Origin: a virus
Direction: 5' to 3' (one strand)
DNA length: 27,558 nucleotides
UHGV virus genome: UHGV-1805288
Shown: in pieces, positions 1-27,558 of the stretch
How positions within the stretch are numbered: position 1 is the first letter of the stretch
How the letters are laid out: every line of letters starts with the position of its first letter
The notes under the pieces: model-generated
Told to the model about the DNA's origin: nothing
The model's input: the letters and a program-made list of their open reading frames with translations, nothing else
Database searches by the model: none
Position numbers and translations under genes: made by a program

Positions 1-10573: not shown

Positions 10574-11673
10574 AAGACAATTCTTTCTTTAAATAATTGT
10601 AAAAATTTCTCTGGCCCTTCATCAATAGGACTAGCTTTATAGCTTGTTAACATATTCTTATCAAAAATAAATGAAATAATTACATCATTTTTAAACTTAC
10701 TTCTTATTTTAAGTAAATTATTTTTTAAATGCTTAAATTCTTTATCATCTATTTCTTGAAATTGTCTATCAAAAGCGATAATAATTTCTTCAGCTCCACA
10801 ATCCAAAAGCTCTTGAATTTGATAAACGGAGACCGCACTTCCGCAACAAGCAACTGAAATATTATTATTCCATCCAAAATAGCTCGCATATTTAAGAACT
10901 GACTTTTCTGATTCAAATATAATAGCTTTTTTCATAATTCCAATCACTCTTTTAGACCAATTTAATCCATATAGATTCATTCCAAGAGGGTGATTATAGA
11001 GAAGCTTATTAATGCGCAAAGGATAATATTTACCTCGATTTTCAGCTTCTTCTTGGCCCATTGTACGACCACGCAATCCTACAAATCGGTTATTAATATC
11101 ATAATGAGGAATCGTAATTGCATTATCTCCTGGATAAAATCCTATATGAGCATTGTCAATTACTAATTGAGAAATTTTTTCATCTAACCATGGCTATAAT
11201 TTTACTTTGTAATTAAATTTACTAAGAATATCAGAATTATATTCATTTAATATAACATGATTTTCTTTTACTTCTAATTCTTTAATATGAGAATATTTAG
11301 AAAATATTTTCCAATCTTCTAATTTTTCATCTTCGTCCTTTTGATATGAACCATTTAACCCAAATCGATGCGCAATCCACATAACCGCATCATTAAGGTC
11401 AAATTCTTTATCAAATTGGATTTTCATTACTTTAGTACATAACTCAAAAATATCAAATGAAGGGTCTTCACAACCAGTATAACAATGAAATAAATCAGTA
11501 TTTGTATAATAATATAATTTACGAGAACCAATACCAGGTAAATTATGACAAATTGTTGCGGAAACGACCCCGAATGAAGTGTATTGAGGGTCGCCTCCCC
11601 AGTCATTCAATAAATCATAAATATTTTCAATCGTTAATGATTTTCTAATTTCTGACTTATCGAATACTAACAT
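10570..11673 (-). CDS. DNA primase (N-terminal zinc-binding region plus TOPRIM domain)
   Basis: Track ORFs 11194..11673 and 10570..11076 share a frame and are joined through the single TAG at 11194..11196. N-terminus FHCYTGCEDPSFDIFELC is zinc-finger-like; TOPRIM-like IIFESEKSVLKYAS and IIIAFDRQFQEIDD. ATG 11673; stop TGA 10570..10572. Confidence 0.6.
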
Positions 11674-11840
11674 TAATAAATCAACACTCTCTCACAATTG
11701 TAAAGAAGGCCGCATTGTTCATTAACATAATCACAAAGAACCTTTTGAGGATTACTTGCAGCTCTCTTGCCAGCCATCTTCAAAATTTCATTAGCCATCT
11801 TCTCAGGCATCTTATATTCAATACTTCCACACTTTTTCAT
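11673..11840 (-). CDS. small Cys-containing hypothetical protein (55 aa)
   Basis: ATG 11840..11838 with AAAAGGAG upstream. Translation MKKCGSIEYKMPEKMANEILKMAGKRAASNPQKVLCDYVNEQCGLLYNCERVLIY. Stop TAA overlaps the primase ATG (TAATG). Confidence 0.45.
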   Translation of the reverse strand: MKKCGSIEYKMPEKMANEILKMAGKRAASNPQKVLCDYVNEQCGLLYNCERVLIY

Positions 11841-11862
11841 AATTTATCTCCTTTTTATCAAG

Positions 11863-12135
11863 TTAAAAAGCGCTTTCTTCTTCTTGTAATCTAATTTTTA
11901 CATCATCAATTGGAACTAATTCGTATTGATAAGTAGTACAAAACAATGGTTTAATACGACAAGTGCCCAAATCTGCAGAACACCATAAATAAATACCTTT
12001 ATAACGTCCACGTCTATTTTTATAAACTGACATTTTAAGGTTTGGAGTAGCAAATACATTGGTATTTAATACTTTGTCTAATTTAACTAAATCATTATCA
12101 GTTACATTTAATAGAATTGCGCCATAATCTACTTT
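11863..12135 (-). CDS. dnaB: replicative DNA helicase DnaB-like, exon 2 (C-terminal 90 aa)
   Basis: Frame from 12135 reads KVDYGAILLNVTDNDLVKLDKVLNTNVFATPNLKMSVYKNRRGRYKGIYLW...EEESAF then TAA 11863..11865. It matches the DnaB C-terminal region (compare E. coli QDADLIMFIYRDE...IIGKQRNGPIGTVRL). Confidence 0.7.
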   Translation of the reverse strand, partial: KVDYGAILLNVTDNDLVKLDKVLNTNVFATPNLKMSVYKNRRGRYKGIYLWCSADLGTCRIKPLFCTTYQYELVPIDDVKIRLQEEESAF

Positions 12136-13315
12136 CTTTACTACCTTATATCTCTATAAGGAATAGACTATATCTTTACCATGCTTATTAAAATAAGTTT
12201 AGGTAGACCGTACTTCGAGATTAAATCTCTACTCTCCGCCACGAGATAGTCGTTGAACCTTGCTCTGTTCGAGCCTGGGCTGCGCTGGTTGCCTAATTCA
12301 TTTAATTTTTAAAACATTCACGCTTAGGTTTGTTTCATCCTTACGTTGTAGTTTAAATGACTCTAAAGGGTTTCCCGCAATTCTCGGTCTGATAATCACT
12401 TGACGTTTCCATCAAGGACGACTGTTTCCAAAATTTTATATAATTCATATTTTCTATCTAGATGAATTTTACAAGAATCGTATAGTTGTTTTAATATATA
12501 ATAAGGTTTATTAGTACCACCACAGCGAATATAATAACTATTTTTATTATCATTAGCATTACGTTTTTCTAATTTTACCTCCCAATTTAATATACTACAT
12601 ATCCATAATAATAATTCTTGGGTTCCTTGAATACTAATAGTAAAATTATTATATTGAGATGTTTTTGAAATACTTCCATCTCCATCAAAATATCCTAAAA
12701 TGAATGGTAAATAAAATTCTTCAGAAATAATGGGAGGTTTTAGTATTAAACTTTTTCTTGGTACAATTCCTTTATTACTTAAATCATTAGACATTTTTTT
12801 GCTATTAAGAGTTAAGCGAGCCATTGGAGTATTATTAGAATAACCCTCATTTATAATATACGAATTAATTTTAGCATTTGTATTACAAAACTTCTAAAAT
12901 TTTTTTAAATGGGAAATATCTTTCTAATTGATATTAATTATAATTGAAGCATTATGTTCTCTTACATAATTACATCCATCAGCAGCCAAAAATCCTAGCC
13001 AATAAGCTTTTTCAGATGTATCAATTATTTCAAAAATATCATAATTTCCATTATATTTCTATGTGCGTTCTCGTAAAATAATATTTTCTTTATTTTCATC
13101 TAAAATACGTTTAATAGTTTTACGAGAAACCTAATAATAATCTCCAAGTTTTTGCTATGTCCAATTATTATTATATTTAGTTAATATATCATTAATTTGT
13201 TCTTGTGAAAATTCAATTTTTCTCATAGTTATCGCTCCTGTAATAGATTAAGGGATTATCCTCTAATCTATTTAAAAAACGATATAAATGAATTATAAAA
13301 TTTTGTCCAATCAGC
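12136..13315 (-). mobile_element. group I intron in dnaB, carrying a LAGLIDADG homing endonuclease ORF
   Basis: P-like AAUUGCGGGAAACCC (rc of 12368..12382). R-like CAACGACUAUCUCG (rc of 12242..12255) pairs with S-like AAGAUAUAGUC (rc of 12166..12176) as P7 GACUAU/AUAGUC. P9 hairpin CCUUAUA-GAGA-UAUAAGG (12144..12161). Candidate omega-G at 12136. Junction placed where exon 1 ...LRGAKSI joins exon 2 KVDYGAILL... to recreate the DnaB LRxSGSIEQDADL region. The 5' splice site is the least certain part (P1 lacks a U-G pair); boundaries could shift a few nt. Confidence 0.65.
12396..13226 (-). CDS. intron-encoded LAGLIDADG homing endonuclease (two motifs)
   Basis: ATG 13226..13224 with AGGAG upstream. 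Translation contains KAYWLGFLAADGCNYV and LPFILGYFDGDGSISK. Five in-frame TAG (13155, 13131, 13059, 12924, 12894); stop TGA 12396..12398. Track ORF 12396..12824 is its C-terminal piece. Confidence 0.85.
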
Positions 13316-14569
13316 AATAGATTTCGCTCCTCGCAATAAATTCTGGTCTGGAGTTTCTGAATCGACATATCCACCATTAAGCTGCGTTGCTGACATAATA
13401 AATATACCATATTGATTACATAAGTCTTTTAATTTTACAGATAACATAAATAGAATATTATCTTCACGGAGTTTAACTCCACCACTACGACGAGTAATTT
13501 CTTCAAGAATTTTCATACTTGTTTGAATATAATCAAAGAAAATATACTTTACATCATGGTCACGTAGAGCTTTTTTAATTTCATTCTCTACGTCCTATAA
13601 TGAAAAATCTGGTAGCTCTCGTAAATATAGAGGACTGTCTTTAATAATTTCCGCGGCCTTGTGAATACGTTCTTCTTCATCACCCTCATAAGTATTATTA
13701 AGAATATGTTCTTCATTTACATTAGCAAGAAACGCAAGCATCATAGTTTGCACTTCACTCTTATCTTGCTCTGTGGCGATAAATAAAACCGGTTCACTCA
13801 AACCATTATGAATCCATCCAAATGTTTCATCATAAATTTTATTACAAGCAATATAGCATGCATCTGCAACCATAGAACGAGTCTTACCAGTACCAGTAGC
13901 TGCGGACCGCAAATAAAATTTCTTTAATCGCGCACCACGAGTAATTGTATTTACCAATGGCCCATATAATGGACTTCCTGCTTCTGGATGTTCTTTAAGA
14001 TTATCTAATAGATCAAAGATTCCATCACCCGCTTGAATGGCCGCACCATCTACATTTTTTACATATTCATACTTAACTTCTTCAATTCTATCATCTACTA
14101 ATTGCGCTAAATGTTCTAATGAAGAGTTATCAAGATTATCTTCTTGCTTTTGTTTTTTTTCTACATCAAGAATATTATCAGGGTCATAAATAAATGATAC
14201 GTCAATACCATATTTATCATAAGCCCGTAACAATGACATTTTTTTCAAACGATTATAATAATAATCAAATGATAATAATTTAGCATTTTCAGAAACTTTC
14301 ATTAACCATTCTTCGCCTTTATTAGCATTAAAAATGCCTTCATATTTAGGGCGAGTAGATAAAAAATCAAGAATATTTTCTAATGAAACTTTCTCAGCGC
14401 CCAATTCATGAAGTTTATAAATAGCGCCAAAAACAATACGATGAAAATCATCATTAAAATCTTCATCAGTAATTACATATTTATCTGTATAATCCAATAG
14501 CTGGGGTGTGTTATATACACACCCTATAACTTGGGTGACAGCGGTAGAATCTACATATTTACTTCCCAT
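13316..14569 (-). CDS. dnaB: replicative DNA helicase DnaB-like, exon 1
   Basis: Track ORFs 13595..14593 and 13268..13516 share a frame, joined through TAG 13595..13597. Walker A LRSAATGTGKTRSMVADACYIA; H2-like KYIFFDYIQTS; ATQLNGG...NLLRGAKSI. Start most likely the ATG at 14569 (MGSKYVD...) with GAGGAGG 9 nt upstream. Exon 1 + exon 2 = 1527 nt = 509 codons. Confidence 0.8.
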
Positions 14570-15134
14570 CCGCGGGCGCCTCCTCTTCATCAAGGAATGA
14601 AAATAATTTTCTGCGATATGGTTGTCGCTTTGGTAGAGGAATAACTATTTCTATTACTTTTGGAACGTATTGTTGAATTTCTTTATCTTCATTTACTTGA
14701 TGAGCTAACCATAAATCGTAATAATAATTATAACTATCTTTATAAATATAGGGCACAATACCAATTCCGCCATTAGATTTTTCGATAGAATTGCCTTTTA
14801 CTTCATAAAAATATTTTAATGCTTTTAAAATACCAGAATAAGTATATTTATATTCATTAACATATTGATTAATCTATTTGCGAATCCGCGGATTAAGATA
14901 TTCCACTTGAAATAATTTCATAATATATTTTTCTAATTTCTTTTTATCTTCTTCTTCCTATTGAGCTTGTTCAATAGATTTTTTTTCAGCGGCGAGTTTT
15001 TCTAAATATTCTGGCTAATATTCAGGATGTTCACAATTGGTATGTGCATATCTATTACTACGAGGTTTAATATATTGATAAACTTCAGTATCAAATGTTT
15101 GCTAACAATAAAGACATTTTACATTGTGTGCTAT
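14559..15134 (-). CDS. hypothetical protein with N-terminal C2HC zinc-finger-like motif, just upstream of and overlapping dnaB (position suggests a helicase accessory role); start codon unresolved
   Basis: Frame open from TAA at 15138..15140 to TAA at 14559..14561 apart from 5 in-frame TAG. Translation (I)AHNVKCLYC-TAG-QTFDTEVYQYIKPRSNRYAHTNCEHPEY...YIYKDSYNYYYDLW...EEAPADGK. No in-frame ATG/GTG/TTG lies between the upstream stop and the first Cys; ATA at 15134..15132 sits 7 nt after AAAGGAGGAA. Track ORF 14559..14756 is its C-terminus. Confidence 0.5.
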
Positions 15135-15157
15135 AAATTATTCCTCCTTTCTTATAT

Positions 15158-15186
15158 ATTATAACATATTTTTCAAAAAAAATCAA
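15158..15186 (-). promoter_or_regulatory. sigma70-type promoter (TTGATT-N17-TATAAT, TG-extended -10)
   Basis: Plus strand attata 15158..15163 and aatcaa 15181..15186, 17-nt spacer; minus strand reads ...TGTTATAAT. Lies immediately upstream of the zinc-finger/dnaB/primase gene string. Confidence 0.55.
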
Positions 15187-15218
15187 CCCAAAGCGATTTT
15201 AGGGTCGCTCTGGGTTGA
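15183..15218 (-). terminator. rho-independent terminator after the Sak4-like gene
   Basis: Arms tcaacccaaagcga / tcgctctgggttga (14 bp, one G-U), 8-nt loop, followed on the minus strand by U8 (rc of aaaaaaaa at 15173..15180). Confidence 0.65.
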
Positions 15219-15233
15219 TAAAATCTATTTTAA

Positions 15234-16232
15234 TTAACCCTTATTAAGTTGAGGAAGAAGGTCTTCCTTCATTTCAGTTACAATCAAGCTAATAAATTCA
15301 GCTTGATCCATGGTAGCATCAGAAACTTTCTTACCTTTACCCAAGTATTTATCAACAATTTGAGTAATACGAGGAGCAAAGAAATTAGGATTCTTATTCA
15401 TCATCTGACCAGTTAGCTCTTGGAACTCATTAATAAGAGCATCATAGTCATAAGATTTAGCGACCTCAGCAACTTCACGTTCATTAGTAACATACTTATT
15501 ATCGTGCATAGCGGCTTCCTTATCAATAGCATCATTAAGAGCCTTAACAAGATTATCATAAGTAAATTCAATCACAGGAGTAATATACTTAAAACGACAA
15601 CCAGTCTCAGCGCTATTGTCAGGAGAACGAAGAACAAGTCTCACCTTAGCTTCACCATTCTCAGTATACTTTTCAGCATAAGCATAAATGTCAGCCATGT
15701 CCTTAGCAATGTTATTATAAGAAGTAGGACAAGTAGGAACAATTTGGTTATACTCAATACCATTCTTATTCTTAAAGGTCTTATCCTTAGAGTGAGAAAT
15801 AAAAACAACAGCATAACCAAGTTGAGTAATTGTGCGGAAAGTCTCTTCAAATTCCTTCTTTACTAAAGTCCAACCTTGACCATAAGGAATACCAGAAAGC
15901 GCATCTACACCATTCTATGAACAAATATATTTCTCACAAAGACCGCCAGCAACATCAACAGTATCAACTGCAATAGACTTAAATCTCTCTTTAACTTCTG
16001 GCTTTTTAAGTTCACGCAAAACCTGCTTCATTTCACCCCAGGTAGTAACATCCTGAGCAAAAACACCAGGCAAAGCATTATAACCTTTCTCAAACGCCAG
16101 AATCAGCGGACTTGGCATATGAGAAGCAAATGTAGTCTTACCACTTTTCTCAGCACCATAAACATAGGTAATATAACCAGAAAGGTCTCTACTAACTTTA
16201 TGGGGCTAAATAGACATTAAATCAATACCCAT
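15234..16232 (-). CDS. Sak4-like / AAA_24-type RecA-fold ATPase (recombination protein), tentative
   Basis: Track ORFs 15915..16118 and 15234..15698 share a frame; full frame open from ATG 16232 (GGAG upstream) with 2 in-frame TAG (16206, 15915). Walker A YVYGAEKSGKTTFA followed by ILAFEKGYNALPGV...VTTWGE...IAVDTVD. Confidence 0.5.
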
Positions 16233-16234
16233 TA

Positions 16235-16399
16235 TTAATTCTCCTTATTATTTTCATCATTAATTATAAAAGCTTCACATTGTTTTAATAAAATATCTAC
16301 TATTTCCTATTGTTTTATATCAAAAGCAATATCATTAAATAAATTTAATTTAGCACGTTGGCCCCTAATGGGGCCATCGTCTTCAAGTGGTAAATTCAT
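16235..16399 (-). CDS. possible small ORF (54 aa) between the SSB-like gene and the Sak4-like gene; may be non-coding
   Basis: ATG at 16399..16397 directly after a TAATAA double stop. Translation MNLPLEDDGPIRGQRAKLNLFNDIAFDIKQ-TAG-EIVD...; it contains the GC hairpin ggcccc-taat-ggggcc (16360..16375), so this may be a terminator rather than a gene. Confidence 0.2.
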
Positions 16400-16402
16400 T
16401 TA

Positions 16403-17341
16403 TTAGAAATTAAAGCCACCAGCTGCAGGAGCCGCAATATTACTCTGACGAGAAGCCTTATACTCATCTTGACGTTGTTTAATAGTAGCAAGATAAGTCT
16501 GACGCTCAGTCATGGCCTAATTAAGCTCAGCTGCAGTAATAAAGTTTTCATCATCCCAAGGATAAGGTTCCTTGGCACCACCAGTAATTACAAAATCCTT
16601 ACGAGTGCTCTGAACCTCACGAACACTATCATCACCAAAAGCGGACTCCTCACGCTCAATACGCTTAATCACTTCAGAAATCTGACGACCCCAAACCTTA
16701 GTGAAAACAGGCTCAGAGTTAGTAGCACCAAGTCCCTCATAATAAGCCATAGCGCCCTCAGAAGTCGCGCTAAATTCAACGGGGAGTAGAGCCTTACGGA
16801 AATCAAAAATAGCGCCACGCACAATAACCTTTTCAGGAAGATTGCGCTCCTCATTAGCATCAATATGAGAAACATTAGTAATAATCATATCACACTTAAA
16901 AGTATTACGCTGATCTTCGGTGACAAGTTCAGCAGGATTATTGATAATATGAACAAATCCACCCTCATTACGCTTAGTACTTACAAGCTCTTCCTTACCA
17001 TTACGATCAGAATAGAACTCATTAAGGCCAATAGCAGAATCAACACGAATAAGAGCAGCTTTATCAGCTCCATCCTTCATATAAGTGCCAATAGCTCCAT
17101 CAATAATATTGCGAAGAGTGCTATAAGTAGCATTAGCACTTCCCTTTGCAGTAGTCGCAGTTACATAAGTAAAATGAACCTACACAATATTAGTAACATT
17201 ATCATCAGTAGCAATACTAATTGTACCACTAATAAAAGGAGTACCAGGATTCTTAGAATTAGGACCACTTTCCTTGGCAGTCAAATCATGCTCGTAAAGA
17301 ATGCCTTCAATATGAGTTGTATTAGTAATTGTCTTCATCAT
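16403..17341 (-). CDS. hypothetical protein (313 aa); possibly an ssDNA-binding or annealing partner of the Sak4-like ATPase
   Basis: Track ORF 16517..17080 extends through TAG 16517 and TAG 17180 to ATG 17341 (AAGGAGA upstream) and stop TAA 16403..16405. Ends ...AAPAAGGFNF. No motif I can name with confidence; the function is a guess from gene neighbourhood only. Confidence 0.3.
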
Positions 17342-17416
17342 AATATTATATTTCTCCTTAAATTTAAATCAAATTAACTTCAATAAAATTTTCTAATTCT
17401 TAATTACTATATTTAT

Positions 17417-17445
17417 ATTATAAAATATTTTTTTAGAATTGTCAA
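17417..17445 (-). promoter_or_regulatory. sigma70-type promoter, perfect TTGACA-N17-TATAAT
   Basis: Plus strand attata 17417..17422 and tgtcaa 17440..17445, 17-nt spacer; about 75 nt upstream of the ATG at 17341. Confidence 0.6.
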
Positions 17446-17447
17446 AT

Positions 17448-18083
17448 TTAATTTACTAAAAACTCTCGCGCATATGGTAATGTTTCAATCCAATCACAAA
17501 ATGCTCGCCATTCAGGTAAGCGATGATCATGGCGCTATTTATAAATATTGCGCAAACAACGATAATTTGTAGTCATACGCGCGGTAAGTCTAAATCCAGC
17601 AGGATTAGAATAAAGAATTTCAAGATATCTACGTTTTGCTTCTTCTTGTAGCTAATTCCGTAGATTTTCATCTTCTGGACCAAGAGCTTCAATACGAGAA
17701 ATGAGATTGTTGTAATCATTTACCTTTTCTCGCATAATATCAATAATGCGCTTATCCACATATTCGATATACTATTGATCTAAATCAAACTTAGTAATGC
17801 GGTGCATTGTTGATTGAGAAGAAACAAATTCAAGGAATCTATATCGCTCAGCTTCTACCCATGCTTTATTAGTAAAACAAAGGTCAAAATTGACTCGAAT
17901 ACCAGTCAGAAACTAATGATGTGCGGTATTACCAGTTTTCGTAGCATTTACTAAACGAACACCACGCTAGATATCCTTATCTTCTATAGGACGCATTTCA
18001 GCTTTTGTACGCATAGGATAACCAGAAGCAATAATGCTTTCTTCAAGGTCATAAATTTTTACATTGGATACAATCTAATTCAT
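17448..18083 (-). CDS. thyX: possible flavin-dependent thymidylate synthase (ThyX-like), tentative
   Basis: ATG 18083 with GAGG 6 nt upstream; frame open to TAA 17448..17450 apart from 6 in-frame TAG. Weak resemblance to ThyX blocks: KAWVEAERYRFLEFVSSQSTMHR (compare RQWFRHRIASYNELSGRY) and TNYRCLRNIYKQRHDHRLPEW (compare [20 protein letters not shown]). Confidence 0.35.
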
Positions 18084-18090
18084 TTATACC

Positions 18091-19065
18091 TCACTTAATA
18101 CTATAACCAAATTCTTTAGCTTTAAAATAATTCTACCAATAATCTTCTCGTGTATCAAGCTCTTCACGAGAACATTCTTCGATTACTTCAAAACTAAAAT
18201 TTTCAACTCCAAGAGCTAACATAGCAGGATAAAGTTTATTGCGGGTTGGCGTTTCCGCTCCAATACCACGCTTGATATGCTACTTCCATCTTGCTGCCAG
18301 GTCAACAGCCTATCCTACATAGCACATTTGGTTATCAAGATTAGTAATCTTATAAATACCAGTATGAGTTCCTGAACCAATTACTCGACCAATTAAATCA
18401 GTTGTTGGTTTTTCATAATAACTTTTCCAAATAACTTTATTTAATGTTTCTTTATCGCGTAAATGAGGTTCAATTGACCGTAGTAGTTTAATTTCTTCAA
18501 TATCCACAGATGATAACTATAATTTATAAAAATTAGCTTGATTTTTAATTTCTTCAGTACGTTTAGCTGCTTCAATAGCCGCGTCAACTTCACGAGTTAA
18601 TTTAAAAATCTTATCATCTAAAACTTCTAATTCTCTTTGTTTCTCTTGGATTAAATTTACTAAATCTTCTGAGCAACCAGCCATCAAGTTTTTATAACTA
18701 GATTTATAATCTTGTTTAGCCTACTCATATTTACTTTCTTCTAGCTCTAAATCGTGTGCGATATTAGTTCTAGCTAATTCCATAGACTATTTAAAAAATA
18801 CTTCCGCTGATTGCTTGGCCTAGTTTTGTAATAGGTCTAGACTATTAGAAACTTCTTCTCTTTGAATCTTTAATGAACTTAACTCTTTTGTGAGAGTTTC
18901 TTTTTCATCAACTAGTTGTTTATTAAAATTGTATAACTAACGATTCTCTGTTTCGATTTTCTAATCGTATCGCTGTGTTAATTTTAATTTGGGGCGTAAA
19001 ATTAAATACATTAATACACATCCAAGAATTAATGCGATACTACCTACAATTAAATAAATAGTCAT
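18091..19065 (-). CDS. protein with N-terminal transmembrane helix, coiled-coil middle and C-terminal GIY-YIG-like nuclease domain (DUF4041/T5orf172-like architecture)
   Basis: ATG 19065; frame open to TGA 18091..18093 apart from 9 in-frame TAG. N-terminus MTIYLIVGSIALILGCVLMYLILRP is hydrophobic; middle is K/E-rich heptad-like; C-terminus THTGIYKITNLDNQMCYVG-TAG-AVDLAARWK...REDYW-TAG-NYF. Track ORF 18310..18507 is an internal piece. Confidence 0.5.
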
Positions 19066-19077
19066 ATCTAATAAAAT

Positions 19078-19097
19078 GGGGCAGATTACTCTGCCCC
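19078..19097 (-). terminator. terminator hairpin
   Basis: ggggcaga-ttac-tctgcccc (8-bp GC-rich stem) after the stop at 19118, followed on the minus strand by AUUUUAUUAGAU. Confidence 0.55.
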
Positions 19098-19117
19098 ATA
19101 ATTAATCTATGTTTAAA

Positions 19118-19387
19118 TTACTCAGCATCAGTGGCATCAGGGTCAAAAGCCATGCCAGCCTCGGTCAAGCTCAGAAGCTTGATGGGCTTGTGAGAACCAT
19201 CCTCAAGCTCCATCTCAGCGGGAGTGCGAATGCCAAGACCCTTGCGCTGAATAGCAGAGGTAAAAATACCATCAACAGAACGCTTCTCGAGACCGAGAGC
19301 AGCAGCAACATCAGCGGCGGTCACATCCTGACCCTAAACACTCTTCAAATATTCAAAAACCTTACGAGAATTTTCCTTCATAGCCAT
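19118..19387 (-). CDS. small winged-helix-like DNA-binding protein (89 aa), GC-rich gene
   Basis: Track ORF 19118..19324 extends through TAG 19334..19336 to ATG 19387. Translation MAMKENSRKVFEYLKSV-TAG-GQDVTAADVAAALGLEKRSVDGIFTSAIQRKGLGIRTP... Stop TAA 19118..19120. Base composition is visibly more GC-rich than the flanks. Confidence 0.45.
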
Positions 19388-19453
19388 AATAAATAAATCT
19401 CCTTAATAAAAATAAAATTTTAATTTTTAAGCATTTCTTTTGCTTATGTAAAC

Positions 19454-19482
19454 ATTATATCAAAAATTTTTTTATTTGTCAA
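19454..19482 (-). promoter_or_regulatory. sigma70-type promoter, perfect TTGACA-N17-TATAAT
   Basis: Plus strand attata 19454..19459 and tgtcaa 19477..19482, 17-nt spacer; the -35 overlaps the last codons of the upstream small gene. Confidence 0.6.
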
Positions 19483-19672
19483 GTGCTTTACCAAGAATGT
19501 CTTGAACCATTTCGTCAATGATAATAGTATCTTCCAAACAACTTACATGACTAGTTAAATCCATAATATCTAGCTCTGCTTGCCGGATTTTTGACTTATC
19601 ATCACTAGTCTAAATGGTCAATTCAGCTTGAGCAATCTTCTTAGCTAAGTTCTTGAGTTCTTTCTTTTTCAT
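19472..19672 (-). CDS. small hypothetical protein (66 aa), coiled-coil-like
   Basis: ATG 19672..19670; translation MKKKELKNLAKKIAQAELTI-TAG-TSDDKSKIRQAELDIMDLTSHVSCLEDTIIIDEMVQDILGKALDK. Stop TAA 19472..19474. Confidence 0.4.
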
Positions 19673-19705
19673 CTAAAAAATTTCATCCTTAATTTTTACA
19701 AATAT

Positions 19706-19734
19706 ATTATATCACAAATTTTTTATTTTGTCAA
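19706..19734 (-). promoter_or_regulatory. sigma70-type promoter, perfect TTGACA-N17-TATAAT (TG-extended -10)
   Basis: Plus strand attata 19706..19711 and tgtcaa 19729..19734, 17-nt spacer; the -35 overlaps the ligase stop codon. Confidence 0.6.
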
Positions 19735-20855
19735 AAAAGATCGGTTAAACGACAATCTTTGACATCTTTATCATCACGGAAACCCTTAAAAAAGGCATGA
19801 CGCAAAGTATGGTCATCCTTGTTTTTTTCCATACACTGAATAGCAACAACACGATTTAAATATTTTTCTGGATGCTTAGCAAAATCTGCTTTTAATTCAT
19901 CTGTAAGACCTGATGATACTGTTCCAATTTCTATAATTTTATTATTATCATCATAAGCACCAAGTCGAATAGATGTTTTCCATCCATAAAAATAAGGTTT
20001 AGTAACAGGTTCCATTGGAGTTTTAATCATTACACATCCAGCATCATTTAAATATCTACCATGGTAAAGATCACCACTCATAGTTTCAATCCAATATTCC
20101 CAAGTATTTAATTCTTTGCCATTATATTGTTTTGTAGCATCTTCAAACCCGATACAAATACAATCCAAAAAATCCATTTTCTTTACTTTAATTGAAGACC
20201 AAGCAGGTCGTTTATCAGGAGCATACACAGCATCTCGTTTTTTTAAAACAACACCCTCTTCACCCGCATTGAGAGCAGCTGCTGTAAACTCTTGAATATC
20301 ATCTTCTACGCTTTTGGCCAATTCTAAATAATTATATTGTTGTAAATTAAACTTATTCCAAATTTTTGTAAGAATTTGATATCTAACCCATGCACCTTCA
20401 TTTTGTAAATCTACACCATTATATTTAATAACATCATGTAGATAAAAATGAATTAAACCGCTTGTTTGCTGTCTAGTAATAGCTTCATCACTCAGACAGC
20501 CCATAATTTTTGTCACATCTTTTGAAGTTTTTCTAGGATAATAAATTTCACCAATCAAGATAGTGCCTGCTGGTAATTCGGTAAATGCTTCTTTAATATG
20601 AGGAACATTTGCTAATTTTTCAGTAAGAATACCAGTTGTTTTACTTACATTGCGACTAAATAAATAATCATAATGTTCAGTTTTTTCATACTGATACCAA
20701 TATCCATCCTTTTTTAATTCAGCAAAATATTTGCCACTATTACATACAGATGGAAACATATTTTCTTTACCATCAGGCAATTTCCAAATTTTCATTGCTT
20801 GGATACACTCCGCTTCAGGAGCATATTTATCAAGTAATTCTTTTGAAAAACTCAT
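19731..20855 (-). CDS. ATP-dependent DNA ligase
   Basis: Track ORF, 374 aa, no in-frame TAG. Motif I AELKKDGYWYQ (KxDG), motif III ILIGEIYY, motif IV EGVVLKK, motif V SIKVKK. ATG 20855 with AGGAAAAG upstream; stop TGA. Confidence 0.85.
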   Translation of the reverse strand: MSFSKELLDKYAPEAECIQAMKIWKLPDGKENMFPSVCNSGKYFAELKKDGYWYQYEKTEHYDYLFSRNVSKTTGILTEKLANVPHIKEAFTELPAGTILIGEIYYPRKTSKDVTKIMGCLSDEAITRQQTSGLIHFYLHDVIKYNGVDLQNEGAWVRYQILTKIWNKFNLQQYNYLELAKSVEDDIQEFTAAALNAGEEGVVLKKRDAVYAPDKRPAWSSIKVKKMDFLDCICIGFEDATKQYNGKELNTWEYWIETMSGDLYHGRYLNDAGCVMIKTPMEPVTKPYFYGWKTSIRLGAYDDNNKIIEIGTVSSGLTDELKADFAKHPEKYLNRVVAIQCMEKNKDDHTLRHAFFKGFRDDKDVKDCRLTDLF

Positions 20856-20881
20856 AATTTCTTTTCCTATCTTTATATATT

Positions 20882-20910
20882 ATTATACAAAAAGTTTTTT
20901 GAAAAGTCAA
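20882..20910 (-). promoter_or_regulatory. sigma70-type promoter (TTGACT-N17-TATAAT) upstream of the ligase
   Basis: Plus strand attata 20882..20887 and agtcaa 20905..20910, 17-nt spacer. Confidence 0.55.
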
Positions 20911-20916
20911 GTGTTA

Positions 20917-20942
20917 GGTGGCGAAGAACTCGCTTCACCACC
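20917..20942 (-). terminator. GC-rich hairpin after gyrA (terminator or RNA-stability element)
   Basis: ggtggcgaag-aactcg-cttcaccacc (10-bp stem) just 3' of the gyrA stop at 20949; no clear U-tract follows, so termination efficiency is unclear. Confidence 0.35.
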
Positions 20943-20948
20943 CTTATA

Positions 20949-23333
20949 TCAAATCTTAGTAATAGATTTTACATTACCAGTATTAATAAGCGCATTACCC
21001 AATCCGCCACGAGTTCCAATAGGAATATCTTTGGCAGAAATACAAATAGTAGTTTTTTCACCAATGATTAAAATATTATCATCATCAGAAATTAAAGTAC
21101 CACCAATAATACGCTTTTCTGTACTATCTACTTTATATACAGAACTACCTTTCCCTCCACGTCTTTGAACAGGATATTCACTAAGAGGGATTTTCTTGCC
21201 GAGTCCGCAATATGAAAATACAGCAAGAGTATCATTTGTATCTCGGATAGGTAAAGCTGCAACTACTTCATCACCTTCTTTAAGGGTAATAGCCTTAACT
21301 CCTGTACTTACACGACTAGCCGAAGACAAATCTTCAGTAGCAATATGAATAGCCATACCATTTTTAGTAAGAATAAGTACATCTTCATTTTTAATCAAAG
21401 ATACTGAAGCTAGACTATCTCCATCACGGAAATGAGTTGCAATAAGTCCACTCTTTTTAGTATTGATATATTCACTGAGCGCAGTCTTTTTAATTAAACC
21501 ATTCTTAGTTATAAACAATACATATTCCGCTTGGGTATCTTTATAAATAGAATACATAGTAGAAGGCTGTTCATCAGCGCTCATTTTAGTCAAAAGTTTA
21601 ATAGATGTTCCAAGAGAAGCATTAGTACCCACAGGAATATTATTTACTAATAACCGATACATTAAACCCTTATTACTAAAAATCATAAGTGAATCAACAG
21701 TATTTGTGCGTAGTACACAAGAAGTAATATCATCTTGTGACTTTACTCCCTTACCATTGCGCTTCTGAGTGCGAAAACTCGTGGTGGGAATACGCTTAAT
21801 GGTGCCACCTTCAGTCATTACAACTACACATTTCTCAGGTTCAACATATACAGTCTCTTTTTCTTCTTTTGGAATTGTATAATTAGTAAGTTTAGTGCGG
21901 CGCTCATCACCATAATTTTTCTTTAATATTTTAATTTGCTCAATTAAAACATTATCTCTATGGTCTTTATCATTAATAATTTTTAAACATTCAGCAACAA
22001 TTTCTTCATTTTTACGTTTTTCATCAACTAATTCATTTTTATCAATACGAGTTAACCTTGATAACTTCATATCAAGAATAGCATTTGCTTGAACTTCATC
22101 AATAGATAAGAAATTAATTAGTTTATTGCGCGCATCATCTTTATTAGCTGATTGTTTAATTAATTCAATTACTTCATTAATTTTATCAATAGCTGCGAGT
22201 AACCCAACTAAAATATGGATACGAGTTTCCGCCTTTTCTTTGTCAAATTTAGTTGCGTTAAGTAATACATTAGTTTGATGGTCAACATAGGCTTTAATAA
22301 GAGTCTTTAATGAACATAATTGCGGAGTGCCATTAATAATGAAATTCATATTATAAGAGAGAGTAGTTTGTAAATCAGTAAGCTTAAAAATAGTTTCAAG
22401 CGCAGAATTTACATCTATACCTTTTTTAATGGTGAATACAAGTTTATTATTACCAATACTACTTTCATCATCAAAATCTTCAATAAATTTTTCTAAAATT
22501 TCAATATTTTTATTGATATCTTCCTTAATCTTATTGCGATAAGTACGATAAGGAATGGAAGTAAATGTAATTACTCGATCCTTAATTTCATAATCACCGC
22601 GCACTTTAAGAGAAATTGCTGATTTACCCGTATCATAAGCCACATAAATATCTTTTTGATTAATAATTATGCCGCCCAGAGGAAAATCAGGGCCAAGAAT
22701 ATATTTCATTAACTCTTGGGTATTAATTTCACCATTAGCTTGAATATAAGCAATAATACCATCACAAACTTCAGAAAGATTGGCGGGTAAACTATTATGG
22801 CTCATAGAAATACCAATAGCTTCTCTACCATTTACAAGAGCATTAGGAAATAATGCTGGAAGAATGATTGGCTCCATAAATTCACCATTATAAGTTTCTT
22901 TCATAGGAACAACATTCTTTTTAAATGAATTAAACATTAAGTCCGCATACTTACTAGGCTTAGCCTCTGTATAGCGGCTTGATGCAACCATTGAGTTATC
23001 TTCTTGGGTCCCCAAAGCACCTTGACCTTGAATAAGAGGATAGCGCATTAAATAATCTTGTGCCATCTTATAAAGAACACCATAACAACTAGCATCACCA
23101 TGGAAATAACTAGTCATAAGAGTAGAGCCAACTAAACTGTTACATTTCTTAGTTTTACTTTTATTAGTCATTTTAAGATAGTCTTCCATTGTCCAAAGAA
23201 TTTTGCGCTGAGCACTTAGAAGACCATCTTCTGCGTTAGGAATTGCGCGATCAGTAAGCACTTCCTCAGCATAGGTAAGGAAATTGTCTTTAGCTTCATC
23301 TAAAATATCAACTTCTGTAATATAATTTTCCAT
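20949..23333 (-). CDS. gyrA: type IIA topoisomerase subunit A (GyrA/ParC-like)
   Basis: Track ORF, 794 aa, no in-frame TAG. QRKILWTMED...YFHGDASCYGVLYKMAQDYLMRYPLIQGQGALGT...SSRYTEAK contains the active-site Tyr region. ATG 23333 with AAGGAG upstream. Confidence 0.9.
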   Translation of the reverse strand: MENYITEVDILDEAKDNFLTYAEEVLTDRAIPNAEDGLLSAQRKILWTMEDYLKMTNKSKTKKCNSLVGSTLMTSYFHGDASCYGVLYKMAQDYLMRYPLIQGQGALGTQEDNSMVASSRYTEAKPSKYADLMFNSFKKNVVPMKETYNGEFMEPIILPALFPNALVNGREAIGISMSHNSLPANLSEVCDGIIAYIQANGEINTQELMKYILGPDFPLGGIIINQKDIYVAYDTGKSAISLKVRGDYEIKDRVITFTSIPYRTYRNKIKEDINKNIEILEKFIEDFDDESSIGNNKLVFTIKKGIDVNSALETIFKLTDLQTTLSYNMNFIINGTPQLCSLKTLIKAYVDHQTNVLLNATKFDKEKAETRIHILVGLLAAIDKINEVIELIKQSANKDDARNKLINFLSIDEVQANAILDMKLSRLTRIDKNELVDEKRKNEEIVAECLKIINDKDHRDNVLIEQIKILKKNYGDERRTKLTNYTIPKEEKETVYVEPEKCVVVMTEGGTIKRIPTTSFRTQKRNGKGVKSQDDITSCVLRTNTVDSLMIFSNKGLMYRLLVNNIPVGTNASLGTSIKLLTKMSADEQPSTMYSIYKDTQAEYVLFITKNGLIKKTALSEYINTKKSGLIATHFRDGDSLASVSLIKNEDVLILTKNGMAIHIATEDLSSASRVSTGVKAITLKEGDEVVAALPIRDTNDTLAVFSYCGLGKKIPLSEYPVQRRGGKGSSVYKVDSTEKRIIGGTLISDDDNILIIGEKTTICISAKDIPIGTRGGLGNALINTGNVKSITKI

Positions 23334-23344
23334 TAATAATCTCC

Positions 23345-25240
23345 TTACACAAAATTAAAACCAAGGGTTGTAGCATTTTCATAAATATACTGCTTACGAG
23401 GATTCACATTAGGCCCTTCAAGAATATCAAGAAGTTTAACTGTAGCCTCAGCATCACTAACAGTTAAGCGCTTATAACGCTGATTATCAAAACAAATCTC
23501 CTTGAGGGTGGCCGCATTCAGCTCACCGAGACCTTTCGCACGCAAGAGGTCATAAGAACCTGTATGACTAGCTTTCCAATCGTCAAGTTCCTTTTCACTA
23601 TAACAAAAATATTCTTTGTCTTTTTGTTTGATAATATACAGCGGAGTTATAGCTCGATATAATTTACCTGCTTCGACAAGGGGTCTCATATAAGTATAAA
23701 AGAAGGTAATTAATAGTAACTCAATAGCCGCGCCATCTGAATCTTGATCTGAAGTAATAATAATTTTATCAAAATTCATCTTATTGACATCAAAATTATT
23801 ACCAAATCCAGCGCCAATTACTCGAATAATATCACTAATCTCCTGATTAGCTAAAAGTTTTTCAAGAGATTGTTTTAGAGGACTAATAATTTTACCTCTT
23901 AAAAGGTAAATACAATCAGTCTTTACATTACGAGCTTCAACCGCTGAAGTAGCTGCTGACTTGCCCTCAACTAGAAGTAAATTGCGTTGAGAAGGGTCTT
24001 TATTAACACAATCAAAAAATTTATCACTAATAGCCATTTTAGCCTTTAAACCTTTTTCTTTAGGCTGACGAACAGCTTCCTTAGCCTTTTTAGCTTTCTC
24101 GCGTGCGGTTCGTGCTAATAAAGCTTTATCAATGATTGCTTTCGCATCTTTTGGGTTACTATTTAACCAGACTTTTAAATCTTTAGAAACCAATCTTTGA
24201 ACAGCGGTTCTAGCTTCACTACTGGATAAAACATCCTTAGTCTGACCTGAAAATACTGGATCAGGCATAATAAATGAAAGGACGAGACTTAAACCTTCTT
24301 TAAGCTCTTCACCAGTAATATTACTATCTTTATCTTTCAAAAGTTTATTATCTCGCGCGTATTCATTAATCGATTGAGTAAGTGCGGTGCGGAAACCAGT
24401 TAAATGAGTCCCACCACTATTGGGAATTGAATTTGTATAGAGTTTATAATTATCATTATAACTCTCATTATATAACATAGCAATTTTAACACCAATTCTA
24501 TCTTCCATATTTTCAGTATAAAAAATTGATGTTAATTTCTTTTTATTCTTATTAATATCTTCAATATAATCAAGGATACCATGTTGAGAAGTAATTACTT
24601 CTTCGGGTTTATCCTTGTATTTAAATTTAAATGTAAGACCAGGAGAGAGATAAGCTAACTCTTGAATTTGATTTCTAAGAGAAGTGTAATCAAGCTCAAT
24701 AGTTTCTTTAAAAATTTCAGCATCTGGTAAAAACTTTACCCAAGTACCAGTTTCTTTTCCAGCCCATTTTTCTTCTTTATAATCAATAAGTTTACCACGA
24801 ACGAATGAAGCAACTGCGTGTTTACCATCACGAAATGATACAACTTGAAAATGTTCAGATAAGGCATTAGTAGCTTTCGCACCAACACCATTCATACCAC
24901 CTGAAGTATTATAACCAGTTTTACCATTGCTATCAAACTTAGCACCAGTATGAAGCTTAGTATAAATATTTACAAGTGTTTCACTACCATCTTTCGCTTT
25001 GCCAAATGGCACACCACGTCCATTATCACGAATTTCAACATTATTATCTTTATCAATTATAATATCGCATTCAGTGCAATGACCATTTAAATATTCATCT
25101 ACACAATTTGAAATAATTTCAAGCGTAATATGTTTGATACCATCCGCGCCAATCGAGCCGATATACATACCAGGTCTGAGTCGAATCGCGTCAATACCCT
25201 CAAGAGTTTTTATTGATTTTACACCATAATCTTCTGACAA
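23345..25240 (-). CDS. gyrB: type IIA topoisomerase subunit B (GyrB/ParE-like)
   Basis: Track ORF, 631 aa, no in-frame TAG. GHKL ATPase motifs (LEGIDAIRLRPGMYIGS, NGRGVP, GGMNGVGAKA) and TOPRIM (LLLVEGKSAA, DQDSDGAAI). TTG start at 25240 with GGAGGAGG upstream. Confidence 0.9.
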   Translation of the reverse strand: MSEDYGVKSIKTLEGIDAIRLRPGMYIGSIGADGIKHITLEIISNCVDEYLNGHCTECDIIIDKDNNVEIRDNGRGVPFGKAKDGSETLVNIYTKLHTGAKFDSNGKTGYNTSGGMNGVGAKATNALSEHFQVVSFRDGKHAVASFVRGKLIDYKEEKWAGKETGTWVKFLPDAEIFKETIELDYTSLRNQIQELAYLSPGLTFKFKYKDKPEEVITSQHGILDYIEDINKNKKKLTSIFYTENMEDRIGVKIAMLYNESYNDNYKLYTNSIPNSGGTHLTGFRTALTQSINEYARDNKLLKDKDSNITGEELKEGLSLVLSFIMPDPVFSGQTKDVLSSSEARTAVQRLVSKDLKVWLNSNPKDAKAIIDKALLARTAREKAKKAKEAVRQPKEKGLKAKMAISDKFFDCVNKDPSQRNLLLVEGKSAATSAVEARNVKTDCIYLLRGKIISPLKQSLEKLLANQEISDIIRVIGAGFGNNFDVNKMNFDKIIITSDQDSDGAAIELLLITFFYTYMRPLVEAGKLYRAITPLYIIKQKDKEYFCYSEKELDDWKASHTGSYDLLRAKGLGELNAATLKEICFDNQRYKRLTVSDAEATVKLLDILEGPNVNPRKQYIYENATTLGFNFV

Positions 25241-25241
25241 T

Positions 25242-25751
25242 TTAATCCTCCTCCGTTCCTTTTAACAATACTTTTCTTATCATAACCATATCCATTATAT
25301 TAACTATATCTTCCGCACGTTTCTTTCCAGTAGCGAGCGCATCAGCTAACTCATTACCTTCATGTCCATTGTGCCCTCTAATTTTTCTTAAATCAATTTT
25401 ATATCCTTCTTGAAGAAGATTATAATAAGTCTGGATTAATTCTAAATTTTCTGGCGGTCGCTAGTCAGATTTAAGCCAGCCACGTCGCGCCCATCCATAC
25501 ATCCATTCATTAAACGTTGATACACAATATGAACTATCACTATAAACAATAGGAATTTCTTTATCTTTACCATAGTGAATTAATGCCCATAAAATAGCTT
25601 TAATTTCTTGAATATTATTTGTAGTATTTAATTCAAAATGTTGATAAGCATCAACAATTTCACCAGAAGAATTATAGACTACAACTCCAAACCCACCACT
25701 ACTATTAGCACGACCATTATTTTTAGCCGAACCATCAGTATAAATTATCAT
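25242..25751 (-). CDS. ribonuclease H (RNase HI-like)
   Basis: Track ORF 25461..25757 extends through TAG 25461..25463 to TAA 25242..25244. MTMIIYTDGSAKNNG...GGFGVVV...YSDSSY and downstream GHNGHEGNELADALA. ATG 25751 with AAAGGAG upstream. Confidence 0.8.
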
Positions 25752-25782
25752 AGTCAATTTTCTCCTTTATTTACTTATTTAT

Positions 25783-25811
25783 ATTATACCATAAATTTAA
25801 AAATTTGTCAA
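25783..25811 (-). promoter_or_regulatory. sigma70-type promoter, perfect TTGACA-N17-TATAAT, upstream of the RNase H-gyrB-gyrA string
   Basis: Plus strand attata 25783..25788 and tgtcaa 25806..25811, 17-nt spacer. Confidence 0.6.
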
Positions 25812-25834
25812 ATTTTATTGAGCTACAATAAAAT

Positions 25835-25863
25835 TTGACAGAAGGAAAAATTTTCAGTATAAT
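25835..25863 (+). promoter_or_regulatory. plus-strand sigma70-type promoter, perfect TTGACA-N17-TATAAT, back-to-back with the minus-strand promoter
   Basis: Plus strand ttgaca 25835..25840 and tataat 25858..25863, 17-nt spacer. No protein-coding ORF follows on the plus strand. Confidence 0.5.
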
Positions 25864-25907
25864 AAGAAATAAGAGAAGAATGTAGATAAGATTTATAATT
25901 ATTAACT

Positions 25908-25963
25908 AAGAGAAAACAAAATTGGGGTCATAACTACGTTATGACCCAATTTTGTTTTCTCTT
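25908..25963. terminator. long near-perfect hairpin, probable bidirectional terminator
   Basis: About 27-bp stem with one bulged G and a 3-nt loop, centred near 25936. It overlaps the holin-like stop codon (25962..25964); the 3' arm is U-rich when read on either strand. Confidence 0.6.
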
Positions 25964-26339
25964 AGATGGTTGGCTCGTCTTCTTCAGCCTCTGTATTTAC
26001 TTCATATTCAATATCAGTATCAGTAGTCGCTTCATCATCAGTATAATAACCAGAATTATTACGATAATTTTCATAAGCAAGGTCTAATTCTCGCATCACT
26101 GATTCATATTTTACACCATCTTTAGCATTTTCAACAGTTGATTTCTTATAATAATAAACTTGACTTACACCATAAGCAGCCCAAGGAAGGCTAGCGCTAG
26201 CAGTAAGCCAAGGAAGAGAACCAATATAACCACTATAAATACAATAAAATGCCAAAGCAATATAAGCTAGTGTAGAAATCCAAATTAATGCAGATTCTTG
26301 AATTAAAAGAGTTTTTGAAAACTCAAGTTTCTTTTTCAT
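25962..26339 (-). CDS. holin-like small membrane protein (two predicted transmembrane segments, acidic C-terminal tail)
   Basis: Track ORF, 125 aa. Hydrophobic stretches LIWISTLAYIALAFYCIY and SLPWLTASASLPWAAYGV; tail rich in D/E. ATG 26339 lies 2 nt after the endolysin stop, with the SD (AGGAGG) inside the endolysin's last codons. Confidence 0.45.
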   Translation of the reverse strand: MKKKLEFSKTLLIQESALIWISTLAYIALAFYCIYSGYIGSLPWLTASASLPWAAYGVSQVYYYKKSTVENAKDGVKYESVMRELDLAYENYRNNSGYYTDDEATTDTDIEYEVNTEAEEDEPTI

Positions 26340-26341
26340 TC

Positions 26342-27448
26342 TTATTCCTCCTTAAATAATCTATATAATAAGACTATTAATTCTTCACGAGTAATAAAAC
26401 TTTTATATCGCATATTACCCTTAGTATCACCTTGAATAATTCCTTTATTTTCCGCCCATTTGCGAGCATCCACTGACCAAGAGCCAGGGTCTTTAGTAGC
26501 TAATTCTTTAAGGTAAACCGCCATCTAATTATTAAATGTTTGCTATTCTTTTGTTGTTACTGTTGGAGTAGTAGGTTGTGGTGTTGAAGGCACTTCAGTT
26601 ATGGTGTCTTCAATTTTAGTAATATACTATAAGGAAACCCACCCCTTATCAGTCTAACCCCAACCATTATTTTCTGCGGTAATAGTTATTAATGTTCCCT
26701 AGGGATAACTATATACTTTTGTAAATGTAGTGCCAGGGCCAGAGCGCACGTTTAAGGAAGATGCCACAGTTTTAGCTTGATATTTTACTTTAGTCGATGT
26801 TGAAATATTATTTAATAATAATTCTACATCATCACGCACATTATCCATAGTTTTACCATATTTTTTAAACCAATGTAAAACATCACCATGATTACTACCA
26901 TATCCAAGTTTATAACTATCTGCGTGACATAGGATAGTGGGGATATTAGTTGTGCTTACTTTTACTGTTGCTTTTGGATTAATATTATAAATTAAACATA
27001 AATAAGCTGTTAATTCACAGGCTTCTTTATAAACAGCATTAAAATAAGTTTCATCAAGGAGATTATCCTCACATATTTCAAATTGTATCCAGCCTGTATT
27101 ACAGCTACCTTTAGAACCAGAACCGCAACCCCATGGGCGATAATTCCATGGCATAGTCTATATGGTAGTAACAGTGCCATCAGCTAATTTACCTATAAAA
27201 GCATTTAATCCACTCTATTGGGTTGTTGAATTATAATCAGTTTTAGCAGTATTTTTACCTATTTTTTGAATAAGTGTTTTATAATTTTTATCTGTGATGC
27301 TAGGCTAAACATAACGTTTAAGGTTAGGATTATTAGCTCCAGTGCTATGCCATAAAATACCTTTAATATTCATTACTCTTGTGCTCTTATAACATGTGCT
27401 ATTGGTCATTATACATTCAAGAGGCGGATTATTTTTTGAGTATTTCAT
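26342..27448 (-). CDS. endolysin: N-acetylmuramoyl-L-alanine amidase domain + SH3b-like domain + C-terminal SLH domain
   Basis: Track ORFs 26699..27154 and 26342..26524 share a frame with the region up to ATG 27448 (AAAGGAG upstream); 8 in-frame TAG, stop TAA. Amidase-like GILWHSTGANNP...NTGWIQFEICED...CHADSYKLGYGSNHGDV; SH3-like SLNVRSGPGTTFTKVYSYP-TAG-GTLITITAENNGWG; PT-rich linker; SLH-like SWSVDARKWAENKGIIQGDTKGNMRYKSFITREELIVLLYRL. Confidence 0.75.
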
Positions 27449-27558
27449 TATTTTGTCTCCTTTCTTAATATATTTTTATTTAATTTTTTAATTAAATTTG
27501 CCGGTTTTATAATTATTTTCTTGTTGGCATACGTATTGTAAAAATTTTTTGCGTAGGA

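What the first reader, a model, noticed from the sequence alone, without database searches (positions are those of the whole stretch)
12136..13315. Second group I intron, carrying a two-motif LAGLIDADG endonuclease, splits dnaB
The DnaB-like helicase stops matching after ...NLLRGAKSI and resumes about 1.18 kb downstream with KVDYGAILLNV... The intervening DNA encodes a TAG-recoded LAGLIDADG ORF and, after it, P-like (AAUUGCGGGAAACCC), R-like (GACUAUCUCG), S-like (AAGAUAUAGUC) elements and a P9 hairpin almost identical in shape to the dnaE intron's P9. Two replication genes within 12 kb thus carry introns with different homing-endonuclease families. Near the 5' end the octamer AAUCUAUU occurs at the exon end (13316..13323) and again inside the intron (13242..13249), with its complement between them (13265..13272), so P1 has an alternative pairing and no obvious U-G; the 5' junction is my least certain call.
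Basis: partly seen in the sequence, partly recalled or inferred. Interest (0 to 1): 0.75.

Follow-up and report, generated by a model that had tools for sequence, protein, structure and literature searches.

The report
Self-splicing intron in phage helicase gene
The phage's DnaB-type replication helicase gene is interrupted by a self-splicing group I intron carrying its own DNA-cutting "homing" enzyme.

Summary
The finding is essentially right. A group I intron of subgroup IA, 1,174 nt long, sits on the minus strand at 13309..12136. It splits a DnaB-like helicase gene at ...LRGAKSIAD|KVDYG....

- **Family match:** Rfam RF00028 scores 59.9 bits against a gathering score of 50, but only when a short stretch is scanned.
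- **Relatives:** Homologous introns lie at exactly this codon boundary in IMG/VR phage contigs, six sequence types beyond the window. Some have the endonuclease ORF and some lack it. 58 of 72 related dnaB genes are uninterrupted there.
- **Structure:** A seven-sequence alignment supports P1 to P9 including P7.1 and P7.2. 98.7% of cells are paired and 32 of 80 pairs show compensatory changes.
The 5' splice site follows U13310, not 13316. Homologs require the two residues "AD". A canonical U·G pair exists with a guide sequence at 12424..12420, which lies downstream of the ORF.
- **ORF position:** The ORF lies in the loop of a 12-bp extension of P1.
- **The repeated octamer:** Its two intron copies form a conserved hairpin upstream of the endonuclease start. 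The exon copy is specific to this window and looks fortuitous.
- **Endonuclease:** 276 aa, an N-terminal helix-turn-helix region plus two LAGLIDADG motifs, five in-frame TAG codons. It is homologous to the intron-encoded I-MsaII of Staphylococcus Kayvirus phages.

Verdict: a new member of a known kind, of modest interest.

The parts
13310..14590 (-). dnaB exon 1: 427 codons from ATG 14590 (a TTG at 14593 is also possible), ending ...AAA TCT ATT GCT GAT. One in-frame TAG at codon 332.
   Evidence: Translation. Pfam DnaB N-terminal and DnaB_C domains. Alignment to phage DnaB/YorI homologs. The TAG position aligns mostly with Q (32) or K (26) in relatives.
12136..13309 (-). Group I intron, subgroup IA, 1,174 nt. 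It begins UGGACAAAAUUUU and ends GGUAGUAAAG, with the terminal G at 12136.
   Evidence: Rfam RF00028 at 59.9 bits. Junctions fixed by intron-free homologs and by homologous introns at the same site.
11863..12135 (-). dnaB exon 2: 90 codons plus stop, starting AAA GTA GAT TAT GGC.
   Evidence: Translation; alignment A1.
13308..13312 (-). P1 5' strand, GAU|UG, spanning the 5' splice site. U13310 is the last exon base.
   Evidence: RNAalifold and pair counts give G-C, A-U, U·G, U-A, G-C. The U·G pair is invariant in 7 of 7 sequences. The single-sequence fold agrees.
12420..12424 (-). Internal guide sequence CAGUC (P1 3' strand). G12422 pairs with U13310. It lies 885 nt downstream of the 5' splice site, after the ORF body.
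13294..13305 (-). P1-extension stem, 5' strand: CAAAAUUUUAUA.
   Evidence: Perfect 12-nt complement of 12440..12429 (I12). The equivalent stems covary: L053 CAAAG/CUUUG, L079 CAAAUUUUGAUAA/UUAUCAAAAUUUG, L081 GGUCUUAUG/CAUAAGAUU, L082 UGUCGC/GCGACA.
12429..12440 (-). P1-extension stem, 3' strand: UAUAAAAUUUUG. It lies inside the last codons of the endonuclease ORF.
13241..13273 (-). Hairpin AAAUAGAUUAGAGGAUAAUCCCUUAAUCUAUUA just upstream of the endonuclease ribosome-binding site (GGAG at 13238..13235).
   Evidence: Inverted repeat I1. A comparable UAGAUU...AAUCUA hairpin occurs at the same place in L077, L079 and L063.
12396..13226 (-). Homing-endonuclease ORF: 276 codons plus TGA, five in-frame TAG codons, an N-terminal helix-turn-helix-like region and two LAGLIDADG motifs. 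The last ~15 codons overlap the P1-extension 3' strand, the guide sequence and P2, and the stop codon lies within the 3' strand of P2.
   Evidence: Pfam LAGLIDADG_3 at 1e-10. PDB 2dch, a putative homing endonuclease, at E 2e-5. Homologs include the intron-encoded I-MsaII of Staphylococcus phage MSA6. Alignment of the ORFs.
12395..12419 (-). P2 hairpin GUCCUUGAUG-GAAA-CGUCAAGUGAU.
   Evidence: 10 pairs, 6 of them with compensatory changes.
12144..12389 (-). Catalytic core.
- P3 12389..12385 / 12210..12206
- P4 12379..12374 / 12288..12281
- P5 and P5a-b 12369..12343 / 12323..12292
- P6 and P6a 12279..12258
- P7 12251..12246 / 12171..12166
- P7.1 12245..12234
- P7.2 12229..12217
- P8 12205..12177
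- P9 12161..12144
   Evidence: Rfam alignment. Manual structure counted on A2 gives 98.7% of cells paired, against 32-42% when partners are slid, and 32 of 80 pairs compensatory. Coordinates.

Best explanation
This is a mobile, self-splicing group I intron of subgroup IA, inserted in the DnaB-type replicative helicase gene of a TAG-recoded phage. It sits between the codons for D427 and K428, inside the conserved LRGxKxIADKxD motif.

**Splicing (inferred from the structure)**
- The dnaB pre-mRNA is transcribed through the intron.
- The 12-bp P1-extension stem brings the 5' splice site next to the guide sequence CAGUC, which lies about 885 nt downstream.
- P1 forms with the U13310·G12422 wobble pair.
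- The P3-P9 core binds guanosine at P7.
- Two transesterifications then join ...GCUGAU to AAAGUAGAU..., restoring the helicase reading frame, with G12136 as the intron's last base.

**Mobility (inferred)**
- The loop of the P1 extension carries a gene for a monomeric two-motif LAGLIDADG endonuclease with an N-terminal DNA-binding region.
- Translation of this gene needs read-through of five TAG codons.
- During mixed infection the enzyme would cut intron-free dnaB alleles near GCTGAT|AAGATTGA, and repair would copy the intron in (homing).

**Shown versus inferred**
- Shown: the sequence features, the homology, the covariation, and the presence/absence polymorphism at one site.
- Inferred: splicing activity, endonuclease activity and its target, and the meaning of TAG.
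For: **The ribozyme**
- RF00028 hits in the window (59.9 bits) and in the ORF-less homolog L053 (61.7 bits), both above the gathering score of 50.
- The structure has 80 pairs with 98.7% of cells paired. 32 pairs carry compensatory changes, 0 of 500 shuffles reach the observed score, and slid controls give 32-42% paired.
- RNAalifold independently predicts P1, the P1 extension, P2, P3, P5a, P6a, P7.1, P7.2, P8 and P9.
- The single-sequence fold of the window reproduces the same helices, with z = -2.5.

**The host gene and junctions**
- After splicing the protein is a full DnaB (Pfam DnaB and DnaB_C). It aligns without a gap to Enterococcus phage and SPbeta YorI helicases only when AD is retained.
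- 58 of 72 IMG/VR relatives have an uninterrupted RGAKSIADKID site.

**Mobility signature**
- The core pattern scan returned 9 IMG/VR loci, all at this same dnaB site. Two of them come from the contigs of L053 and L063, already found by the protein search. In all there are 9 distinct intron-bearing contigs besides the window, giving six sequence types.
- Two ORF-containing/ORF-less pairs have cores 97.8% and 98.3% identical. This is the gain-and-loss pattern expected of a homing element.

**The endonuclease**
- Pfam LAGLIDADG_3 above its cut-off.
- Homologous to annotated intron-encoded endonucleases in Staphylococcus Kayvirus rec genes.
Against: - No experiment: splicing and cleavage are inferred.
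- P1 is short. It has 5 pairs plus the extension, and only 3 exon bases pair in alleles with a GCA alanine codon.
- I could not identify a convincing P10.
- P3, P4 and P7 are invariant in the seven sequences, so they carry no covariation evidence of their own.
- Rfam scans of the whole window miss the intron. I attribute this to the speed filters.
- No suppressor tRNA lies in the window, so read-through of the five TAG codons rests on the window-wide TAG pattern.
Confidence: 0.9

Rival explanations
1. The ribozyme is decayed. dnaB would then be a split or dead gene, with a free-standing endonuclease gene lodged between two helicase fragments, and no splicing.
For: No direct splicing data. P1 is short and P10 was not identified. 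Whole-window Rfam scans give no hit.
Against: - All defining elements are intact: the U·G pair, the guide sequence, P7, and the terminal G.
- They are maintained by compensatory changes across homologs whose cores are only 53-82% identical to the window's.
- The exons keep an intact, conserved helicase frame.
- No other dnaB is seen in the window.
Confidence: 0.05
2. The insertion is an intein, or another element removed at the protein level, rather than an intron.
For: DnaB helicases are classic intein hosts (general knowledge). Relatives carry an in-frame insertion of about 1.07 kb at residue ~236.
Against: - The insertion is 1,174 nt, which is not a multiple of three.
- Exon 2 is in a different frame from exon 1.
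- The exon-1 frame meets TAG and then TAA within 20 codons of the junction.
- ORF-less versions are only 309-317 nt long and match RF00028.
- Pfam found no Hint domain.
Confidence: 0.01
3. One reading: the 5' splice site follows U13316, and the exon octamer AAUCUAUU pairs with intron AAUAGAUU (13272..13265) as P1.
For: The 8-bp complementarity is real in this window.
Against: - The spliced protein would lack the AD that is present at this motif in the four GenBank phage homologs aligned and in all 58 continuous IMG/VR sites.
- That pairing has no U·G pair.
- The exon octamer is absent from the other intron-bearing alleles, which use AGT or TCG for serine.
- ORF-less introns lack the AAUAGAUU segment altogether.
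Confidence: 0.02

Closest known systems
Phage subgroup IA group I introns (T4 td/nrdB type; introns of Bacillus, Staphylococcus, Lactococcus and Streptococcus phages)
   Same: - The same core, with P7.1 and P7.2.
- The same conserved strings: AAUUGCGGGAAA, GUUCAACGACUAUC and AAGAUAUAGUC.
- 71-81% nucleotide identity over the P3-P6 segment to unannotated or intron-like regions in Bacillus, Lactococcus, Streptococcus and Staphylococcus phages.
- Insertion in a conserved motif of a DNA-metabolism gene.
   Different: - The host gene is a DnaB-like helicase and the exact site is IAD|K.
- The ORF sits in the loop of an extended P1, so the guide sequence lies about 885 nt from the 5' splice site.
- The host phage uses TAG as a sense codon.
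I-MsaII-type intron-encoded "DOD" (LAGLIDADG) endonucleases in the rec gene of Staphylococcus Kayvirus phages (for example MSA6, JX080304)
   Same: - About 33% identity over 95% of the protein, with the same helix-turn-helix plus double-LAGLIDADG layout.
- Encoded inside an intron of a phage replication or recombination gene.
   Different: A different host gene and target site. The Kayvirus genes use the standard code, whereas this ORF carries five TAG codons.
Recoded intron endonucleases in alternative-code gut phages (Borges et al., bioRxiv 10.1101/2021.08.26.457843; Yutin et al. 2021, PMC7886860)
   Same: An intron-encoded endonuclease ORF carrying reassigned stop codons inside a conserved phage gene. 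The endonuclease has more recoded codons than its host gene: 5 in 276 against 1 in 517.
   Different: - The published examples are TGA-recoded Agate phages and crAss-like PolB, capsid and RNA polymerase genes.
- Here the codon is TAG.
- The phage is related to firmicute-phage (SPbeta and Enterococcus phage) helicases.
- The host gene itself also needs TAG read-through.

Membership tests
Group I intron (Rfam RF00028) | Covariance-model score at or above the curated gathering score | tested here: met
   59.9 bits against 50 for 12441..12144 on the minus strand. L053 homolog 61.7 bits. Missed in whole-window scans.
Group I intron (Rfam RF00028) | P1 formed by the end of the 5' exon and an internal guide sequence, with a U·G pair at the splice site | tested here: met
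   GAU|UG pairs with CAGUC. U13310·G12422 is invariant in 7 of 7 homologs.
Group I intron (Rfam RF00028) | Conserved P3-P9 core including the P3/P7 pseudoknot, supported by covariation | tested here: met
   98.7% of cells paired and 32 of 80 pairs compensatory. P3, P4 and P7 are themselves invariant, so they are consistent but uninformative.
Group I intron (Rfam RF00028) | The intron ends in G | tested here: met
   G12136 precedes exon 2. All seven homologs end in G.
Group I intron (Rfam RF00028) | P10 pairing between the guide sequence and the 3' exon | tested here: inconclusive
   No conserved complement to AAAGUA or AAAAUU was found next to the guide sequence.
Group I intron (Rfam RF00028) | Guanosine-dependent self-splicing | not testable with these tools
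   Needs an in vitro splicing assay or RT-PCR.
Subgroup IA | Extra helices P7.1 and P7.2 between P7 and the 3' strand of P3 | tested here: met
   P7.1 (CUC/GAG, CUG/CAG, CCU/AGG, CCG/CGG) and P7.2 (GAGAU/AUCUC, GCA/UGC, GGAA/UUCC, GC/GC, CCC/GGG) both covary.
LAGLIDADG homing endonuclease (monomeric, two-motif) | Profile match above the curated cut-off, and two LAGLIDADG motifs that keep their acidic residues | tested here: met
   PF14528 at 42.1 bits against 22.5. LGFLAADG and ILGYFDGDG are conserved in all homologs. PDB 2dch at E 2e-5.
LAGLIDADG homing endonuclease (monomeric, two-motif) | Site-specific cleavage of the intron-free allele | not testable with these tools
   Indirect support only: intron-bearing, intron-free and ORF-less alleles all occur at one site.
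DnaB-like replicative helicase (host gene) | DnaB N-terminal and C-terminal domains, continuous after removal of the insert | tested here: met
   PF00772 at 26.5 bits against 23 and PF03796 at 61.3 against 27. 35-42% identity along the full length to phage DnaB/YorI proteins.
Intein | In-frame insertion encoding Hint splicing blocks | tested here: not met
   1,174 nt, a frame change, stop codons in the exon frame, and no Hint domain.
TAG-reassigned (code-15-like) phage | In-frame TAG codons inside conserved domains of essential genes, and a suppressor tRNA | tested here: inconclusive
   TAG lies inside the DnaB_C domain at codon 332, where relatives have Q (32) or K (26). Many window ORFs are intact only if TAG is read as sense. 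No tRNA was found in this 27.5-kb window.

The most novel reading that the evidence does not exclude
The five TAG codons and the overlap of the ORF's 3' end with the guide sequence and P2 could form a code-dependent switch.
- While TAG still terminates, ribosomes would stop at codon 25, far from the guide sequence. The ribozyme could then fold and dnaB would be spliced.
- Once TAG is read through, the endonuclease would be made. Ribosomes running into the P1 3' strand and P2 would then compete with splicing.

This would tie homing-enzyme production and host-gene splicing to the phage's change of genetic code.
Probability: 0.1. Interest if true: 0.6.

Novelty: new member of a known kind. Interest (0 to 1): 0.3.

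Why it matters
**Annotation.** Standard gene callers will report a truncated helicase, stray fragments and a broken endonuclease. The correct product is a 517-aa DnaB joined at D427|K428.

**Intron biology.** This adds a documented dnaB insertion site, with ORF-containing and ORF-less alleles, to the catalogue of phage group I introns. It is also another case of an intron endonuclease that has taken up the phage's reassigned stop codon. It shows a long-range P1, about 885 nt, held together by a covarying stem.

None of this changes current understanding of group I introns or homing.

Tried and rejected
- **Whole-window Rfam scans.** Neither the gathering-threshold scan nor the E-value scan returned anything. 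The intron appears only when about 2 kb is scanned. The negative whole-window result is therefore a filter effect, not evidence of absence.
- **Guide sequence near the 5' end of the intron.** I looked there first, including the AUUAG and AGCGAU candidates. I dropped them once the ORF-less homolog L053 showed that the guide sequence is CAGUCGUC, downstream of the ORF.
- **Alternative splice-junction combinations.** Shifts of ±1 nt, and a terminal G at 12141, give a stop codon, a non-U/non-G boundary, or a protein that disagrees with homologs.
- **Promoter and terminator scan of 11800..14800.** It found 21 promoter-like sites against 19.4 expected and no terminators, so it is uninformative.
- **GenBank phages.** No phage is near-identical to the window.
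- **A custom covariance model.** I did not build one, because A2 has 416 columns and the limit is 400. I used nhmmer instead.
- **dnaE gap.** The Rfam scan of 1500..3200 found no group I match.
- **LOOT motif.** A literature search for it was uninformative.

Full report
**What is in the sequence.** All genes in this part of the window run on the minus strand.
- Reading that strand, a DnaB-like frame runs from about 14590 to ...NLLRGAKSIAD.
- In that frame it then meets TAG and TAA within 20 codons.
- A different frame resumes at 12135 with KVDYGAILLNV... and ends at 11863.
- Between the two pieces lies a 276-codon ORF, 13226..12396, with five in-frame TAG codons and a TGA stop.
- It hits Pfam LAGLIDADG_3 (E 1e-10, 42.1 bits against a cut-off of 22.5). 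It has two motifs, LGFLAADG and ILGYFDGDG, behind a weak helix-turn-helix signal at the N-terminus.

**Is it a group I intron?** Yes, although the scan size matters.
- Rfam scans of the whole 27.5-kb window found nothing, either at the gathering threshold or at E ≤ 0.01.
- A scan of 11800..13700 alone returned RF00028 at 12441..12144 on the minus strand, with 59.9 bits (gathering score 50) and E 3e-14.
- The tool's speed filters are laxer for short inputs, so I treat the whole-window negatives as filter losses.
- The ORF-less homolog L053 scores 61.7 bits.

**Where are the junctions?**
All four read (A/T)AD(K/R)xD at that point.
- Among 72 IMG/VR relatives of the helicase (up to 73% identity), 58 have an uninterrupted RG....AD(K/R).D site. 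An example is GCAAAATCTATTGCTGAT|AAGATTGACTATGG, almost identical to the window's joined exons.
- Shifting both junctions by ±1 nt gives a stop codon, or boundaries that are not U and G.
- The intron is therefore 13309..12136 (1,174 nt). U13310 is the last exon base and G12136 the last intron base.
The 5' junction is 6 nt too early.

**Homologous introns.**
- Two relatives found by protein search, L053 and L063, are interrupted exactly between the codons for D427 and K428.
- A scan of IMG/VR with a conserved core pattern returned 9 loci, all at this same dnaB site. Two of them come from the contigs of L053 and L063.
- In all there are 9 distinct intron-bearing contigs besides the window, giving six sequence types.
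- Some lack the ORF: L053 317 nt, L081 and L083 309 nt, L082 311 nt.
- Others carry it: L063 1,224 nt; L077, L080 and L084 1,160 nt; L079 1,168 nt.
- Two ORF-containing/ORF-less pairs have nearly identical cores: L077/L053 at 97.8% and L079/L082 at 98.3%. The window's core is 77-82% identical to the others, and 53% to L063.
- This mix of intron-free, ORF-less and ORF-containing alleles at one site is the expected signature of a homing element.

**Structure.** The ORF-less versions showed at once where P1 is.
- The exon end and first intron bases, GAU|UG (13312..13308), pair with CAGUC (12424..12420), which lies after the ORF. U13310·G12422 is the wobble pair.
- Next to it, CAAAAUUUUAUA (13305..13294) pairs perfectly with UAUAAAAUUUUG (12440..12429). 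This P1 extension encloses the ORF.
- The extension covaries completely among homologs.
- RNAalifold on a seven-sequence alignment (A2, ORF loops trimmed) independently predicted P1, the P1 extension, P2, P3, P5a, P6a, P7.1, P7.2, P8 and P9.
- I then added P4, P5, P6 and the P7 pseudoknot by hand. This structure has 80 pairs, and 98.7% of cells form standard pairs, against 32-42% when partners are slid by 1-3 columns. 32 pairs carry compensatory changes, and 0 of 500 shuffles reach the observed covariation score.
- P3, P4 and P7 never vary, so they are consistent with the structure but add no evidence.
- The presence of P7.1 and P7.2 places the intron in subgroup IA.
- The window sequence alone, with the ORF loop trimmed, folds into the same helices (-79.3 kcal/mol, z = -2.5).
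- I could not identify a convincing P10.

**The octamer puzzle.**
- The two intron copies, AAUAGAUU at 13272..13265 and AAUCUAUU at 13249..13242, are the arms of a hairpin (13273..13241). It sits just upstream of the endonuclease ribosome-binding site.
- A comparable UAGAUU...AAUCUA hairpin occupies the same place in L077, L079 and L063, so it belongs to the endonuclease cassette. Its function is unknown.
- The exon copy exists because this window uses TCT for serine. The other intron-bearing alleles use AGT or TCG, and ORF-less introns lack the partner altogether.
- The alternative pairing is therefore not conserved and is most likely fortuitous.

**The endonuclease.**
- Its closest annotated relatives are intron-encoded "DOD" endonucleases of Staphylococcus Kayvirus phages. 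One is I-MsaII, encoded inside the split rec gene of phage MSA6 (33% identity over 95% of the length).
- Other relatives are "mobile intron proteins" of Bacillus phages.
- The best solved-structure relative is 2dch, a putative homing endonuclease (E 2e-5).
- The last ~15 codons (...YKILETVVLDGNVK*) are encoded by the P1-extension 3' strand, the guide sequence and P2. The TGA stop lies within the 3' strand of P2.
- The same remnant reading frame and stop persist in ORF-less introns, because these bases are ribozyme elements.

**TAG.**
- Many ORFs in the window stay open only if TAG is read as sense.
- dnaB has one TAG at codon 332, inside the DnaB_C domain, where relatives most often have Q (32) or K (26).
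- In the endonuclease alignment, TAG positions align several times with Q but also with other residues.
- TAG counts in homologous endonuclease ORFs are 5 (window), 5 (L077), 1 (L079) and 0 (L063).
- No tRNA is present in the window.
- TAG as glutamine is likely but not proven.

**Comparison with what is known.**
- Group I introns with homing endonucleases in phage DNA-metabolism genes are long established. The 2014 review PMC3984707 notes that phage introns more often carry GIY-YIG, HNH, PD-(D/E)xK or EDxHD enzymes than LAGLIDADG enzymes. The Kayvirus examples show that LAGLIDADG enzymes do occur.
- Recoded endonuclease ORFs inside introns of alternative-code phages have been described for TGA-recoded Agate phages. 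There the proposal was that in-frame stops delay endonuclease production (10.1101/2021.08.26.457843). They have also been described for crAss-like phages (PMC7886860).
- That timing idea is weaker here, because dnaB itself needs TAG read-through.
- The element is a new member of a known kind. Its dnaB site, the ORF position in the P1 loop and the TAG-bearing LAGLIDADG gene are particulars, not new principles.

**Verdict.** Confidence that this is a group I intron carrying a homing-endonuclease gene is about 0.9. Splicing and homing activity remain inferred.

Noticed in passing
window 306..5463 (minus strand): dnaE is also split. An ORF with PHP, pol III alpha and finger domains (5463..2926) and an ORF with the HHH_6 domain (1730..306) flank a GIY-YIG endonuclease ORF (2730..1912, three TAG codons). 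Strings resembling the P7 strands, and a hairpin CCUUAUAGAAAUAUAAG very like the dnaB intron's P9, lie at about 1900..1790. However, a 1.7-kb Rfam scan found no group I match, and the dnaB-intron nhmmer profile finds nothing there.
   Followed up: partly
window 12144..12441: Rfam scans of the whole 27.5-kb window miss an intron that scores 59.9 bits (above the gathering score) when only 1.9 kb is scanned. Negative whole-window scans of AT-rich phage DNA should not be trusted for group I introns.
   Followed up: yes
window 12126..12205; L053 2477..2556: The Rfam family LOOT (RF03000) gives sub-threshold matches of 28.6 and 37.1 bits (gathering score 46.4). Both lie exactly over the P8, P7 3' strand, P9 and 3' splice-site part of this intron family. 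This suggests LOOT resembles the 3' portion of such introns.
   Followed up: no
L061, L063, L064 (dnaB residue ~236); L053, L055, L056, L058 (residue ~351): Related dnaB genes carry further insertions. One is in-frame, about 1.07 kb, near residue 236 and looks like an intein. Another is out of frame, about 1.03 kb, near residue 351, and gave no Rfam hit. dnaB is a multi-site target for mobile elements in this phage group.
   Followed up: partly
L036 2287..2544; L055, L056, L060 and L064 2249..2570; L057 1949..2270; L063 482..803: Intron cores related to the dnaB intron (nhmmer E 1e-17 to 1e-40) lie in a gene roughly 1.5 kb upstream of dnaB in several relatives.
   Followed up: no
whole window: TAG use is very uneven between genes:
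- none in the three large ORFs at 19731..25240
- 1 in 517 codons in dnaB
- 1 in 845 in the dnaE N-terminal part
- 5 in 276 and 3 in 272 in the two endonucleases
- 12 in 579 in ORF 10000..8261

No tRNA gene is present in the window.
   Followed up: partly
window 13285..13295 and 12294..12304: An 11-nt perfect complement links the intron segment just after the P1-extension 5' strand to the region spanning the 3' strands of P5a and P5. It is not conserved in L079 and is probably chance in AT-rich sequence.
   Followed up: partly

What the first reader, a model, noticed from the sequence alone, without database searches (positions are those of the whole stretch)
14559..15140. Zinc-finger protein upstream of dnaB has no canonical start codon; possible AUA initiation
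The reading frame that encodes a C2HC-like finger (KCLYC...HTNCEH) and overlaps the dnaB start is bounded upstream by TAA at 15138..15140. Between that stop and the first Cys there are only six codons and none is ATG, GTG or TTG. A strong SD (AAAGGAGGAA, 15141..15150) sits 7 nt before ATA at 15134..15132. Either translation begins at this near-cognate codon, which would limit expression, or the true N-terminus is produced some other way.
Basis: seen in the sequence. Interest (0 to 1): 0.45.

Follow-up and report, generated by a model that had tools for sequence, protein, structure and literature searches.

The report
AUA start codon of phage yorH
A zinc-finger replication-module gene (YorH family) of an uncultured amber-recoded phage really does lack ATG/GTG/TTG and almost certainly starts at AUA behind an unusually strong ribosome-binding site; about a quarter of this gene family does the same, and gene callers mis-annotate it.

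Summary
On the minus strand an in-frame TAA (15140..15138) is followed by TTT ATA GCA CAC AAT GTA AAA TGT(Cys), with no ATG/GTG/TTG before the C2HC finger. The ATA (15134..15132) lies 8 nt after GGAGG, inside a 10-nt anti-SD match (AGAAAGGAGG).

Homologues (PF26927 Phage_SPbeta_YorH) begin M-A-H-x-V-K-C-x-x-C, so the ATA sits exactly at their Met1. Five independent metagenome assemblies of 97-98% relatives carry the identical leader and ATA, so it is not a sequencing error.

Among 47 dereplicated family clusters the start position reads ATG 26, ATA 10, GTG 5, TTG 4, ATC 2. Further lineages read ATA, ATC and ATT. All have about 8 nt after GGAG, and several have a stop 2-3 codons upstream. Codons 2-36 are under strong purifying selection in ATA lineages (pN/pS 0.04).

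Best reading: genuine AUA initiation by fMet-tRNA, giving attenuated and possibly IF3-sensitive YorH synthesis. S. aureus infC, ccpN and citZ work the same way.

The whole window is amber-recoded, with TAG read as Gln.

This is a new member of a known kind. In vivo initiation remains untested.

The parts
15182..15219 (-). Intrinsic terminator of the upstream gene (AAA_24/YorG-like, which ends at 15234). It has a 15-bp stem followed by a T-run.
   Evidence: Three terminator-like sites were found in the scanned region against 0.2 expected. The sequence is identical in L001-L005.
15158..15186 (-). Sigma-70-type promoter of the yorH-dnaB unit. It has -35 TTGATT, a 17-nt spacer and a TG-extended -10 TATAAT (15163..15158). 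The inferred transcript start is about 15151, giving a leader of only about 17 nt.
   Evidence: 10 of 12 matches, TG present. TGnTATAAT-like elements are also seen just upstream of yorH in other lineages. The transcript start position is inferred, not measured.
15143..15152 (-). Extended Shine-Dalgarno sequence AGAAAGGAGG, 10 nt complementary to the Firmicute-type 16S 3' tail. The GGAGG core is at 15147..15143.
   Evidence: The duplex with the anti-SD is -16.3 kcal/mol, the second strongest among the window's long ORFs.
15138..15140 (-). In-frame TAA, two codons upstream of the start. It rules out any upstream in-frame start.
   Evidence: It is conserved in L001-L005.
15132..15134 (-). ATA, the proposed initiation codon of yorH. 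It lies 8 nt 3' of GGAGG and aligns with Met1 of the family.
14559..15134 (-). yorH coding sequence, 191 codons plus TAA. The product belongs to PF26927 Phage_SPbeta_YorH (phrog_4680). Four TAG codons are read as Gln: 15104..15102, 15017..15015, 14960..14958 and 14876..14874.
   Evidence: TAG 14876..14874 aligns with an invariant Gln.
15033..15116 (-). C2HC zinc ribbon (Cys7, Cys10, His31, Cys34).
   Evidence: The four residues are invariant columns. The AF2 model of homologue P0003 shows four short strands at residues 4-30. pN/pS is 0.04 over codons 2-36 in ATA-start clusters.
15119..15124 (-). Out-of-frame ATG-TAA 'start-stop', 18 nt after the SD. It is judged to be a by-product of the codons for N-V-K.
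   Evidence: It is absent from lineages that encode H-K-V-K.
14919..14921 (-). First in-frame canonical ATG (codon 72, the internal Met of the conserved YIMKL motif). This is the start that gene callers use for truncated products such as P0002.
   Evidence: SD duplex only -3.0 kcal/mol.
14567..14585 (-). dnaB (yorI-like) initiation region: SD GAGGAGG (14585..14579), a 9-nt spacer, then ATG 14569..14567. The ATG overlaps the yorH 3' end by 11 nt.
   Evidence: The same 11-nt overlap is called in L001.

Best explanation
ATA at 15134..15132 is the genuine initiation codon of yorH, the first gene of a promoter-proximal yorH-dnaB unit in an amber-recoded, SPbeta-like uncultured phage.

Proposed mechanism. 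A short, unstructured leader presents a 10-nt extended SD. This anchors the 30S subunit so that the codon 8 nt downstream sits in the P site. There the ordinary initiator fMet-tRNA (anticodon CAU) pairs with AUA, with a mismatch only at the third position. The protein therefore starts fMet-Ala-His-Asn-Val-Lys-Cys and includes the C2HC finger.

Expected consequence. Near-cognate starts are proofread by IF3, so output should be a fraction of what AUG would give, and it may vary with host translational state. This would keep YorH low relative to the helicase, which has its own SD and ATG.

What is shown: the anatomy; the homology of ATA to Met1; reproducibility across assemblies; recurrence and retention of AUA/AUC/AUU starts in the family; purifying selection on the codons immediately downstream.

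What is inferred: that initiation really happens there in vivo, that the first residue is fMet, that expression is attenuated, and that attenuation is adaptive.

The confidence of 0.8 refers to 'AUA is the start codon'. That the weakness is adaptive or regulatory I put at about 0.5 given AUA is the start.
For: (1) There is no alternative start. TAA lies 2 codons upstream and the next canonical in-frame codon is codon 72, with no SD.

(2) ATA aligns with Met1. phrog_4680 aligns profile position 3 to residue 3. 81 of 120 homologues start M-[ASP]-[HK]-x-[VI]-x-C one residue before the same motif.

(3) It is not an error. L001-L005 are identical through the promoter, SD and ATA but diverge downstream.

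(4) It recurs in the family. Of 47 clusters at 90% aa identity, 10 have ATA and 2 have ATC at this position, and each cluster is uniform internally. At least 6 switches are needed on an NJ tree, and ATA is kept in a clade whose members share only 54-65% aa identity. Extra lineages are L107 (ATT), L108 (ATA), L153 and L154 (ATC) and L155 (ATA).

(5) The spacing is right. GGAGG-to-ATA spacing is 7-9 nt in every ATA cluster. Several lineages have TGA or TAA 2-3 codons upstream and no canonical codon.

(6) It does not behave like an ordinary Ile codon. Internal Ile usage is ATT 62%, ATA 31% and ATC 7%, but the start position is 10 ATA, 2 ATC and 0 ATT (p=3e-4 per cluster, 0.013 per inferred event). 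No residue other than M, I or L ever occupies it.

(7) The finger is translated. Codons 2-36 in ATA clusters show 30 synonymous and 5 non-synonymous changes, pN/pS 0.04. C7, C10, H31 and C34 are invariant.

(8) SDs are somewhat stronger before ATA/ATC than before ATG (mean -13.4 vs -11.5 kcal/mol, p=0.04).

(9) It is specific to this gene. All other long ORFs of the window use ATG or TTG. With the same picker, DnaB is canonical in 43 of 44 loci.

(10) There is precedent. AUA starts with extended SDs at S. aureus infC, ccpN and citZ give about 10-30% of AUG (PMC13009471). Cultured relatives also use weak starts: TTG in phage SPR and GTG in phage phi6255.
Against: There is no direct evidence of initiation: no ribosome profiling, toeprint or N-terminal peptide.

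The host is unknown, so the strength of AUA there is unknown. In E. coli it is only about 1-2% of AUG (10.1101/063800).

The predominance of ATA can also be explained by mutation, since ATG to ATA is a transition in AT-rich genomes. Adaptive attenuation is therefore not demonstrated.

In some lineages a canonical codon lies in frame just upstream, though with too short a spacing: TTG 3 nt after GGAG in L006, and ATG 2 nt after GGAG in L155. Those cases are ambiguous.

Cluster counts are not phylogenetically independent, and the tree is a simple NJ tree.

The SD-strength difference is marginal (p=0.04).
Confidence: 0.8

Rival explanations
1. AUA is the start codon, but its weakness has no regulatory purpose. 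ATG to ATA transitions are near-neutral here because the strong SD compensates and little YorH is needed, so lineages drift among ATG, GTG, TTG and ATH. This rival concerns only the purpose of the weak start; it agrees with the best explanation on where translation begins.
For: All near-cognates seen are one step from ATG, and the commonest (ATA) is the transition product. The genomes are AT-rich (32% GC). An ATG lineage (L011) is nested inside the ATA clade, so the state flips both ways. The family uses many start codons overall.
Against: ATA is retained across a clade with only 54-65% aa identity. SDs are stronger with ATA/ATC. Only 55% of clusters use ATG and cultured relatives use TTG or GTG, which suggests a family-wide preference for weak starts. 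Conserved non-AUG starts elsewhere are regulatory (PMC13009471, PMC5499595).
Confidence: 0.3
2. The finger is not made. Translation starts at the internal ATG 14921 (Met72), or at a similar downstream site, giving a finger-less C-terminal protein. This is how gene callers annotated P0001 and P0002.
For: It is the first canonical in-frame codon. Database entries P0001 and P0002 are called that way.
Against: ATG 14921 has no SD (-3.0 kcal/mol). The start used for P0001 is not conserved: it is ATG in L001-4, GTT in the window and ATC in L005. The finger codons are under strong purifying selection in ATA lineages (pN/pS 0.04), and the Cys/His ligands are invariant. The strong SD sits upstream of the ATA, not of Met72.
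Confidence: 0.04
3. yorH is a decaying gene in this phage. The start codon was lost by mutation and the ORF is no longer expressed.
For: Loss of ATG is a common first step of pseudogenisation.
Against: The 191 codons contain no TAA or TGA stop and no frameshift. Promoter, SD and ATA are identical in six assemblies. The same state occurs in 10 or more divergent clusters. pN/pS is 0.04-0.065.
Confidence: 0.02
4. AUA is read as a cognate start by a special factor, such as a phage- or host-encoded initiator-like tRNA with anticodon UAU (or a modified C34). Under this reading the start would not be weak at all.
For: Phages of this size often carry many tRNAs, and this phage must already depend on a suppressor tRNA for TAG. 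In vitro, AUA paired with a UAU initiator is efficient (PMC10158994). Only 27.5 kb of a genome of about 190 kb was available.
Against: No tRNA was found in the window or in 29 related loci. An exact scan of viral contigs for an initiator-type anticodon arm with UAU (CGGGCTTATAACCCG) gave 43 hits, none on a contig carrying yorH. AUC and AUU also occur at the same position, and a UAU anticodon would not read those well. Only one gene per genome shows the feature.
Confidence: 0.03
5. A sequencing or assembly error at 15132..15140 hides a canonical ATG.
For: It would take only a single base (ATA vs ATG).
Against: Five independent assemblies show the same bases. Several unrelated leader types in other lineages also carry ATA.
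Confidence: 0.005

Closest known systems
AUA/AUU start codons with extended Shine-Dalgarno sequences in Firmicutes (S. aureus infC AUA, ccpN AUA which is also conserved in B. subtilis, citZ AUA, cvfC1 AUU; PMC13009471)
   Same: A near-cognate AUH codon is used in place of AUG. It follows a long SD/anti-SD match at a proper spacing, the non-canonical codon is conserved among relatives, and it is missed by annotation. One of the published cases (cvfC1) is also a small zinc-finger protein at the head of an operon.
   Different: Those cases are chromosomal genes with ribosome-profiling and reporter proof. This one is a phage replication-module gene from uncultured phages, has comparative evidence only, and shows repeated switching among ATG, GTG, TTG, ATA, ATC and ATT within one family.
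E. coli infC and pcnB AUU starts (IF3-discriminated; infC is autoregulated)
   Same: A weak start codon is used to limit translation or make it IF3-dependent. This is the mechanistic model invoked here.
   Different: The codon here is AUA, not AUU. No link between YorH and IF3 is known, and no autoregulatory loop is expected.
Phage T4 rIIB AUG-to-AUA mutant and the phage HB-3 hydrolase AUA construct (cited in PMC5499595, section 23)
   Same: They show that AUA can start a phage gene, at about 15% and about 7.5% of AUG respectively.
   Different: Those are laboratory mutants or constructs in E. coli. Here AUA is the natural, conserved state.
Bacillus phage SPbeta/SPR YorH (PF26927, phrog_4680)
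   Same: Same protein family, and the same gene order YorF - AAA_24 (YorG) - YorH - DnaB-like helicase (YorI).
   Different: SPR starts at TTG. The protein is only about 31% identical to the window's. SPbeta is not amber-recoded. Neither protein has a known function.
DnaD-like replication proteins (C-terminal DnaD domain, e.g. PDB 2i5u, 2zc2)

Membership tests
Natural near-cognate (AUA) start codon with extended SD | A near-cognate codon occupies the position homologous to the initiator Met of orthologues. | tested here: met
   The window reads I-A-H-N-V-K-C where homologues read M-A-H-x-V-K-C.
Natural near-cognate (AUA) start codon with extended SD | No in-frame canonical start lies between the upstream stop and the conserved domain. 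| tested here: met
   TAA is at codon -2, and the first canonical codon is codon 72.
Natural near-cognate (AUA) start codon with extended SD | A strong or extended SD lies at functional spacing. | tested here: met
   The SD has 10 nt of complementarity and a duplex of -16.3 kcal/mol, with 8 nt from GGAGG to ATA.
Natural near-cognate (AUA) start codon with extended SD | The non-canonical codon is conserved among relatives. | tested here: met
Natural near-cognate (AUA) start codon with extended SD | Ribosomes initiate at that codon in vivo, and the N-terminus is fMet/Met. | not testable with these tools
   This needs initiation-site profiling, toeprinting or N-terminal proteomics.
Natural near-cognate (AUA) start codon with extended SD | Output is reduced and IF3-sensitive relative to AUG. 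| not testable with these tools
   Only literature analogies are available.
PF26927 Phage_SPbeta_YorH / phrog_4680 | Significant profile or sequence match over the full length. | tested here: met
   phrog_4680 matches at E 6e-20 over residues 3-180. 855 homologues were found, and the listed ones carry PF26927. The local Pfam copy gave no hit to this model.
PF26927 Phage_SPbeta_YorH / phrog_4680 | SPbeta-type synteny: YorF - YorG (AAA_24) - YorH - YorI (DnaB). | tested here: met
   One search gives the Pfam labels in L001, which is 97% identical to the window. Searches also support it.
Amber-recoded phage (TAG read as Gln) | In-frame TAGs occur in conserved genes, and coding density is restored when TAG is treated as sense. 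| tested here: met
   Coverage rises from 68% to 99%, and ORFs contain up to 12 in-frame TAGs.
Amber-recoded phage (TAG read as Gln) | TAG aligns with conserved Gln in homologues. | tested here: met
   TAG 14876..14874 falls in a column that is Gln in all other 19 aligned sequences.
Amber-recoded phage (TAG read as Gln) | A suppressor tRNA(CUA) is encoded by the phage. | tested here: inconclusive
   None was found in the 27.5-kb window. The rest of the genome, about 190 kb, was not available.
DnaD-like replication protein | Fold of the DnaD C-terminal (DDBH2) domain. | tested here: inconclusive

The most novel reading that the evidence does not exclude
The YorH family has repeatedly been selected to start at IF3-proofread near-cognate codons (AUA > AUC > AUU, besides UUG and GUG) behind extended SDs. 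Synthesis of this helicase-associated zinc-finger protein, and through it the onset or rate of phage DNA replication, would then be gated by the host's translational state (IF3-to-ribosome ratio, growth rate, ppGpp). That would be a phage counterpart of infC/ccpN-type start-codon control.
Probability: 0.2. Interest if true: 0.65.

Novelty: new member of a known kind. Interest (0 to 1): 0.45.

Why it matters
Natural AUA starts are very rare in annotated bacterial and phage genes. Only recently were they shown, in S. aureus, to be a conserved way of attenuating translation when paired with extended SDs.

Here one phage gene family uses AUA/AUC/AUU in roughly a quarter of its dereplicated lineages. 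That gives a comparative data set for studying how weak starts arise, persist and are compensated.

There is also a practical consequence. Standard gene callers systematically mis-annotate this gene. They cut off the zinc finger (P0001, P0002, and phage phi6255 where a GTG start was missed), or they add spurious N-terminal extensions made from the SD or from a neighbouring gene's 3' end (P0020, P0031, P0035, P0050, P0070). These errors spread into protein databases and family models.

If the attenuation is adaptive, it points to dosage control of an uncharacterised replication-module protein next to the helicase.

Tried and rejected
- **Nucleotide search against cultured phages.** Window 14300-15500 in distant mode gave no match. 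The lineage is uncultured.
- **Local Pfam scan of the protein.** Only sub-threshold noise. The PF26927 label comes from precomputed annotations of homologues.
- **PDB sequence search with the family profile.** Nothing significant.
- **NCBIfam.** Only sub-threshold CxxC hits.
- **First structure job.** The model finally used is of homologue P0003, not of the window protein.
- **Leader RNA structure.** None beyond shuffled controls (z 0.72), so a structural switch is not indicated.
- **Frameshift or re-initiation from the out-of-frame ATG-TAA (15124..15119) or ATG 15117.** Rejected. These lie 18 and 25 nt after the SD, are in the wrong frames, and are absent from lineages encoding H-K-V-K.
- **Special AUA-reading initiator tRNA.** No tRNA in the window or in 29 loci. 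The pattern scan found no hit on yorH contigs.
- **Link between TAG recoding and ATA starts.** ATA clusters include genes with and without in-frame TAG, and so do ATG clusters. No clear association was seen, and it was not pursued.
- **Rfam scan of 11700-15300.** No riboswitch or leader element near yorH.
Full report
**Observation.** On the minus strand the frame that encodes the finger is closed by TAA at 15140..15138. It then reads TTT ATA GCA CAC AAT GTA AAA TGT. No ATG, GTG or TTG lies between that stop and the first Cys (15116..15114). Further upstream the same frame has two more stops.

The intergenic region holds a strong intrinsic terminator (15219..15182). It also holds a promoter with -35 TTGATT, a 17-nt spacer and a TG-extended -10 TATAAT that ends at 15158. 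From this I infer a transcript start near 15151 and a leader of only about 17 nt. That leader shows no structure beyond shuffled controls (z 0.72).

The SD is AGAAAGGAGG (15152..15143), 10 nt complementary to a Firmicute-type anti-SD. Its GGAGG core ends 8 nt before ATA (15134..15132).

**Amber recoding.** It holds four in-frame TAGs. The whole window is amber-recoded. All genes are on the minus strand, and ORFs of at least 100 codons cover 68% of the window under the standard code but 99% with TAG as sense. TAG 14876..14874 aligns with a Gln that all 19 other aligned family members share, so TAG is read as Gln. No tRNA gene lies in the window.

**Identity of the gene.** The protein matches phrog_4680 (E 6e-20) from profile position 3 at residue 3. 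It has 855 homologues, and the listed ones carry PF26927, Phage_SPbeta_YorH. In a 97%-identical relative the neighbouring genes are PF27337 YorF, AAA_24 (YorG-like), YorH and a DnaB-type helicase. This is the SPbeta replication-module order, also seen in Bacillus phage SPR.

C7, C10, H31 and C34 are invariant. An AlphaFold model of homologue P0003 (mean pLDDT 79) shows three parts: an N-terminal four-stranded zinc ribbon, a helical domain at residues 48-137, and a disordered tail carrying the conserved KRKLFSFLDEEE motif.

**Is the ATA the start?** Homologues begin M-A-H-x-V-K-C-x-x-C, and the window reads I(ATA)-A-H-N-V-K-C-L-Y-C. The ATA therefore sits exactly where the family's Met1 is.

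A sequencing error is excluded. Five independent assemblies from at least four samples (L001-L005, 97-98% aa identity) are identical through terminator, promoter, SD, TAA, TTT and ATA, while differing downstream. One of those downstream differences is the codon that a gene caller used as the start for P0001. It is ATG in L001-4, GTT in the window and ATC in L005. That downstream start is therefore not conserved.

The only canonical in-frame codon in the window is ATG 14921 (codon 72). It is the internal Met of the conserved YIMKL motif and has no SD (-3.0 kcal/mol).

**Family-wide census.** I collected 107 loci and read the codon at the Met1-equivalent position. After dereplication to 47 clusters at 90% aa identity the counts are ATG 26, ATA 10, GTG 5, TTG 4 and ATC 2. 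Each cluster is uniform internally.

The ATA lineages have different leaders:
- AAAGGAGGAATAATTT|ATA (the window)
- AAAGGAGTGATTGAAA|ATA
- GGTGGTGAGAACCA|ATA
- GGAAAGGAGTAATTTAT|ATA
- AAGGAGTGATAAAA|ATA
- GGGGGTGAAATGTT|ATA
- AAAGGATGTGATTTTCA|ATA

Several of these have TGA or TAA two or three codons upstream and no canonical codon at all. Database proteins with apparent N-terminal extensions ahead of an Ile turned out to be caller artefacts. The 'extension' is the SD itself or the 3' end of an upstream homing-endonuclease gene read in another frame. The real layout is again GGAG, 8 nt, then ATH. L107 has ATT, L108 ATA, L153 and L154 ATC, and L155 ATA. L155 is ambiguous because an ATG lies 2 nt after GGAG.

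On an NJ tree at least six switches between ATA/ATC and other starts are needed. The window's own clade, whose members share only 54-65% aa identity, is mostly ATA.

**Tests of the start-codon reading.**
- GGAGG-to-ATA spacing is 7-9 nt in all ten ATA clusters, within the range seen for ATG clusters.
- Inside yorH, Ile codons are 62% ATT, 31% ATA and 7% ATC. At the start position the counts are 10 ATA, 2 ATC and 0 ATT (binomial p=3e-4 per cluster, 0.013 per inferred event). Among 120 homologues the position is never anything but M, I or L. It does not behave like an ordinary Ile codon.
- In ATA-start clusters, codons 2-36 show 30 synonymous and 5 non-synonymous changes (pN/pS 0.04), against 0.065 for the rest of the gene. 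The region just after ATA is therefore translated.
- SD/anti-SD duplexes are somewhat stronger before ATA/ATC (mean -13.4 kcal/mol) than before ATG (-11.5; p=0.04). The window's -16.3 is the second strongest among its long ORFs.
- The feature is specific to this gene. Every other long ORF of the window has an SD-linked ATG or TTG. The same permissive start-picker gives canonical starts for DnaB in 43 of 44 loci and for the upstream neighbour in 41 of 47. The few exceptions there are not anchored by homology.
- Cultured relatives also avoid ATG. Phage SPR starts at TTG. Mammaliicoccus phage phi6255 has an unannotated GTG 54 nt upstream of its annotated start.

**Mechanism and comparison with known cases.** The best-supported mechanism is ordinary near-cognate initiation. 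The extended SD places AUA in the P site, and fMet-tRNA(CAU) pairs with it, with a mismatch only at the third position.

Published work provides calibration:
- AUA, AUC, AUU and CUG give 1-2% of AUG in E. coli (10.1101/063800).
- A T4 rIIB AUG-to-AUA mutation lowers translation by about 85%, and AUA gives about 7.5% of AUG for a phage HB-3 hydrolase (PMC5499595).
- In S. aureus the natural AUA starts of infC, ccpN (also conserved in B. subtilis) and citZ all have extended SDs. They give about 10% of AUG, and up to 30% for ccpN in rich medium (PMC13009471).

The yorH case has the same anatomy, so I file it as a new member of that kind. Two things are inferred only: that the weak start is adaptive, and that it makes YorH synthesis sensitive to IF3 or growth state. 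A neutral-drift version remains a serious rival. Under it, ATG-to-ATA transitions in an AT-rich genome are tolerated because the SD is strong and little protein is needed.

**Exotic alternatives.** An AUA-reading initiator tRNA found no support. There is no tRNA in the window or in 29 related loci. Of 43 viral contigs that hold an initiator-type anticodon arm with UAU, none carries yorH. AUC and AUU also occur at the same site. This test is limited, because only 27.5 kb of a genome of about 190 kb could be examined. Pseudogenisation, use of the internal Met72 start and assembly error are each contradicted by the conservation and selection data above.

**Verdict.** Added here are three points: the ORF is amber-recoded, near-cognate starts recur throughout the YorH family, and they are systematically mis-annotated. 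Direct proof of initiation is missing. Interest is moderate.

Noticed in passing
window 1..27558 (for example in-frame TAGs at 14876..14874 and 15104..15102): The whole window is amber-recoded. Treating TAG as sense raises coverage by ORFs of at least 100 codons from 68% to 99%, and individual ORFs hold up to 12 in-frame TAGs. One TAG aligns with an invariant Gln. No suppressor tRNA lies in the window.
   Followed up: partly
window 12136..13313: dnaB is interrupted by a 1,178-bp insertion that is absent from the 97%-identical relative L001. The insertion carries its own SD-ATG ORF (13226..12396, 277 aa, LAGLIDADG homing endonuclease). The upstream DnaB frame runs into a stop at 13256, and the C-terminal DnaB part resumes near 12135. 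It is probably a group I intron with a homing endonuclease and not an intein, but Rfam found no group I model.
   Followed up: partly
window 12126..12205 (minus strand): There is a sub-threshold Rfam match to LOOT RNA (RF03000; 28.6 bits against a gathering score of 46.4; E 0.011), right at the 3' junction of the dnaB insertion.
   Followed up: no
window 19731..25261: Three consecutive large ORFs (383, 802 and 639 codons) contain no in-frame TAG at all, while neighbouring genes hold up to 12. This may be a block expressed before suppression is available.
   Followed up: no
L106 (Mammaliicoccus phage phi6255, PV389083.1, record positions 104574..105152): The YorH homologue is annotated from a downstream ATG (record position 104685), and a spurious reverse-strand CDS covers the gap. 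The homology-supported start is GTG at record position 104631 (GTG GCA CGA AAA GTT AAA TGT).
   Followed up: partly
Proteins P0001, P0002, P0020, P0031, P0035, P0050, P0070 and others; loci L107, L108, L153, L154: Database entries of this family are systematically mis-called. Some are truncated behind the zinc finger. Others are extended upstream through the SD (M-K-G-V = ATG AAA GGA GT.) or through the 3' end of an upstream gene.
   Followed up: yes
L107 520..645: In this lineage a homing-endonuclease-like gene (C-terminus ...GGYYWSFKK*) ends inside the yorH SD region, with its TGA stop overlapping GAGGTGA. yorH starts there at ATT.
   Followed up: no
window 14570..14580: A GC-rich island (GGCGCCCGCGG) sits in a 32% GC genome exactly between the dnaB SD and the dnaB ATG, inside the yorH 3' end.
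   Followed up: no
window 15119..15124: An out-of-frame minimal ORF, ATG-TAA, lies 10 nt downstream of the ATA start. It looks like a by-product of the N-V-K codons and is absent from lineages encoding H-K-V-K.
   Followed up: partly

What the first reader, a model, noticed from the sequence alone, without database searches (positions are those of the whole stretch)
15234..19387. GC-rich genes embedded in the AT-rich genome
By eye the Sak4-like gene plus the adjacent 313-aa gene (15234..17341), and separately the 89-aa winged-helix gene (19118..19387), are clearly richer in G and C than their surroundings, with many C-ending codons such as GCC, CTC, ACC. This could mean recent horizontal acquisition of a recombination module and a regulator, or selection for host-preferred codons in highly expressed genes. 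I did not compute windowed GC or codon usage.
Basis: seen in the sequence. Interest (0 to 1): 0.45.

Follow-up and report, generated by a model that had tools for sequence, protein, structure and literature searches.

The report
Codon-optimised abundant-protein genes in phage
The "GC-rich" genes are real but ordinary: in this AT-rich gut phage that reads TAG as glutamine, the genes for a DNA-coating protein (SSB), its recombination partner (Sak4) and a small DNA-binding protein use the same special codon set as the capsid and tail genes, which is the usual mark of heavily expressed genes and does not indicate foreign DNA.

Summary
The GC excess is real. The 89-aa gene has GC 0.49, the 312-aa gene 0.40 and Sak4 0.36, against 0.32 for the window. 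The cause is not base composition. About half comes from amino-acid content. The rest comes from one codon dialect: Lys/Glu/Gln/Leu/Arg codons end in G (52-90% vs 17%), and four-fold boxes switch from A to T. C and G at four-fold sites are not raised, and UTRs stay AT-rich.

In 56-80 related phage contigs the same families keep the dialect, although synonymous sites are saturated. Gene order is fixed, and SSB and the wHTH co-diverge with DnaB. Recent acquisition is therefore rejected. Only Sak4 shows allele swapping within the clade.

About 45 kb away, the major tail protein and two head proteins carry the same dialect, as does a flotillin-like gene. All of these genes avoid TAG. The best reading is expression-linked codon selection in abundant-protein genes, a known phenomenon. 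The host is unknown, so host CAI could not be tested.

The parts
19118..19387 (-). 89-aa gene for a minimal winged-helix (wHTH) protein with an acidic C-terminal tail. It is the strongest compositional outlier: GC 0.493, GC3 0.461, NNR boxes 89% G-ending, no A at four-fold sites, and one in-frame TAG at codon 18.
   Evidence: AF2 pLDDT 88.3 with H-H-H-E-E topology. Foldseek best matches are MepR/MarR wHTH cores, E 9e-4, TM 0.65-0.70. 2970 homologues in the metagenome protein collection, the 120 best listed being 79-100% identical. 330 clusters at 50% identity. It is the most conserved family in the region, 81% mean identity.
19454..19482 (-). Perfect sigma-70 consensus promoter (TTGACA-17-TATAAT with an extended TG) driving the 89-aa gene. 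A strong AAGGAG Shine-Dalgarno follows.
   Evidence: six perfect sites in the window vs 0.05 expected. A match of 11/12 or better is present within 150 nt upstream in 51 of 60 distinct relatives; control genes reach at most 9-10.
19076..19099 (-). Intrinsic terminator directly after the 89-aa gene stop, closing a monocistronic unit.
   Evidence: 10-bp stem with 6 GC pairs and a T-run. A hairpin plus T-run is conserved in 53 of 55 distinct relatives.
17417..17445 (-). Perfect sigma-70 consensus promoter upstream of the SSB-Sak4 unit.
   Evidence: It is less conserved in relatives: the best score is 11/12 in 4 and 10/12 in 8 of 46.
16403..17341 (-). 312-aa tandem-OB single-stranded-DNA-binding protein (Pfam PF27337 'YorF' family, phrog_2367) with the C-terminal tail ...AAGGFNF. 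GC 0.397, NNR boxes 72.5% G-ending, four-fold A 10%, two in-frame TAGs.
16235..16399 (-). 54-aa AT-rich ORF (GC 0.26) between SSB and Sak4. It has no homologue in the 80 related loci and lies at the apparent recombination junction.
15234..16232 (-). 332-aa Sak4-like RecA-core ATPase / ssDNA annealing protein. GC 0.362, NNR boxes 52% G-ending, four-fold A 7% and T 81%, two in-frame TAGs.
   Evidence: PF13479 AAA_24 E 3.9e-38. phrog_124 'Sak4-like ssDNA annealing protein' E 9.5e-51. Codon data. Allele mosaicism.
15182..15219 (-). Strong intrinsic terminator (15-bp stem plus T-run) directly after Sak4, closing the SSB-Sak4 unit.
   Evidence: Conserved after Sak4 in 36 of 44 relatives, vs 1 of 57 after SSB and 1 of 45 after DnaB.
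11673..11840 (-). 55-aa gene of unknown function that shares the codon dialect (GC3 0.345, NNR 10 G vs 8 A).
   Evidence: In 56 relatives NNR-G is 0.49 and CAG makes up 73% of Gln codons.
19472..19672 (-). 66-aa gene upstream of the wHTH gene, with its own perfect promoter (19706-19734). The dialect is only weak here (GC3 0.318).
   Evidence: The promoter scores 11/12 or better in 42 of 53 relatives.

Best explanation
The flagged genes encode proteins the phage needs in stoichiometric, large amounts: a tandem-OB SSB that coats ssDNA, its Sak4 annealing partner, and a small winged-helix DNA binder. Their elevated GC is a by-product of two things. The first is amino-acid composition (Ala, Gly, Asp, Glu and Thr-rich, conserved proteins). 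The second is selection for a specific set of efficiently translated codons: NNT in four-fold boxes (GCT, GGT, GTT, ACT, TCT, CCT, CTT, CGT) and NNG for Lys, Glu and Gln (AAG, GAG, CAG). A-ending codons and the reassigned TAG are avoided. This is the phage's 'abundant-protein dialect', and its major tail and head proteins and a flotillin-like protein use the same one.

Shown: the codon pattern, its gene specificity, its conservation across the clade despite saturated synonymous sites, its presence in virion genes, the protein folds, and the promoter and terminator signals. Inferred: that these proteins are highly abundant, and that the preferred codons match the tRNA pool available in the unknown host (probably a member of the Clostridia).
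For: (1) The shift is codon-specific and not compositional. In NNR boxes G-ending is 52%, 72.5% and 89.5% vs 17% (p 1e-11 to 1e-17). At four-fold sites A is 7.8% vs 30.2% and T is 76% vs 51%, while C is unchanged and G is lower. The leaders inside the units have GC 0.12-0.15.

(2) Roughly half of the 89-aa gene's excess is amino-acid driven: observed 0.498, amino-acid-expected 0.404, background 0.318.

(3) In 56-80 related loci, the wHTH, SSB, Sak4 and 55-aa families are the only ones among those with homologues there whose NNR-G stands clearly above the locus background, together with low four-fold A: NNR-G 0.47-0.73 vs 0.25, and A4 0.125-0.23 vs 0.31. This holds although four-fold p-distances among homologues are 0.44-0.55, which is near saturation. 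The bias is therefore actively maintained.

(4) Among 81 genes (79 kb of coding sequence) from the window plus near-identical contigs, only Sak4, SSB, a Band_7/flotillin-like protein, the 327-aa virion structural protein next to the tape measure, and the 307- and 369-aa head-module proteins pass strict dialect criteria. The wHTH makes seven. Gene GC correlates with NNR-G (rho 0.65) and with four-fold A (rho -0.70). Terminase, portal, tape measure, baseplate and fibre genes sit at background.

(5) The same three virion families are the highest for this dialect among 22-29 further relatives.

(6) TAG makes up 8.7% of Gln codons in dialect genes vs 33.9% elsewhere (p 7e-8). Across relatives it is 0-3%.

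(7) The units have perfect consensus promoters, AAGGAG ribosome-binding sites and terminators, and for the wHTH gene these are conserved across the clade.

(8) The protein identities fit a stoichiometric role.
Against: No expression or proteomic data were available, so abundance is inferred from function and from analogy with the virion genes.

The host is unknown. The MAG bins that carry these contigs are taxonomically scattered, so neither CAI nor tAI against the host could be computed.

The usual bacterial hallmark of translational selection, NNC preferred over NNT for Phe, Tyr, Asn and Ile, is absent in SSB and Sak4 (10-15% vs 12%) and only mild in the other dialect genes (21-27%).

Perfect promoters also precede genes without the dialect, such as Pol III alpha and RNase H, so promoter strength does not separate the classes.

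The Sak4 dialect varies by allele, with NNR-G ranging from 0.15 to 0.79 among relatives.

The 369-aa 'major capsid' assignment rests on position, size and a structural annotation in one distant homologue. It has no fold or Pfam support.
Confidence: 0.75

Rival explanations
1. Recent horizontal acquisition: the recombination module and the wHTH regulator came from a GC-richer donor and have not yet drifted to the AT-rich composition of the genome.
For: The genes are the GC maxima of the window. Sak4 does show discordant ancestry. Relatives with the closest DnaB (82-83%) and SSB (79%) have a Sak4 only 56% identical, while a lineage with DnaB 80% and SSB 71% has a Sak4 84-85% identical. Sak4 distances correlate only 0.29-0.35 with every other family. 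A lineage-specific 54-aa ORF sits at the SSB/Sak4 junction.
Against: All 80 relatives have a GC-rich wHTH gene (0.385-0.514 vs flank mean 0.33). Synteny is identical in 48 of 48 loci, and SSB and the wHTH co-diverge with DnaB and primase (rho 0.63-0.82). Four-fold sites are saturated, yet the pattern persists. Four-fold C and G are not raised, and the leader regions upstream of the 312-aa and 89-aa genes, as well as the 54-aa ORF inside the block, are AT-rich. A foreign GC-rich origin would raise all of these. The same pattern occurs in capsid and tail genes about 45 kb away. The Sak4 exchange is between members of the same AT-rich clade.
Confidence: 0.04
2. Temporal tRNA supply: these genes are translated early, before phage-encoded tRNAs (including the TAG suppressor) accumulate, so they must use the host's codons. 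The dialect would then mark timing and not abundance.
For: The dialect genes are TAG-poor. They have host-type sigma-70 consensus promoters. Published work proposes that early genes of recoded phages stay in the standard code (bioRxiv 10.1101/2021.08.26.457843).
Against: Late virion genes carry the same dialect while embedded among TAG-rich late genes: the 327-aa tail protein and the 307- and 369-aa head proteins. Gyrase A and B and ligase are TAG-free and probably early, yet they have background codon usage (NNR-G 0.17-0.24). No tRNA genes were found in any of the fetched loci scanned, including about 62 kb of this phage and its near-identical relatives, so the phage tRNA repertoire is unknown.
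Confidence: 0.07
3. mRNA-level or mutational cause: avoidance of third-position A protects these messages from A/U-targeting RNases or improves stability, or heavy transcription imposes a strand-specific mutation bias (G+T enrichment on the coding strand).
For: The unifying feature is loss of A at third positions, with gain of T and G on the coding strand. The AT-skew of the + strand turns positive exactly over these genes.
Against: At four-fold sites only T rises, while G falls (4.6% vs 7.6%) and C is flat. Neither a general A-avoidance nor an A-to-G mutational bias would produce that, but it matches the NNT-type optimal codon sets of bacteria. Leu shifts from TTA to CTT and Arg from AGA to CGT, which are changes between codon families. 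The transcribed leaders remain 85-88% A+T with 42-48% A.
Confidence: 0.1
4. A hidden structured RNA or RNA gene overlaps the 89-aa ORF and raises its GC.
For: GC islands in AT-rich genomes are often RNA genes, and the interval is short (270 nt) and highly conserved.
Against: No Rfam family reaches the gathering score and no tRNA is found. The folding energy z-score is -0.15 vs shuffles. Four-fold sites diverge to about 0.5 while the protein stays 81% identical, which shows the constraint is on the protein. The AF2 model is confident.
Confidence: 0.01

Closest known systems
Expression-linked codon bias in phage genes.
   Same: A small set of abundant-protein genes uses a distinct, restricted codon set. 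The set is shared between virion genes and non-virion abundant proteins. It is maintained over long divergence.
   Different: Here it shows up as apparent 'GC islands' because the genome is 32% GC and the preferred Lys, Glu and Gln codons end in G. NNC over NNT preference is weak or absent. The reassigned TAG codon behaves as a disfavoured codon. The match to the host is untested.
YorF family (Pfam PF27337, named after Bacillus prophage SPbeta YorF) and two-OB-per-chain SSBs of the Thermus/Deinococcus type
   Different: Identity to SPbeta-group and Enterococcus phage homologues is only 27-29%. A profile search found no PDB sequence match. ssDNA binding and the role of the ...GGFNF tail are inferred.
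Sak4 (phage RecA-core-only ssDNA annealing protein that works with a cognate SSB)
   Same: AAA_24 domain and phrog_124. A Walker A motif (GAEKSGKT) is visible in the sequence. The gene lies directly downstream of an SSB gene in one promoter-terminator unit.
   Different: At 332 aa it has a C-terminal extension of about 130 residues beyond the AAA_24 match (residues 22-194). Alleles are exchanged among clade members. Activity is untested.
MarR-type winged-helix DNA-binding domains (for example MepR)
   Same: Three helices followed by a beta-hairpin wing. The best structural matches are MarR-family cores.
   Different: At 89 aa it lacks the N- and C-terminal dimerisation helices of MarR proteins. 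There is no Pfam MarR or HTH hit. It has an acidic tail. Some relatives are tandem duplications of 162-166 aa. It is codon-optimised like a structural protein, which is unusual for a specific repressor.
Code-15 (TAG to Gln) recoded gut phages, including the phAss-1 group
   Same: In-frame TAGs align with Gln in relatives. The head-module protein is 50% identical to a phAss-1 protein. That group is predicted to infect Clostridia (PMC10607447).
   Different: The genome is about 188 kb and 32% GC, vs 136 kb and 44.5% GC for phAss-1. No suppressor tRNA was found in the parts of the genome scanned for tRNAs (about 62 kb). Many replication genes are TAG-rich, while the most abundant late proteins are TAG-poor.

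Membership tests
Horizontally acquired compositional island | Composition deviates at all site classes, including four-fold sites and non-coding DNA of the segment | tested here: not met
   Four-fold C is 11.6% vs 11.1% and G is 4.6% vs 7.6%. The leaders have GC 0.12-0.15 and the embedded 54-aa ORF has GC 0.26.
Horizontally acquired compositional island | Patchy presence or discordant phylogeny relative to neighbouring core genes | tested here: not met
   The wHTH and SSB are present and syntenic in 76-80 of 80 loci, and their distances correlate 0.63-0.82 with DnaB and primase. Sak4 alone is discordant (rho about 0.3; allele swap shown).
Translationally selected (highly expressed) gene set | A restricted codon set shared with independently known abundant-protein genes of the same genome | tested here: met
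   The same NNG/NNT dialect occurs in the 327-aa virion structural protein (phrog_2729), the 307- and 369-aa head-module proteins and a flotillin-like protein. 74 other genes sit at background.
Translationally selected (highly expressed) gene set | The bias is maintained although synonymous sites have turned over | tested here: met
   Four-fold p-distances are 0.44-0.55 among homologues, and the dialect is retained in 56-80 relatives.
Translationally selected (highly expressed) gene set | Preferred codons match the host's abundant tRNAs and its ribosomal-protein codon usage (CAI/tAI) | not testable with these tools
   The host is unresolved. Eleven MAG contigs carrying the phage are binned to scattered taxa.
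Translationally selected (highly expressed) gene set | NNC preferred over NNT for Phe, Tyr, Asn and Ile (the common bacterial hallmark) | tested here: inconclusive
   The C fraction in NNY boxes is 10-15% in SSB and Sak4 and 21-27% in the wHTH, tail, head and flotillin-like genes, against 12% background.
Sak4-like annealing proteins | RecA-core AAA_24 domain with a Walker A motif | tested here: met
   PF13479 E 3.9e-38 (27-bit cutoff, 131.7 bits). phrog_124 E 9.5e-51. GAEKSGKT is visible in the sequence.
Sak4-like annealing proteins | SSB-stimulated ssDNA annealing activity | not testable with these tools
   Only the adjacency to an SSB gene in one transcription unit could be shown.
SSB / YorF family | OB-fold ssDNA-binding domain(s); Pfam PF27337 | tested here: met
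SSB / YorF family | C-terminal protein-interaction tail ending in an aromatic residue | tested here: inconclusive
   The tail ...AAPAAGGFNF is disordered in the model, and the two Phe are invariant. It is not acidic like the canonical DDDIPF tail.
MarR-family transcription regulators | wHTH core plus flanking helices that form the dimer interface; Pfam MarR hit | tested here: not met
   The wHTH core matches, but the protein is only 89 aa with no flanking helices and has no Pfam MarR or HTH hit.
Code-15 recoded phage | In-frame TAG at positions that are Gln in homologues | tested here: met
   Across 39 TAG positions, Q is the commonest aligned residue (532; the next is K at 157). At conserved sites the counts are, for example, 47 Q + 14 TAG.
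Code-15 recoded phage | Phage-encoded suppressor tRNA(CUA) | tested here: inconclusive
   No tRNA was found in the window, in 40 related loci or in the flanking contigs, but about half of the genome was not seen.

The most novel reading that the evidence does not exclude
The codon dialect may be a sequence-only read-out of protein abundance in this uncultured, TAG-recoded phage clade. Read that way, it singles out the 89-aa winged-helix protein as a very abundant DNA-binding protein, such as a phage nucleoid or 'histone-like' coat or a global switch factor, and not an ordinary repressor. That protein is the most conserved family in the region, has its own consensus promoter and terminator cassette, is as codon-optimised as the capsid protein, and belongs to no described family. 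The dialect also suggests that the reassigned TAG codon is translationally costly and is purged from the most expressed genes, late virion genes included. This would refine the view that recoding mainly marks late genes.
Probability: 0.3. Interest if true: 0.45.

Novelty: already known. Interest (0 to 1): 0.27.

Why it matters
The main value is as a caution and a tool. In very AT-rich phage genomes, local GC peaks can come from codon optimisation and amino-acid content of abundant-protein genes. They should not be read as horizontal transfer without checking four-fold sites and relatives. The dialect gives a cheap way to rank likely protein abundance in uncultured recoded phages. Here it points to an uncharacterised, highly conserved 89-aa winged-helix protein and a phage flotillin-like protein as candidates for abundant, functionally important factors. 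It also shows that TAG-as-Gln is disfavoured in the most expressed genes. The underlying phenomenon itself is textbook.

Tried and rejected
DNA similarity to GenBank phages for 14900-19700 gave only two short weak hits. tblastn of the 89-aa protein against GenBank phages found nothing, so relatives had to come from IMG/VR and metagenome collections.

The whole-window Rfam gathering search and ARAGORN found nothing. RNA folding of the 89-aa gene is unremarkable, so the RNA-gene idea was rejected.

Host identification through the genome collection failed.

The 'early-gene / host-tRNA timing' idea was dropped as the main cause once late tail and head genes showed the same dialect.

I also considered that avoiding codons read by U34 tRNAs protects against anticodon nucleases, prompted by an RNA-ligase, kinase and phosphoesterase trio upstream. 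It has no supporting evidence, and the shared use of the dialect by virion genes is explained more simply.

tRNA scans of 46 loci found none, so the phage tRNA repertoire is unknown.

Literature searches for YorF and for Clostridial optimal codons returned nothing usable.

Pfam gave no hit for the 369-aa and 327-aa virion proteins, and the phAss-1 record annotates the homologue only as hypothetical. The capsid assignment therefore remains positional.

My automatic ORF filter twice picked the 95-aa antisense shadow ORF (19109-19396, + strand) instead of the 89-aa gene.

Full report
**Genome context.** The window is 27,558 bp with 31.9% GC. All credible genes lie on the minus strand. Under the standard bacterial code the ORF map is fragmented. 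Treating TAG as a sense codon raises ORF coverage (ORFs of at least 100 aa) from 18.7 to 27.3 kb and gives a near gapless gene array. At the 39 in-frame TAG positions of the window that have homologues, Gln is by far the commonest aligned residue: 532 cases, with Lys next at 157, and conserved sites such as 47 Q + 14 TAG. This is therefore a code-15 (TAG to Gln) phage genome. The genes form an SPbeta-like replication module: Pol III alpha, a RecJ-like exonuclease, primase, DnaB, an AAA_24 protein and YorF. Gyrase A and B, ligase, RNase H, an amidase and several homing endonucleases are also present. The window matches a 188,073-bp metagenomic contig.

**Checking the observation.** The GC excess is real.
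- 15234-17341 has GC 0.369, against 0.316 ± 0.017 (max 0.349) for all other windows of equal size.
- 19118-19387 has GC 0.493, against 0.318 ± 0.046 (max 0.470).
- Per gene, the 89-aa gene has GC 0.493 and GC3 0.461, the 312-aa gene 0.397 and 0.256, and Sak4 0.362 and 0.256. Typical genes have GC 0.31-0.34 and GC3 about 0.19.
- Conditioning on each protein's amino-acid sequence and the background synonymous usage, these three genes have the three highest synonymous-GC z-scores in the window: 3.8, 4.8 and 6.5.
- For the 89-aa gene about half of the excess comes from amino-acid composition (expected 0.404 vs background 0.318) and half from codon choice (observed 0.498).
- Sak4 alone is only at about the 96th percentile.
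- The 54-aa ORF inside the block (GC 0.26) and the leader regions upstream of the 312-aa and 89-aa genes (GC 0.12-0.15) are AT-rich. The property therefore belongs to individual coding sequences and not to a region.

**What the excess consists of.** It is not general GC enrichment, and except in the 89-aa gene it is not C-ending codons.
- In the purine-ending two-fold boxes (Lys, Glu, Gln, Leu-TTR, Arg-AGR) the G-ending codon is used in 52% (Sak4), 72.5% (312-aa) and 89.5% (89-aa) of cases, against 17% in the rest of the window (Fisher p 1e-11 to 1e-17).
- At four-fold sites A falls from 30.2% to 7.8% (p 5e-22) and T rises from 51% to 76% (p 5e-19). C is unchanged (11.6% vs 11.1%) and G is lower (4.6% vs 7.6%).
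- Leu shifts from TTA to CTT and Arg from AGA to CGT.
- NNY boxes show no significant C preference.

The preferred set is GCT, GGT, GTT, ACT, TCT, CCT, CTT, CGT, AAG, GAG and CAG. A foreign GC-rich origin or a mutational A-to-G bias would raise G and C at four-fold sites and in the leaders, and neither is seen.

**What the genes are.**
- 15234-16232 is Sak4-like (PF13479 AAA_24, E 3.9e-38; phrog_124, E 9.5e-51).
- 19118-19387 is a confident minimal winged helix (pLDDT 88.3). Its best matches are MarR-type cores, but it lacks their dimerisation helices and has no Pfam or PHROG assignment.
- The wHTH family has 2970 members in the metagenome protein collection, the 120 best listed being 79-100% identical, and 330 clusters at 50% identity, some of them tandem duplications. 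It is the most conserved family in the region, at 81% mean identity.

**Transcription signals.** The window holds six perfect TTGACA-N17-TATAAT promoters, where 0.05 are expected. One lies directly upstream of the 89-aa gene, one upstream of the SSB gene and one upstream of the 66-aa gene. Intrinsic terminators follow the 89-aa gene and Sak4. The units are therefore [P-wHTH-T] and [P-SSB-54aa-Sak4-T].

Across relatives the wHTH promoter scores 11/12 or better in 51 of 60 distinct upstream regions, while control genes reach at most 9-10. Its terminator is present in 53 of 55, and the terminator after Sak4 in 36 of 44. Perfect promoters also precede Pol III alpha and RNase H, so promoter strength alone does not define the codon class.

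**Testing horizontal acquisition.**
- Eighty IMG/VR loci carry the wHTH gene. In every one it is GC-richer than its 20-kb flank (mean 0.466 vs 0.330).
- The wHTH, SSB, Sak4 and 55-aa (11673-11840) families keep the dialect across 56-80 loci (NNR-G 0.47-0.73 vs 0.25; four-fold A 0.125-0.23 vs 0.31). None of the other families with homologues there shows that combination.
- Four-fold p-distances among homologues are 0.44-0.55, close to saturation for such biased sites. The pattern is therefore being maintained and not merely inherited.
- Gene order and strand are identical in 48 of 48 loci that hold all the compared families. Pairwise distances of the wHTH and SSB correlate with DnaB and primase (rho 0.63-0.82).
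- Recent acquisition is rejected for these two genes.
- Sak4 is different. Its distances correlate only about 0.3 with everything. The lineage closest in DnaB (82-83%) and SSB (79%) has a Sak4 only 56% identical, whereas a lineage with DnaB 80% and SSB 71% has a Sak4 84-85% identical. So Sak4 alleles are exchanged within the clade, with a junction near the lineage-specific 54-aa ORF. The donors are equally AT-rich phages, and the Sak4 dialect varies by allele (NNR-G 0.15-0.79).

**Testing the expression hypothesis.** The host could not be identified, because MAG bins holding these contigs are scattered across taxa. I therefore used the phage's own abundant-protein genes as the reference.

Near-identical contigs extend the window on both sides. 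I then walked along an IMG/VR relative 97-99% identical, which reached the late module. It contains terminase (phrog_2), portal (phrog_2739), head proteins, connectors, a 327-aa virion structural protein (phrog_2729) just before the chaperone and a 3114-aa tape-measure protein, then hub, baseplate and giant fibre genes.

| Gene | GC | NNR-G | Four-fold A |
|---|---|---|---|
| 327-aa tail protein | 0.426 | 0.73 | 0.04 |
| 307-aa head-module protein | 0.415 | 0.72 | 0.06 |
| 369-aa head-module protein | 0.444 | 0.78 | 0.03 |
| 466-aa Band_7/flotillin-like protein (about 4 kb beyond the window's right end) | 0.46 | 0.77 | 0.11 |

Terminase, portal, tape measure, baseplate and fibre genes are at background (NNR-G 0.11-0.35).

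Over 81 genes (79 kb of coding sequence) only six pass strict criteria, and the wHTH makes seven. Gene GC correlates with NNR-G (rho 0.65) and inversely with four-fold A (rho -0.70). The three virion families are also the highest in 22-29 further relatives. Because late virion genes share the dialect, it marks abundance and not early timing. Gyrase and ligase are TAG-free but have ordinary codon usage.

**TAG usage.** TAG accounts for 8.7% of Gln codons in the dialect genes and 33.9% elsewhere (p 7e-8). Across relatives it is 0-3% in the wHTH, SSB, Sak4 and 55-aa families, where CAG is 50-90%. The reassigned codon behaves as a disfavoured codon in abundant-protein genes.

**Other alternatives.** No Rfam family, no tRNA and no unusual folding energy (z -0.15) support an overlapping RNA in the 89-aa gene. 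The 95-aa plus-strand ORF at 19109-19396 is an antisense shadow of the GC-rich gene. An mRNA-stability or transcription-linked mutational cause cannot be fully excluded. It is disfavoured because only T rises at four-fold sites, not G, and because the leaders stay A-rich.

**Relation to known systems.** The SSB has 27-29% identical homologues in SPbeta-group Bacillus phages, in roughly 140-kb Enterococcus phages and in the TAG-recoded gut phage phAss-1. The 369-aa head protein is 50% identical to a phAss-1 protein and 42% identical to the Enterococcus phage proteins. The phAss-1 paper places that wider group on Clostridia (PMC10607447). Published surveys of recoded phages describe standard-code early genes and recoded late genes (bioRxiv 10.1101/2021.08.26.457843). 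Here the most abundant late proteins are the exception.

**Verdict.** Recent horizontal acquisition is not supported, apart from within-clade allele exchange of Sak4, which does not explain the composition. What remains of interest is the uncharacterised, apparently abundant 89-aa winged-helix protein and the purging of TAG from highly expressed genes.

Noticed in passing
whole window: The genome uses TAG as a sense codon (Gln). Standard-code ORFs are fragmented, TAG-as-sense gives a near gapless minus-strand gene array, and TAG positions align mainly with Q in relatives. TAG-free genes are the Pol III alpha C-terminal part, ligase, gyrase A and B, and the small genes at 10394-10573, 11673-11840, 11863-12033 and 25962-26339. 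No suppressor tRNA is present in the window.
   Followed up: yes
window 11863-14590 (-): The DnaB helicase gene is split. 13256-14590 and 11863-12033 match one contiguous ORF in relatives. The insertion holds a low-GC endonuclease ORF (12396-13226, 5 TAGs) and a group I intron core (RF00028 at 12144-12441, 59.9 bits, E 2.7e-14). The whole-window gathering search had not reported the intron.
   Followed up: partly
window 306-5310 (-): Pol III alpha is encoded in two pieces: 2926-5310 (PHP, pol3_alpha and finger domains) and 306-1730 (HHH_6). A very AT-rich GIY-YIG homing endonuclease gene (1912-2730, GC 0.234) separates them. This is probably another intron or a split gene. NrdD looks similarly interrupted in the relative L116.
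   Followed up: no
window 25783-25863: A divergent pair of perfect consensus promoters. The minus-strand promoter drives RNase H. The plus-strand promoter (25835-25863) points antisense towards the holin-like gene 25962-26339 and the amidase gene, and runs into a long perfect hairpin at about 25906-25955. This could be a short antisense or small RNA controlling lysis genes.
   Followed up: no
L084 4624-6024 (about 4 kb beyond the window's right end): A 466-aa phage-encoded Band_7/SPFH flotillin-like protein with an N-terminal TM segment and a long Ala/Lys/Glu coiled coil. It is the GC-richest large gene seen (0.46), carries the full abundant-protein codon dialect and has no TAG.
   Followed up: partly
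L084 1-4380 (upstream of the window in near-identical contigs): An RNA-ligase-like gene, an AAA_33/KTI12 kinase gene and a Metallophos_2 phosphoesterase gene lie together, an arrangement resembling tRNA-repair sets. A PhoH-PIN protein and a T7 gp5.9-like protein are nearby.
   Followed up: no
window 15234-16399 and loci L019, L032: Sak4 alleles are swapped among otherwise collinear relatives (56% vs 85% identity, opposite to the DnaB and SSB ranking). The 54-aa ORF 16235-16399 at the SSB/Sak4 junction has no homologue in 80 related loci.
   Followed up: partly
pooled about 79 kb of coding sequence (window, L084, L085, L116, L177-L181): TAG is strongly depleted in the abundant-protein genes (8 of 92 Gln codons vs 338 of 997 elsewhere). 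This includes late head and tail genes that are surrounded by TAG-rich late genes, such as the tape-measure gene with 86 TAGs.
   Followed up: yes
window 18091-19065 (-): Directly downstream of the wHTH terminator lies a 324-aa protein with an N-terminal TM helix, a long coiled coil and a C-terminal GIY-YIG nuclease domain, carrying 9 TAGs. It is conserved in 76 of 80 relatives, so it is not a typical sporadic homing endonuclease.
   Followed up: no
window 1912-2730, 10079-10573, 12396-13226, 6730-6960: These genes deviate the opposite way, being more AT-rich than their amino-acid content predicts (synonymous z -2.2 to -3.9). Two are homing endonucleases. They are better candidates for recently arrived mobile DNA than the GC-rich genes.
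   Followed up: partly
window 5540-6730 (-): The RecD-like helicase gene is fairly GC-rich (0.365) but lacks the codon dialect (NNR-G 0.09, 8 TAGs). Its GC comes mostly from amino-acid composition, which shows that gene GC alone does not identify the dialect class.
   Followed up: partly

What the first reader, a model, noticed from the sequence alone, without database searches (positions are those of the whole stretch)
18091..19065. Membrane-anchored coiled-coil protein with a C-terminal GIY-YIG-like nuclease domain
The 325-aa product has an N-terminal hydrophobic helix, a long K/E-rich coiled-coil-like middle and a C-terminal GIY-YIG-like domain (GIYKITN...CYVG). This resembles the DUF4041 plus T5orf172 architecture whose function is unknown. 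It carries 9 TAG and sits between a possible ThyX gene and a terminator, away from the intron-borne endonucleases, so it may not be a homing enzyme. A role in superinfection exclusion or host DNA processing is speculation.
Basis: partly seen in the sequence, partly recalled or inferred. Interest (0 to 1): 0.5.

Follow-up and report, generated by a model that had tools for sequence, protein, structure and literature searches.

The report
Membrane-anchored phage GIY-YIG nuclease
A gut-phage gene encodes a DNA-cutting enzyme held at the cell membrane by a long helical stalk; the layout resembles the recently described bacterial defence nuclease SNIPE but is built from different parts, and the protein belongs to a large, unstudied phage family.

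Summary
Window 18091-19065 (minus strand) encodes a 324-aa protein with 9 in-frame TAG codons read as Gln. It has an N-terminal membrane anchor, a roughly 150-residue coiled-coil-like helix, a conserved helical module and a C-terminal GIY-YIG nuclease domain.

None of 61 family members hits DUF4041 or T5orf172, and profile comparison with SNIPE finds nothing outside the coiled coil. The architectural analogy is still apt. That architecture now has a known function: SNIPE, a membrane-bound nuclease that cuts phage DNA during injection.

The gene is not a homing endonuclease. It keeps a fixed place in the replication module across hundreds of uncultured gut and rumen phages. It usually follows a highly conserved 89-aa gene and an intrinsic terminator.

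It is consistently TAG-rich, whereas the adjacent gyrase and ligase genes carry almost no TAG.

Best reading: a membrane-confined DNA endonuclease whose production is throttled. Its most likely role is SNIPE-like exclusion of incoming DNA. Host-DNA breakdown and processing of replication intermediates remain open. It is a new variant of a known kind.

The parts
18091..19065 (-). Coding sequence of the membrane-anchored GIY-YIG protein: 324 aa plus a TGA stop at 18091-18093, with 9 in-frame TAG codons read as Gln.
   Evidence: More than 120 full-length homologues at 57-99% identity. 762 clusters at 50% identity with E<=1e-30.
18997..19062 (-). N-terminal transmembrane anchor, residues 2-23. Predicted topology is N-out / C-in.
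   Evidence: Kyte-Doolittle 19-residue mean 2.76. The anchor is kept across the family despite about 24% identity. K/R average 0.06 before and 3.2 after the helix. No n-region charge and no AxA cleavage motif (read from the sequence).
18538..18996 (-). Coiled-coil-like stalk, residues 24-176. It begins with a basic cluster, RPKLKLTQR.
18370..18534 (-). Family-specific conserved helical module, residues 178-232 (FYKLQL...DIEEIK.LR...LNKVIWKSYYEKPTTDLIGRVIG). No known family matches it.
   Evidence: 57% mean identity against 24% for the stalk. Nearly invariant Y180, I192, K210, I212, Y216, R227, G230. Short strand near residue 180, then helices 186-196 and 205-228, pLDDT about 95. No Pfam hit. 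No similarity to SNIPE/DUF4041.
18094..18369 (-). I-TevI-type GIY-YIG nuclease domain, residues 233-324. The protein ends right after the domain, so there is no DNA-binding domain.
18310..18312 (-). TAG codon for Gln252, a family-invariant residue next to the YVG motif. It is one of the 9 TAG codons. The others are at 18961-63, 18937-39, 18820-22, 18787-89, 18721-23, 18517-19, 18280-82 and 18133-35.
   Evidence: Q252 is invariant in 61 members. Homologues carry CAA/CAG in 55 of 69 and TAG in 12 of 69 at this position.
19076..19099 (-). Intrinsic terminator hairpin (10 bp stem, 6 GC pairs) followed by a T-run. It ends 10 nt before the ATG of the nuclease gene, and there is no Shine-Dalgarno motif in between.
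   Evidence: The same arrangement is seen in most of the 17 related loci inspected. It also occurs in 50 of 55 viral loci that have the 89-aa gene upstream; 43 of those 55 lack an SD-like motif.
19118..19387 (-). Conserved 89-aa acidic protein with a winged-helix look ('p89'), directly upstream. It may be a partner or regulator of the nuclease; this is untested.
   Evidence: Present upstream in 55 of 64 viral loci. 70-85% identical where GyrA is about 47%. A 26%-identical relative lies directly downstream of the Phass-1 homologue. GC is 46-49% against 32% for the window. No family hit.
19454..19482 (-). Perfect 12/12 sigma-70-type promoter with a TG extension, in front of the 89-aa gene. It is the nearest upstream promoter-like site that could feed read-through transcription into the nuclease gene.
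17448..18083 (-). Downstream neighbour of 211 aa, phrog_6721. Its start is 8 nt after the nuclease stop and has a GAGGT Shine-Dalgarno motif. It resembles ThyX only at motif level.
   Evidence: No Thy1/ThyX hit. A true ThyX or phrog_6721 gene lies next to family members in L110, L111 and L115.

Best explanation
The gene encodes a single-pass membrane protein. A 22-residue anchor sits at the extreme N terminus, with the N terminus outside and the rest in the cytoplasm. The anchor is followed by a stalk of about 150 residues that probably oligomerises, then a conserved helical module, then an I-TevI-type GIY-YIG nuclease domain. The active site is intact, but the DNA-binding domain that gives homing endonucleases their target is missing.

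It is a vertically inherited gene of the replication module in a large clade of mostly TAG-recoded gut and rumen phages. It is not a mobile homing enzyme.

Inferred mechanism: the anchor confines a nuclease with little sequence specificity to the inner face of the membrane, so it can cut only DNA that is there. By analogy with SNIPE, the most likely substrate is DNA of a second phage entering the already infected cell (superinfection exclusion). The phage's own genome has already entered and replicates out of reach.

Output of the enzyme looks restrained and delayed in three ways. An intrinsic terminator lies directly in front of the start codon. There is no ribosome-binding site. Nine TAG codons yield a harmless anchor-only peptide unless TAG is being suppressed.

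Shown: architecture, fold, conservation of catalytic residues, synteny, TAG bias, terminator.

Inferred: topology, oligomerisation, catalytic activity, substrate, biological role.

The confidence of 0.4 is for the exclusion role. For the molecular description alone (an anchored, stalked, probably active, non-homing GIY-YIG nuclease) I would put it at about 0.85.
For: Architecture and fold.

Catalytic residues: Y238, Y249, R259, H263 and E307 are invariant in 61 members that average 32% identity, and they map onto I-TevI Y6, Y17, R27, H31 and E75.

Positive-inside charge distribution is family-wide.

Not mobile: the same position (GyrA - ligase - 64 aa - 89 aa - this gene - ... - YorF - AAA_24 - DnaB - primase) is seen in a Hadza gut contig, in MAG contigs and in most of 80 viral loci. 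Phass-1, at 28% identity, has it next to GyrA.

Precedent: SNIPE has the same order of parts (N-out anchor, elongated cytoplasmic region, C-terminal GIY-YIG-superfamily nuclease). It is membrane-bound, cleaves phage DNA during injection, and becomes toxic to the host chromosome when the anchor is removed (PMC13190303). The SNIPE gene itself sits in a lambdoid prophage beside ren/P/O.

The conservation gradient (variable N-terminal part, conserved nuclease) matches the one reported for SNIPE.

Restraint on expression: the terminator is followed directly by the ATG with no SD. TAG makes up 106 of 387 Gln codons in this gene against 3 of 498 in the adjacent GyrA, GyrB and ligase genes over 19 loci (Fisher p=4e-38).
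Against: - No sequence homology to SNIPE beyond the general layout. DUF4041, the SNIPE module that binds DNA and the tape measure protein, is absent.
- The conserved module here is not basic: 9 K/R against 8 D/E.
- Exclusion and defence genes are usually patchy accessory genes. This one is retained at a fixed locus across deep divergence, which fits a role in the phage's own DNA metabolism at least as well.
- TAG-richness argues against very early production, which would suit exclusion best.
- A straight stalk would be about 22 nm long (my estimate from roughly 150 helical residues at 1.5 A each). It would hold the nuclease well away from the membrane surface unless it bends or lies along the membrane.
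- Asn90 of I-TevI is Ser in this subclade.
- Nothing here measures activity, localisation or phenotype.
Confidence: 0.4

Rival explanations
1. Host-chromosome breakdown for nucleotide salvage, as with T4 endonuclease II. The tethered nuclease nicks host DNA lying near the membrane. Exonucleases and nucleotide-metabolism enzymes then recycle it. The tether and the late production spare phage DNA.
Against: The anchor is a universal family feature. In SNIPE, anchoring is precisely what prevents cutting of the host chromosome. A soluble nuclease plus DNA modification is the known solution (T4; my own knowledge). No DNA-modification gene was identified in the window.
Confidence: 0.25
2. A nuclease that processes the phage's own DNA at a membrane-attached replication site, for example by nicking or debranching replication and recombination intermediates. 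It would be a structural part of the replication module.
For: It behaves like a core gene, fixed between the topoisomerase/ligase genes and the helicase/primase genes over deep divergence. The C-terminal half is as conserved as the replication proteins. No Holliday-junction resolvase was recognised in the 27.5-kb window. A neighbouring 120-aa protein gives a weak hit to the 'replication initiation and membrane attachment' family (E=0.035). From my own knowledge, membrane-anchored organisers of phage replication exist, such as phi29 p16.7 (anchor + coiled coil + DNA-binding domain).
Against: No I-TevI-type GIY-YIG enzyme is known to do this. A more distant lineage with a related module (L029) lacks the gene at this position. 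The terminator, missing SD and heavy TAG load look more like restraint on a dangerous enzyme than like a stoichiometric replisome part.
Confidence: 0.15
3. A non-cutting tether. The GIY-YIG domain would serve only to bind DNA and attach phage or host DNA to the membrane.
For: The layout is the same as the membrane-anchored DNA organiser phi29 p16.7 (my own knowledge). Asn90 of I-TevI is replaced by Ser in this subclade.
Against: All five other catalytic residues, including the metal-binding Glu, are invariant across 61 members at 32% mean identity. That would be unexpected if catalysis were dispensable. Other family members keep the Asn, with C-terminal endings of the 'GYN' type.
Confidence: 0.07
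4. A free-standing homing endonuclease, or a decayed remnant of one.
For: The best sequence and structure matches are homing endonuclease catalytic domains. The same window holds intron-type GIY-YIG ORFs with 29-32% identity in the catalytic domain.
Against: There is no DNA-binding domain; the protein ends with the catalytic domain. The N-terminal anchor and stalk are conserved. The gene keeps a fixed syntenic position and its divergence tracks the neighbouring genes. Classical GIY-YIG homing enzymes in the same genomes have the opposite layout, with the nuclease first and the DNA-binding domain after it.
Confidence: 0.03

Closest known systems
SNIPE / PD-lambda-1 (DUF4041 + T5orf172; Saxton et al., Nature 2026, PMC13190303)
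   Same: The order of parts and the predicted topology match: a single anchor at the extreme N terminus (N-out), a basic cluster, an elongated helical cytoplasmic region, and a C-terminal nuclease of the GIY-YIG superfamily. The conservation gradient is also the same (variable N-terminal part, conserved nuclease). SNIPE is phage-borne too: its gene lies in a lambdoid prophage beside the replication genes.
   Different: No detectable homology. No DUF4041 in 61 members. The nuclease is PF01541 (I-TevI type), not T5orf172. hhalign gives under 1% probability without the coiled coil. No PD-Lambda-1 model matched the window protein or is among the top 25 PADLOC families for the 61 members. The protein is 324 aa against 500 aa for SNIPE. 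It is a fixed gene of the replication module of large uncultured phages, not a patchy defence gene of bacteria and prophages.
I-TevI catalytic domain (intron-encoded GIY-YIG homing endonuclease; PDB 1ln0, 1mk0)
   Different: I-TevI has the nuclease at the N terminus, followed by a linker and a C-terminal DNA-binding domain, and it is intron-borne. Here the nuclease is C-terminal, there is no DNA-binding domain, an N-terminal anchor and stalk are added, N90 is Ser, and the gene is syntenic rather than mobile.
T4 endonuclease II (DenA; PDB 2wsh)
   Different: EndoII is a small soluble protein without anchor or stalk. Only 16% identity.
Uzume (UzuA), a single-gene defence system with a C-terminal GIY-YIG domain
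   Same: The GIY-YIG domain lies at the C terminus of a protein of about 280 aa. 48 of 61 family members hit the UzuA model (best E 2.7e-9).
   Different: The match covers only the nuclease domain (profile positions 184-275 of 278). The N-terminal parts do not match. The mechanism of Uzume was not described in the papers I could read.

Membership tests
GIY-YIG nuclease superfamily, I-TevI-like catalytic domain (PF01541 / TIGR01453) | Profile match above the curated cut-off | tested here: met
   PF01541 scores 40.9 bits against a cut-off of 22.6. TIGR01453 scores 69 bits against 56.05. 61 of 61 family members hit PF01541.
GIY-YIG nuclease superfamily, I-TevI-like catalytic domain (PF01541 / TIGR01453) | Catalytic residues: the Tyr of GIY, the Tyr of YIG, Arg, His, the metal-binding Glu, and Asn | tested here: met
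   Y238, Y249, R259, H263 and E307 are invariant and align with I-TevI Y6, Y17, R27, H31 and E75. The sixth residue, N90, is Ser322 in this subclade but Asn in many other members. So 5 of 6 are kept.
GIY-YIG nuclease superfamily, I-TevI-like catalytic domain (PF01541 / TIGR01453) | The GIY-YIG alpha/beta fold | tested here: met
GIY-YIG nuclease superfamily, I-TevI-like catalytic domain (PF01541 / TIGR01453) | Metal-dependent DNA cleavage | not testable with these tools
   Needs a biochemical assay.
GIY-YIG homing endonucleases (I-TevI, Seg type) | A DNA-binding domain joined to the catalytic domain by a linker | tested here: not met
   The protein ends at the last element of the catalytic domain. 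No NUMOD, HTH or zinc-finger hit. Classical homing enzymes in related loci do carry such domains, as does the intron ORF in the window.
GIY-YIG homing endonucleases (I-TevI, Seg type) | Intron- or intein-borne, or sporadically inserted between conserved genes | tested here: not met
   The gene keeps a fixed syntenic position in the related loci examined.
SNIPE / PD-lambda-1 | N-terminal membrane anchor with the nuclease on the cytoplasmic side | tested here: met
   This is a prediction only: hydrophobicity and the positive-inside rule. For SNIPE the topology was measured.
SNIPE / PD-lambda-1 | [quoted passage not shown] | tested here: not met
   No hit at E<=1 for the window protein. It is not among the 25 most-matched Pfam families for the 61 members at E<=0.01. 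The conserved module against the SNIPE profile gives probability 0.1-0.2%. All listed SNIPE homologues carry PF13250.
SNIPE / PD-lambda-1 | A T5orf172 / MUG113-type nuclease domain (PF10544, PF13455) | tested here: not met
   Only PF01541 is found. The nuclease regions do not align beyond the 'IYxIxN' motif. No PD-Lambda-1 model matched the window protein or is among the top 25 PADLOC families for the 61 members.
SNIPE / PD-lambda-1 | Cleaves phage DNA during injection; interacts with the tape measure protein | not testable with these tools
   Needs infection assays like those in PMC13190303.
Uzume (UzuA) | Full-length match to the UzuA model | tested here: not met
   Only profile positions 184-275 of 278 (the nuclease domain) are matched, E=8.5e-6. 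48 of 61 members match the UzuA model.

The most novel reading that the evidence does not exclude
A large clade of gut and rumen phages has turned the catalytic domain of a homing endonuclease into a membrane-tethered nuclease on a stalk of fixed length. The result is a convergent, phage-owned counterpart of SNIPE. It would tell self from non-self by place and time rather than by sequence or modification. It would cut DNA at the membrane (a rival phage's incoming genome, or host DNA pushed to the periphery) only after the phage has switched the cell to reading TAG as Gln. The tightly linked, highly expressed 89-aa protein would be its regulator or immunity factor. On this reading, stop-codon recoding would serve as a safety interlock for a dangerous enzyme.
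Probability: 0.3. Interest if true: 0.75.

Novelty: new variant of a known kind. Interest (0 to 1): 0.6.

Why it matters
SNIPE (2026) established that a nuclease can distinguish foreign DNA from self simply by being anchored where foreign DNA enters. Suppose this family works the same way. Then the principle would have arisen at least twice from unrelated parts, here from an I-TevI-type domain without DUF4041. It would also be used by phages themselves, on a large scale: 762 clusters at 50% identity and at least 506 viral contigs.

The family is essentially absent from the phage genome collection searched. Only one uncultured-virome genome, Phass-1, has it, and there it is annotated as two fragments because of TAG. 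Standard annotation therefore misses it.

The consistent TAG-richness, next to genes almost free of TAG, gives a concrete and testable example of recoding used to gate one hazardous enzyme.

The conserved gene pair with a terminator in between (89-aa protein, then nuclease) is a defined unit to test experimentally.

Tried and rejected
- DUF4041 / T5orf172 membership. Rejected after Pfam on the window protein and on 61 members, PADLOC, and profile-profile comparison with 30 SNIPE homologues.
- How the SNIPE sequence was obtained. I took a primer from the paper's supplement, matched it to an E. coli genome, and translated the locus.
- A first hhalign result (72.6% probability, A3 residues 132-213 against SNIPE 101-174) looked like a lead. 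It vanished when the coiled coil was cut off, so I attribute it to coiled-coil composition.
- Three 'tandem paralogues' in L016. Only the first is a family member. The other two are classical homing endonucleases with the nuclease at the N terminus.
- ThyX identity of the downstream gene. There is no hit in Pfam, PDB or BLAST against a true ThyX; only a motif-level resemblance remains.
- A leaderless transcript from a promoter overlapping the terminator. No consistent -10 element lies at the right distance in the upstream sequences printed (read by eye).
- Signal peptide instead of anchor. Rejected because there is no charged n-region, the hydrophobic stretch is 22 residues long, there is no AxA site, and basic residues follow it.
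- The AlphaFold database (afdb50) was not available for fold search.
- The first structure model, from 12 close homologues, was poor in the C-terminal half. It was replaced by a model from 61 diverse members.
- No tRNA gene in the window, so the source of TAG suppression was not seen.
- Cultured-phage relatives. tblastn with two family members found only Phass-1 beyond the nuclease domain. Window DNA has no close relative in the phage collection.
- Literature on Uzume gave no mechanism.
Full report
**What is there**

Window 18091-19065 holds an ORF on the minus strand, with ATG at 19065 and TGA at 18091-18093. It has 324 sense codons, nine of them TAG.

The whole window is a TAG-recoded phage fragment.
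- It is 32% GC, and all recognisable genes are on the minus strand.
- Long-ORF coverage rises from 18.7 to 27.3 kb when TAG is read as sense.
- It carries a replication module: Pol III alpha (interrupted by a GIY-YIG ORF), a RecD-like helicase, a RecJ-like DHH protein, primase, DnaB (with a LAGLIDADG ORF nearby), AAA_24, a YorF-like protein, ligase, GyrA, GyrB, RNase H and a lysin.

TAG = Gln is shown directly. At the window's TAG positions 252, 262, 311 and 82, homologues use CAA/CAG in 55, 43, 40 and 29 of about 69 sequences. Gln252 is invariant in 61 diverse family members.

**Anatomy of the protein**

- Residues 2-23 are strongly hydrophobic. The Kyte-Doolittle 19-residue mean is 2.76, and nothing beyond residue 40 exceeds 0.91.
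- The hydrophobic stretch is followed by a basic cluster, RPKLKLTQR.
- Across 150 family representatives the anchor is kept in at least 111, although identity there is only about 24%. The rest look like fragments or mis-called starts.
- K/R residues average 0.06 before the anchor and 3.2 in the 12 residues after it. By the positive-inside rule the N terminus is outside and the rest is cytoplasmic. There is no charged n-region and no AxA site, so this is an anchor and not a cleaved signal peptide.
- With an alignment of 61 diverse members, AlphaFold gives mean pLDDT 92.8. The model has one helix over residues 2-176, a short strand near 180, two helices (186-196 and 205-228), and an alpha/beta domain over 236-324.
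- The long helix has a hydrophobic repeat of 3.5-3.65 residues that no shuffle out of 2000 reaches. That fits a coiled coil.
- The stalk length is constrained (median 160 residues from anchor to the FY[RK] motif, IQR 148-169), although its sequence is not.

**The nuclease domain**

- Pfam GIY-YIG (E=2.5e-10), TIGR01453 'group I intron endonuclease' (E=5.8e-19), and PHROG and PADLOC homing-endonuclease models all match residues 235-323.
- The alignment maps I-TevI Y6, Y17, R27, H31 and E75 onto Y238, Y249, R259, H263 and E307. All five are invariant in 61 members at 32% mean identity.
- N90 is Ser322 in this subclade but Asn in many other members.
- The protein stops right after the domain, so the linker and DNA-binding domain that define homing endonucleases are absent.
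- Residues 178-232 form a family-specific module (FYKLQL..DIEEIK.LR...LNKVIWKSYYEKPTTDLIGRVIG). It is nearly as conserved as the nuclease (57% against 65% identity, compared with 24% for the stalk) and matches no known family.

**The family and where it lives**

- The word-indexed search returned more than 120 full-length homologues at 57-99% identity, on contigs of up to 339 kb.
- The exhaustive profile search found 762 clusters at 50% identity with E<=1e-30. The top 150 were almost all 300-360 aa.
- All hits in species-representative genomes are on gut or rumen MAG contigs of 20-180 kb that carry the same phage genes, so they are probably mis-binned phages.
- IMG/VR holds at least 506 encoding contigs.
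- In the 50,697-record phage collection only Phass-1 has the family beyond the nuclease domain. Phass-1 is a human-gut virome assembly of the 'code 15 clade'. There the gene is annotated as two hypothetical fragments because of TAG.
- BFVD has two unnamed proteins with the whole architecture.
- I found no paper describing the family.

**Not a homing enzyme**

- The gene order GyrB-(RNase H)-GyrA-ligase-64 aa-89 aa-[this gene]-(small)-phrog_6721-~120 aa-YorF-AAA_24-...-DnaB-primase is kept in a Hadza gut contig, in MAG contigs and in most of 80 viral loci.
- Identity of this protein falls from 64% to about 31% in step with its neighbours.
- Phass-1, at 28% identity, has it directly after GyrA.
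- A few distant members sit instead next to a true ThyX (L115, Pfam Thy1 4.5e-34; L111 by eye) or next to phrog_6721 (L110).
- Classical GIY-YIG homing enzymes in these same genomes have the opposite layout.
- The window's own intron-type GIY-YIG ORFs share only 29-32% identity in the catalytic domain.
- The simplest history is an old capture of a homing-endonuclease catalytic domain.

**Signs of restrained expression**

1. The 89-aa gene upstream has a perfect 12/12 promoter (19482-19454) and is followed by a strong intrinsic terminator (19099-19076). The ATG of the nuclease gene lies 10 nt after the hairpin, with no Shine-Dalgarno motif. Its downstream neighbour, by contrast, has GAGGT.
2. 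Among 55 viral loci with the 89-aa gene upstream, 50 have a terminator-like hairpin plus T-run in between, and 43 lack an SD-like motif.
3. The gene is TAG-rich in 17 of 19 loci (1-16 TAG codons each). The adjacent GyrA, GyrB and ligase genes have almost none. Pooled counts are 106 TAG of 387 Gln codons against 3 of 498, Fisher p=4e-38. Some loci are near-duplicates, so the p-value is inflated, but the contrast is plain.
4. In the window, TAG density (2.8 per 100 codons) equals that of phrog_6721 and is slightly above that of the lysin, the RecJ-like protein and the RecD-like helicase.
5. Without suppression, translation would stop at codon 35 and leave only the anchor.

The reading that recoding delays late or hazardous genes comes from the literature, as summarised in PMC10607447.

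**Comparison with SNIPE**

- It has an N-out single-pass anchor, a cytoplasmic DUF4041 domain and a GIY-YIG-type nuclease.
- It is membrane-localised and cleaves lambda DNA during injection.
- Without its anchor it goes to the nucleoid, makes double-strand breaks and is toxic.
- DUF4041 binds DNA and probably the tape measure protein.

I recovered the SNIPE gene from an E. coli genome using a published primer. It lies in a lambdoid prophage beside ren/P/O.

Tests of membership fail.
- No DUF4041 or T5orf172 in 61 members.
- No PD-Lambda-1 PADLOC model matched the window protein or is among the top 25 families for the 61 members.
- hhalign of the family against 30 SNIPE homologues gave 72.6% probability, but only over the coiled coil and its end.
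- With the coiled coil removed, the conserved module and the nuclease domain score below 1%.

The two share a design, not ancestry that I can detect.

**What it most likely does**

Secure: it is a membrane-anchored, stalked, probably active GIY-YIG endonuclease. It is kept as a fixed gene of the replication module, and its production is restrained.

The universal anchor says that the membrane location is the point of the protein. The one characterised protein with this layout uses the anchor to keep a non-specific nuclease off the chromosome and on incoming DNA. I therefore favour SNIPE-like exclusion of superinfecting DNA, at about 0.4.

Points against this reading:
- There is no DUF4041 equivalent with a basic surface (9 K/R against 8 D/E).
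- The gene behaves like a core gene.
- Its TAG load argues against very early production.
- A straight stalk would be about 22 nm long by my estimate.

The rivals are:
- Host-DNA breakdown for salvage, at 0.25. This is supported by the T4 EndoII similarity and by the recurrent neighbourhood of ThyX, a ThyX-like gene and NrdD.
- Processing of the phage's own DNA at a membrane-attached replication site, at 0.15.
- A non-cutting tether, at 0.07.
- A homing enzyme, at 0.03.

**The 89-aa neighbour**

- It is acidic (net -4) and looks like a winged helix.
- It is GC-rich: 46-49% against 32% for the window.
- It is the most conserved protein of the module: 70-85% identity where GyrA is about 47%.
- It lies directly upstream of the nuclease gene in 55 of 64 viral loci.
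- In Phass-1 a 26%-identical relative lies directly downstream instead. Adjacency kept with the order reversed hints at a functional link.
- L029 has what looks by eye like a relative, though BLAST did not report it, and no family member next to it. So the protein probably also has a role of its own.
- No library identifies it.

**Verdict**

- This is a new variant of a known kind. It is a large, unannotated phage family that joins an I-TevI-type nuclease to a membrane anchor and stalk.

Noticed in passing
window 19118-19387 (-), promoter 19454-19482, terminator 19076-19099: An 89-aa acidic protein with a winged-helix look. It is GC-rich (46-49% against 32% for the window), has a perfect consensus promoter and a strong terminator, and is the most conserved protein of the module. 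It lies next to the nuclease gene in most relatives; in Phass-1 the order is reversed. No hit in Pfam, PHROGs or PDB. Both strands are open here (there is also a plus-strand ORF at 19109-19396).
   Followed up: partly
window 17448-18083 (-): The 211-aa neighbour matches phrog_6721 (unknown function). It has no significant ThyX match, but it carries ThyX-like motifs (RYRFLEFVSSQS; NPAGFR..TTNYRCLRNIYKQR). It is also TAG-rich, with 6 TAG of 9 Gln codons. It may be a divergent protein of the ThyX fold.
   Followed up: partly
window-wide; e.g. GyrA 20949-23333, GyrB 23345-25168, ligase 19731-20855 versus RecJ-like 8261-10000, RecD-like 5540-6730, lysin 26342-27448: TAG use is sharply two-class within one module. 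Gyrase, ligase and the C-terminal part of Pol III alpha have no TAG codons. The RecJ-like gene has 12, the RecD-like gene 8, the lysin 8, phrog_6721 6 and the nuclease gene 9. This suggests two translation classes among the DNA-metabolism genes.
   Followed up: partly
window 1912-2730 (-), 3-218 (-), 12396-13226 (-): Pol III alpha is split (306-1730 and 2926-5310) around a classical GIY-YIG ORF with C-terminal HTH-type hits. A second, partial GIY-YIG ORF lies at the window edge. A LAGLIDADG-like ORF lies in the DnaB/primase region.
   Followed up: no
window 19706-19734, 19454-19482, 17417-17445 (-): Three perfect 12/12 TTGACA-17-TATAAT promoters, two of them with a TG extension, lie in front of the 66-aa, 89-aa and YorF-like genes. 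That fits recognition by a host sigma-70/sigma-A polymerase, and together with the GAGG-type ribosome sites it fits a Firmicute-like host.
   Followed up: no
window 7367-8209 (-): A 280-aa protein with an N-terminal signal-like segment and a Phage_lysozyme2 (tail lysozyme) domain sits inside the replication module, far from the lysin at 26342-27448.
   Followed up: no
L001 (Phass-1, OQ749652.1) about 5467-6447: The Phass-1 homologue (326 aa, 8 TAG) is deposited as two separate hypothetical proteins (WIC39637.1 and WIC39636.1), because TAG was read as a stop in this gene.
   Followed up: yes
L035 1776-3278 (E. coli 118UI, NZ_CP032515.1): The SNIPE gene (annotated 'DUF4041 domain-containing protein', 500 aa) lies in a lambdoid prophage, between a gene for a P22AR C-terminal-domain protein and ren / replication P / O. 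The primer matched 131 of 5426 complete E. coli genomes.
   Followed up: partly
window 14559-14921 (-): The 120-aa protein just upstream of DnaB gives a weak hit (E=0.035) to Pfam DnaB_2, 'replication initiation and membrane attachment'. It may be a helicase-loader component. The hit is below threshold.
   Followed up: no

What the first reader, a model, noticed from the sequence alone, without database searches (positions are those of the whole stretch)
19731..25240. Ligase, GyrA and GyrB contain no TAG codons while neighbouring genes contain up to 10 each
Ligase, GyrA and GyrB total about 1800 codons with zero in-frame TAG. DnaE (1337 codons), DnaB (509) and primase (367) have one each. RecJ has 10 in 540, the RecD-like helicase 8 in 397, the endolysin 8 in 369 and the DUF4041-like protein 9 in 325. 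At the roughly 1.4% rate seen elsewhere, about 25 TAG would be expected in the gyrase/ligase block. In recoded phages this kind of bias has been interpreted as temporal control: genes needed before the suppressor is available avoid the recoded codon. Recent acquisition of these genes is the alternative.
Basis: seen in the sequence. Interest (0 to 1): 0.7.

Follow-up and report, generated by a model that had tools for sequence, protein, structure and literature searches.

The report
Recoded phage keeps replication genes amber-free
In a gut phage that reads the stop codon TAG as glutamine, selection keeps TAG out of the gyrase, ligase and core replication genes but lets it pile up in nuclease, lysis and tail genes, which is a clear, well-conserved example of a pattern already described for such phages.

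Summary
Ligase, GyrA and GyrB (window 19731-25240, minus strand) have 0 in-frame TAG in 1,799 codons. The other 6,199 codons of the window have 65, so about 19 were expected (Fisher p=9e-8).

TAG means Gln here (code 15). No gene ends in TAG.

The bias comes from selection, not from chance or recent acquisition:
- The gene order is conserved in more than 100 related metagenomic phage contigs.
- In 10 divergent TAG-recoded lineages these three genes carry 281 CAA and 104 CAG but no TAG. The neighbouring GIY-YIG gene carries 67 TAG and 12 CAG.
- Codon usage of the block matches the rest of the genome.
- The published relative phAss-1 and TGA-recoded relatives show the same avoidance.

The block is not special. 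DnaE, DnaB, primase and an upstream early block are also nearly TAG-free.

In the window, perfect sigma-A consensus promoters sit directly upstream of the TAG-free units. TAG-rich genes are nucleases, homing endonucleases, lysins and tail genes.

This fits the published "code-switch" timing model (Yutin 2021; Borges 2021/22), but timing itself was not measured. No suppressor tRNA was found in this phage; some relatives have one next to gyrase.

Verdict: a new member of a known kind, of moderate-to-low interest.

The parts
19731..20855 (-). ATP-dependent DNA ligase, 374 codons, 0 TAG (8 CAA, 3 CAG), stop TGA
   Evidence: Pfam DNA_ligase_A_M E=6e-21. Codon counts. 0 TAG in the orthologues of all recoded relatives.
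20949..23333 (-). GyrA-type topoisomerase II subunit A, 794 codons, 0 TAG (16 CAA, 3 CAG)
   Evidence: Pfam DNA_topoisoIV E=2e-105 plus DNA_gyraseA_C. 0 TAG in the orthologues of about 100 related loci, except 1 TAG each in L006 and L028, at a conserved Gln.
23345..25240 (-). GyrB, 631 codons from the TTG start (607 from the called start), 0 TAG
   Evidence: Pfam DNA_gyraseB, Toprim, HATPase_c. 0 TAG in every related locus.
25242..25751 (-). RNase H, 169 codons, 1 TAG. First gene of the unit that continues into GyrB-GyrA.
   Evidence: Pfam RNase_H in the gene call. Codon counts. The TAG is CAG/CAA in strains 95-98% identical.
25783..25811 (-). Perfect sigma-A-type promoter (TTGACA, 17 nt, TG-TATAAT), 32 nt upstream of RNase H
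   Evidence: 12/12 matches are expected 0.045 times per strand in 43 kb of shuffled sequence; 6 were found, all intergenic.
25925..25947 (-). Terminator-like hairpin after orf126, separating the lysis-side genes from the RNaseH-gyrase unit
20882..20910 (-). 11/12 promoter-like site, 27 nt upstream of the ligase gene
19454..19734 (-). Two perfect promoters (19734-19706 and 19482-19454), upstream of two small ORFs (66 aa at 19472-19672; 89 aa at 19118-19387)
   Evidence: The promoter before the 89-aa ORF is conserved in 30 of 31 recoded relatives.
19076..19099 (-). Terminator-like hairpin immediately upstream of the TAG-rich GIY-YIG gene
18091..19065 (-). A conserved TAG hot spot.
   Evidence: Pfam GIY-YIG E=2.5e-10; PHROG homing endonuclease. 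4-15 TAG in most recoded relatives and 8/326 in phAss-1. 29 TAG per 1,000 codons across relatives.
17448..18083 (-). orf212 (phrog_6721, function unknown), 211 codons, 6 TAG
17417..17445 (-). Perfect promoter upstream of YorF-AAA_24
15234..17341 (-). YorF-like gene (16403-17341, 2 TAG/312) and AAA_24 ATPase (15234-16232, 2 TAG/332). TAG-poor, with G-ending codon bias.
11866..14593 (-). DnaB helicase in two pieces (14593-13310 and 12144-11866; 1 TAG in the exons). The 1,165-bp insert at 12145-13309 carries a LAGLIDADG endonuclease (12396-13226) with 5 TAG.
10570..11673 (-). Primase, 367 codons, 1 TAG
   Evidence: orthologue counts
8261..10000 (-). RecJ-like exonuclease, 579 codons, 12 TAG and 1 CAG
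   Evidence: Pfam DHH and RecJ_OB. Up to 14 TAG in heavily recoded relatives, 3-6 in lightly recoded ones.
5540..6730 (-). RecD-like SF1 helicase, 396 codons, 8 TAG
   Evidence: Pfam AAA_30 and UvrD_C_2. TAG count ranges from 0 to 8 among relatives.
5506..5534 (-). Perfect promoter between the RecD-like gene and DnaE
306..5463 (-). DnaE (YorL-like PolIII alpha) in two pieces (5463-2929 and 1778-309; 1 TAG in about 1,320 codons). The 1,150-bp insert at 1779-2928 carries a GIY-YIG endonuclease (1912-2730) with 3 TAG.
   Evidence: Relatives L055 and L096 have an uninterrupted 1,331-aa DnaE with 1-2 TAG.
25962..27448 (-). Endolysin (26342-27448, Amidase_2 plus SH3_3, 8 TAG/368) and orf126 (25962-26339, two predicted membrane helices by eye, 0 TAG)

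Best explanation
The window comes from a large (188-kb scaffold), low-GC gut phage. Its replication module is related to that of SPbeta-like, Enterococcus EF1-like and phAss-like siphophages. The phage reads TAG as glutamine, but only in some genes.

AT-biased mutation keeps turning CAG into TAG wherever that is tolerated. Purifying selection removes TAG from genes that must be translated by the host's unmodified, standard-code machinery. These are the type II topoisomerase, ligase, DnaE, DnaB, primase and a block of small takeover genes upstream of the window.

In the window these genes sit directly behind consensus host sigma-A promoters, so they are probably early genes.

Genes loaded with TAG would end at the first TAG until amber suppression is established. 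They therefore act as translationally gated middle or late genes, even where they lie between early genes on the same strand. They include the GIY-YIG nuclease, three homing endonucleases, RecJ, a RuvC-like resolvase, PhoH/PIN, lysins and tail fibres.

Shown here: TAG means Gln; the avoidance is selective and clade-wide; the promoters are placed as described; late and nuclease genes are TAG-rich.

Inferred: the timing, and the existence and source of the suppressor in this phage.
For: Recoding and codon identity
- TAG-as-sense restores coding density.
- TAG aligns mostly with Gln, including in non-recoded relatives.
- 0 of 51 genes end in TAG.

Depletion and selection
- Block: 0/1,799 against 65/6,199.
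- In 10 dereplicated recoded lineages, GyrA, GyrB and ligase have 0 TAG against 104 CAG and 281 CAA. The GIY-YIG neighbour has 67 TAG against 12 CAG.
- 28 of 32 conserved-Gln columns switch CAA/CAG, but only 1 has TAG.
- Strains 95-98% identical show TAG/CAG changes in neighbouring genes but none in gyrase or ligase.
- TAG and CAG are complementary: TAG-rich genes have 93 TAG and 8 CAG; TAG-poor genes have 3 TAG and 46 CAG.

Wider sample
- About 80 further loci have 0 TAG in GyrA and GyrB.
- DnaE has 0-2 TAG in about 790 codons even in heavily recoded lineages.
- phAss-1 genome-wide: gyrase-like genes, ligase, DnaE, primase and NrdD have 0 TAG. Its GIY-YIG orthologue has 8/326 and its tape measure protein 110/3,150.
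- TGA-recoded relatives keep GyrA and GyrB free of in-frame TGA, apart from 1 in L130.

Late genes
- A 1,345-aa tail-fibre protein in the nearest relative has 26 TAG, against 1 in its 1,331-aa DnaE.

Promoters and suppressor tRNAs
- Six perfect sigma-A promoters, all intergenic, precede RNaseH-GyrB-GyrA, two small ORFs, YorF, DnaE and one ORF beyond the window. The expected number is 0.045.
- Apart from one homing-endonuclease family (5 of 12 loci), no TAG-rich family has such a promoter in any relative.
- tRNA(CUA) genes with Gln-like features (by my own reading of the sequences: mismatched 1:72, G73) lie between RNase H and GyrB in L152, L193 and L194.
- phAss-1 has two Sup-CTA tRNAs just downstream of GyrA and the GIY-YIG gene.

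Literature
- The model is published: 10.1101/2021.08.26.457843 and PMC7886860.
Against: - No transcript or protein time course exists, so 'early' rests on promoter consensus and gene function.
- No suppressor tRNA was found in the window, in 43 kb of the source scaffold, or in about 20 kb more from near-identical strains.
- Promoter placement is only partly conserved. A promoter scoring at least 11/12 precedes RNaseH or GyrB in about 21% of recoded relatives and DnaE in 12%.
- Some genes expected to act together with the replisome are TAG-rich in this lineage: RecJ, the RecD-like helicase, and NrdD with 4 TAG.
- A holin-like gene family is TAG-poor.
- If the host is a Firmicute without GlnRS (my own knowledge, not tested), how a CUA tRNA would be charged with Gln is unclear.
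Confidence: 0.7

Rival explanations
1. Dosage or efficiency rather than timing. Amber suppression is always partial, so every TAG lowers the yield of full-length protein. Genes needed in full amounts avoid TAG. Genes that are harmful in excess (nucleases, homing endonucleases, lysins) accumulate TAG as a permanent throttle, whatever the stage of infection.
For: - The most consistent TAG hot spots inside the replication module are DNA-cutting enzymes: the GIY-YIG gene (29 per 1,000 codons), the RuvC-like resolvase (30 per 1,000), homing endonucleases (11-13 per 1,000), and a serine recombinase with 7 TAG in 215 codons.
- TAG-rich and TAG-free genes are interleaved on one strand.
Against: Structural genes, which are needed in large amounts, are among the most TAG-rich: the tail fibre has 26/1,345 and the phAss-1 tape measure protein 110/3,150. 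A yield of full-length protein after 26-110 partial read-throughs would be negligible unless suppression becomes efficient at some stage. That requirement brings timing back in.
Confidence: 0.17
2. Neutral by-product of protein constraint. TAG arises mainly through amino-acid-changing mutations (AAG, GAG or TAT to TAG) in fast-evolving proteins. Slow-evolving enzymes such as gyrase have simply had fewer chances to acquire it.
For: - In the GIY-YIG gene many TAG positions align with K or E as well as Q, in a variable N-terminal region.
- TAG-rich genes have a higher total Gln content: 4-6% against 2.4-2.9%.
Against: - The synonymous route from CAG to TAG is open. The three genes hold 104 CAG in dereplicated lineages, and 28 of 32 conserved Gln columns switch CAA/CAG, yet TAG is essentially absent.
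- All 12 conserved Gln columns of the GIY-YIG gene carry TAG in some lineage.
- Conserved enzymes such as RecJ and PhoH carry 10-14 TAG in heavily recoded lineages.
Confidence: 0.08
3. Recent acquisition. The gyrase and ligase genes were recently captured from a standard-code host or phage and have not yet had time to acquire TAG.
For: Only that these are host-like housekeeping enzymes and that they are TAG-free.
Against: - The gene order is conserved in more than 100 related contigs and in phAss-1.
- GC is 0.325 and GC3 0.186, as elsewhere; RSCU r=0.93-0.95.
- Non-recoded, TAG-recoded and TGA-recoded relatives all carry the genes in the same place.
- The GyrA orthologues have diverged to 39-72% identity while staying TAG-free.
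Confidence: 0.02

Closest known systems
Partial stop-codon recoding in gut phages, with standard-code replication genes and recoded late or lysis genes (Ivanova 2014, cited from memory; Yutin et al. 2021, PMC7886860; Borges et al. 2021/22, 10.1101/2021.08.26.457843)
   Same: - TAG is read as Gln.
- Recoded codons are concentrated in structural and lysis genes and absent from DNA replication genes.
- Endonuclease genes that interrupt replication genes are enriched for the recoded codon.
- The same clade mixes code 11, 15 and 4 lineages.
- The proposed mechanism is the same: early genes are translated in the host code, and late genes are unlocked by a suppressor.
   Different: - Here TAG-rich and TAG-free genes alternate gene by gene on one strand inside the replication region, rather than forming large blocks.
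- The conserved hot spots include a GIY-YIG nuclease next to gyrase, a RuvC-like resolvase and RecJ. The parts of that paper I read do not single these out.
- No suppressor tRNA, release factor or aminoacyl-tRNA synthetase was found in the sequence available for this phage.
phAss-1 / proposed 'Phassvirus' group (Babkin et al. 2023, PMC10607447; GenBank OQ749652)
   Same: - TAG-recoded gut phage of about 136 kb with a related replication module: DnaE 39% identical, plus YorF, AAA_24, RecJ, NrdD, gyrase-like genes, ligase and the GIY-YIG gene.
- My recount shows the same per-gene pattern.
   Different: - It is only a distant relative (GyrA 29%, GyrB 29% identity), with a different gene order.
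- It carries three annotated tRNA-Sup-CTA genes.
- The paper reports which ORFs contain TAG. In the Results section I read, it does not analyse per-gene bias.
Agate clade of Borges et al. (about 127-154 kb; mixed codes 11, 4 and 15)
   Same: - Similar genome size range.
- Mixed genetic codes among close relatives.
- Replication machinery free of the recoded stop codon.
- A recoded endonuclease gene inside an interrupted early gene.
   Different: Membership was not tested: no terminase gene was retrieved for this phage. The contigs of this clade reach 188-201 kb.
Codon-usage and tRNA-based timing in T4-like phages (cited in Borges et al.)
   Same: Late genes are matched to phage-supplied tRNAs. 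In a near-identical strain the phage tRNAs all read A-ending codons apart from tRNA-Cys, while a subset of TAG-free genes uses G-ending codons.
   Different: In T4 the effect is a graded difference in efficiency. Here an in-frame stop codon gives an all-or-none block.

Membership tests
Code-15 (TAG to Gln) partially recoded phage | In-frame TAG codons break genes under the standard code, and reading TAG as sense restores full-length genes | tested here: met
   Minus-strand open frames cover 61% under the standard code and 92% with TAG as sense. The restored proteins have full-length Pfam matches.
Code-15 (TAG to Gln) partially recoded phage | TAG positions align with glutamine in homologues | tested here: met
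   Gln is the commonest residue opposite TAG in most of the families tested (10 of 12, counting one tie), including in non-recoded relatives. The single GyrA TAG aligns with Gln in 38 of 38 sequences.
Code-15 (TAG to Gln) partially recoded phage | TAG is not used as a terminator | tested here: met
   The 51 genes of the 43-kb composite end in TAA (39) or TGA (12) and never in TAG.
Code-15 (TAG to Gln) partially recoded phage | A phage-encoded amber suppressor tRNA (anticodon CUA) | tested here: inconclusive
   None was found in the window, in 43 kb of the source scaffold, or in about 20 kb of near-identical strains. It is present in relatives L152, L193, L194, L162 and L166 and in phAss-1. About 145 kb of the scaffold could not be read.
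Code-switch timing model (Borges et al.) | The recoded codon is depleted in replication and early genes and enriched in structural and lysis genes | tested here: met
Code-switch timing model (Borges et al.) | TAG-free genes are expressed before TAG-containing genes | not testable with these tools
   Only indirect evidence: perfect sigma-A promoters upstream of TAG-free units and none upstream of TAG-rich genes other than one endonuclease family.
SPbeta-like / EF1-like / phAss-like large siphophages | A YorL-type DnaE with the yorF-yorL-like replication gene order, followed by nrd and dut genes | tested here: met
   DnaE is 39-40% identical to SPbeta YorL, Enterococcus phages H1 and EF1, and phAss-1. 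A YorF Pfam family hit and the gene order are shown. The comparison with the SPbeta gene order rests on my own knowledge.
SPbeta-like / EF1-like / phAss-like large siphophages | Related structural module (terminase, capsid, tape measure protein) | not tested
   The structural genes of this phage were not reached. Only tail-fibre-like genes of relative L124 were seen.
Agate clade (Borges et al.) | Placement in the large-terminase phylogeny | not tested
   No terminase sequence was available.
Type IIA topoisomerase (gyrase / topo IV) subunits A and B | DNA_topoisoIV plus GyrA C-terminal repeats; HATPase_c, DNA_gyraseB and Toprim domains | tested here: met
   Whether the enzyme supercoils DNA (gyrase) or only relaxes and decatenates it cannot be told from sequence.

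The most novel reading that the evidence does not exclude
Inside the early replication region, in-frame TAG codons act as a safety catch specifically on DNA-cutting enzymes. These are the GIY-YIG nuclease beside gyrase, the endonucleases that interrupt DnaE and DnaB, a RuvC-like resolvase, RecJ, PhoH/PIN, and a serine recombinase in one lineage.

Even if these genes are transcribed early alongside the replisome genes, their products could be made only after the code switch. TAG-free units each restart from their own strong promoter just downstream of a TAG-rich gene, which would protect them from the polar effects of untranslated RNA upstream. On this reading, recoding times nuclease activity as well as lysis. 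A second layer, G-ending against A-ending codons matched to phage tRNAs, would split the TAG-free genes further.
Probability: 0.3. Interest if true: 0.55.

Novelty: new member of a known kind. Interest (0 to 1): 0.33.

Why it matters
This is a clean natural example of a stop codon used as a gene-by-gene translational gate. More than 100 related genomes use no recoding, TAG recoding or TGA recoding, and the core replication genes tested exclude whichever stop codon is recoded. DnaE and the gyrase genes are the best-sampled cases.

That makes the clade a good system for testing the code-switch timing model experimentally. It also shows gene annotators that a single genome may need two codes.

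It does not change the current picture, because the principle and the replication-versus-late contrast are already published.

Tried and rejected
- Megablast of the block against GenBank phages found nothing. tblastn with GyrA found only hits at or below 34% identity.
- Suppressor tRNA search. ARAGORN and Rfam found no tRNA in the window, L001, L042 or the first 123 related loci.
- I walked upstream with orf126, a Gp5.9-like protein and an HNH protein. This reached a tRNA cluster in a near-identical strain: Thr, Ser, Leu, Lys, Ile and Cys, but no CUA tRNA.
- A degenerate tRNA-like element at L214 8460-8526 (39.5 bits) has an unreadable anticodon loop. I did not count it as a suppressor.
- Rfam gave no group I intron for the DnaE and DnaB inserts, so 'intron' remains an inference from the exact junctions.
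- A walk from the tail-fibre end returned only one contig.
- I checked by eye whether the first TAG sits unusually early in TAG-rich genes and saw no clear bias. I did not pursue it.
- Gene length as the cause was rejected: a 1,345-aa tail fibre has 26 TAG and a 1,331-aa DnaE has 1.


Full report
**What is in the window**

All genes lie on the minus strand. Under the standard code, open frames cover 61% of that strand. With TAG read as sense they cover 92%; making TGA or TAA sense does not help in the same way.

Pfam and PHROG searches identify the following genes:
- an ATP-dependent ligase (19731-20855), GyrA (20949-23333) and GyrB (23345-25240)
- RNase H
- an Amidase_2/SH3 endolysin
- YorF-like and AAA_24 proteins
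- DnaB, primase, RecJ, a RecD-like helicase and a YorL-type DnaE

No tRNA or other Rfam family is present.

Ligase, GyrA and GyrB have 0 TAG in 1,799 codons. The other genes have 65 in 6,199 (1.05%), so about 19 were expected.
- Fisher p=9e-8, or p=7e-6 when TAG is compared only with CAA and CAG.
- Heterogeneity across all 23 genes is strong (G=90.8, p=2.5e-10).

RecJ has 12 TAG in 579 codons, not 10 in 540. The background rate is 1.05%, not 1.4%.

**What TAG means**

In alignments with relatives, including relatives that do not use TAG as sense, TAG aligns mostly with Gln, then with Lys and Glu. None of the 51 genes in the 43-kb stretch I could assemble ends in TAG. This is genetic code 15.

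**Where the sequence comes from**

The exact GyrA protein is encoded on a 188,073-bp human-gut scaffold and on a second, independent 25-kb contig. Joining two look-ups gave 43 kb of the scaffold.

DnaE is 39-40% identical to SPbeta YorL, to Enterococcus phages EF1 and H1, and to the published TAG-recoded phage phAss-1 (PMC10607447).

Three scans of IMG/VR with window-derived queries returned about 200 related loci, from contigs of up to 240 kb. Some use no recoding, most use TAG, and some use TGA.

**Recent acquisition is refuted**

- The order endolysin, orf126, RNaseH, GyrB, GyrA, ligase, GIY-YIG gene, and so on to DnaB and primase is conserved across relatives whose GyrA is only 39-72% identical.
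- The block has the same GC, GC3 and codon usage as the rest of the genome (RSCU r=0.93-0.95).

**The avoidance is selective**

- In 10 dereplicated TAG-recoded lineages, GyrA, GyrB and ligase contain 281 CAA, 104 CAG and 0 TAG. The adjacent GIY-YIG gene contains 98 CAA, 12 CAG and 67 TAG.
- At 32 conserved Gln columns of the three genes, 28 switch between CAA and CAG among recoded relatives, so synonymous change is frequent. Only one column ever shows TAG. All 12 conserved Gln columns of the GIY-YIG gene do.
- Strains 95-98% identical to the window differ by TAG/CAG/CAA changes in RNase H, orf212 and YorF, but not in gyrase or ligase.
- Within the scaffold, TAG and CAG are complementary. TAG-rich genes have 93 TAG and 8 CAG; TAG-poor genes have 3 TAG and 46 CAG. 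This fits AT-biased mutation turning CAG into TAG wherever selection allows it.

**The block is not special**

TAG-poor genes:
- DnaE has 1 TAG in about 1,320 codons here, and 0-2 in about 790 even in the most heavily recoded relatives.
- DnaB, primase, AAA_33, a metallophosphatase, Band_7, guanylate kinase, NrdG and dUTPase are also TAG-poor.
- In a closely related contig, a roughly 14-kb upstream block of small takeover-type genes has 3 TAG in about 4,400 codons. It includes a T7 Gp5.9-like protein.

TAG-rich families across relatives, in TAG per 1,000 codons:
- the GIY-YIG gene, 29
- a RuvC-like resolvase, 30
- a lysozyme-like gene, 34
- homing endonucleases, 11-13
- RecJ, 8
- endolysin, 7
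- genes on the opposite strand beyond dUTPase, up to 35

In the nearest relative, a 1,345-aa tail-fibre protein has 26 TAG while the 1,331-aa DnaE has 1. Gene length and high expression are therefore not the cause.

**Independent replicates**

- My recount of the complete phAss-1 genome gives 0 TAG in its gyrase-like genes, ligase, DnaE, primase, YorF, AAA_24 and NrdD. Its GIY-YIG orthologue next to GyrA has 8 TAG in 326 codons, and its tape measure protein has 110 in 3,150.
- TGA-recoded relatives keep GyrA and GyrB free of in-frame TGA, apart from one in L130.

**Evidence on timing**

The 43-kb stretch has six perfect TTGACA-17-TATAAT promoters on the coding strand, most with an extended -10 TG. 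The expected number is 0.045. All are intergenic. They lie 25-196 nt upstream of:
- RNaseH-GyrB-GyrA
- two small ORFs
- YorF
- DnaE
- one ORF beyond the window

An 11/12 site precedes the ligase gene.

Terminator-like hairpins lie after orf126, just before the GIY-YIG gene, and after AAA_24. TAG-rich genes thus sit at the far ends of transcription units or behind terminators, and a strong promoter restarts each TAG-free unit.

Across relatives, apart from one homing-endonuclease family (5 of 12 loci), no TAG-rich family has such a promoter. However, the promoters before gyrase and DnaE are conserved in only 12-21% of loci.

**The suppressor**

No suppressor was found for this phage. In three relatives a tRNA(CUA) lies between RNase H and GyrB on the coding strand. 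By my own reading of the sequences, all three have a mismatched 1:72 pair and G73, which are Gln-like identity features. Two other relatives have tRNA arrays containing a CUA tRNA just upstream of AAA_33. phAss-1 has two Sup-CTA genes just downstream of GyrA and the GIY-YIG gene.

**Comparison with what is known**

- Yutin et al. (PMC7886860) reported stop-codon reassignment mostly in late genes.
- Borges et al. reported replication machinery in the standard code and structural and lysis genes in the alternative code. They also reported an intron endonuclease in an early gene that is enriched for the recoded stop, closely related genomes with different codes, and a model in which early genes are read in the host code before a switch.

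The present case fits that description closely.

What it adds is modest:
- gene-by-gene interleaving within the replication region
- a conserved set of nuclease hot spots
- strong clade-wide evidence for selection
- convergent avoidance of two different recoded stop codons

**Verdict**

Recent acquisition is rejected and selection is demonstrated. Temporal gating is the best-supported mechanism but remains inferred. This is a new member of a known kind.

Noticed in passing
window 1779-2928 and 12145-13309: DnaE and DnaB are each interrupted by an insert of about 1.15 kb. One carries a GIY-YIG endonuclease (1912-2730) and the other a LAGLIDADG endonuclease (12396-13226). The junctions are exact when compared with uninterrupted genes in relatives, which looks intron-like. 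Rfam detects no group I intron, even at E<=1. Both endonuclease genes are TAG-rich (3 and 5 TAG).
   Followed up: partly
window 15234-17341; L001 1618-3018; L210 1178-2701 and 8557-10008: A subset of TAG-poor genes has GC 0.36-0.46 and a strong preference for G-ending codons: YorF, AAA_24, Band_7, DUF2828 and an RNA-ligase-like gene. Band_7 has AAG 41 against AAA 2, and CAG 22 against CAA 3. Gyrase, ligase and DnaE use the genome's usual A-ending codons. This may be a second, tRNA-linked layer of codon-based control, or a sign of foreign origin.
   Followed up: partly
L214 5789-10648 (near-identical strain, about 10-15 kb upstream of the window's right end): Scattered tRNA genes: Thr-UGU, Ser-UGA, Leu-UAA, Lys-UUU, Ile-UAU and Cys-GCA. 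All but Cys read A-ending codons, and several lie behind perfect sigma-A promoters. An HNH endonuclease between them has 3 TAG in its first 26 codons.
   Followed up: partly
L214 7807-7919 and 8460-8526: A RAGATH-33 RNA (138 bits, above the gathering score) lies directly after tRNA-Leu(UAA). A degenerate tRNA-like element (39.5 bits, missed by ARAGORN) has an anticodon loop, UGUUAAA, that cannot be read with confidence.
   Followed up: partly
window 19118-19387: An 89-aa ORF lies behind a perfect sigma-A promoter that is conserved in 30 of 31 recoded relatives. From its sequence it may be a small DNA-binding regulator, but this was not tested.
   Followed up: no
L060-L080 lineage, about 19 kb into the NrdD loci (e.g. 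L060 minus strand): A serine recombinase/invertase-like gene carries 7 TAG in about 215 codons, in a lineage that is otherwise only lightly recoded.
   Followed up: no
L130, L154, L156, L164, L171, L186 and others: Some relatives of this clade appear to be TGA-recoded rather than TAG-recoded, and others are not recoded at all. The genetic code therefore changes repeatedly within the clade.
   Followed up: partly
L193 13227-13323: The tRNA(CUA) of this relative is 97 nt long, with a long extra segment after the anticodon arm. This could be a long variable arm or an insertion.
   Followed up: no

Follow-up and report, generated by a model that had tools for sequence, protein, structure and literature searches.

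The OOP RNA of phage lambda is a 77-nt antisense RNA that is transcribed from pO in the interval separating cII from replication genes O and P and that covers ~50 nt of the cII coding sequence. In phage phi29, TD1 is an intrinsic bidirectional terminator between transcription units. In the Firmicutes, type I antitoxins that overlap the 3′ end of their partner gene include those of the txpA/RatA and bsrG/SR4 pairs of Bacillus subtilis prophages and that of the par system (RNA I/RNA II) of Enterococcus pAD1. The Fst-like locus of S. mutans (PMC3543317) provides a streptococcal case for comparison.

We analyzed a 27,558-nt stretch of a virus genome (UHGV-1805288), referred to in its entirety as the window, which is a fragment of a large gut phage with 32% GC in which TAG is a sense codon. 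The original prediction described a plus-strand consensus promoter that points at no open reading frame (ORF) and, downstream of it, a long hairpin at the end of the lysis genes, and it proposed either a small RNA (sRNA) or a convergent-transcription control on lysis.

The RNA predicted at this locus would resemble lambda OOP in being short, in starting at a strong host-type promoter and ending at an intrinsic terminator hairpin, in converging on the 3′ end of the upstream gene, next to the boundary with the replication genes, and in encoding no protein. Insofar as it can be predicted from sequence, the OOP-type layout of a short, noncoding, convergent RNA that runs from promoter to terminator is therefore present. 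The substantial overlap with the 3′ end of the target coding sequence that characterizes OOP and cII is absent, however, since the predicted terminated RNA overlaps only the terminator hairpin; moreover, the target here would be a lysis gene rather than a regulator of lysogeny, and there is no sequence or Rfam relationship to OOP. With the type I toxin-antitoxin systems, the locus shares the convergence of a gene for a membrane-damaging protein and a small RNA (a predicted one in our case) on a common bidirectional terminator (25906..25965), a Firmicutes-type layout with sigma-A promoters, and the expectation that the antisense RNA would limit production of a lytic membrane protein. The partner, however, is a 125-aa protein encoded by the last gene of a lysis operon and not a small, stand-alone toxin (<60 aa; about 30 to 60 aa) with its own promoter, and the overlap amounts to ~43 to 60 nt of hairpin only, compared to 75 to 120 nt in the type I systems. 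The 5′ direct repeats of par are missing, and in contrast to RatA, SR4, and the Fst-type RNAs, the RNA has no significant Rfam match. Like bidirectional terminators such as phi29 TD1, the hairpin has a GC-rich core stem with an A-tract and a U-tract and looks like a terminator on both strands; unlike them, it ends a single protein-coding unit, the opposing unit being a noncoding leader of ~36 nt, and in relatives it is effectively one-directional. Judged by these sequence features, the element belongs to neither the lambda OOP family nor the type I antitoxin family. It is probably a new instance of a familiar kind, namely, a cis-antisense promoter/RNA at a phage regulatory border.

RESULTS

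All genes in the window lie on the minus strand. Under the standard code, this strand looks broken; once TAG is treated as a sense codon, nearly the entire window is tiled by minus-strand ORFs. From high to low coordinates, as transcribed, the genes and elements around the locus are arranged in the order endolysin, 125-aa membrane protein, hairpin, spacer, RNase H, GyrB, GyrA, and ATP-dependent ligase. The endolysin gene (26342..27448, minus strand) encodes Amidase_2 and SH3_3 domains and contains 8 in-frame TAG codons. The last gene of the lysis cassette (25962..26339, minus strand), which contains none, starts 3 nt after the endolysin stop codon, and its 125-aa product is a membrane protein with a hydrophobic N-terminal half; the hydropathy profile shows two hydrophobic segments, one of them strong and the other weak, and the tail is very acidic. 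Neither this protein nor eight homologues matched any family in Pfam, PHROGs, or NCBIfam, and the putative function expressed by the term “holin-like” is given to it solely for its position after the endolysin and its topology. The second membrane protein that follows the holin-like gene in some relatives had no family match either. On the other side of the spacer, the RNase H gene (25242..25757, minus strand; PF00075, E = 1.7e-28), with one in-frame TAG, comes first among the genes under the forward promoter of the replication operon. No tRNA or tmRNA gene was found in the window. Searches of deposited phage genomes returned no similar DNA and, by protein, only two distant uncultured matches.

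The plus strand of the spacer carries a sigma-70/sigma-A-type promoter at 25835..25863, antisense to the lysis genes. Its −35 hexamer, TTGACA (25835..25840), and its −10 hexamer, TATAAT (25858..25863), match the consensus at 12 of 12 positions and are separated by 17 bp, within the 16 to 18 bp expected of housekeeping promoters of the TTGACA/TATAAT type. An AT-rich, UP-like stretch (AATAAAATT) lies upstream, and the predicted transcription start is near 25870. The consensus promoter that had been predicted here is thus borne out. It had also been called the only plus-strand promoter in the window, which holds for perfect matches but not for weaker ones: plus-strand matches such as the 11/12 match at position 7967 are present, at a frequency close to the chance rate.

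Perfect promoters are far more frequent in this DNA than chance would allow. The window contains six 12/12 promoters, one on the plus strand and five on the minus strand, compared to 0.06 expected per window on the basis of 1000 dinucleotide shuffles (an ~100-fold excess), and the 204-nt spacer between the holin-like and RNase H genes (25758..25961) alone contains two, compared to 0.00045 expected. Each of the other five perfect promoters lies upstream of a minus-strand gene with a ribosome-binding site, which places the plus-strand promoter in a class that the phage uses for real genes. From its sequence, we consider the plus-strand element to be a genuine host-type (sigma-A/sigma-70) promoter that is probably functional. 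It is directed toward the 3′ terminus of the lysis operon and has no gene to serve: no conserved ORF lies downstream of it, either among the ORFs of the window or in relatives. The earlier statements that the promoter points at no ORF and that no protein-coding annotation explains it are therefore upheld. One candidate, a 9-codon frame in the leader (ATG-TAG...), was rejected; it has no ribosome-binding site and is missing from the relatives. None of the other terminators in the window (7328..7360, 15182..15219, and 19076..19099) is faced by a promoter.

The plus-strand promoter is one half of a back-to-back pair. Its partner is the minus-strand forward promoter of the RNase H/gyrase/ligase operon (25783..25811, read from 25811 to 25783), which has the form TTGACA-17-TG-TATAAT, i.e., a 12/12 match with a TG extension, and downstream of which come a ribosome-binding site and the start of the RNase H gene (25757). 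This mirrored promoter and the TAG recoding were both overlooked in the original prediction. The two −35 hexamers are held in one palindrome (25806..25840) with 15-nt arms (TGTCAAATTTTATTG and CAATAAAATTTGACA), and the two promoters mirror each other at 77% over 39 nt. A role for the palindrome arm as a repeated operator was ruled out, as a search for further exact copies found none beyond its own two arms.

Such symmetry is what might be expected if the antisense promoter were active and its transcript were a by-product, the advantage of the back-to-back layout falling instead to the forward promoter or to the terminator. The benefit might come from a shared UP-like, AT-rich region, from the negative supercoiling generated by divergent transcription, or from a parked polymerase that blocks read-through from the lysis operon. 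The conservation of the promoter core, described below, without conservation of the leader or of the terminator in the RNA sense, would also fit this explanation. However, the geometry of the pair is not fixed. The distance between the two −35 hexamers varies by clade (23, 35 to 37, and 13 nt), the palindrome is not kept (its perfect symmetry is lost in the relatives L032 and L033 and in the L034 group), and the same forward promoter stands without a partner in 40 other flank clusters. We therefore regard a transcript that is merely incidental to the promoter pair as unlikely.

Downstream of the antisense promoter lies a 28-bp hairpin with one bulged G (25906..25965; arms 25906..25934 and 25938..25965, loop TAC), whose arms complement each other perfectly over their outer 21 nt. 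It begins 42 nt past the −10 hexamer and ~36 nt past the predicted start. As RNA, it folds with a free energy of −39.5 kcal/mol (z = −8.6), and none of 200 shuffled sequences folded as well. The near-perfect hairpin of the original prediction, including its overlap with the stop codon of the holin-like ORF (TAA, 25962..25964, minus strand), is thereby confirmed; the palindrome covers only that stop codon and one further base of coding DNA (25962..25965; ≤4 nt). The core stem (GGGTCATAAC/GTTATGACCC) is flanked by A- and U-tracts, and a terminator scan scored the hairpin as terminator-like on both strands of the window, where it has 10 core pairs (5 of them GC) and, in either direction, a AATTTTGTTTT tail.

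From the promoter and the U-tract, we infer a terminated plus-strand transcript of ~88 nt (25870..25957), with a predicted 3′ end in the U-tract near 25955..25958, just short of the holin-like stop codon, and a predicted fold of −23.4 kcal/mol (z = −5.5). Its leader would comprise ~36 AT- and purine-rich nucleotides, of which the first bases are the conserved TAAGAGAAG. The overlap of this RNA with the holin-like mRNA is confined to the self-folded hairpin (~43 nt), and the leader is complementary to read-through transcripts only; classical antisense pairing would for these reasons be slow. Searches of Rfam gave no match at gathering thresholds and, in E-value mode, only generic long-hairpin matches to miRNA precursors far below threshold. 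The exact palindrome was not found in IMG/VR, and no par-like repeats of the conserved 5′ motif were found near the holin or endolysin starts, which leaves no second contact of the par kind.

For the comparison with relatives, homologues of the holin-like protein were collected from 31 loci in IMG/VR and 80 in metagenomes, mostly on human-gut contigs of 100 to 200 kb. The 3′ flanks of the 102 loci with enough flanking sequence fell into 43 distinct types. The nearest relatives of the window are L032 (on a 187.9-kb contig, with a holin 99% identical) and L033 (94%). In the usual layout, the holin stop codon is followed by an intrinsic terminator, a forward promoter, and the next gene. A strong opposite-facing promoter between the terminator and the forward promoter was present in 3 of the 43 flank types, corresponding to 34 of the 102 loci. 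It is a 12/12 match in the clade formed by the window, L032, and L033, a 12/12 match with an 18-nt spacer in the L034 group (n = 25), where one variant has its −10 hexamer weakened to TATATT, and TTGACA-17-TACTAT in the L044 group (n = 6). The remaining 40 flank clusters have the terminator and the forward promoter and no convincing antisense promoter, from which it follows that, as far as these sequences tell, the antisense promoter is not essential to this type of lysis cassette.

Scores from the terminator comparison were at least as high in the holin sense as in the RNA sense in every promoter-bearing clade. The d-scores for the holin and RNA senses, respectively, were 1.3 and 0.0 in the window, 14 and −38 in L032/L033, 24 to 31 and −11 in the L034 group, and 50 and 13.5 in the L044 group. 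Since almost every relative has a terminator in the holin sense, and since this orientation scores no lower than the other, the hairpin primarily serves as the intrinsic terminator for the lysis operon (endolysin and holin-like genes) on the minus strand. Its earlier interpretation as a special feature of the plus-strand RNA consequently had to be abandoned: nearly all relatives have such a terminator, oriented as the holin-like gene is. The 3′ arm reads AATTAGAAGTTTT in L032/L033 compared to AATTTTGTTTT in the window, so that the U-tract is gone in the RNA direction only, and the terminator scan found the L032 terminator on the holin strand alone. The hairpin is thus a bidirectional intrinsic terminator by its features in the window but not, in the RNA sense, in L032/L033. 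RNA-sense termination is not conserved among relatives. Given the loss of the U-tract in L032/L033, the clean ~88-nt promoter-to-terminator unit is a property of the window genome. The short structured RNA of the original prediction accordingly survives as a prediction for the window genome, at ~88 nt rather than ~95 nt, and does not extend to these two relatives. What is conserved would be antisense transcription toward the lysis genes, as predicted from the promoter, and not a defined sRNA.

These results also bear on whether the ~88-nt product could be a discrete, trans-acting small RNA that regulates phage or host mRNAs through its conserved 5′ end (UAAGAGAAG...). The clean promoter-leader-hairpin-U-tract unit in the window and the sharing of the first transcribed bases (TAAGAGAAG) between the window and L034 clades are what such an RNA would predict. 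However, L032 and L033, the nearest relatives, have lost RNA-sense termination, which is also weak among the L034-group loci, the remainder of the leader is not conserved, and no Rfam match rose above noise. In addition, the best duplex between the leader and other minus-strand regions of the window (−22.7 kcal/mol) was within the range obtained with shuffled leaders (mean, −19.9; standard deviation, 2.0; best, −23.3 kcal/mol). A trans-acting role is, in our view, very unlikely. Of the two options offered in the original prediction, the structured sRNA is thus weakened, and convergent or antisense control of lysis, itself inferred, is the better supported.

Absence or lack of conservation in related genomes would have spoken against the original prediction; instead, the antisense promoter was found to be kept in position, orientation, and sequence in three clades. 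The sole part of the spacer that can be aligned between clades is a block of ~52 nt (window positions 25827..25878) that comprises the −35 hexamer, the promoter spacer, the −10 hexamer, and the first transcribed bases, with 79 to 85% identity and E values of 1e-4 to 2e-6. Within it, the window clade and some members of the L034 group have an identical ATAAAATTTGACAGA stretch; the start region TAAGAGAAG is likewise shared. The stems of the hairpin, the remaining leader sequence, and the DNA separating the two promoters are fully diverged between clades, and the downstream gene encodes RNase H, a 207-aa protein, or GyrB, depending on the clade. This divergence of stems and leader, together with the different downstream genes, indicates that the antisense promoter moves together with the lysis-cassette 3′ end. 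The promoter has been kept while the holin proteins of the clades are only 67 to 73% identical. In a neighbor-joining tree of the holin proteins, the three promoter-bearing clades fall in one subtree, which also includes L018, L049, and L061, in which both terminator and spacer are lacking. The simplest history that these sequences suggest would be a single origin of the antisense promoter and one loss.

Conservation within a single subclade could, formally, also reflect a nonfunctional consensus, an inverted promoter copy that has hitchhiked and been kept only because the relatives diverged recently. AT-rich spacers yield many partial promoter matches, and the motif AAATTTGACAGA-N15/16-TATAAT is generic, matching 91 mostly unrelated viral contigs in IMG/VR. 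A 12/12 match, however, is expected only 0.00045 times in the spacer, and the hexamers are perfect in two clades even though the surrounding spacer cannot be aligned and the holins are only 67 to 71% identical. We thus assign a low probability to a promoter that was carried along without function.

Among close relatives, the hairpin loops occur in both orientations, in all three clades. Flipped loops of this kind would be the mark left by template switching at palindromes, which can also turn an imperfect palindrome into a perfect one, and the perfect symmetry of the window hairpin may be a mutational by-product. The same flipped loops suggest extrusion of the hairpin in DNA, and as such they could indicate a transcription-primed replication origin, as could the AT-rich leader and the location of the promoter directly upstream of the replication module. 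The promoter would then supply an RNA for priming or R-loop formation within the AT-rich DNA beside the RNase H and gyrase genes; oriF and oriG of T4, the primary origin of T7, and an old idea for lambda oop provide precedents. Several features of the site are at odds with an origin. The GC skew is negative through the site and has no inflection, the gene strand is unchanged on either side, iterons and direct repeats are absent, and in the other clades the neighboring gene is not the RNase H gene. We therefore think it very improbable that the promoter primes replication.

For TAG-recoded gut phages such as these, it has been proposed as a means of lysis control that in-frame TAG codons prevent the translation of late genes in early infection (Borges et al., bioRxiv 10.1101/2021.08.26.457843); that study makes no mention of promoters or of antisense RNA. 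In all three promoter-bearing clades, the holin-like gene contains no TAG codon (the endolysin gene has 4 to 8), so recoding places no brake on the translation of the holin-like gene. In the sister branch that has lost the spacer (L018/L049/L061), the holin gene contains 3 to 5 in-frame TAG codons, one of them at codon 5. It could be imagined that the TAG-free holin-like gene is guarded instead at its 3′ end, by an antisense promoter that acts early; with the sister lineage having lost promoter and spacer and acquired TAG codons, the antisense promoter and the TAG codons of the holin gene would then be interchangeable safety locks on lysis timing. The association between the antisense promoter and a TAG-free holin is suggestive in the immediate sister clades and not significant overall, and 24 of the 40 other flank clusters have a holin without TAG codons and yet no antisense promoter. 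With a single evolutionary event on one side and these counterexamples on the other, the link between TAG codons and the promoter is only a hint. We consider the idea of interchangeable locks, taken as a whole, to be quite unlikely.

DISCUSSION

Our working interpretation, which we advance tentatively, is that the locus contains a promoter for host RNA polymerase that would give rise to an ~88-nt terminated RNA in the window genome and to read-through antisense RNA in relatives and that would damp the lysis genes. According to this model, RNA polymerase starting from ~25870 would travel ~36 nt and meet the hairpin of the lysis-operon terminator from the wrong side. In the window genome, where the palindrome is perfect, the stem would be followed by a U-tract in the RNA direction too, and an ~88-nt terminated RNA would result, with full complementarity to the terminator end of the holin-like mRNA. 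The closest relatives lack this U-tract, and there the transcript would continue in antisense across the holin-like and endolysin genes. The promoter would be expected to fire while host-type promoters are active, presumably early in infection, alongside the divergently oriented promoter of the replication genes. Leaky or read-through expression of the lysis cassette might then be reduced by convergent transcription and antisense pairing, possibly through collision of polymerases or through double-stranded RNA that is cut by RNase III. The holin-like gene would be a particular target, as, unlike the endolysin gene, it has no TAG codons to restrain its translation. Taken as a separate claim, the proposed role in lowering lysis gene expression is doubtful, and we put it forward only as a possibility.

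The window and L032/L033 represent natural terminating and nonterminating variants of the same arrangement. For annotation, the comparison means that the “sRNA-like” hairpin is the terminator of the lysis operon and that the promoter facing it is what is conserved and selectable. To our knowledge, recoding itself is the sole mechanism of lysis timing so far proposed for these phages. If the antisense promoter is active, it would add control of lysis at the RNA level or by transcription interference in large, uncultured, stop-codon-recoded gut phages.

Terminator hairpin and -35 palindrome

The loop of the terminator hairpin that overlaps the holin-like stop codon (25906..25965; loop, 25935..25937) occurs in either orientation, as reverse complements, among close relatives, and it does so in all three clades in which an antisense promoter faces the lysis genes. 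The paired loops (TAC versus GTA, TTTTA versus TAAAA, and AATA versus ATTA) were found in the window and in loci L032, L033, L035/L037, and L044/L046 of relatives. This two-way orientation across three clades suggests that the hairpin palindrome has repeatedly undergone small inversions or template switching. The hairpin arms are perfectly symmetric in the window, whereas those of L032 and L033 are imperfect; the symmetric arms may be a product of the same process.

A second, perfect palindrome with 15-nt arms (25806..25840) contains both -35 hexamers. We found no further copy elsewhere in the window, and the palindromic symmetry is not kept in relatives. For these reasons, the segment is unlikely to be an operator and probably consists of two UP-like/-35 regions that abut.

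TAG recoding and other ORFs in the window

TAG is a sense codon in this phage, as exemplified at 25461..25463 and within the endolysin gene (26342..27448, minus strand), and minus-strand ORFs tile the window once it is recoded. The number of in-frame TAG codons differs widely from gene to gene: there are 12 in the gene at 8261..10000, 8 each in the endolysin gene and the gene at 5540..6730, 1 in the RNase H gene, and none in the GyrA, GyrB, ligase, and holin-like genes. No suppressor tRNA was found within the window. Reading TAG as sense also opens long plus-strand ORFs at 15249..15866 and 16469..17377. These have a composition like that of shadow ORFs and overlap minus-strand ORFs that resemble real proteins, with a Walker-A ATPase-like ORF (15234..16232, minus strand) among those overlapped; they are probably antisense-frame artifacts.

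On the minus strand, GIY-YIG nuclease-like motifs (YIGQT... and a C-terminal YVGQA...) were visible by eye in two ORFs, 1912..2730 and 18091..19065, which suggests that these are candidate homing-endonuclease-like genes within the replication module.

Lysis cassettes of relatives

In the sister-branch groups L018, L049, and L061, the terminator and spacer are absent from the holin 3' end (locus positions ~3430 to 3450). There, the holin stop codon is overlapped by the promoter of the next gene, with the TGA lying inside TTGACT, and the holin gene has 3 to 5 in-frame TAG codons, one of them at codon 5. Three other flank types carry promoter-like matches (10 to 11 of 12) in antisense orientation at differing positions after the holin stop (~137 to 165 nt in L089, ~117 to 145 nt in L087, and 8 to 36 nt in L109), either within the 5' UTR of the next gene or right after the stop without an intervening terminator. 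Such matches are no more than chance predicts in AT-rich spacers; they could be independent antisense promoters. In L065, L088, L096, and L030, a second small membrane protein gene directly follows the holin-like gene, with no terminator between them. Its product (~106 to 133 amino acids) has an N-terminal hydrophobic helix and no significant match in Pfam. The number of membrane proteins seems to differ between lysis cassettes.

What the first reader, a model, noticed from the sequence alone, without database searches (positions are those of the whole stretch)
25962..27448. Lysis cassette with an SLH-domain endolysin suggests a host that anchors proteins via SLH domains
The endolysin combines an amidase-type catalytic domain, an SH3b-like domain and a C-terminal S-layer-homology domain, and is followed by a translationally coupled holin-like gene. 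SLH domains bind secondary cell-wall polymers, so the host is probably a Firmicutes-type bacterium with SLH-anchored surface proteins; I cannot narrow it further. Strong Shine-Dalgarno sites (AAAGGAGG) and sigma70-type promoters throughout the window fit that. Eight TAG in the endolysin against none in the holin is also worth noting.
Basis: partly seen in the sequence, partly recalled or inferred. Interest (0 to 1): 0.55.

Follow-up and report, generated by a model that had tools for sequence, protein, structure and literature searches.

The report
Gut phage lysis cassette, SLH-tailed endolysin
This is an ordinary phage cell-bursting gene set, from a gut phage that reads the stop codon TAG as glutamine; its wall-cutting enzyme ends in a single S-layer-homology (SLH) repeat, a wall anchor reported for phage lysins only in 2025-26, which points to a Clostridia host.

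Summary
Window 26342-27448 (-) is a 368-codon endolysin gene with exactly eight in-frame TAG codons. Two nucleotides downstream lies a 125-codon membrane-protein gene (25962-26339) with no TAG.

- **Code.** TAG means glutamine. Two of the eight TAGs align with a nearly invariant Gln in standard-code bacterial homologs.
- **Domains.** Amidase_2 and SH3b pass Pfam thresholds. SLH does not (14-18 bits against 20.8). Deeper tests still show the last ~45 residues are one genuine SLH repeat.
- **Repeat number.** There is one repeat, not the canonical three. The closest characterised relatives are LysBT1 (2025) and the Paenibacillus LysPt enzymes (2026), whose single SLH tail binds the cell surface and, in LysBT1, trimerises.
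- **Holin.** The holin-like protein matches no curated family. It sits next to homologous endolysins in at least 16 loci, including standard-code prophages.
- **Third gene.** A Phage_lysozyme2 gene starts the cassette. Only its last 36 codons lie in the window.
- **Host.** The host narrows to Clostridia, most likely Oscillospiraceae-like.
- **TAG contrast.** The "8 TAG vs 0" contrast carries no information for the holin. It has only two Gln codons, and a relative's holin homolog carries four TAGs.

Verdict: a new member of a known kind, of modest interest.

The parts
27448..27558 (-). 3' end (36 codons plus TAA) of a Phage_lysozyme2-type (PF18013) cell-wall hydrolase gene, the first gene of the lysis cassette. 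Its stop overlaps the endolysin start (TAATG).
   Evidence: The translation SYAKNFYNTYANKKIIIKPANLIKKLNKNILRKETK* is identical to the end of the 167-191 aa PF18013 gene in relatives L003 and L087-L089. In many homologs (for example P0003) this domain is fused to the amidase.
26342..27448 (-). Endolysin gene: 368 codons plus TAA, with 8 in-frame TAG read as Gln. It has no signal peptide.
   Evidence: P0002 is a 96% identical full-length relative.
26801..27448 (-). N-acetylmuramoyl-L-alanine amidase catalytic domain (residues 1-216; Pfam Amidase_2 match at residues 27-175). H34, E124, H175 and D189 are invariant.
   Evidence: Pfam 42.1 bits; PHROG endolysin families at 1e-33. Foldseek hits to AmiA, AmiE, PlyL, PlyG and LytA. 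E124 aligns with the catalytic E90 of PlyL. Invariant columns among 120 homologs.
26612..26792 (-). SH3b domain (residues about 219-279). It is an optional wall-binding module, absent from most homologs.
   Evidence: Pfam SH3_3 31.5 bits at residues 230-276. PDB 2kq8 E = 8.7e-7. All-beta model with pLDDT above 90. SH3b fold hits.
26555..26605 (-). Pro/Thr-rich flexible linker (residues 282-298).
   Evidence: This is the only segment with pLDDT below 50 in the AF2 model. The sequence is EVPSTPQPTTPTVTT.
26345..26551 (-). C-terminal module (residues 300-368): a lead-in helix (300-318) followed by one SLH repeat (about 323-366) with W325/W331, GIIQG and TREE motifs.
26347..26353 (-). Shine-Dalgarno AAGGAGG for the holin-like gene, embedded in the last codons of the endolysin gene.
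   Evidence: Read directly from the sequence.
25962..26339 (-). Holin-like gene: 125 codons plus stop, no TAG. It has a basic N-terminus, one strong TM (about 16-38), a second weakly hydrophobic aromatic segment (about 41-63) and an acidic tail (18 D/E against 6 K/R).
   Evidence: Hydropathy. 1439 homologs, all unnamed. No Pfam, PHROG or NCBIfam family. Conserved next to endolysins.
25915..25960 (.). Bidirectional intrinsic terminator hairpin (core 25925-25947) that closes the lysis operon.
   Evidence: The fold is -28.9 kcal/mol, z = -7. It is conserved in relatives, with variation in the loop only.

Best explanation
This is the lysis operon of a TAG-to-Gln recoded phage. Contigs carrying the identical holin reach about 190 kb, and the host is a Gram-positive gut Clostridium-class bacterium, most likely Oscillospiraceae-like.

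**Genes.** There are three co-oriented genes:
1. a Phage_lysozyme2-type hydrolase, mostly outside the window;
2. a zinc amidase endolysin with two wall-targeting modules, SH3b and a single C-terminal SLH repeat;
3. a small membrane protein that acts as the holin.

**How it works (inferred).** The holin permeabilises the membrane, and the signal-less endolysin then reaches the wall. The single SLH repeats of three endolysin molecules assemble into the three-pronged SLH spindle, as shown for LysBT1. This spindle docks on a wall polymer or on peptidoglycan, and the amidase cuts the MurNAc-L-Ala bond. The eight TAG codons stop endolysin translation until the phage's code switch is active, as proposed for recoded lysis genes in general.

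**Shown here:** gene structure, code 15, the amidase and SH3b domains, SLH homology of the tail, conserved endolysin-holin pairing, and the Clostridia distribution of relatives.

**Inferred:** trimerisation, the ligand, hole formation, TAG-based timing, and the exact host.
For: **Code 15.** TAG codons 48 and 97 align with Gln in 72/74 and 73/74 standard-code bacterial homologs. ORF coverage supports the same reading.

**Amidase.**

**SH3b.**

**SLH tail.**
- The 60-aa tail finds 7224 representative proteins. Of the 147 top hits that re-matched the tail-module profile, 73 carry 3 or more tandem repeats. Sampled ones score 100-227 bits on Pfam SLH.
- A profile of 31 tail modules hits the Sap SLH structures 6bt4 and 3pyw at E = 1e-5, and also SbsB.
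- Pfam SLH hits 11 of 31 members, best E = 4e-8.
- hhalign against canonical repeats gives 99.3%, E = 4e-20.
- The AF2 model shows helix, extended loop, helix.

**Precedent for function.** The single SLH tail of LysBT1 mediates cell binding, and the enzyme trimerises (PMC12285257). Five single-SLH CBDs label Paenibacillus cells (bioRxiv 10.64898/2026.09.23.753664).

**Holin.** Homologs lie directly beside homologous endolysins in L007, L008, L027, L032, L057, L059, L066, L013, L058 and Dulem virus 33.

**Operon.** TAATG overlap, a 2-nt gap with an internal SD, and a terminator after the holin.

**Host.**
Against: - The window's own SLH score is below Pfam's cut-off.
- TRAE is TREE here.
- No multimer model or binding data exist for this protein.
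- The holin-like protein matches no known holin family. Its second hydrophobic segment is weak, and its tail is acidic rather than basic.
- The phage is 31% GC, whereas most SLH-tailed prophage loci from Oscillospiraceae are 45-58% GC, so the family-level host call is uncertain.
- The two recoded low-GC relatives are assigned to Oscillospiraceae and Lachnospiraceae only through MAG binning.
- No suppressor tRNA lies in the window or in about 20-kb flanks of relatives.
Confidence: 0.78

Rival explanations
1. The C-terminal module is SLH-derived but is not a wall anchor. It serves only as an oligomerisation or stabilising domain, or binds peptidoglycan directly, so it says nothing about SLH-anchored proteins or pyruvylated polymers in the host.
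For: In LysBT1 the SLH tail also raises stability and oligomerisation, and its ligand could be stripped by EDTA, which does not release SCWP. Some SLH modules bind peptidoglycan directly. The family has an extra lead-in helix and TREE/TREQ instead of TRAE. The protein already has an SH3b wall-binding domain.
Against: The residues used for ligand binding (W, GIIxG, T-R-x-E) are nearly invariant across the family. The module sits at the extreme C-terminus behind a flexible linker, as CBDs do. It is combined with different catalytic domains: amidase, M15 peptidase, CHAP and lysozyme2. Single-SLH tails label cells experimentally.
Confidence: 0.12
2. The 125-aa membrane protein is not the holin. 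It is another lysis-associated membrane protein (an antiholin or lysis regulator, or a membrane-depolarising factor), and the true holin is encoded elsewhere.
For: No holin family matches in Pfam, PHROGs or NCBIfam. There is only one clearly hydrophobic TM, and the C-terminal tail is acidic. Borges et al. describe lysis-cassette TM proteins of uncertain role in recoded phages.
Against: In the relatives examined, no other small TM gene lies in the cassette between the flanking terminators. The pairing with the endolysin is conserved in unrelated standard-code prophages. The size, basic N-terminus, TM pair and charged tail fit class II holins.
Confidence: 0.15
3. The TAG asymmetry (8 in the endolysin, 0 in the holin) is a designed regulatory split: the holin is made under the standard code, and the endolysin only after the code switch.
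For: The endolysin is significantly TAG-enriched (8/15 Gln, P = 0.009). All 8 TAGs are kept in a 96% identical relative. Recoded lysis genes are a reported pattern.
Against: The holin has only 2 Gln codons, so P(0 TAG) = 0.60. The holin homolog in recoded relative L013 carries 4 TAGs, while the one in L058 carries none. Both genes lie in one operon ending at a single terminator.
Confidence: 0.1
4. The host is not a monoderm Clostridium. It is another SLH-using lineage, for example diderm Negativicutes, whose outer-membrane proteins carry single SLH domains.
For: Single-SLH proteins are typical of diderm lineages (background). The phage's 31% GC does not match most Oscillospiraceae loci.
Against: No Negativicutes genome appears among the 80 best GTDB loci. 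The best phage matches are to Oscillospirales/Oscillospiraceae phages. No spanin-like gene is present in the cassette. SD use is Firmicutes-like.
Confidence: 0.05

Closest known systems
LysBT1, prophage endolysin of Brevibacillus thermoruber WF146 (PMC12285257, 2025)
   Same: It has an N-terminal Amidase_2 (NALAA) domain, a flexible linker and one C-terminal SLH repeat with W, GIIxG and TRAE-type motifs. The SLH tail mediates cell binding, and trimerisation into a three-prong spindle is proposed for it.
   Different: The window protein has an SH3b domain inserted between the amidase and SLH, an extra conserved helix before the repeat, and TREE instead of TRAE. It comes from a TAG-recoded phage of anaerobic gut Clostridia rather than a Bacillales prophage.
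LysPt1/7/9/10, single-SLH phage endolysins of Paenibacillus thiaminolyticus (bioRxiv 10.64898/2026.09.23.753664)
   Same: [quoted passage not shown] The isolated tails bind cells once the S-layer is removed.
   Different: They come from Bacillales hosts. I have no evidence that the present host has an S-layer. The catalytic domains are different or unspecified.
Canonical 3xSLH anchoring modules (B. anthracis Sap, PDB 3pyw/6bt4; P. alvei SpaA)
   Same: It is the same repeat family (profile E = 1e-5 to Sap). The fold is likewise helix-loop-helix, and the ligand-contact motifs are shared.
   Different: There is one repeat per chain instead of three, at the C-terminus of a lytic enzyme rather than in a secreted surface protein.
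PlyL/PlyG and AmiA/AmiE Amidase_2 enzymes
   Same: They share the catalytic fold, with the zinc ligands and catalytic Glu conserved.
   Different: Sequence identity is only about 15%, and the wall-binding domains differ.
Recoded lysis cassettes of gut phages (Borges et al., bioRxiv 10.1101/2021.08.26.457843)
   Same: This is a TAG-recoded phage predicted to infect a standard-code Firmicute. The lysis gene is enriched in the recoded stop, and TAG use among replication genes is variable.
   Different: Membership in any of the named clades (Jade, Sapphire, Agate and others) was not tested. The lysis operon here sits inside the replication and nucleotide-metabolism region.

Membership tests
Pfam SLH (PF00395) / SLH repeat superfamily | Score at or above the curated Pfam gathering threshold (20.8 bits) | tested here: not met
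   14.3 bits in the whole protein and 17.9 bits for the isolated tail. 11 of 31 family members match at E<=1, best E = 4e-8.
Pfam SLH (PF00395) / SLH repeat superfamily | Significant sequence homology to bona fide SLH repeats | tested here: met
   phmmer hits to 3xSLH proteins down to E = 5e-20, and sampled hits were confirmed as SLH at 100-227 bits. Profile against PDB Sap E = 1e-5. hhalign 99.3%, E = 3.7e-20.
Pfam SLH (PF00395) / SLH repeat superfamily | Conserved Trp, GIIxG and TRAE ligand-binding motifs | tested here: met
   W325 and W331, GIIQG (336-340) and TREE (354-357) are present. W, G, T, R and E are invariant or nearly invariant in 31 modules. The A-to-E change in TRAE is the only deviation.
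Pfam SLH (PF00395) / SLH repeat superfamily | Two helices joined by an extended loop | tested here: met
   AF2 model: H323-334, loop 335-353, H354-366, pLDDT about 88-94. No fold search of the isolated domain was possible.
Canonical SLH anchoring module | Three tandem SLH repeats forming a pseudo-trimer | tested here: not met
   There is one repeat only. Homologs have one or two.
Single-SLH endolysins (LysBT1 type) | Amidase catalytic domain, linker and a single C-terminal SLH repeat | tested here: met
   There is an extra SH3b domain between the two.
Single-SLH endolysins (LysBT1 type) | SLH-mediated trimerisation and cell-surface binding | not testable with these tools
   No multimer prediction or wet assay was available. 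Inferred from PMC12285257.
Amidase_2 (PF01510) N-acetylmuramoyl-L-alanine amidase | Pfam score above threshold, amidase fold, zinc ligands and catalytic Glu | tested here: met
   42.1 bits against 26. Foldseek hits AmiA, PlyL and PlyG at probability 1.00. H34, E124, H175 and D189 are invariant in 120 homologs. E124 aligns with PlyL E90.
SH3b (PF08239 SH3_3) | Pfam score above threshold and SH3b fold | tested here: met
   31.5 bits against 27. PDB 2kq8 E = 8.7e-7. SH3b structural hits.
Holin (functional class) | Small protein with at least one TM and a charged C-terminal tail, encoded beside the endolysin | tested here: met
   125 aa, TM at about 16-38 plus a weaker 41-63 segment, charged tail. 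Adjacency is conserved in at least 16 loci.
Holin (functional class) | Membership in a described holin family | tested here: not met
   No hit in Pfam, PHROGs or NCBIfam for the protein or 14 homologs, apart from one chance-level Phage_holin_3_6 hit at E = 0.032.
Holin (functional class) | Timed membrane hole formation | not testable with these tools
   This needs expression and lysis assays.
Genetic code 15 phage (TAG = Gln) | In-frame TAGs at positions where standard-code homologs have Gln | tested here: met
   Codon 48: Q in 72/74. Codon 97: Q in 73/74. Codon 78: Q in 31/74, the commonest residue.
Genetic code 15 phage (TAG = Gln) | Phage-encoded suppressor tRNA(CUA) or release-factor gene | tested here: inconclusive
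   None was found in the window or in the fetched flanks of relatives. Most of the roughly 190-kb genome was not seen.

The most novel reading that the evidence does not exclude
The window's tail represents a very large family of endolysin-type single (or double) SLH repeats with a conserved lead-in helix, which annotation largely misses. The family is used as an obligately trimerising wall anchor by phages of gut Clostridia, especially Oscillospiraceae. It is paired with an undescribed holin family of more than 1400 members. In recoded phages many copies are hidden as 60-150 aa fragments because gene callers stop at TAG. If so, SLH anchoring would be a main determinant of lysin targeting, and a usable host marker, for a dominant and poorly cultured part of the gut microbiota.
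Probability: 0.3. Interest if true: 0.5.

Novelty: new member of a known kind. Interest (0 to 1): 0.35.

Why it matters
- **Annotation gap.** Single-SLH endolysins were first reported in 2025-26, in Bacillales only. Here the same design appears in a stop-codon-recoded gut phage. Through its homologs it also appears in many Clostridia prophages, where standard annotation misses it (Pfam flagged SLH in 1 of the 120 listed homologs).
- **Host clue.** The tail gives a practical host clue for uncultured phages: its presence is enriched in Oscillospiraceae.
- **Probe or lysin engineering.** The tail is a candidate binding module for lysins or probes aimed at hard-to-culture gut anaerobes.
- **Holin family.** The conserved partner protein is a candidate new holin family.
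- **Limits.** None of this changes how phage lysis is understood. The finding is mainly a correct and somewhat refinable annotation.

Tried and rejected
- A word-index search with the 85-aa tail found only the window's own 60-aa fragment, so the sensitivity was too low. The full HMMER scan replaced it.
A single-sequence model of P0002 was useless, with pLDDT 39.7. The alignment-based model worked.
- The Foldseek search of the whole model returned only amidase and SH3b hits.
- Megablast of 25 kb of the window against cultured phages gave only a 59-nt homing-endonuclease hit. The IMG/VR scan found no relative above 70% identity in the amidase. tblastn of the topoisomerase subunit gave only about 33% hits with no host signal. 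No close reference genome was therefore found.
- Rfam gave nothing at gathering score in the window. Around the terminator it gave only chance miRNA-like hairpin hits. I rejected the idea that the hairpin region hides a suppressor tRNA or ribozyme.
- tRNA scans of the window and of relatives' flanks found none.
- Cluster-member names added only "Clostridium sp." MAG and "Caudoviricetes sp." labels.
- A regulatory reading of "0 TAG in the holin" was considered and rejected on codon counts and on relative L013.
Full report
**1. Observation**

On the - strand, an ORF starts at ATG 27448 and ends at TAA 26342-26344. Read with the standard code it breaks into pieces. Read through TAG it is one 368-codon frame with exactly eight TAGs, at codons 48, 78, 97, 250, 265, 274, 302 and 308, and no TAA or TGA.

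The whole window behaves the same way. With TAG as sense, ORFs of at least 100 codons cover 27.3 kb; with the standard code they cover 18.7 kb.

Two nucleotides after the endolysin stop, ATG 26339 opens a 125-codon ORF that ends at 25962 and has no TAG. Its AAGGAGG lies in the last endolysin codons, 7 nt upstream. A long hairpin terminator follows at about 25915-25960. The finding's coordinates are therefore exact.

**2. TAG means Gln**

I aligned the protein with 74 endolysin ORFs from standard-code bacterial genomes. Codon 48 aligns with Q in 72 of them, codon 97 with Q in 73, and codon 78 with Q in 31, the commonest residue there. The other five TAGs fall in variable or optional regions.

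**3. Catalytic and SH3b domains**

- Pfam gives Amidase_2 at 42.1 bits (cut-off 26) and SH3_3 at 31.5 bits (cut-off 27). PHROG endolysin and amidase families match at 1e-33 to 1e-27.
- An AlphaFold2 model of the 96% identical relative P0002, built on 120 homologs, has mean pLDDT 87.7.
- Foldseek finds AmiA, AmiE, PlyL, PlyG and LytA for the N-terminal domain and SH3b domains for residues about 219-279.
- H34, E124, H175 and D189 are invariant in 120 homologs. E124 aligns with E90 of PlyL, the residue mutated in PDB 2ar3.
- There is no N-terminal hydrophobic segment, so export should depend on a holin. This is read from the sequence.

**4. The C-terminal domain**

Pfam SLH scores only 14.3 bits in the full protein and 17.9 bits in the isolated tail, below the 20.8 cut-off.

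Deeper tests do support it.
- A full HMMER scan of 1.84 billion representatives with the last 60 residues gave 7224 hits at E<=1e-3.
- 147 of the listed top hits re-matched a profile of the tail module. Of these, 64 carry one copy at the very C-terminus (50-60% identity), 10 carry two copies, and 73 carry three or more tandem copies at 30-40% identity.
- Sampled multi-copy hits score 100-227 bits on Pfam SLH.
- A profile of 31 tail modules hits the crystal-structure sequences of the B. anthracis Sap SLH domain at E = 1e-5, and also SbsB and another SLH protein.
- hhalign of that profile against the canonical repeats gives 99.3% probability, E = 3.7e-20. The repeat set was chosen through the query, so this test is not fully independent.
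- The motifs that contact the ligand in Sap and SpaA are present: Trp, GIIQG, and TREE in place of TRAE. They are nearly invariant in the family.
- The model shows helix 323-334, an extended loop and helix 354-366. An additional conserved helix (300-318) and a disordered Pro/Thr linker (282-298) precede them.

The tail is therefore one genuine SLH repeat, not the usual triple module.

**5. The module is a mobile endolysin tail**

Among the 121 proteins returned by the two endolysin searches, 115 carry the tail and five of those carry two copies. The tail is joined to several catalytic arrangements: amidase alone, amidase plus SH3b, Phage_lysozyme2 plus amidase, M15 peptidase plus amidase, CHAP plus amidase, and an M15-like enzyme alone. 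Only one of the 120 listed homologs had a precomputed Pfam SLH label, so routine annotation misses it.

**6. Known counterparts**

LysBT1 from a Brevibacillus prophage has an amidase and one C-terminal SLH repeat, and was published in 2025 as the first SLH endolysin. Its tail raises stability and mediates cell binding. The enzyme trimerises, and the tail is predicted to form the three-prong spindle (PMC12285257). A 2026 preprint adds four Paenibacillus phage endolysins and one hydrolase with a single C-terminal SLH tail; these label cells after the S-layer is removed. The window protein has the same design with an extra SH3b domain. Trimerisation and the ligand are inferred here, not tested.

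**7. The holin-like gene**

The 125-aa protein has a basic N-terminus, a strong TM at about 16-38, a weaker aromatic segment at 41-63, and an acidic tail with 18 D/E against 6 K/R. It has 1439 homologs, all unnamed. No Pfam, PHROG or NCBIfam family matches it or 14 relatives.

Its first 80 or so residues are conserved, and the gene lies directly beside a homologous endolysin in several settings:
- the recoded relatives L013 and L058;
- standard-code prophages of Oscillospiraceae, Acutalibacter, Colidextribacter and others;
- the 40-kb Dulem virus 33.

A conserved partnership across unrelated phages is the main argument for a lysis role. Hole formation itself is inferred.

**8. A third gene**

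The 111 bases at the window end (27448-27558) encode the last 36 residues of a Phage_lysozyme2 (PF18013) protein. Its TAA overlaps the endolysin ATG (TAATG). In relatives this gene is 167-191 codons long. In many homologs the domain is fused to the amidase.

In relative L088 the cassette is bracketed by terminators, with no sigma70-like promoter before the first gene. In the window, the genes after the cassette start from a perfect consensus promoter.

**9. TAG use**

Across 22 genes, TAG supplies 22.5% of Gln positions. The endolysin uses it for 8 of 15 (P = 0.009). GyrB, the topoisomerase A subunit, ligase and the polymerase parts use it rarely or never. This fits the published pattern of recoded lysis genes and variably coded replication genes.

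The holin has only two Gln codons, so zero TAG has a probability of 0.60 by chance. The L013 homolog has four TAGs and the L058 homolog none.

**10. Host**

- SD-like motifs precede 14 of 22 genes, which fits Firmicutes.
- The best phage matches to the amidase are Oscillospirales and Oscillospiraceae phages (43-47% identity); Lachnospiraceae phages are more distant.
- Of 80 GTDB loci with homologous endolysins, nearly all are Clostridia. The few others are MAG contigs.
- Fifteen loci carry a strong SLH tail, and 11 of them are Oscillospiraceae, including Flintibacter, Colidextribacter and Pseudoflavonifractor. Among the other 65 loci, 12 are Oscillospiraceae (Fisher P = 9e-5).
- In Colidextribacter sp. 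OB.20, a signal-peptide 3xSLH-GH25 muramidase lies next to the prophage endolysin. This lineage therefore does use SLH anchoring.

There are caveats. The phage is 31% GC, while most of those loci are 45-58% GC. The two low-GC recoded relatives (contigs of 149 and 151 kb) are tied to Oscillospiraceae and Lachnospiraceae MAGs only by binning. I put the class-level call (Clostridia) at about 0.85 and the family-level call at about 0.45.

**11. The phage**

The identical holin occurs on contigs up to about 190 kb, and close variants occur on many contigs of 187-198 kb. No close relative is in the cultured-phage collection or in IMG/VR. No suppressor tRNA was seen in the roughly 45 kb examined. Assignment to a named recoded clade was not tested.

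**12. Verdict**

This is a real, correctly read lysis cassette. The finding is a new member of a recently described kind. Two side products of modest value are a widely missed SLH-tail family in gut phage lysins and an undescribed candidate holin family.

Noticed in passing
window 25783-25863: Two back-to-back perfect (12/12) sigma70 consensus promoters, one per strand, are conserved in relatives. The - strand promoter (with a TG-extended -10) precedes the RNase H gene. The + strand promoter points at the bidirectional terminator and would give an antisense transcript of about 90 nt with no Rfam match.
   Followed up: partly
window 306-5310 and 11863-14590: Replication genes are interrupted by homing-endonuclease ORFs. 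DNA pol III alpha is split into 2926-5310 (PHP, NTPase, finger) and 306-1730 (HHH_6), with a GIY-YIG ORF (1912-2730) between them. DnaB (13256-14590) is cut short at DnaB_C profile position 181/255 and is followed by a LAGLIDADG ORF (12396-13226) and a 56-aa ORF. No group I intron reached the Rfam threshold.
   Followed up: partly
window 7367-8209 (-): A second Phage_lysozyme2 (PF18013) protein, 280 aa with an N-terminal signal peptide, lies among the replication genes and is separate from the lysis cassette.
   Followed up: no
window 19731-25240 and 306-1730: GyrB-like, topoisomerase A, DNA ligase and the C-terminal polymerase part are completely TAG-free, with 11-19 Gln codons each. Neighbouring genes (RecJ-like 8261-10000, GIY-YIG 18091-19065 and ORF 17448-18083) use TAG for 47-67% of Gln. 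This gives a mosaic of standard-code and recoded genes within one replication module.
   Followed up: partly
L088 8264-8350 and 10391-10421 (relative of the window): In a near-identical relative the lysis cassette is bracketed by intrinsic terminators. Only about 22 nt, with no sigma70-like promoter, separates the upstream terminator from the first lysis gene. This suggests read-through, antitermination or a phage-specific late promoter.
   Followed up: no
L013 (GTDB CALWOP010000177.1, 149 kb) and L058 (JAFZGJ010000195.1, 151 kb): Two large low-GC (32-33%) contigs binned into Oscillospiraceae and Lachnospiraceae MAGs are TAG-recoded phage sequences with the same endolysin-holin pair. They are probably whole phage genomes sitting in bacterial bins.
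   Followed up: partly
top hits (P0127, P0131, P0140, P0143 and others): About 40 of the 64 single-copy hits are proteins of only 59-125 aa that end with the SLH tail. They are probably endolysin fragments created when standard-code gene callers stop at in-frame TAG, as with the window's own 60-aa ORF 26342-26524.
   Followed up: no
L009 (Flintibacter muris DSM 110149, NZ_CALPCP010000098.1, 2680 bp, coverage 159, 39% GC): A short, high-coverage, low-GC contig in an isolate assembly carries a 67% identical lysozyme2-amidase-SLH endolysin. It may be a phage or contaminant in that culture and could be a lead to a cultivable host.
   Followed up: no
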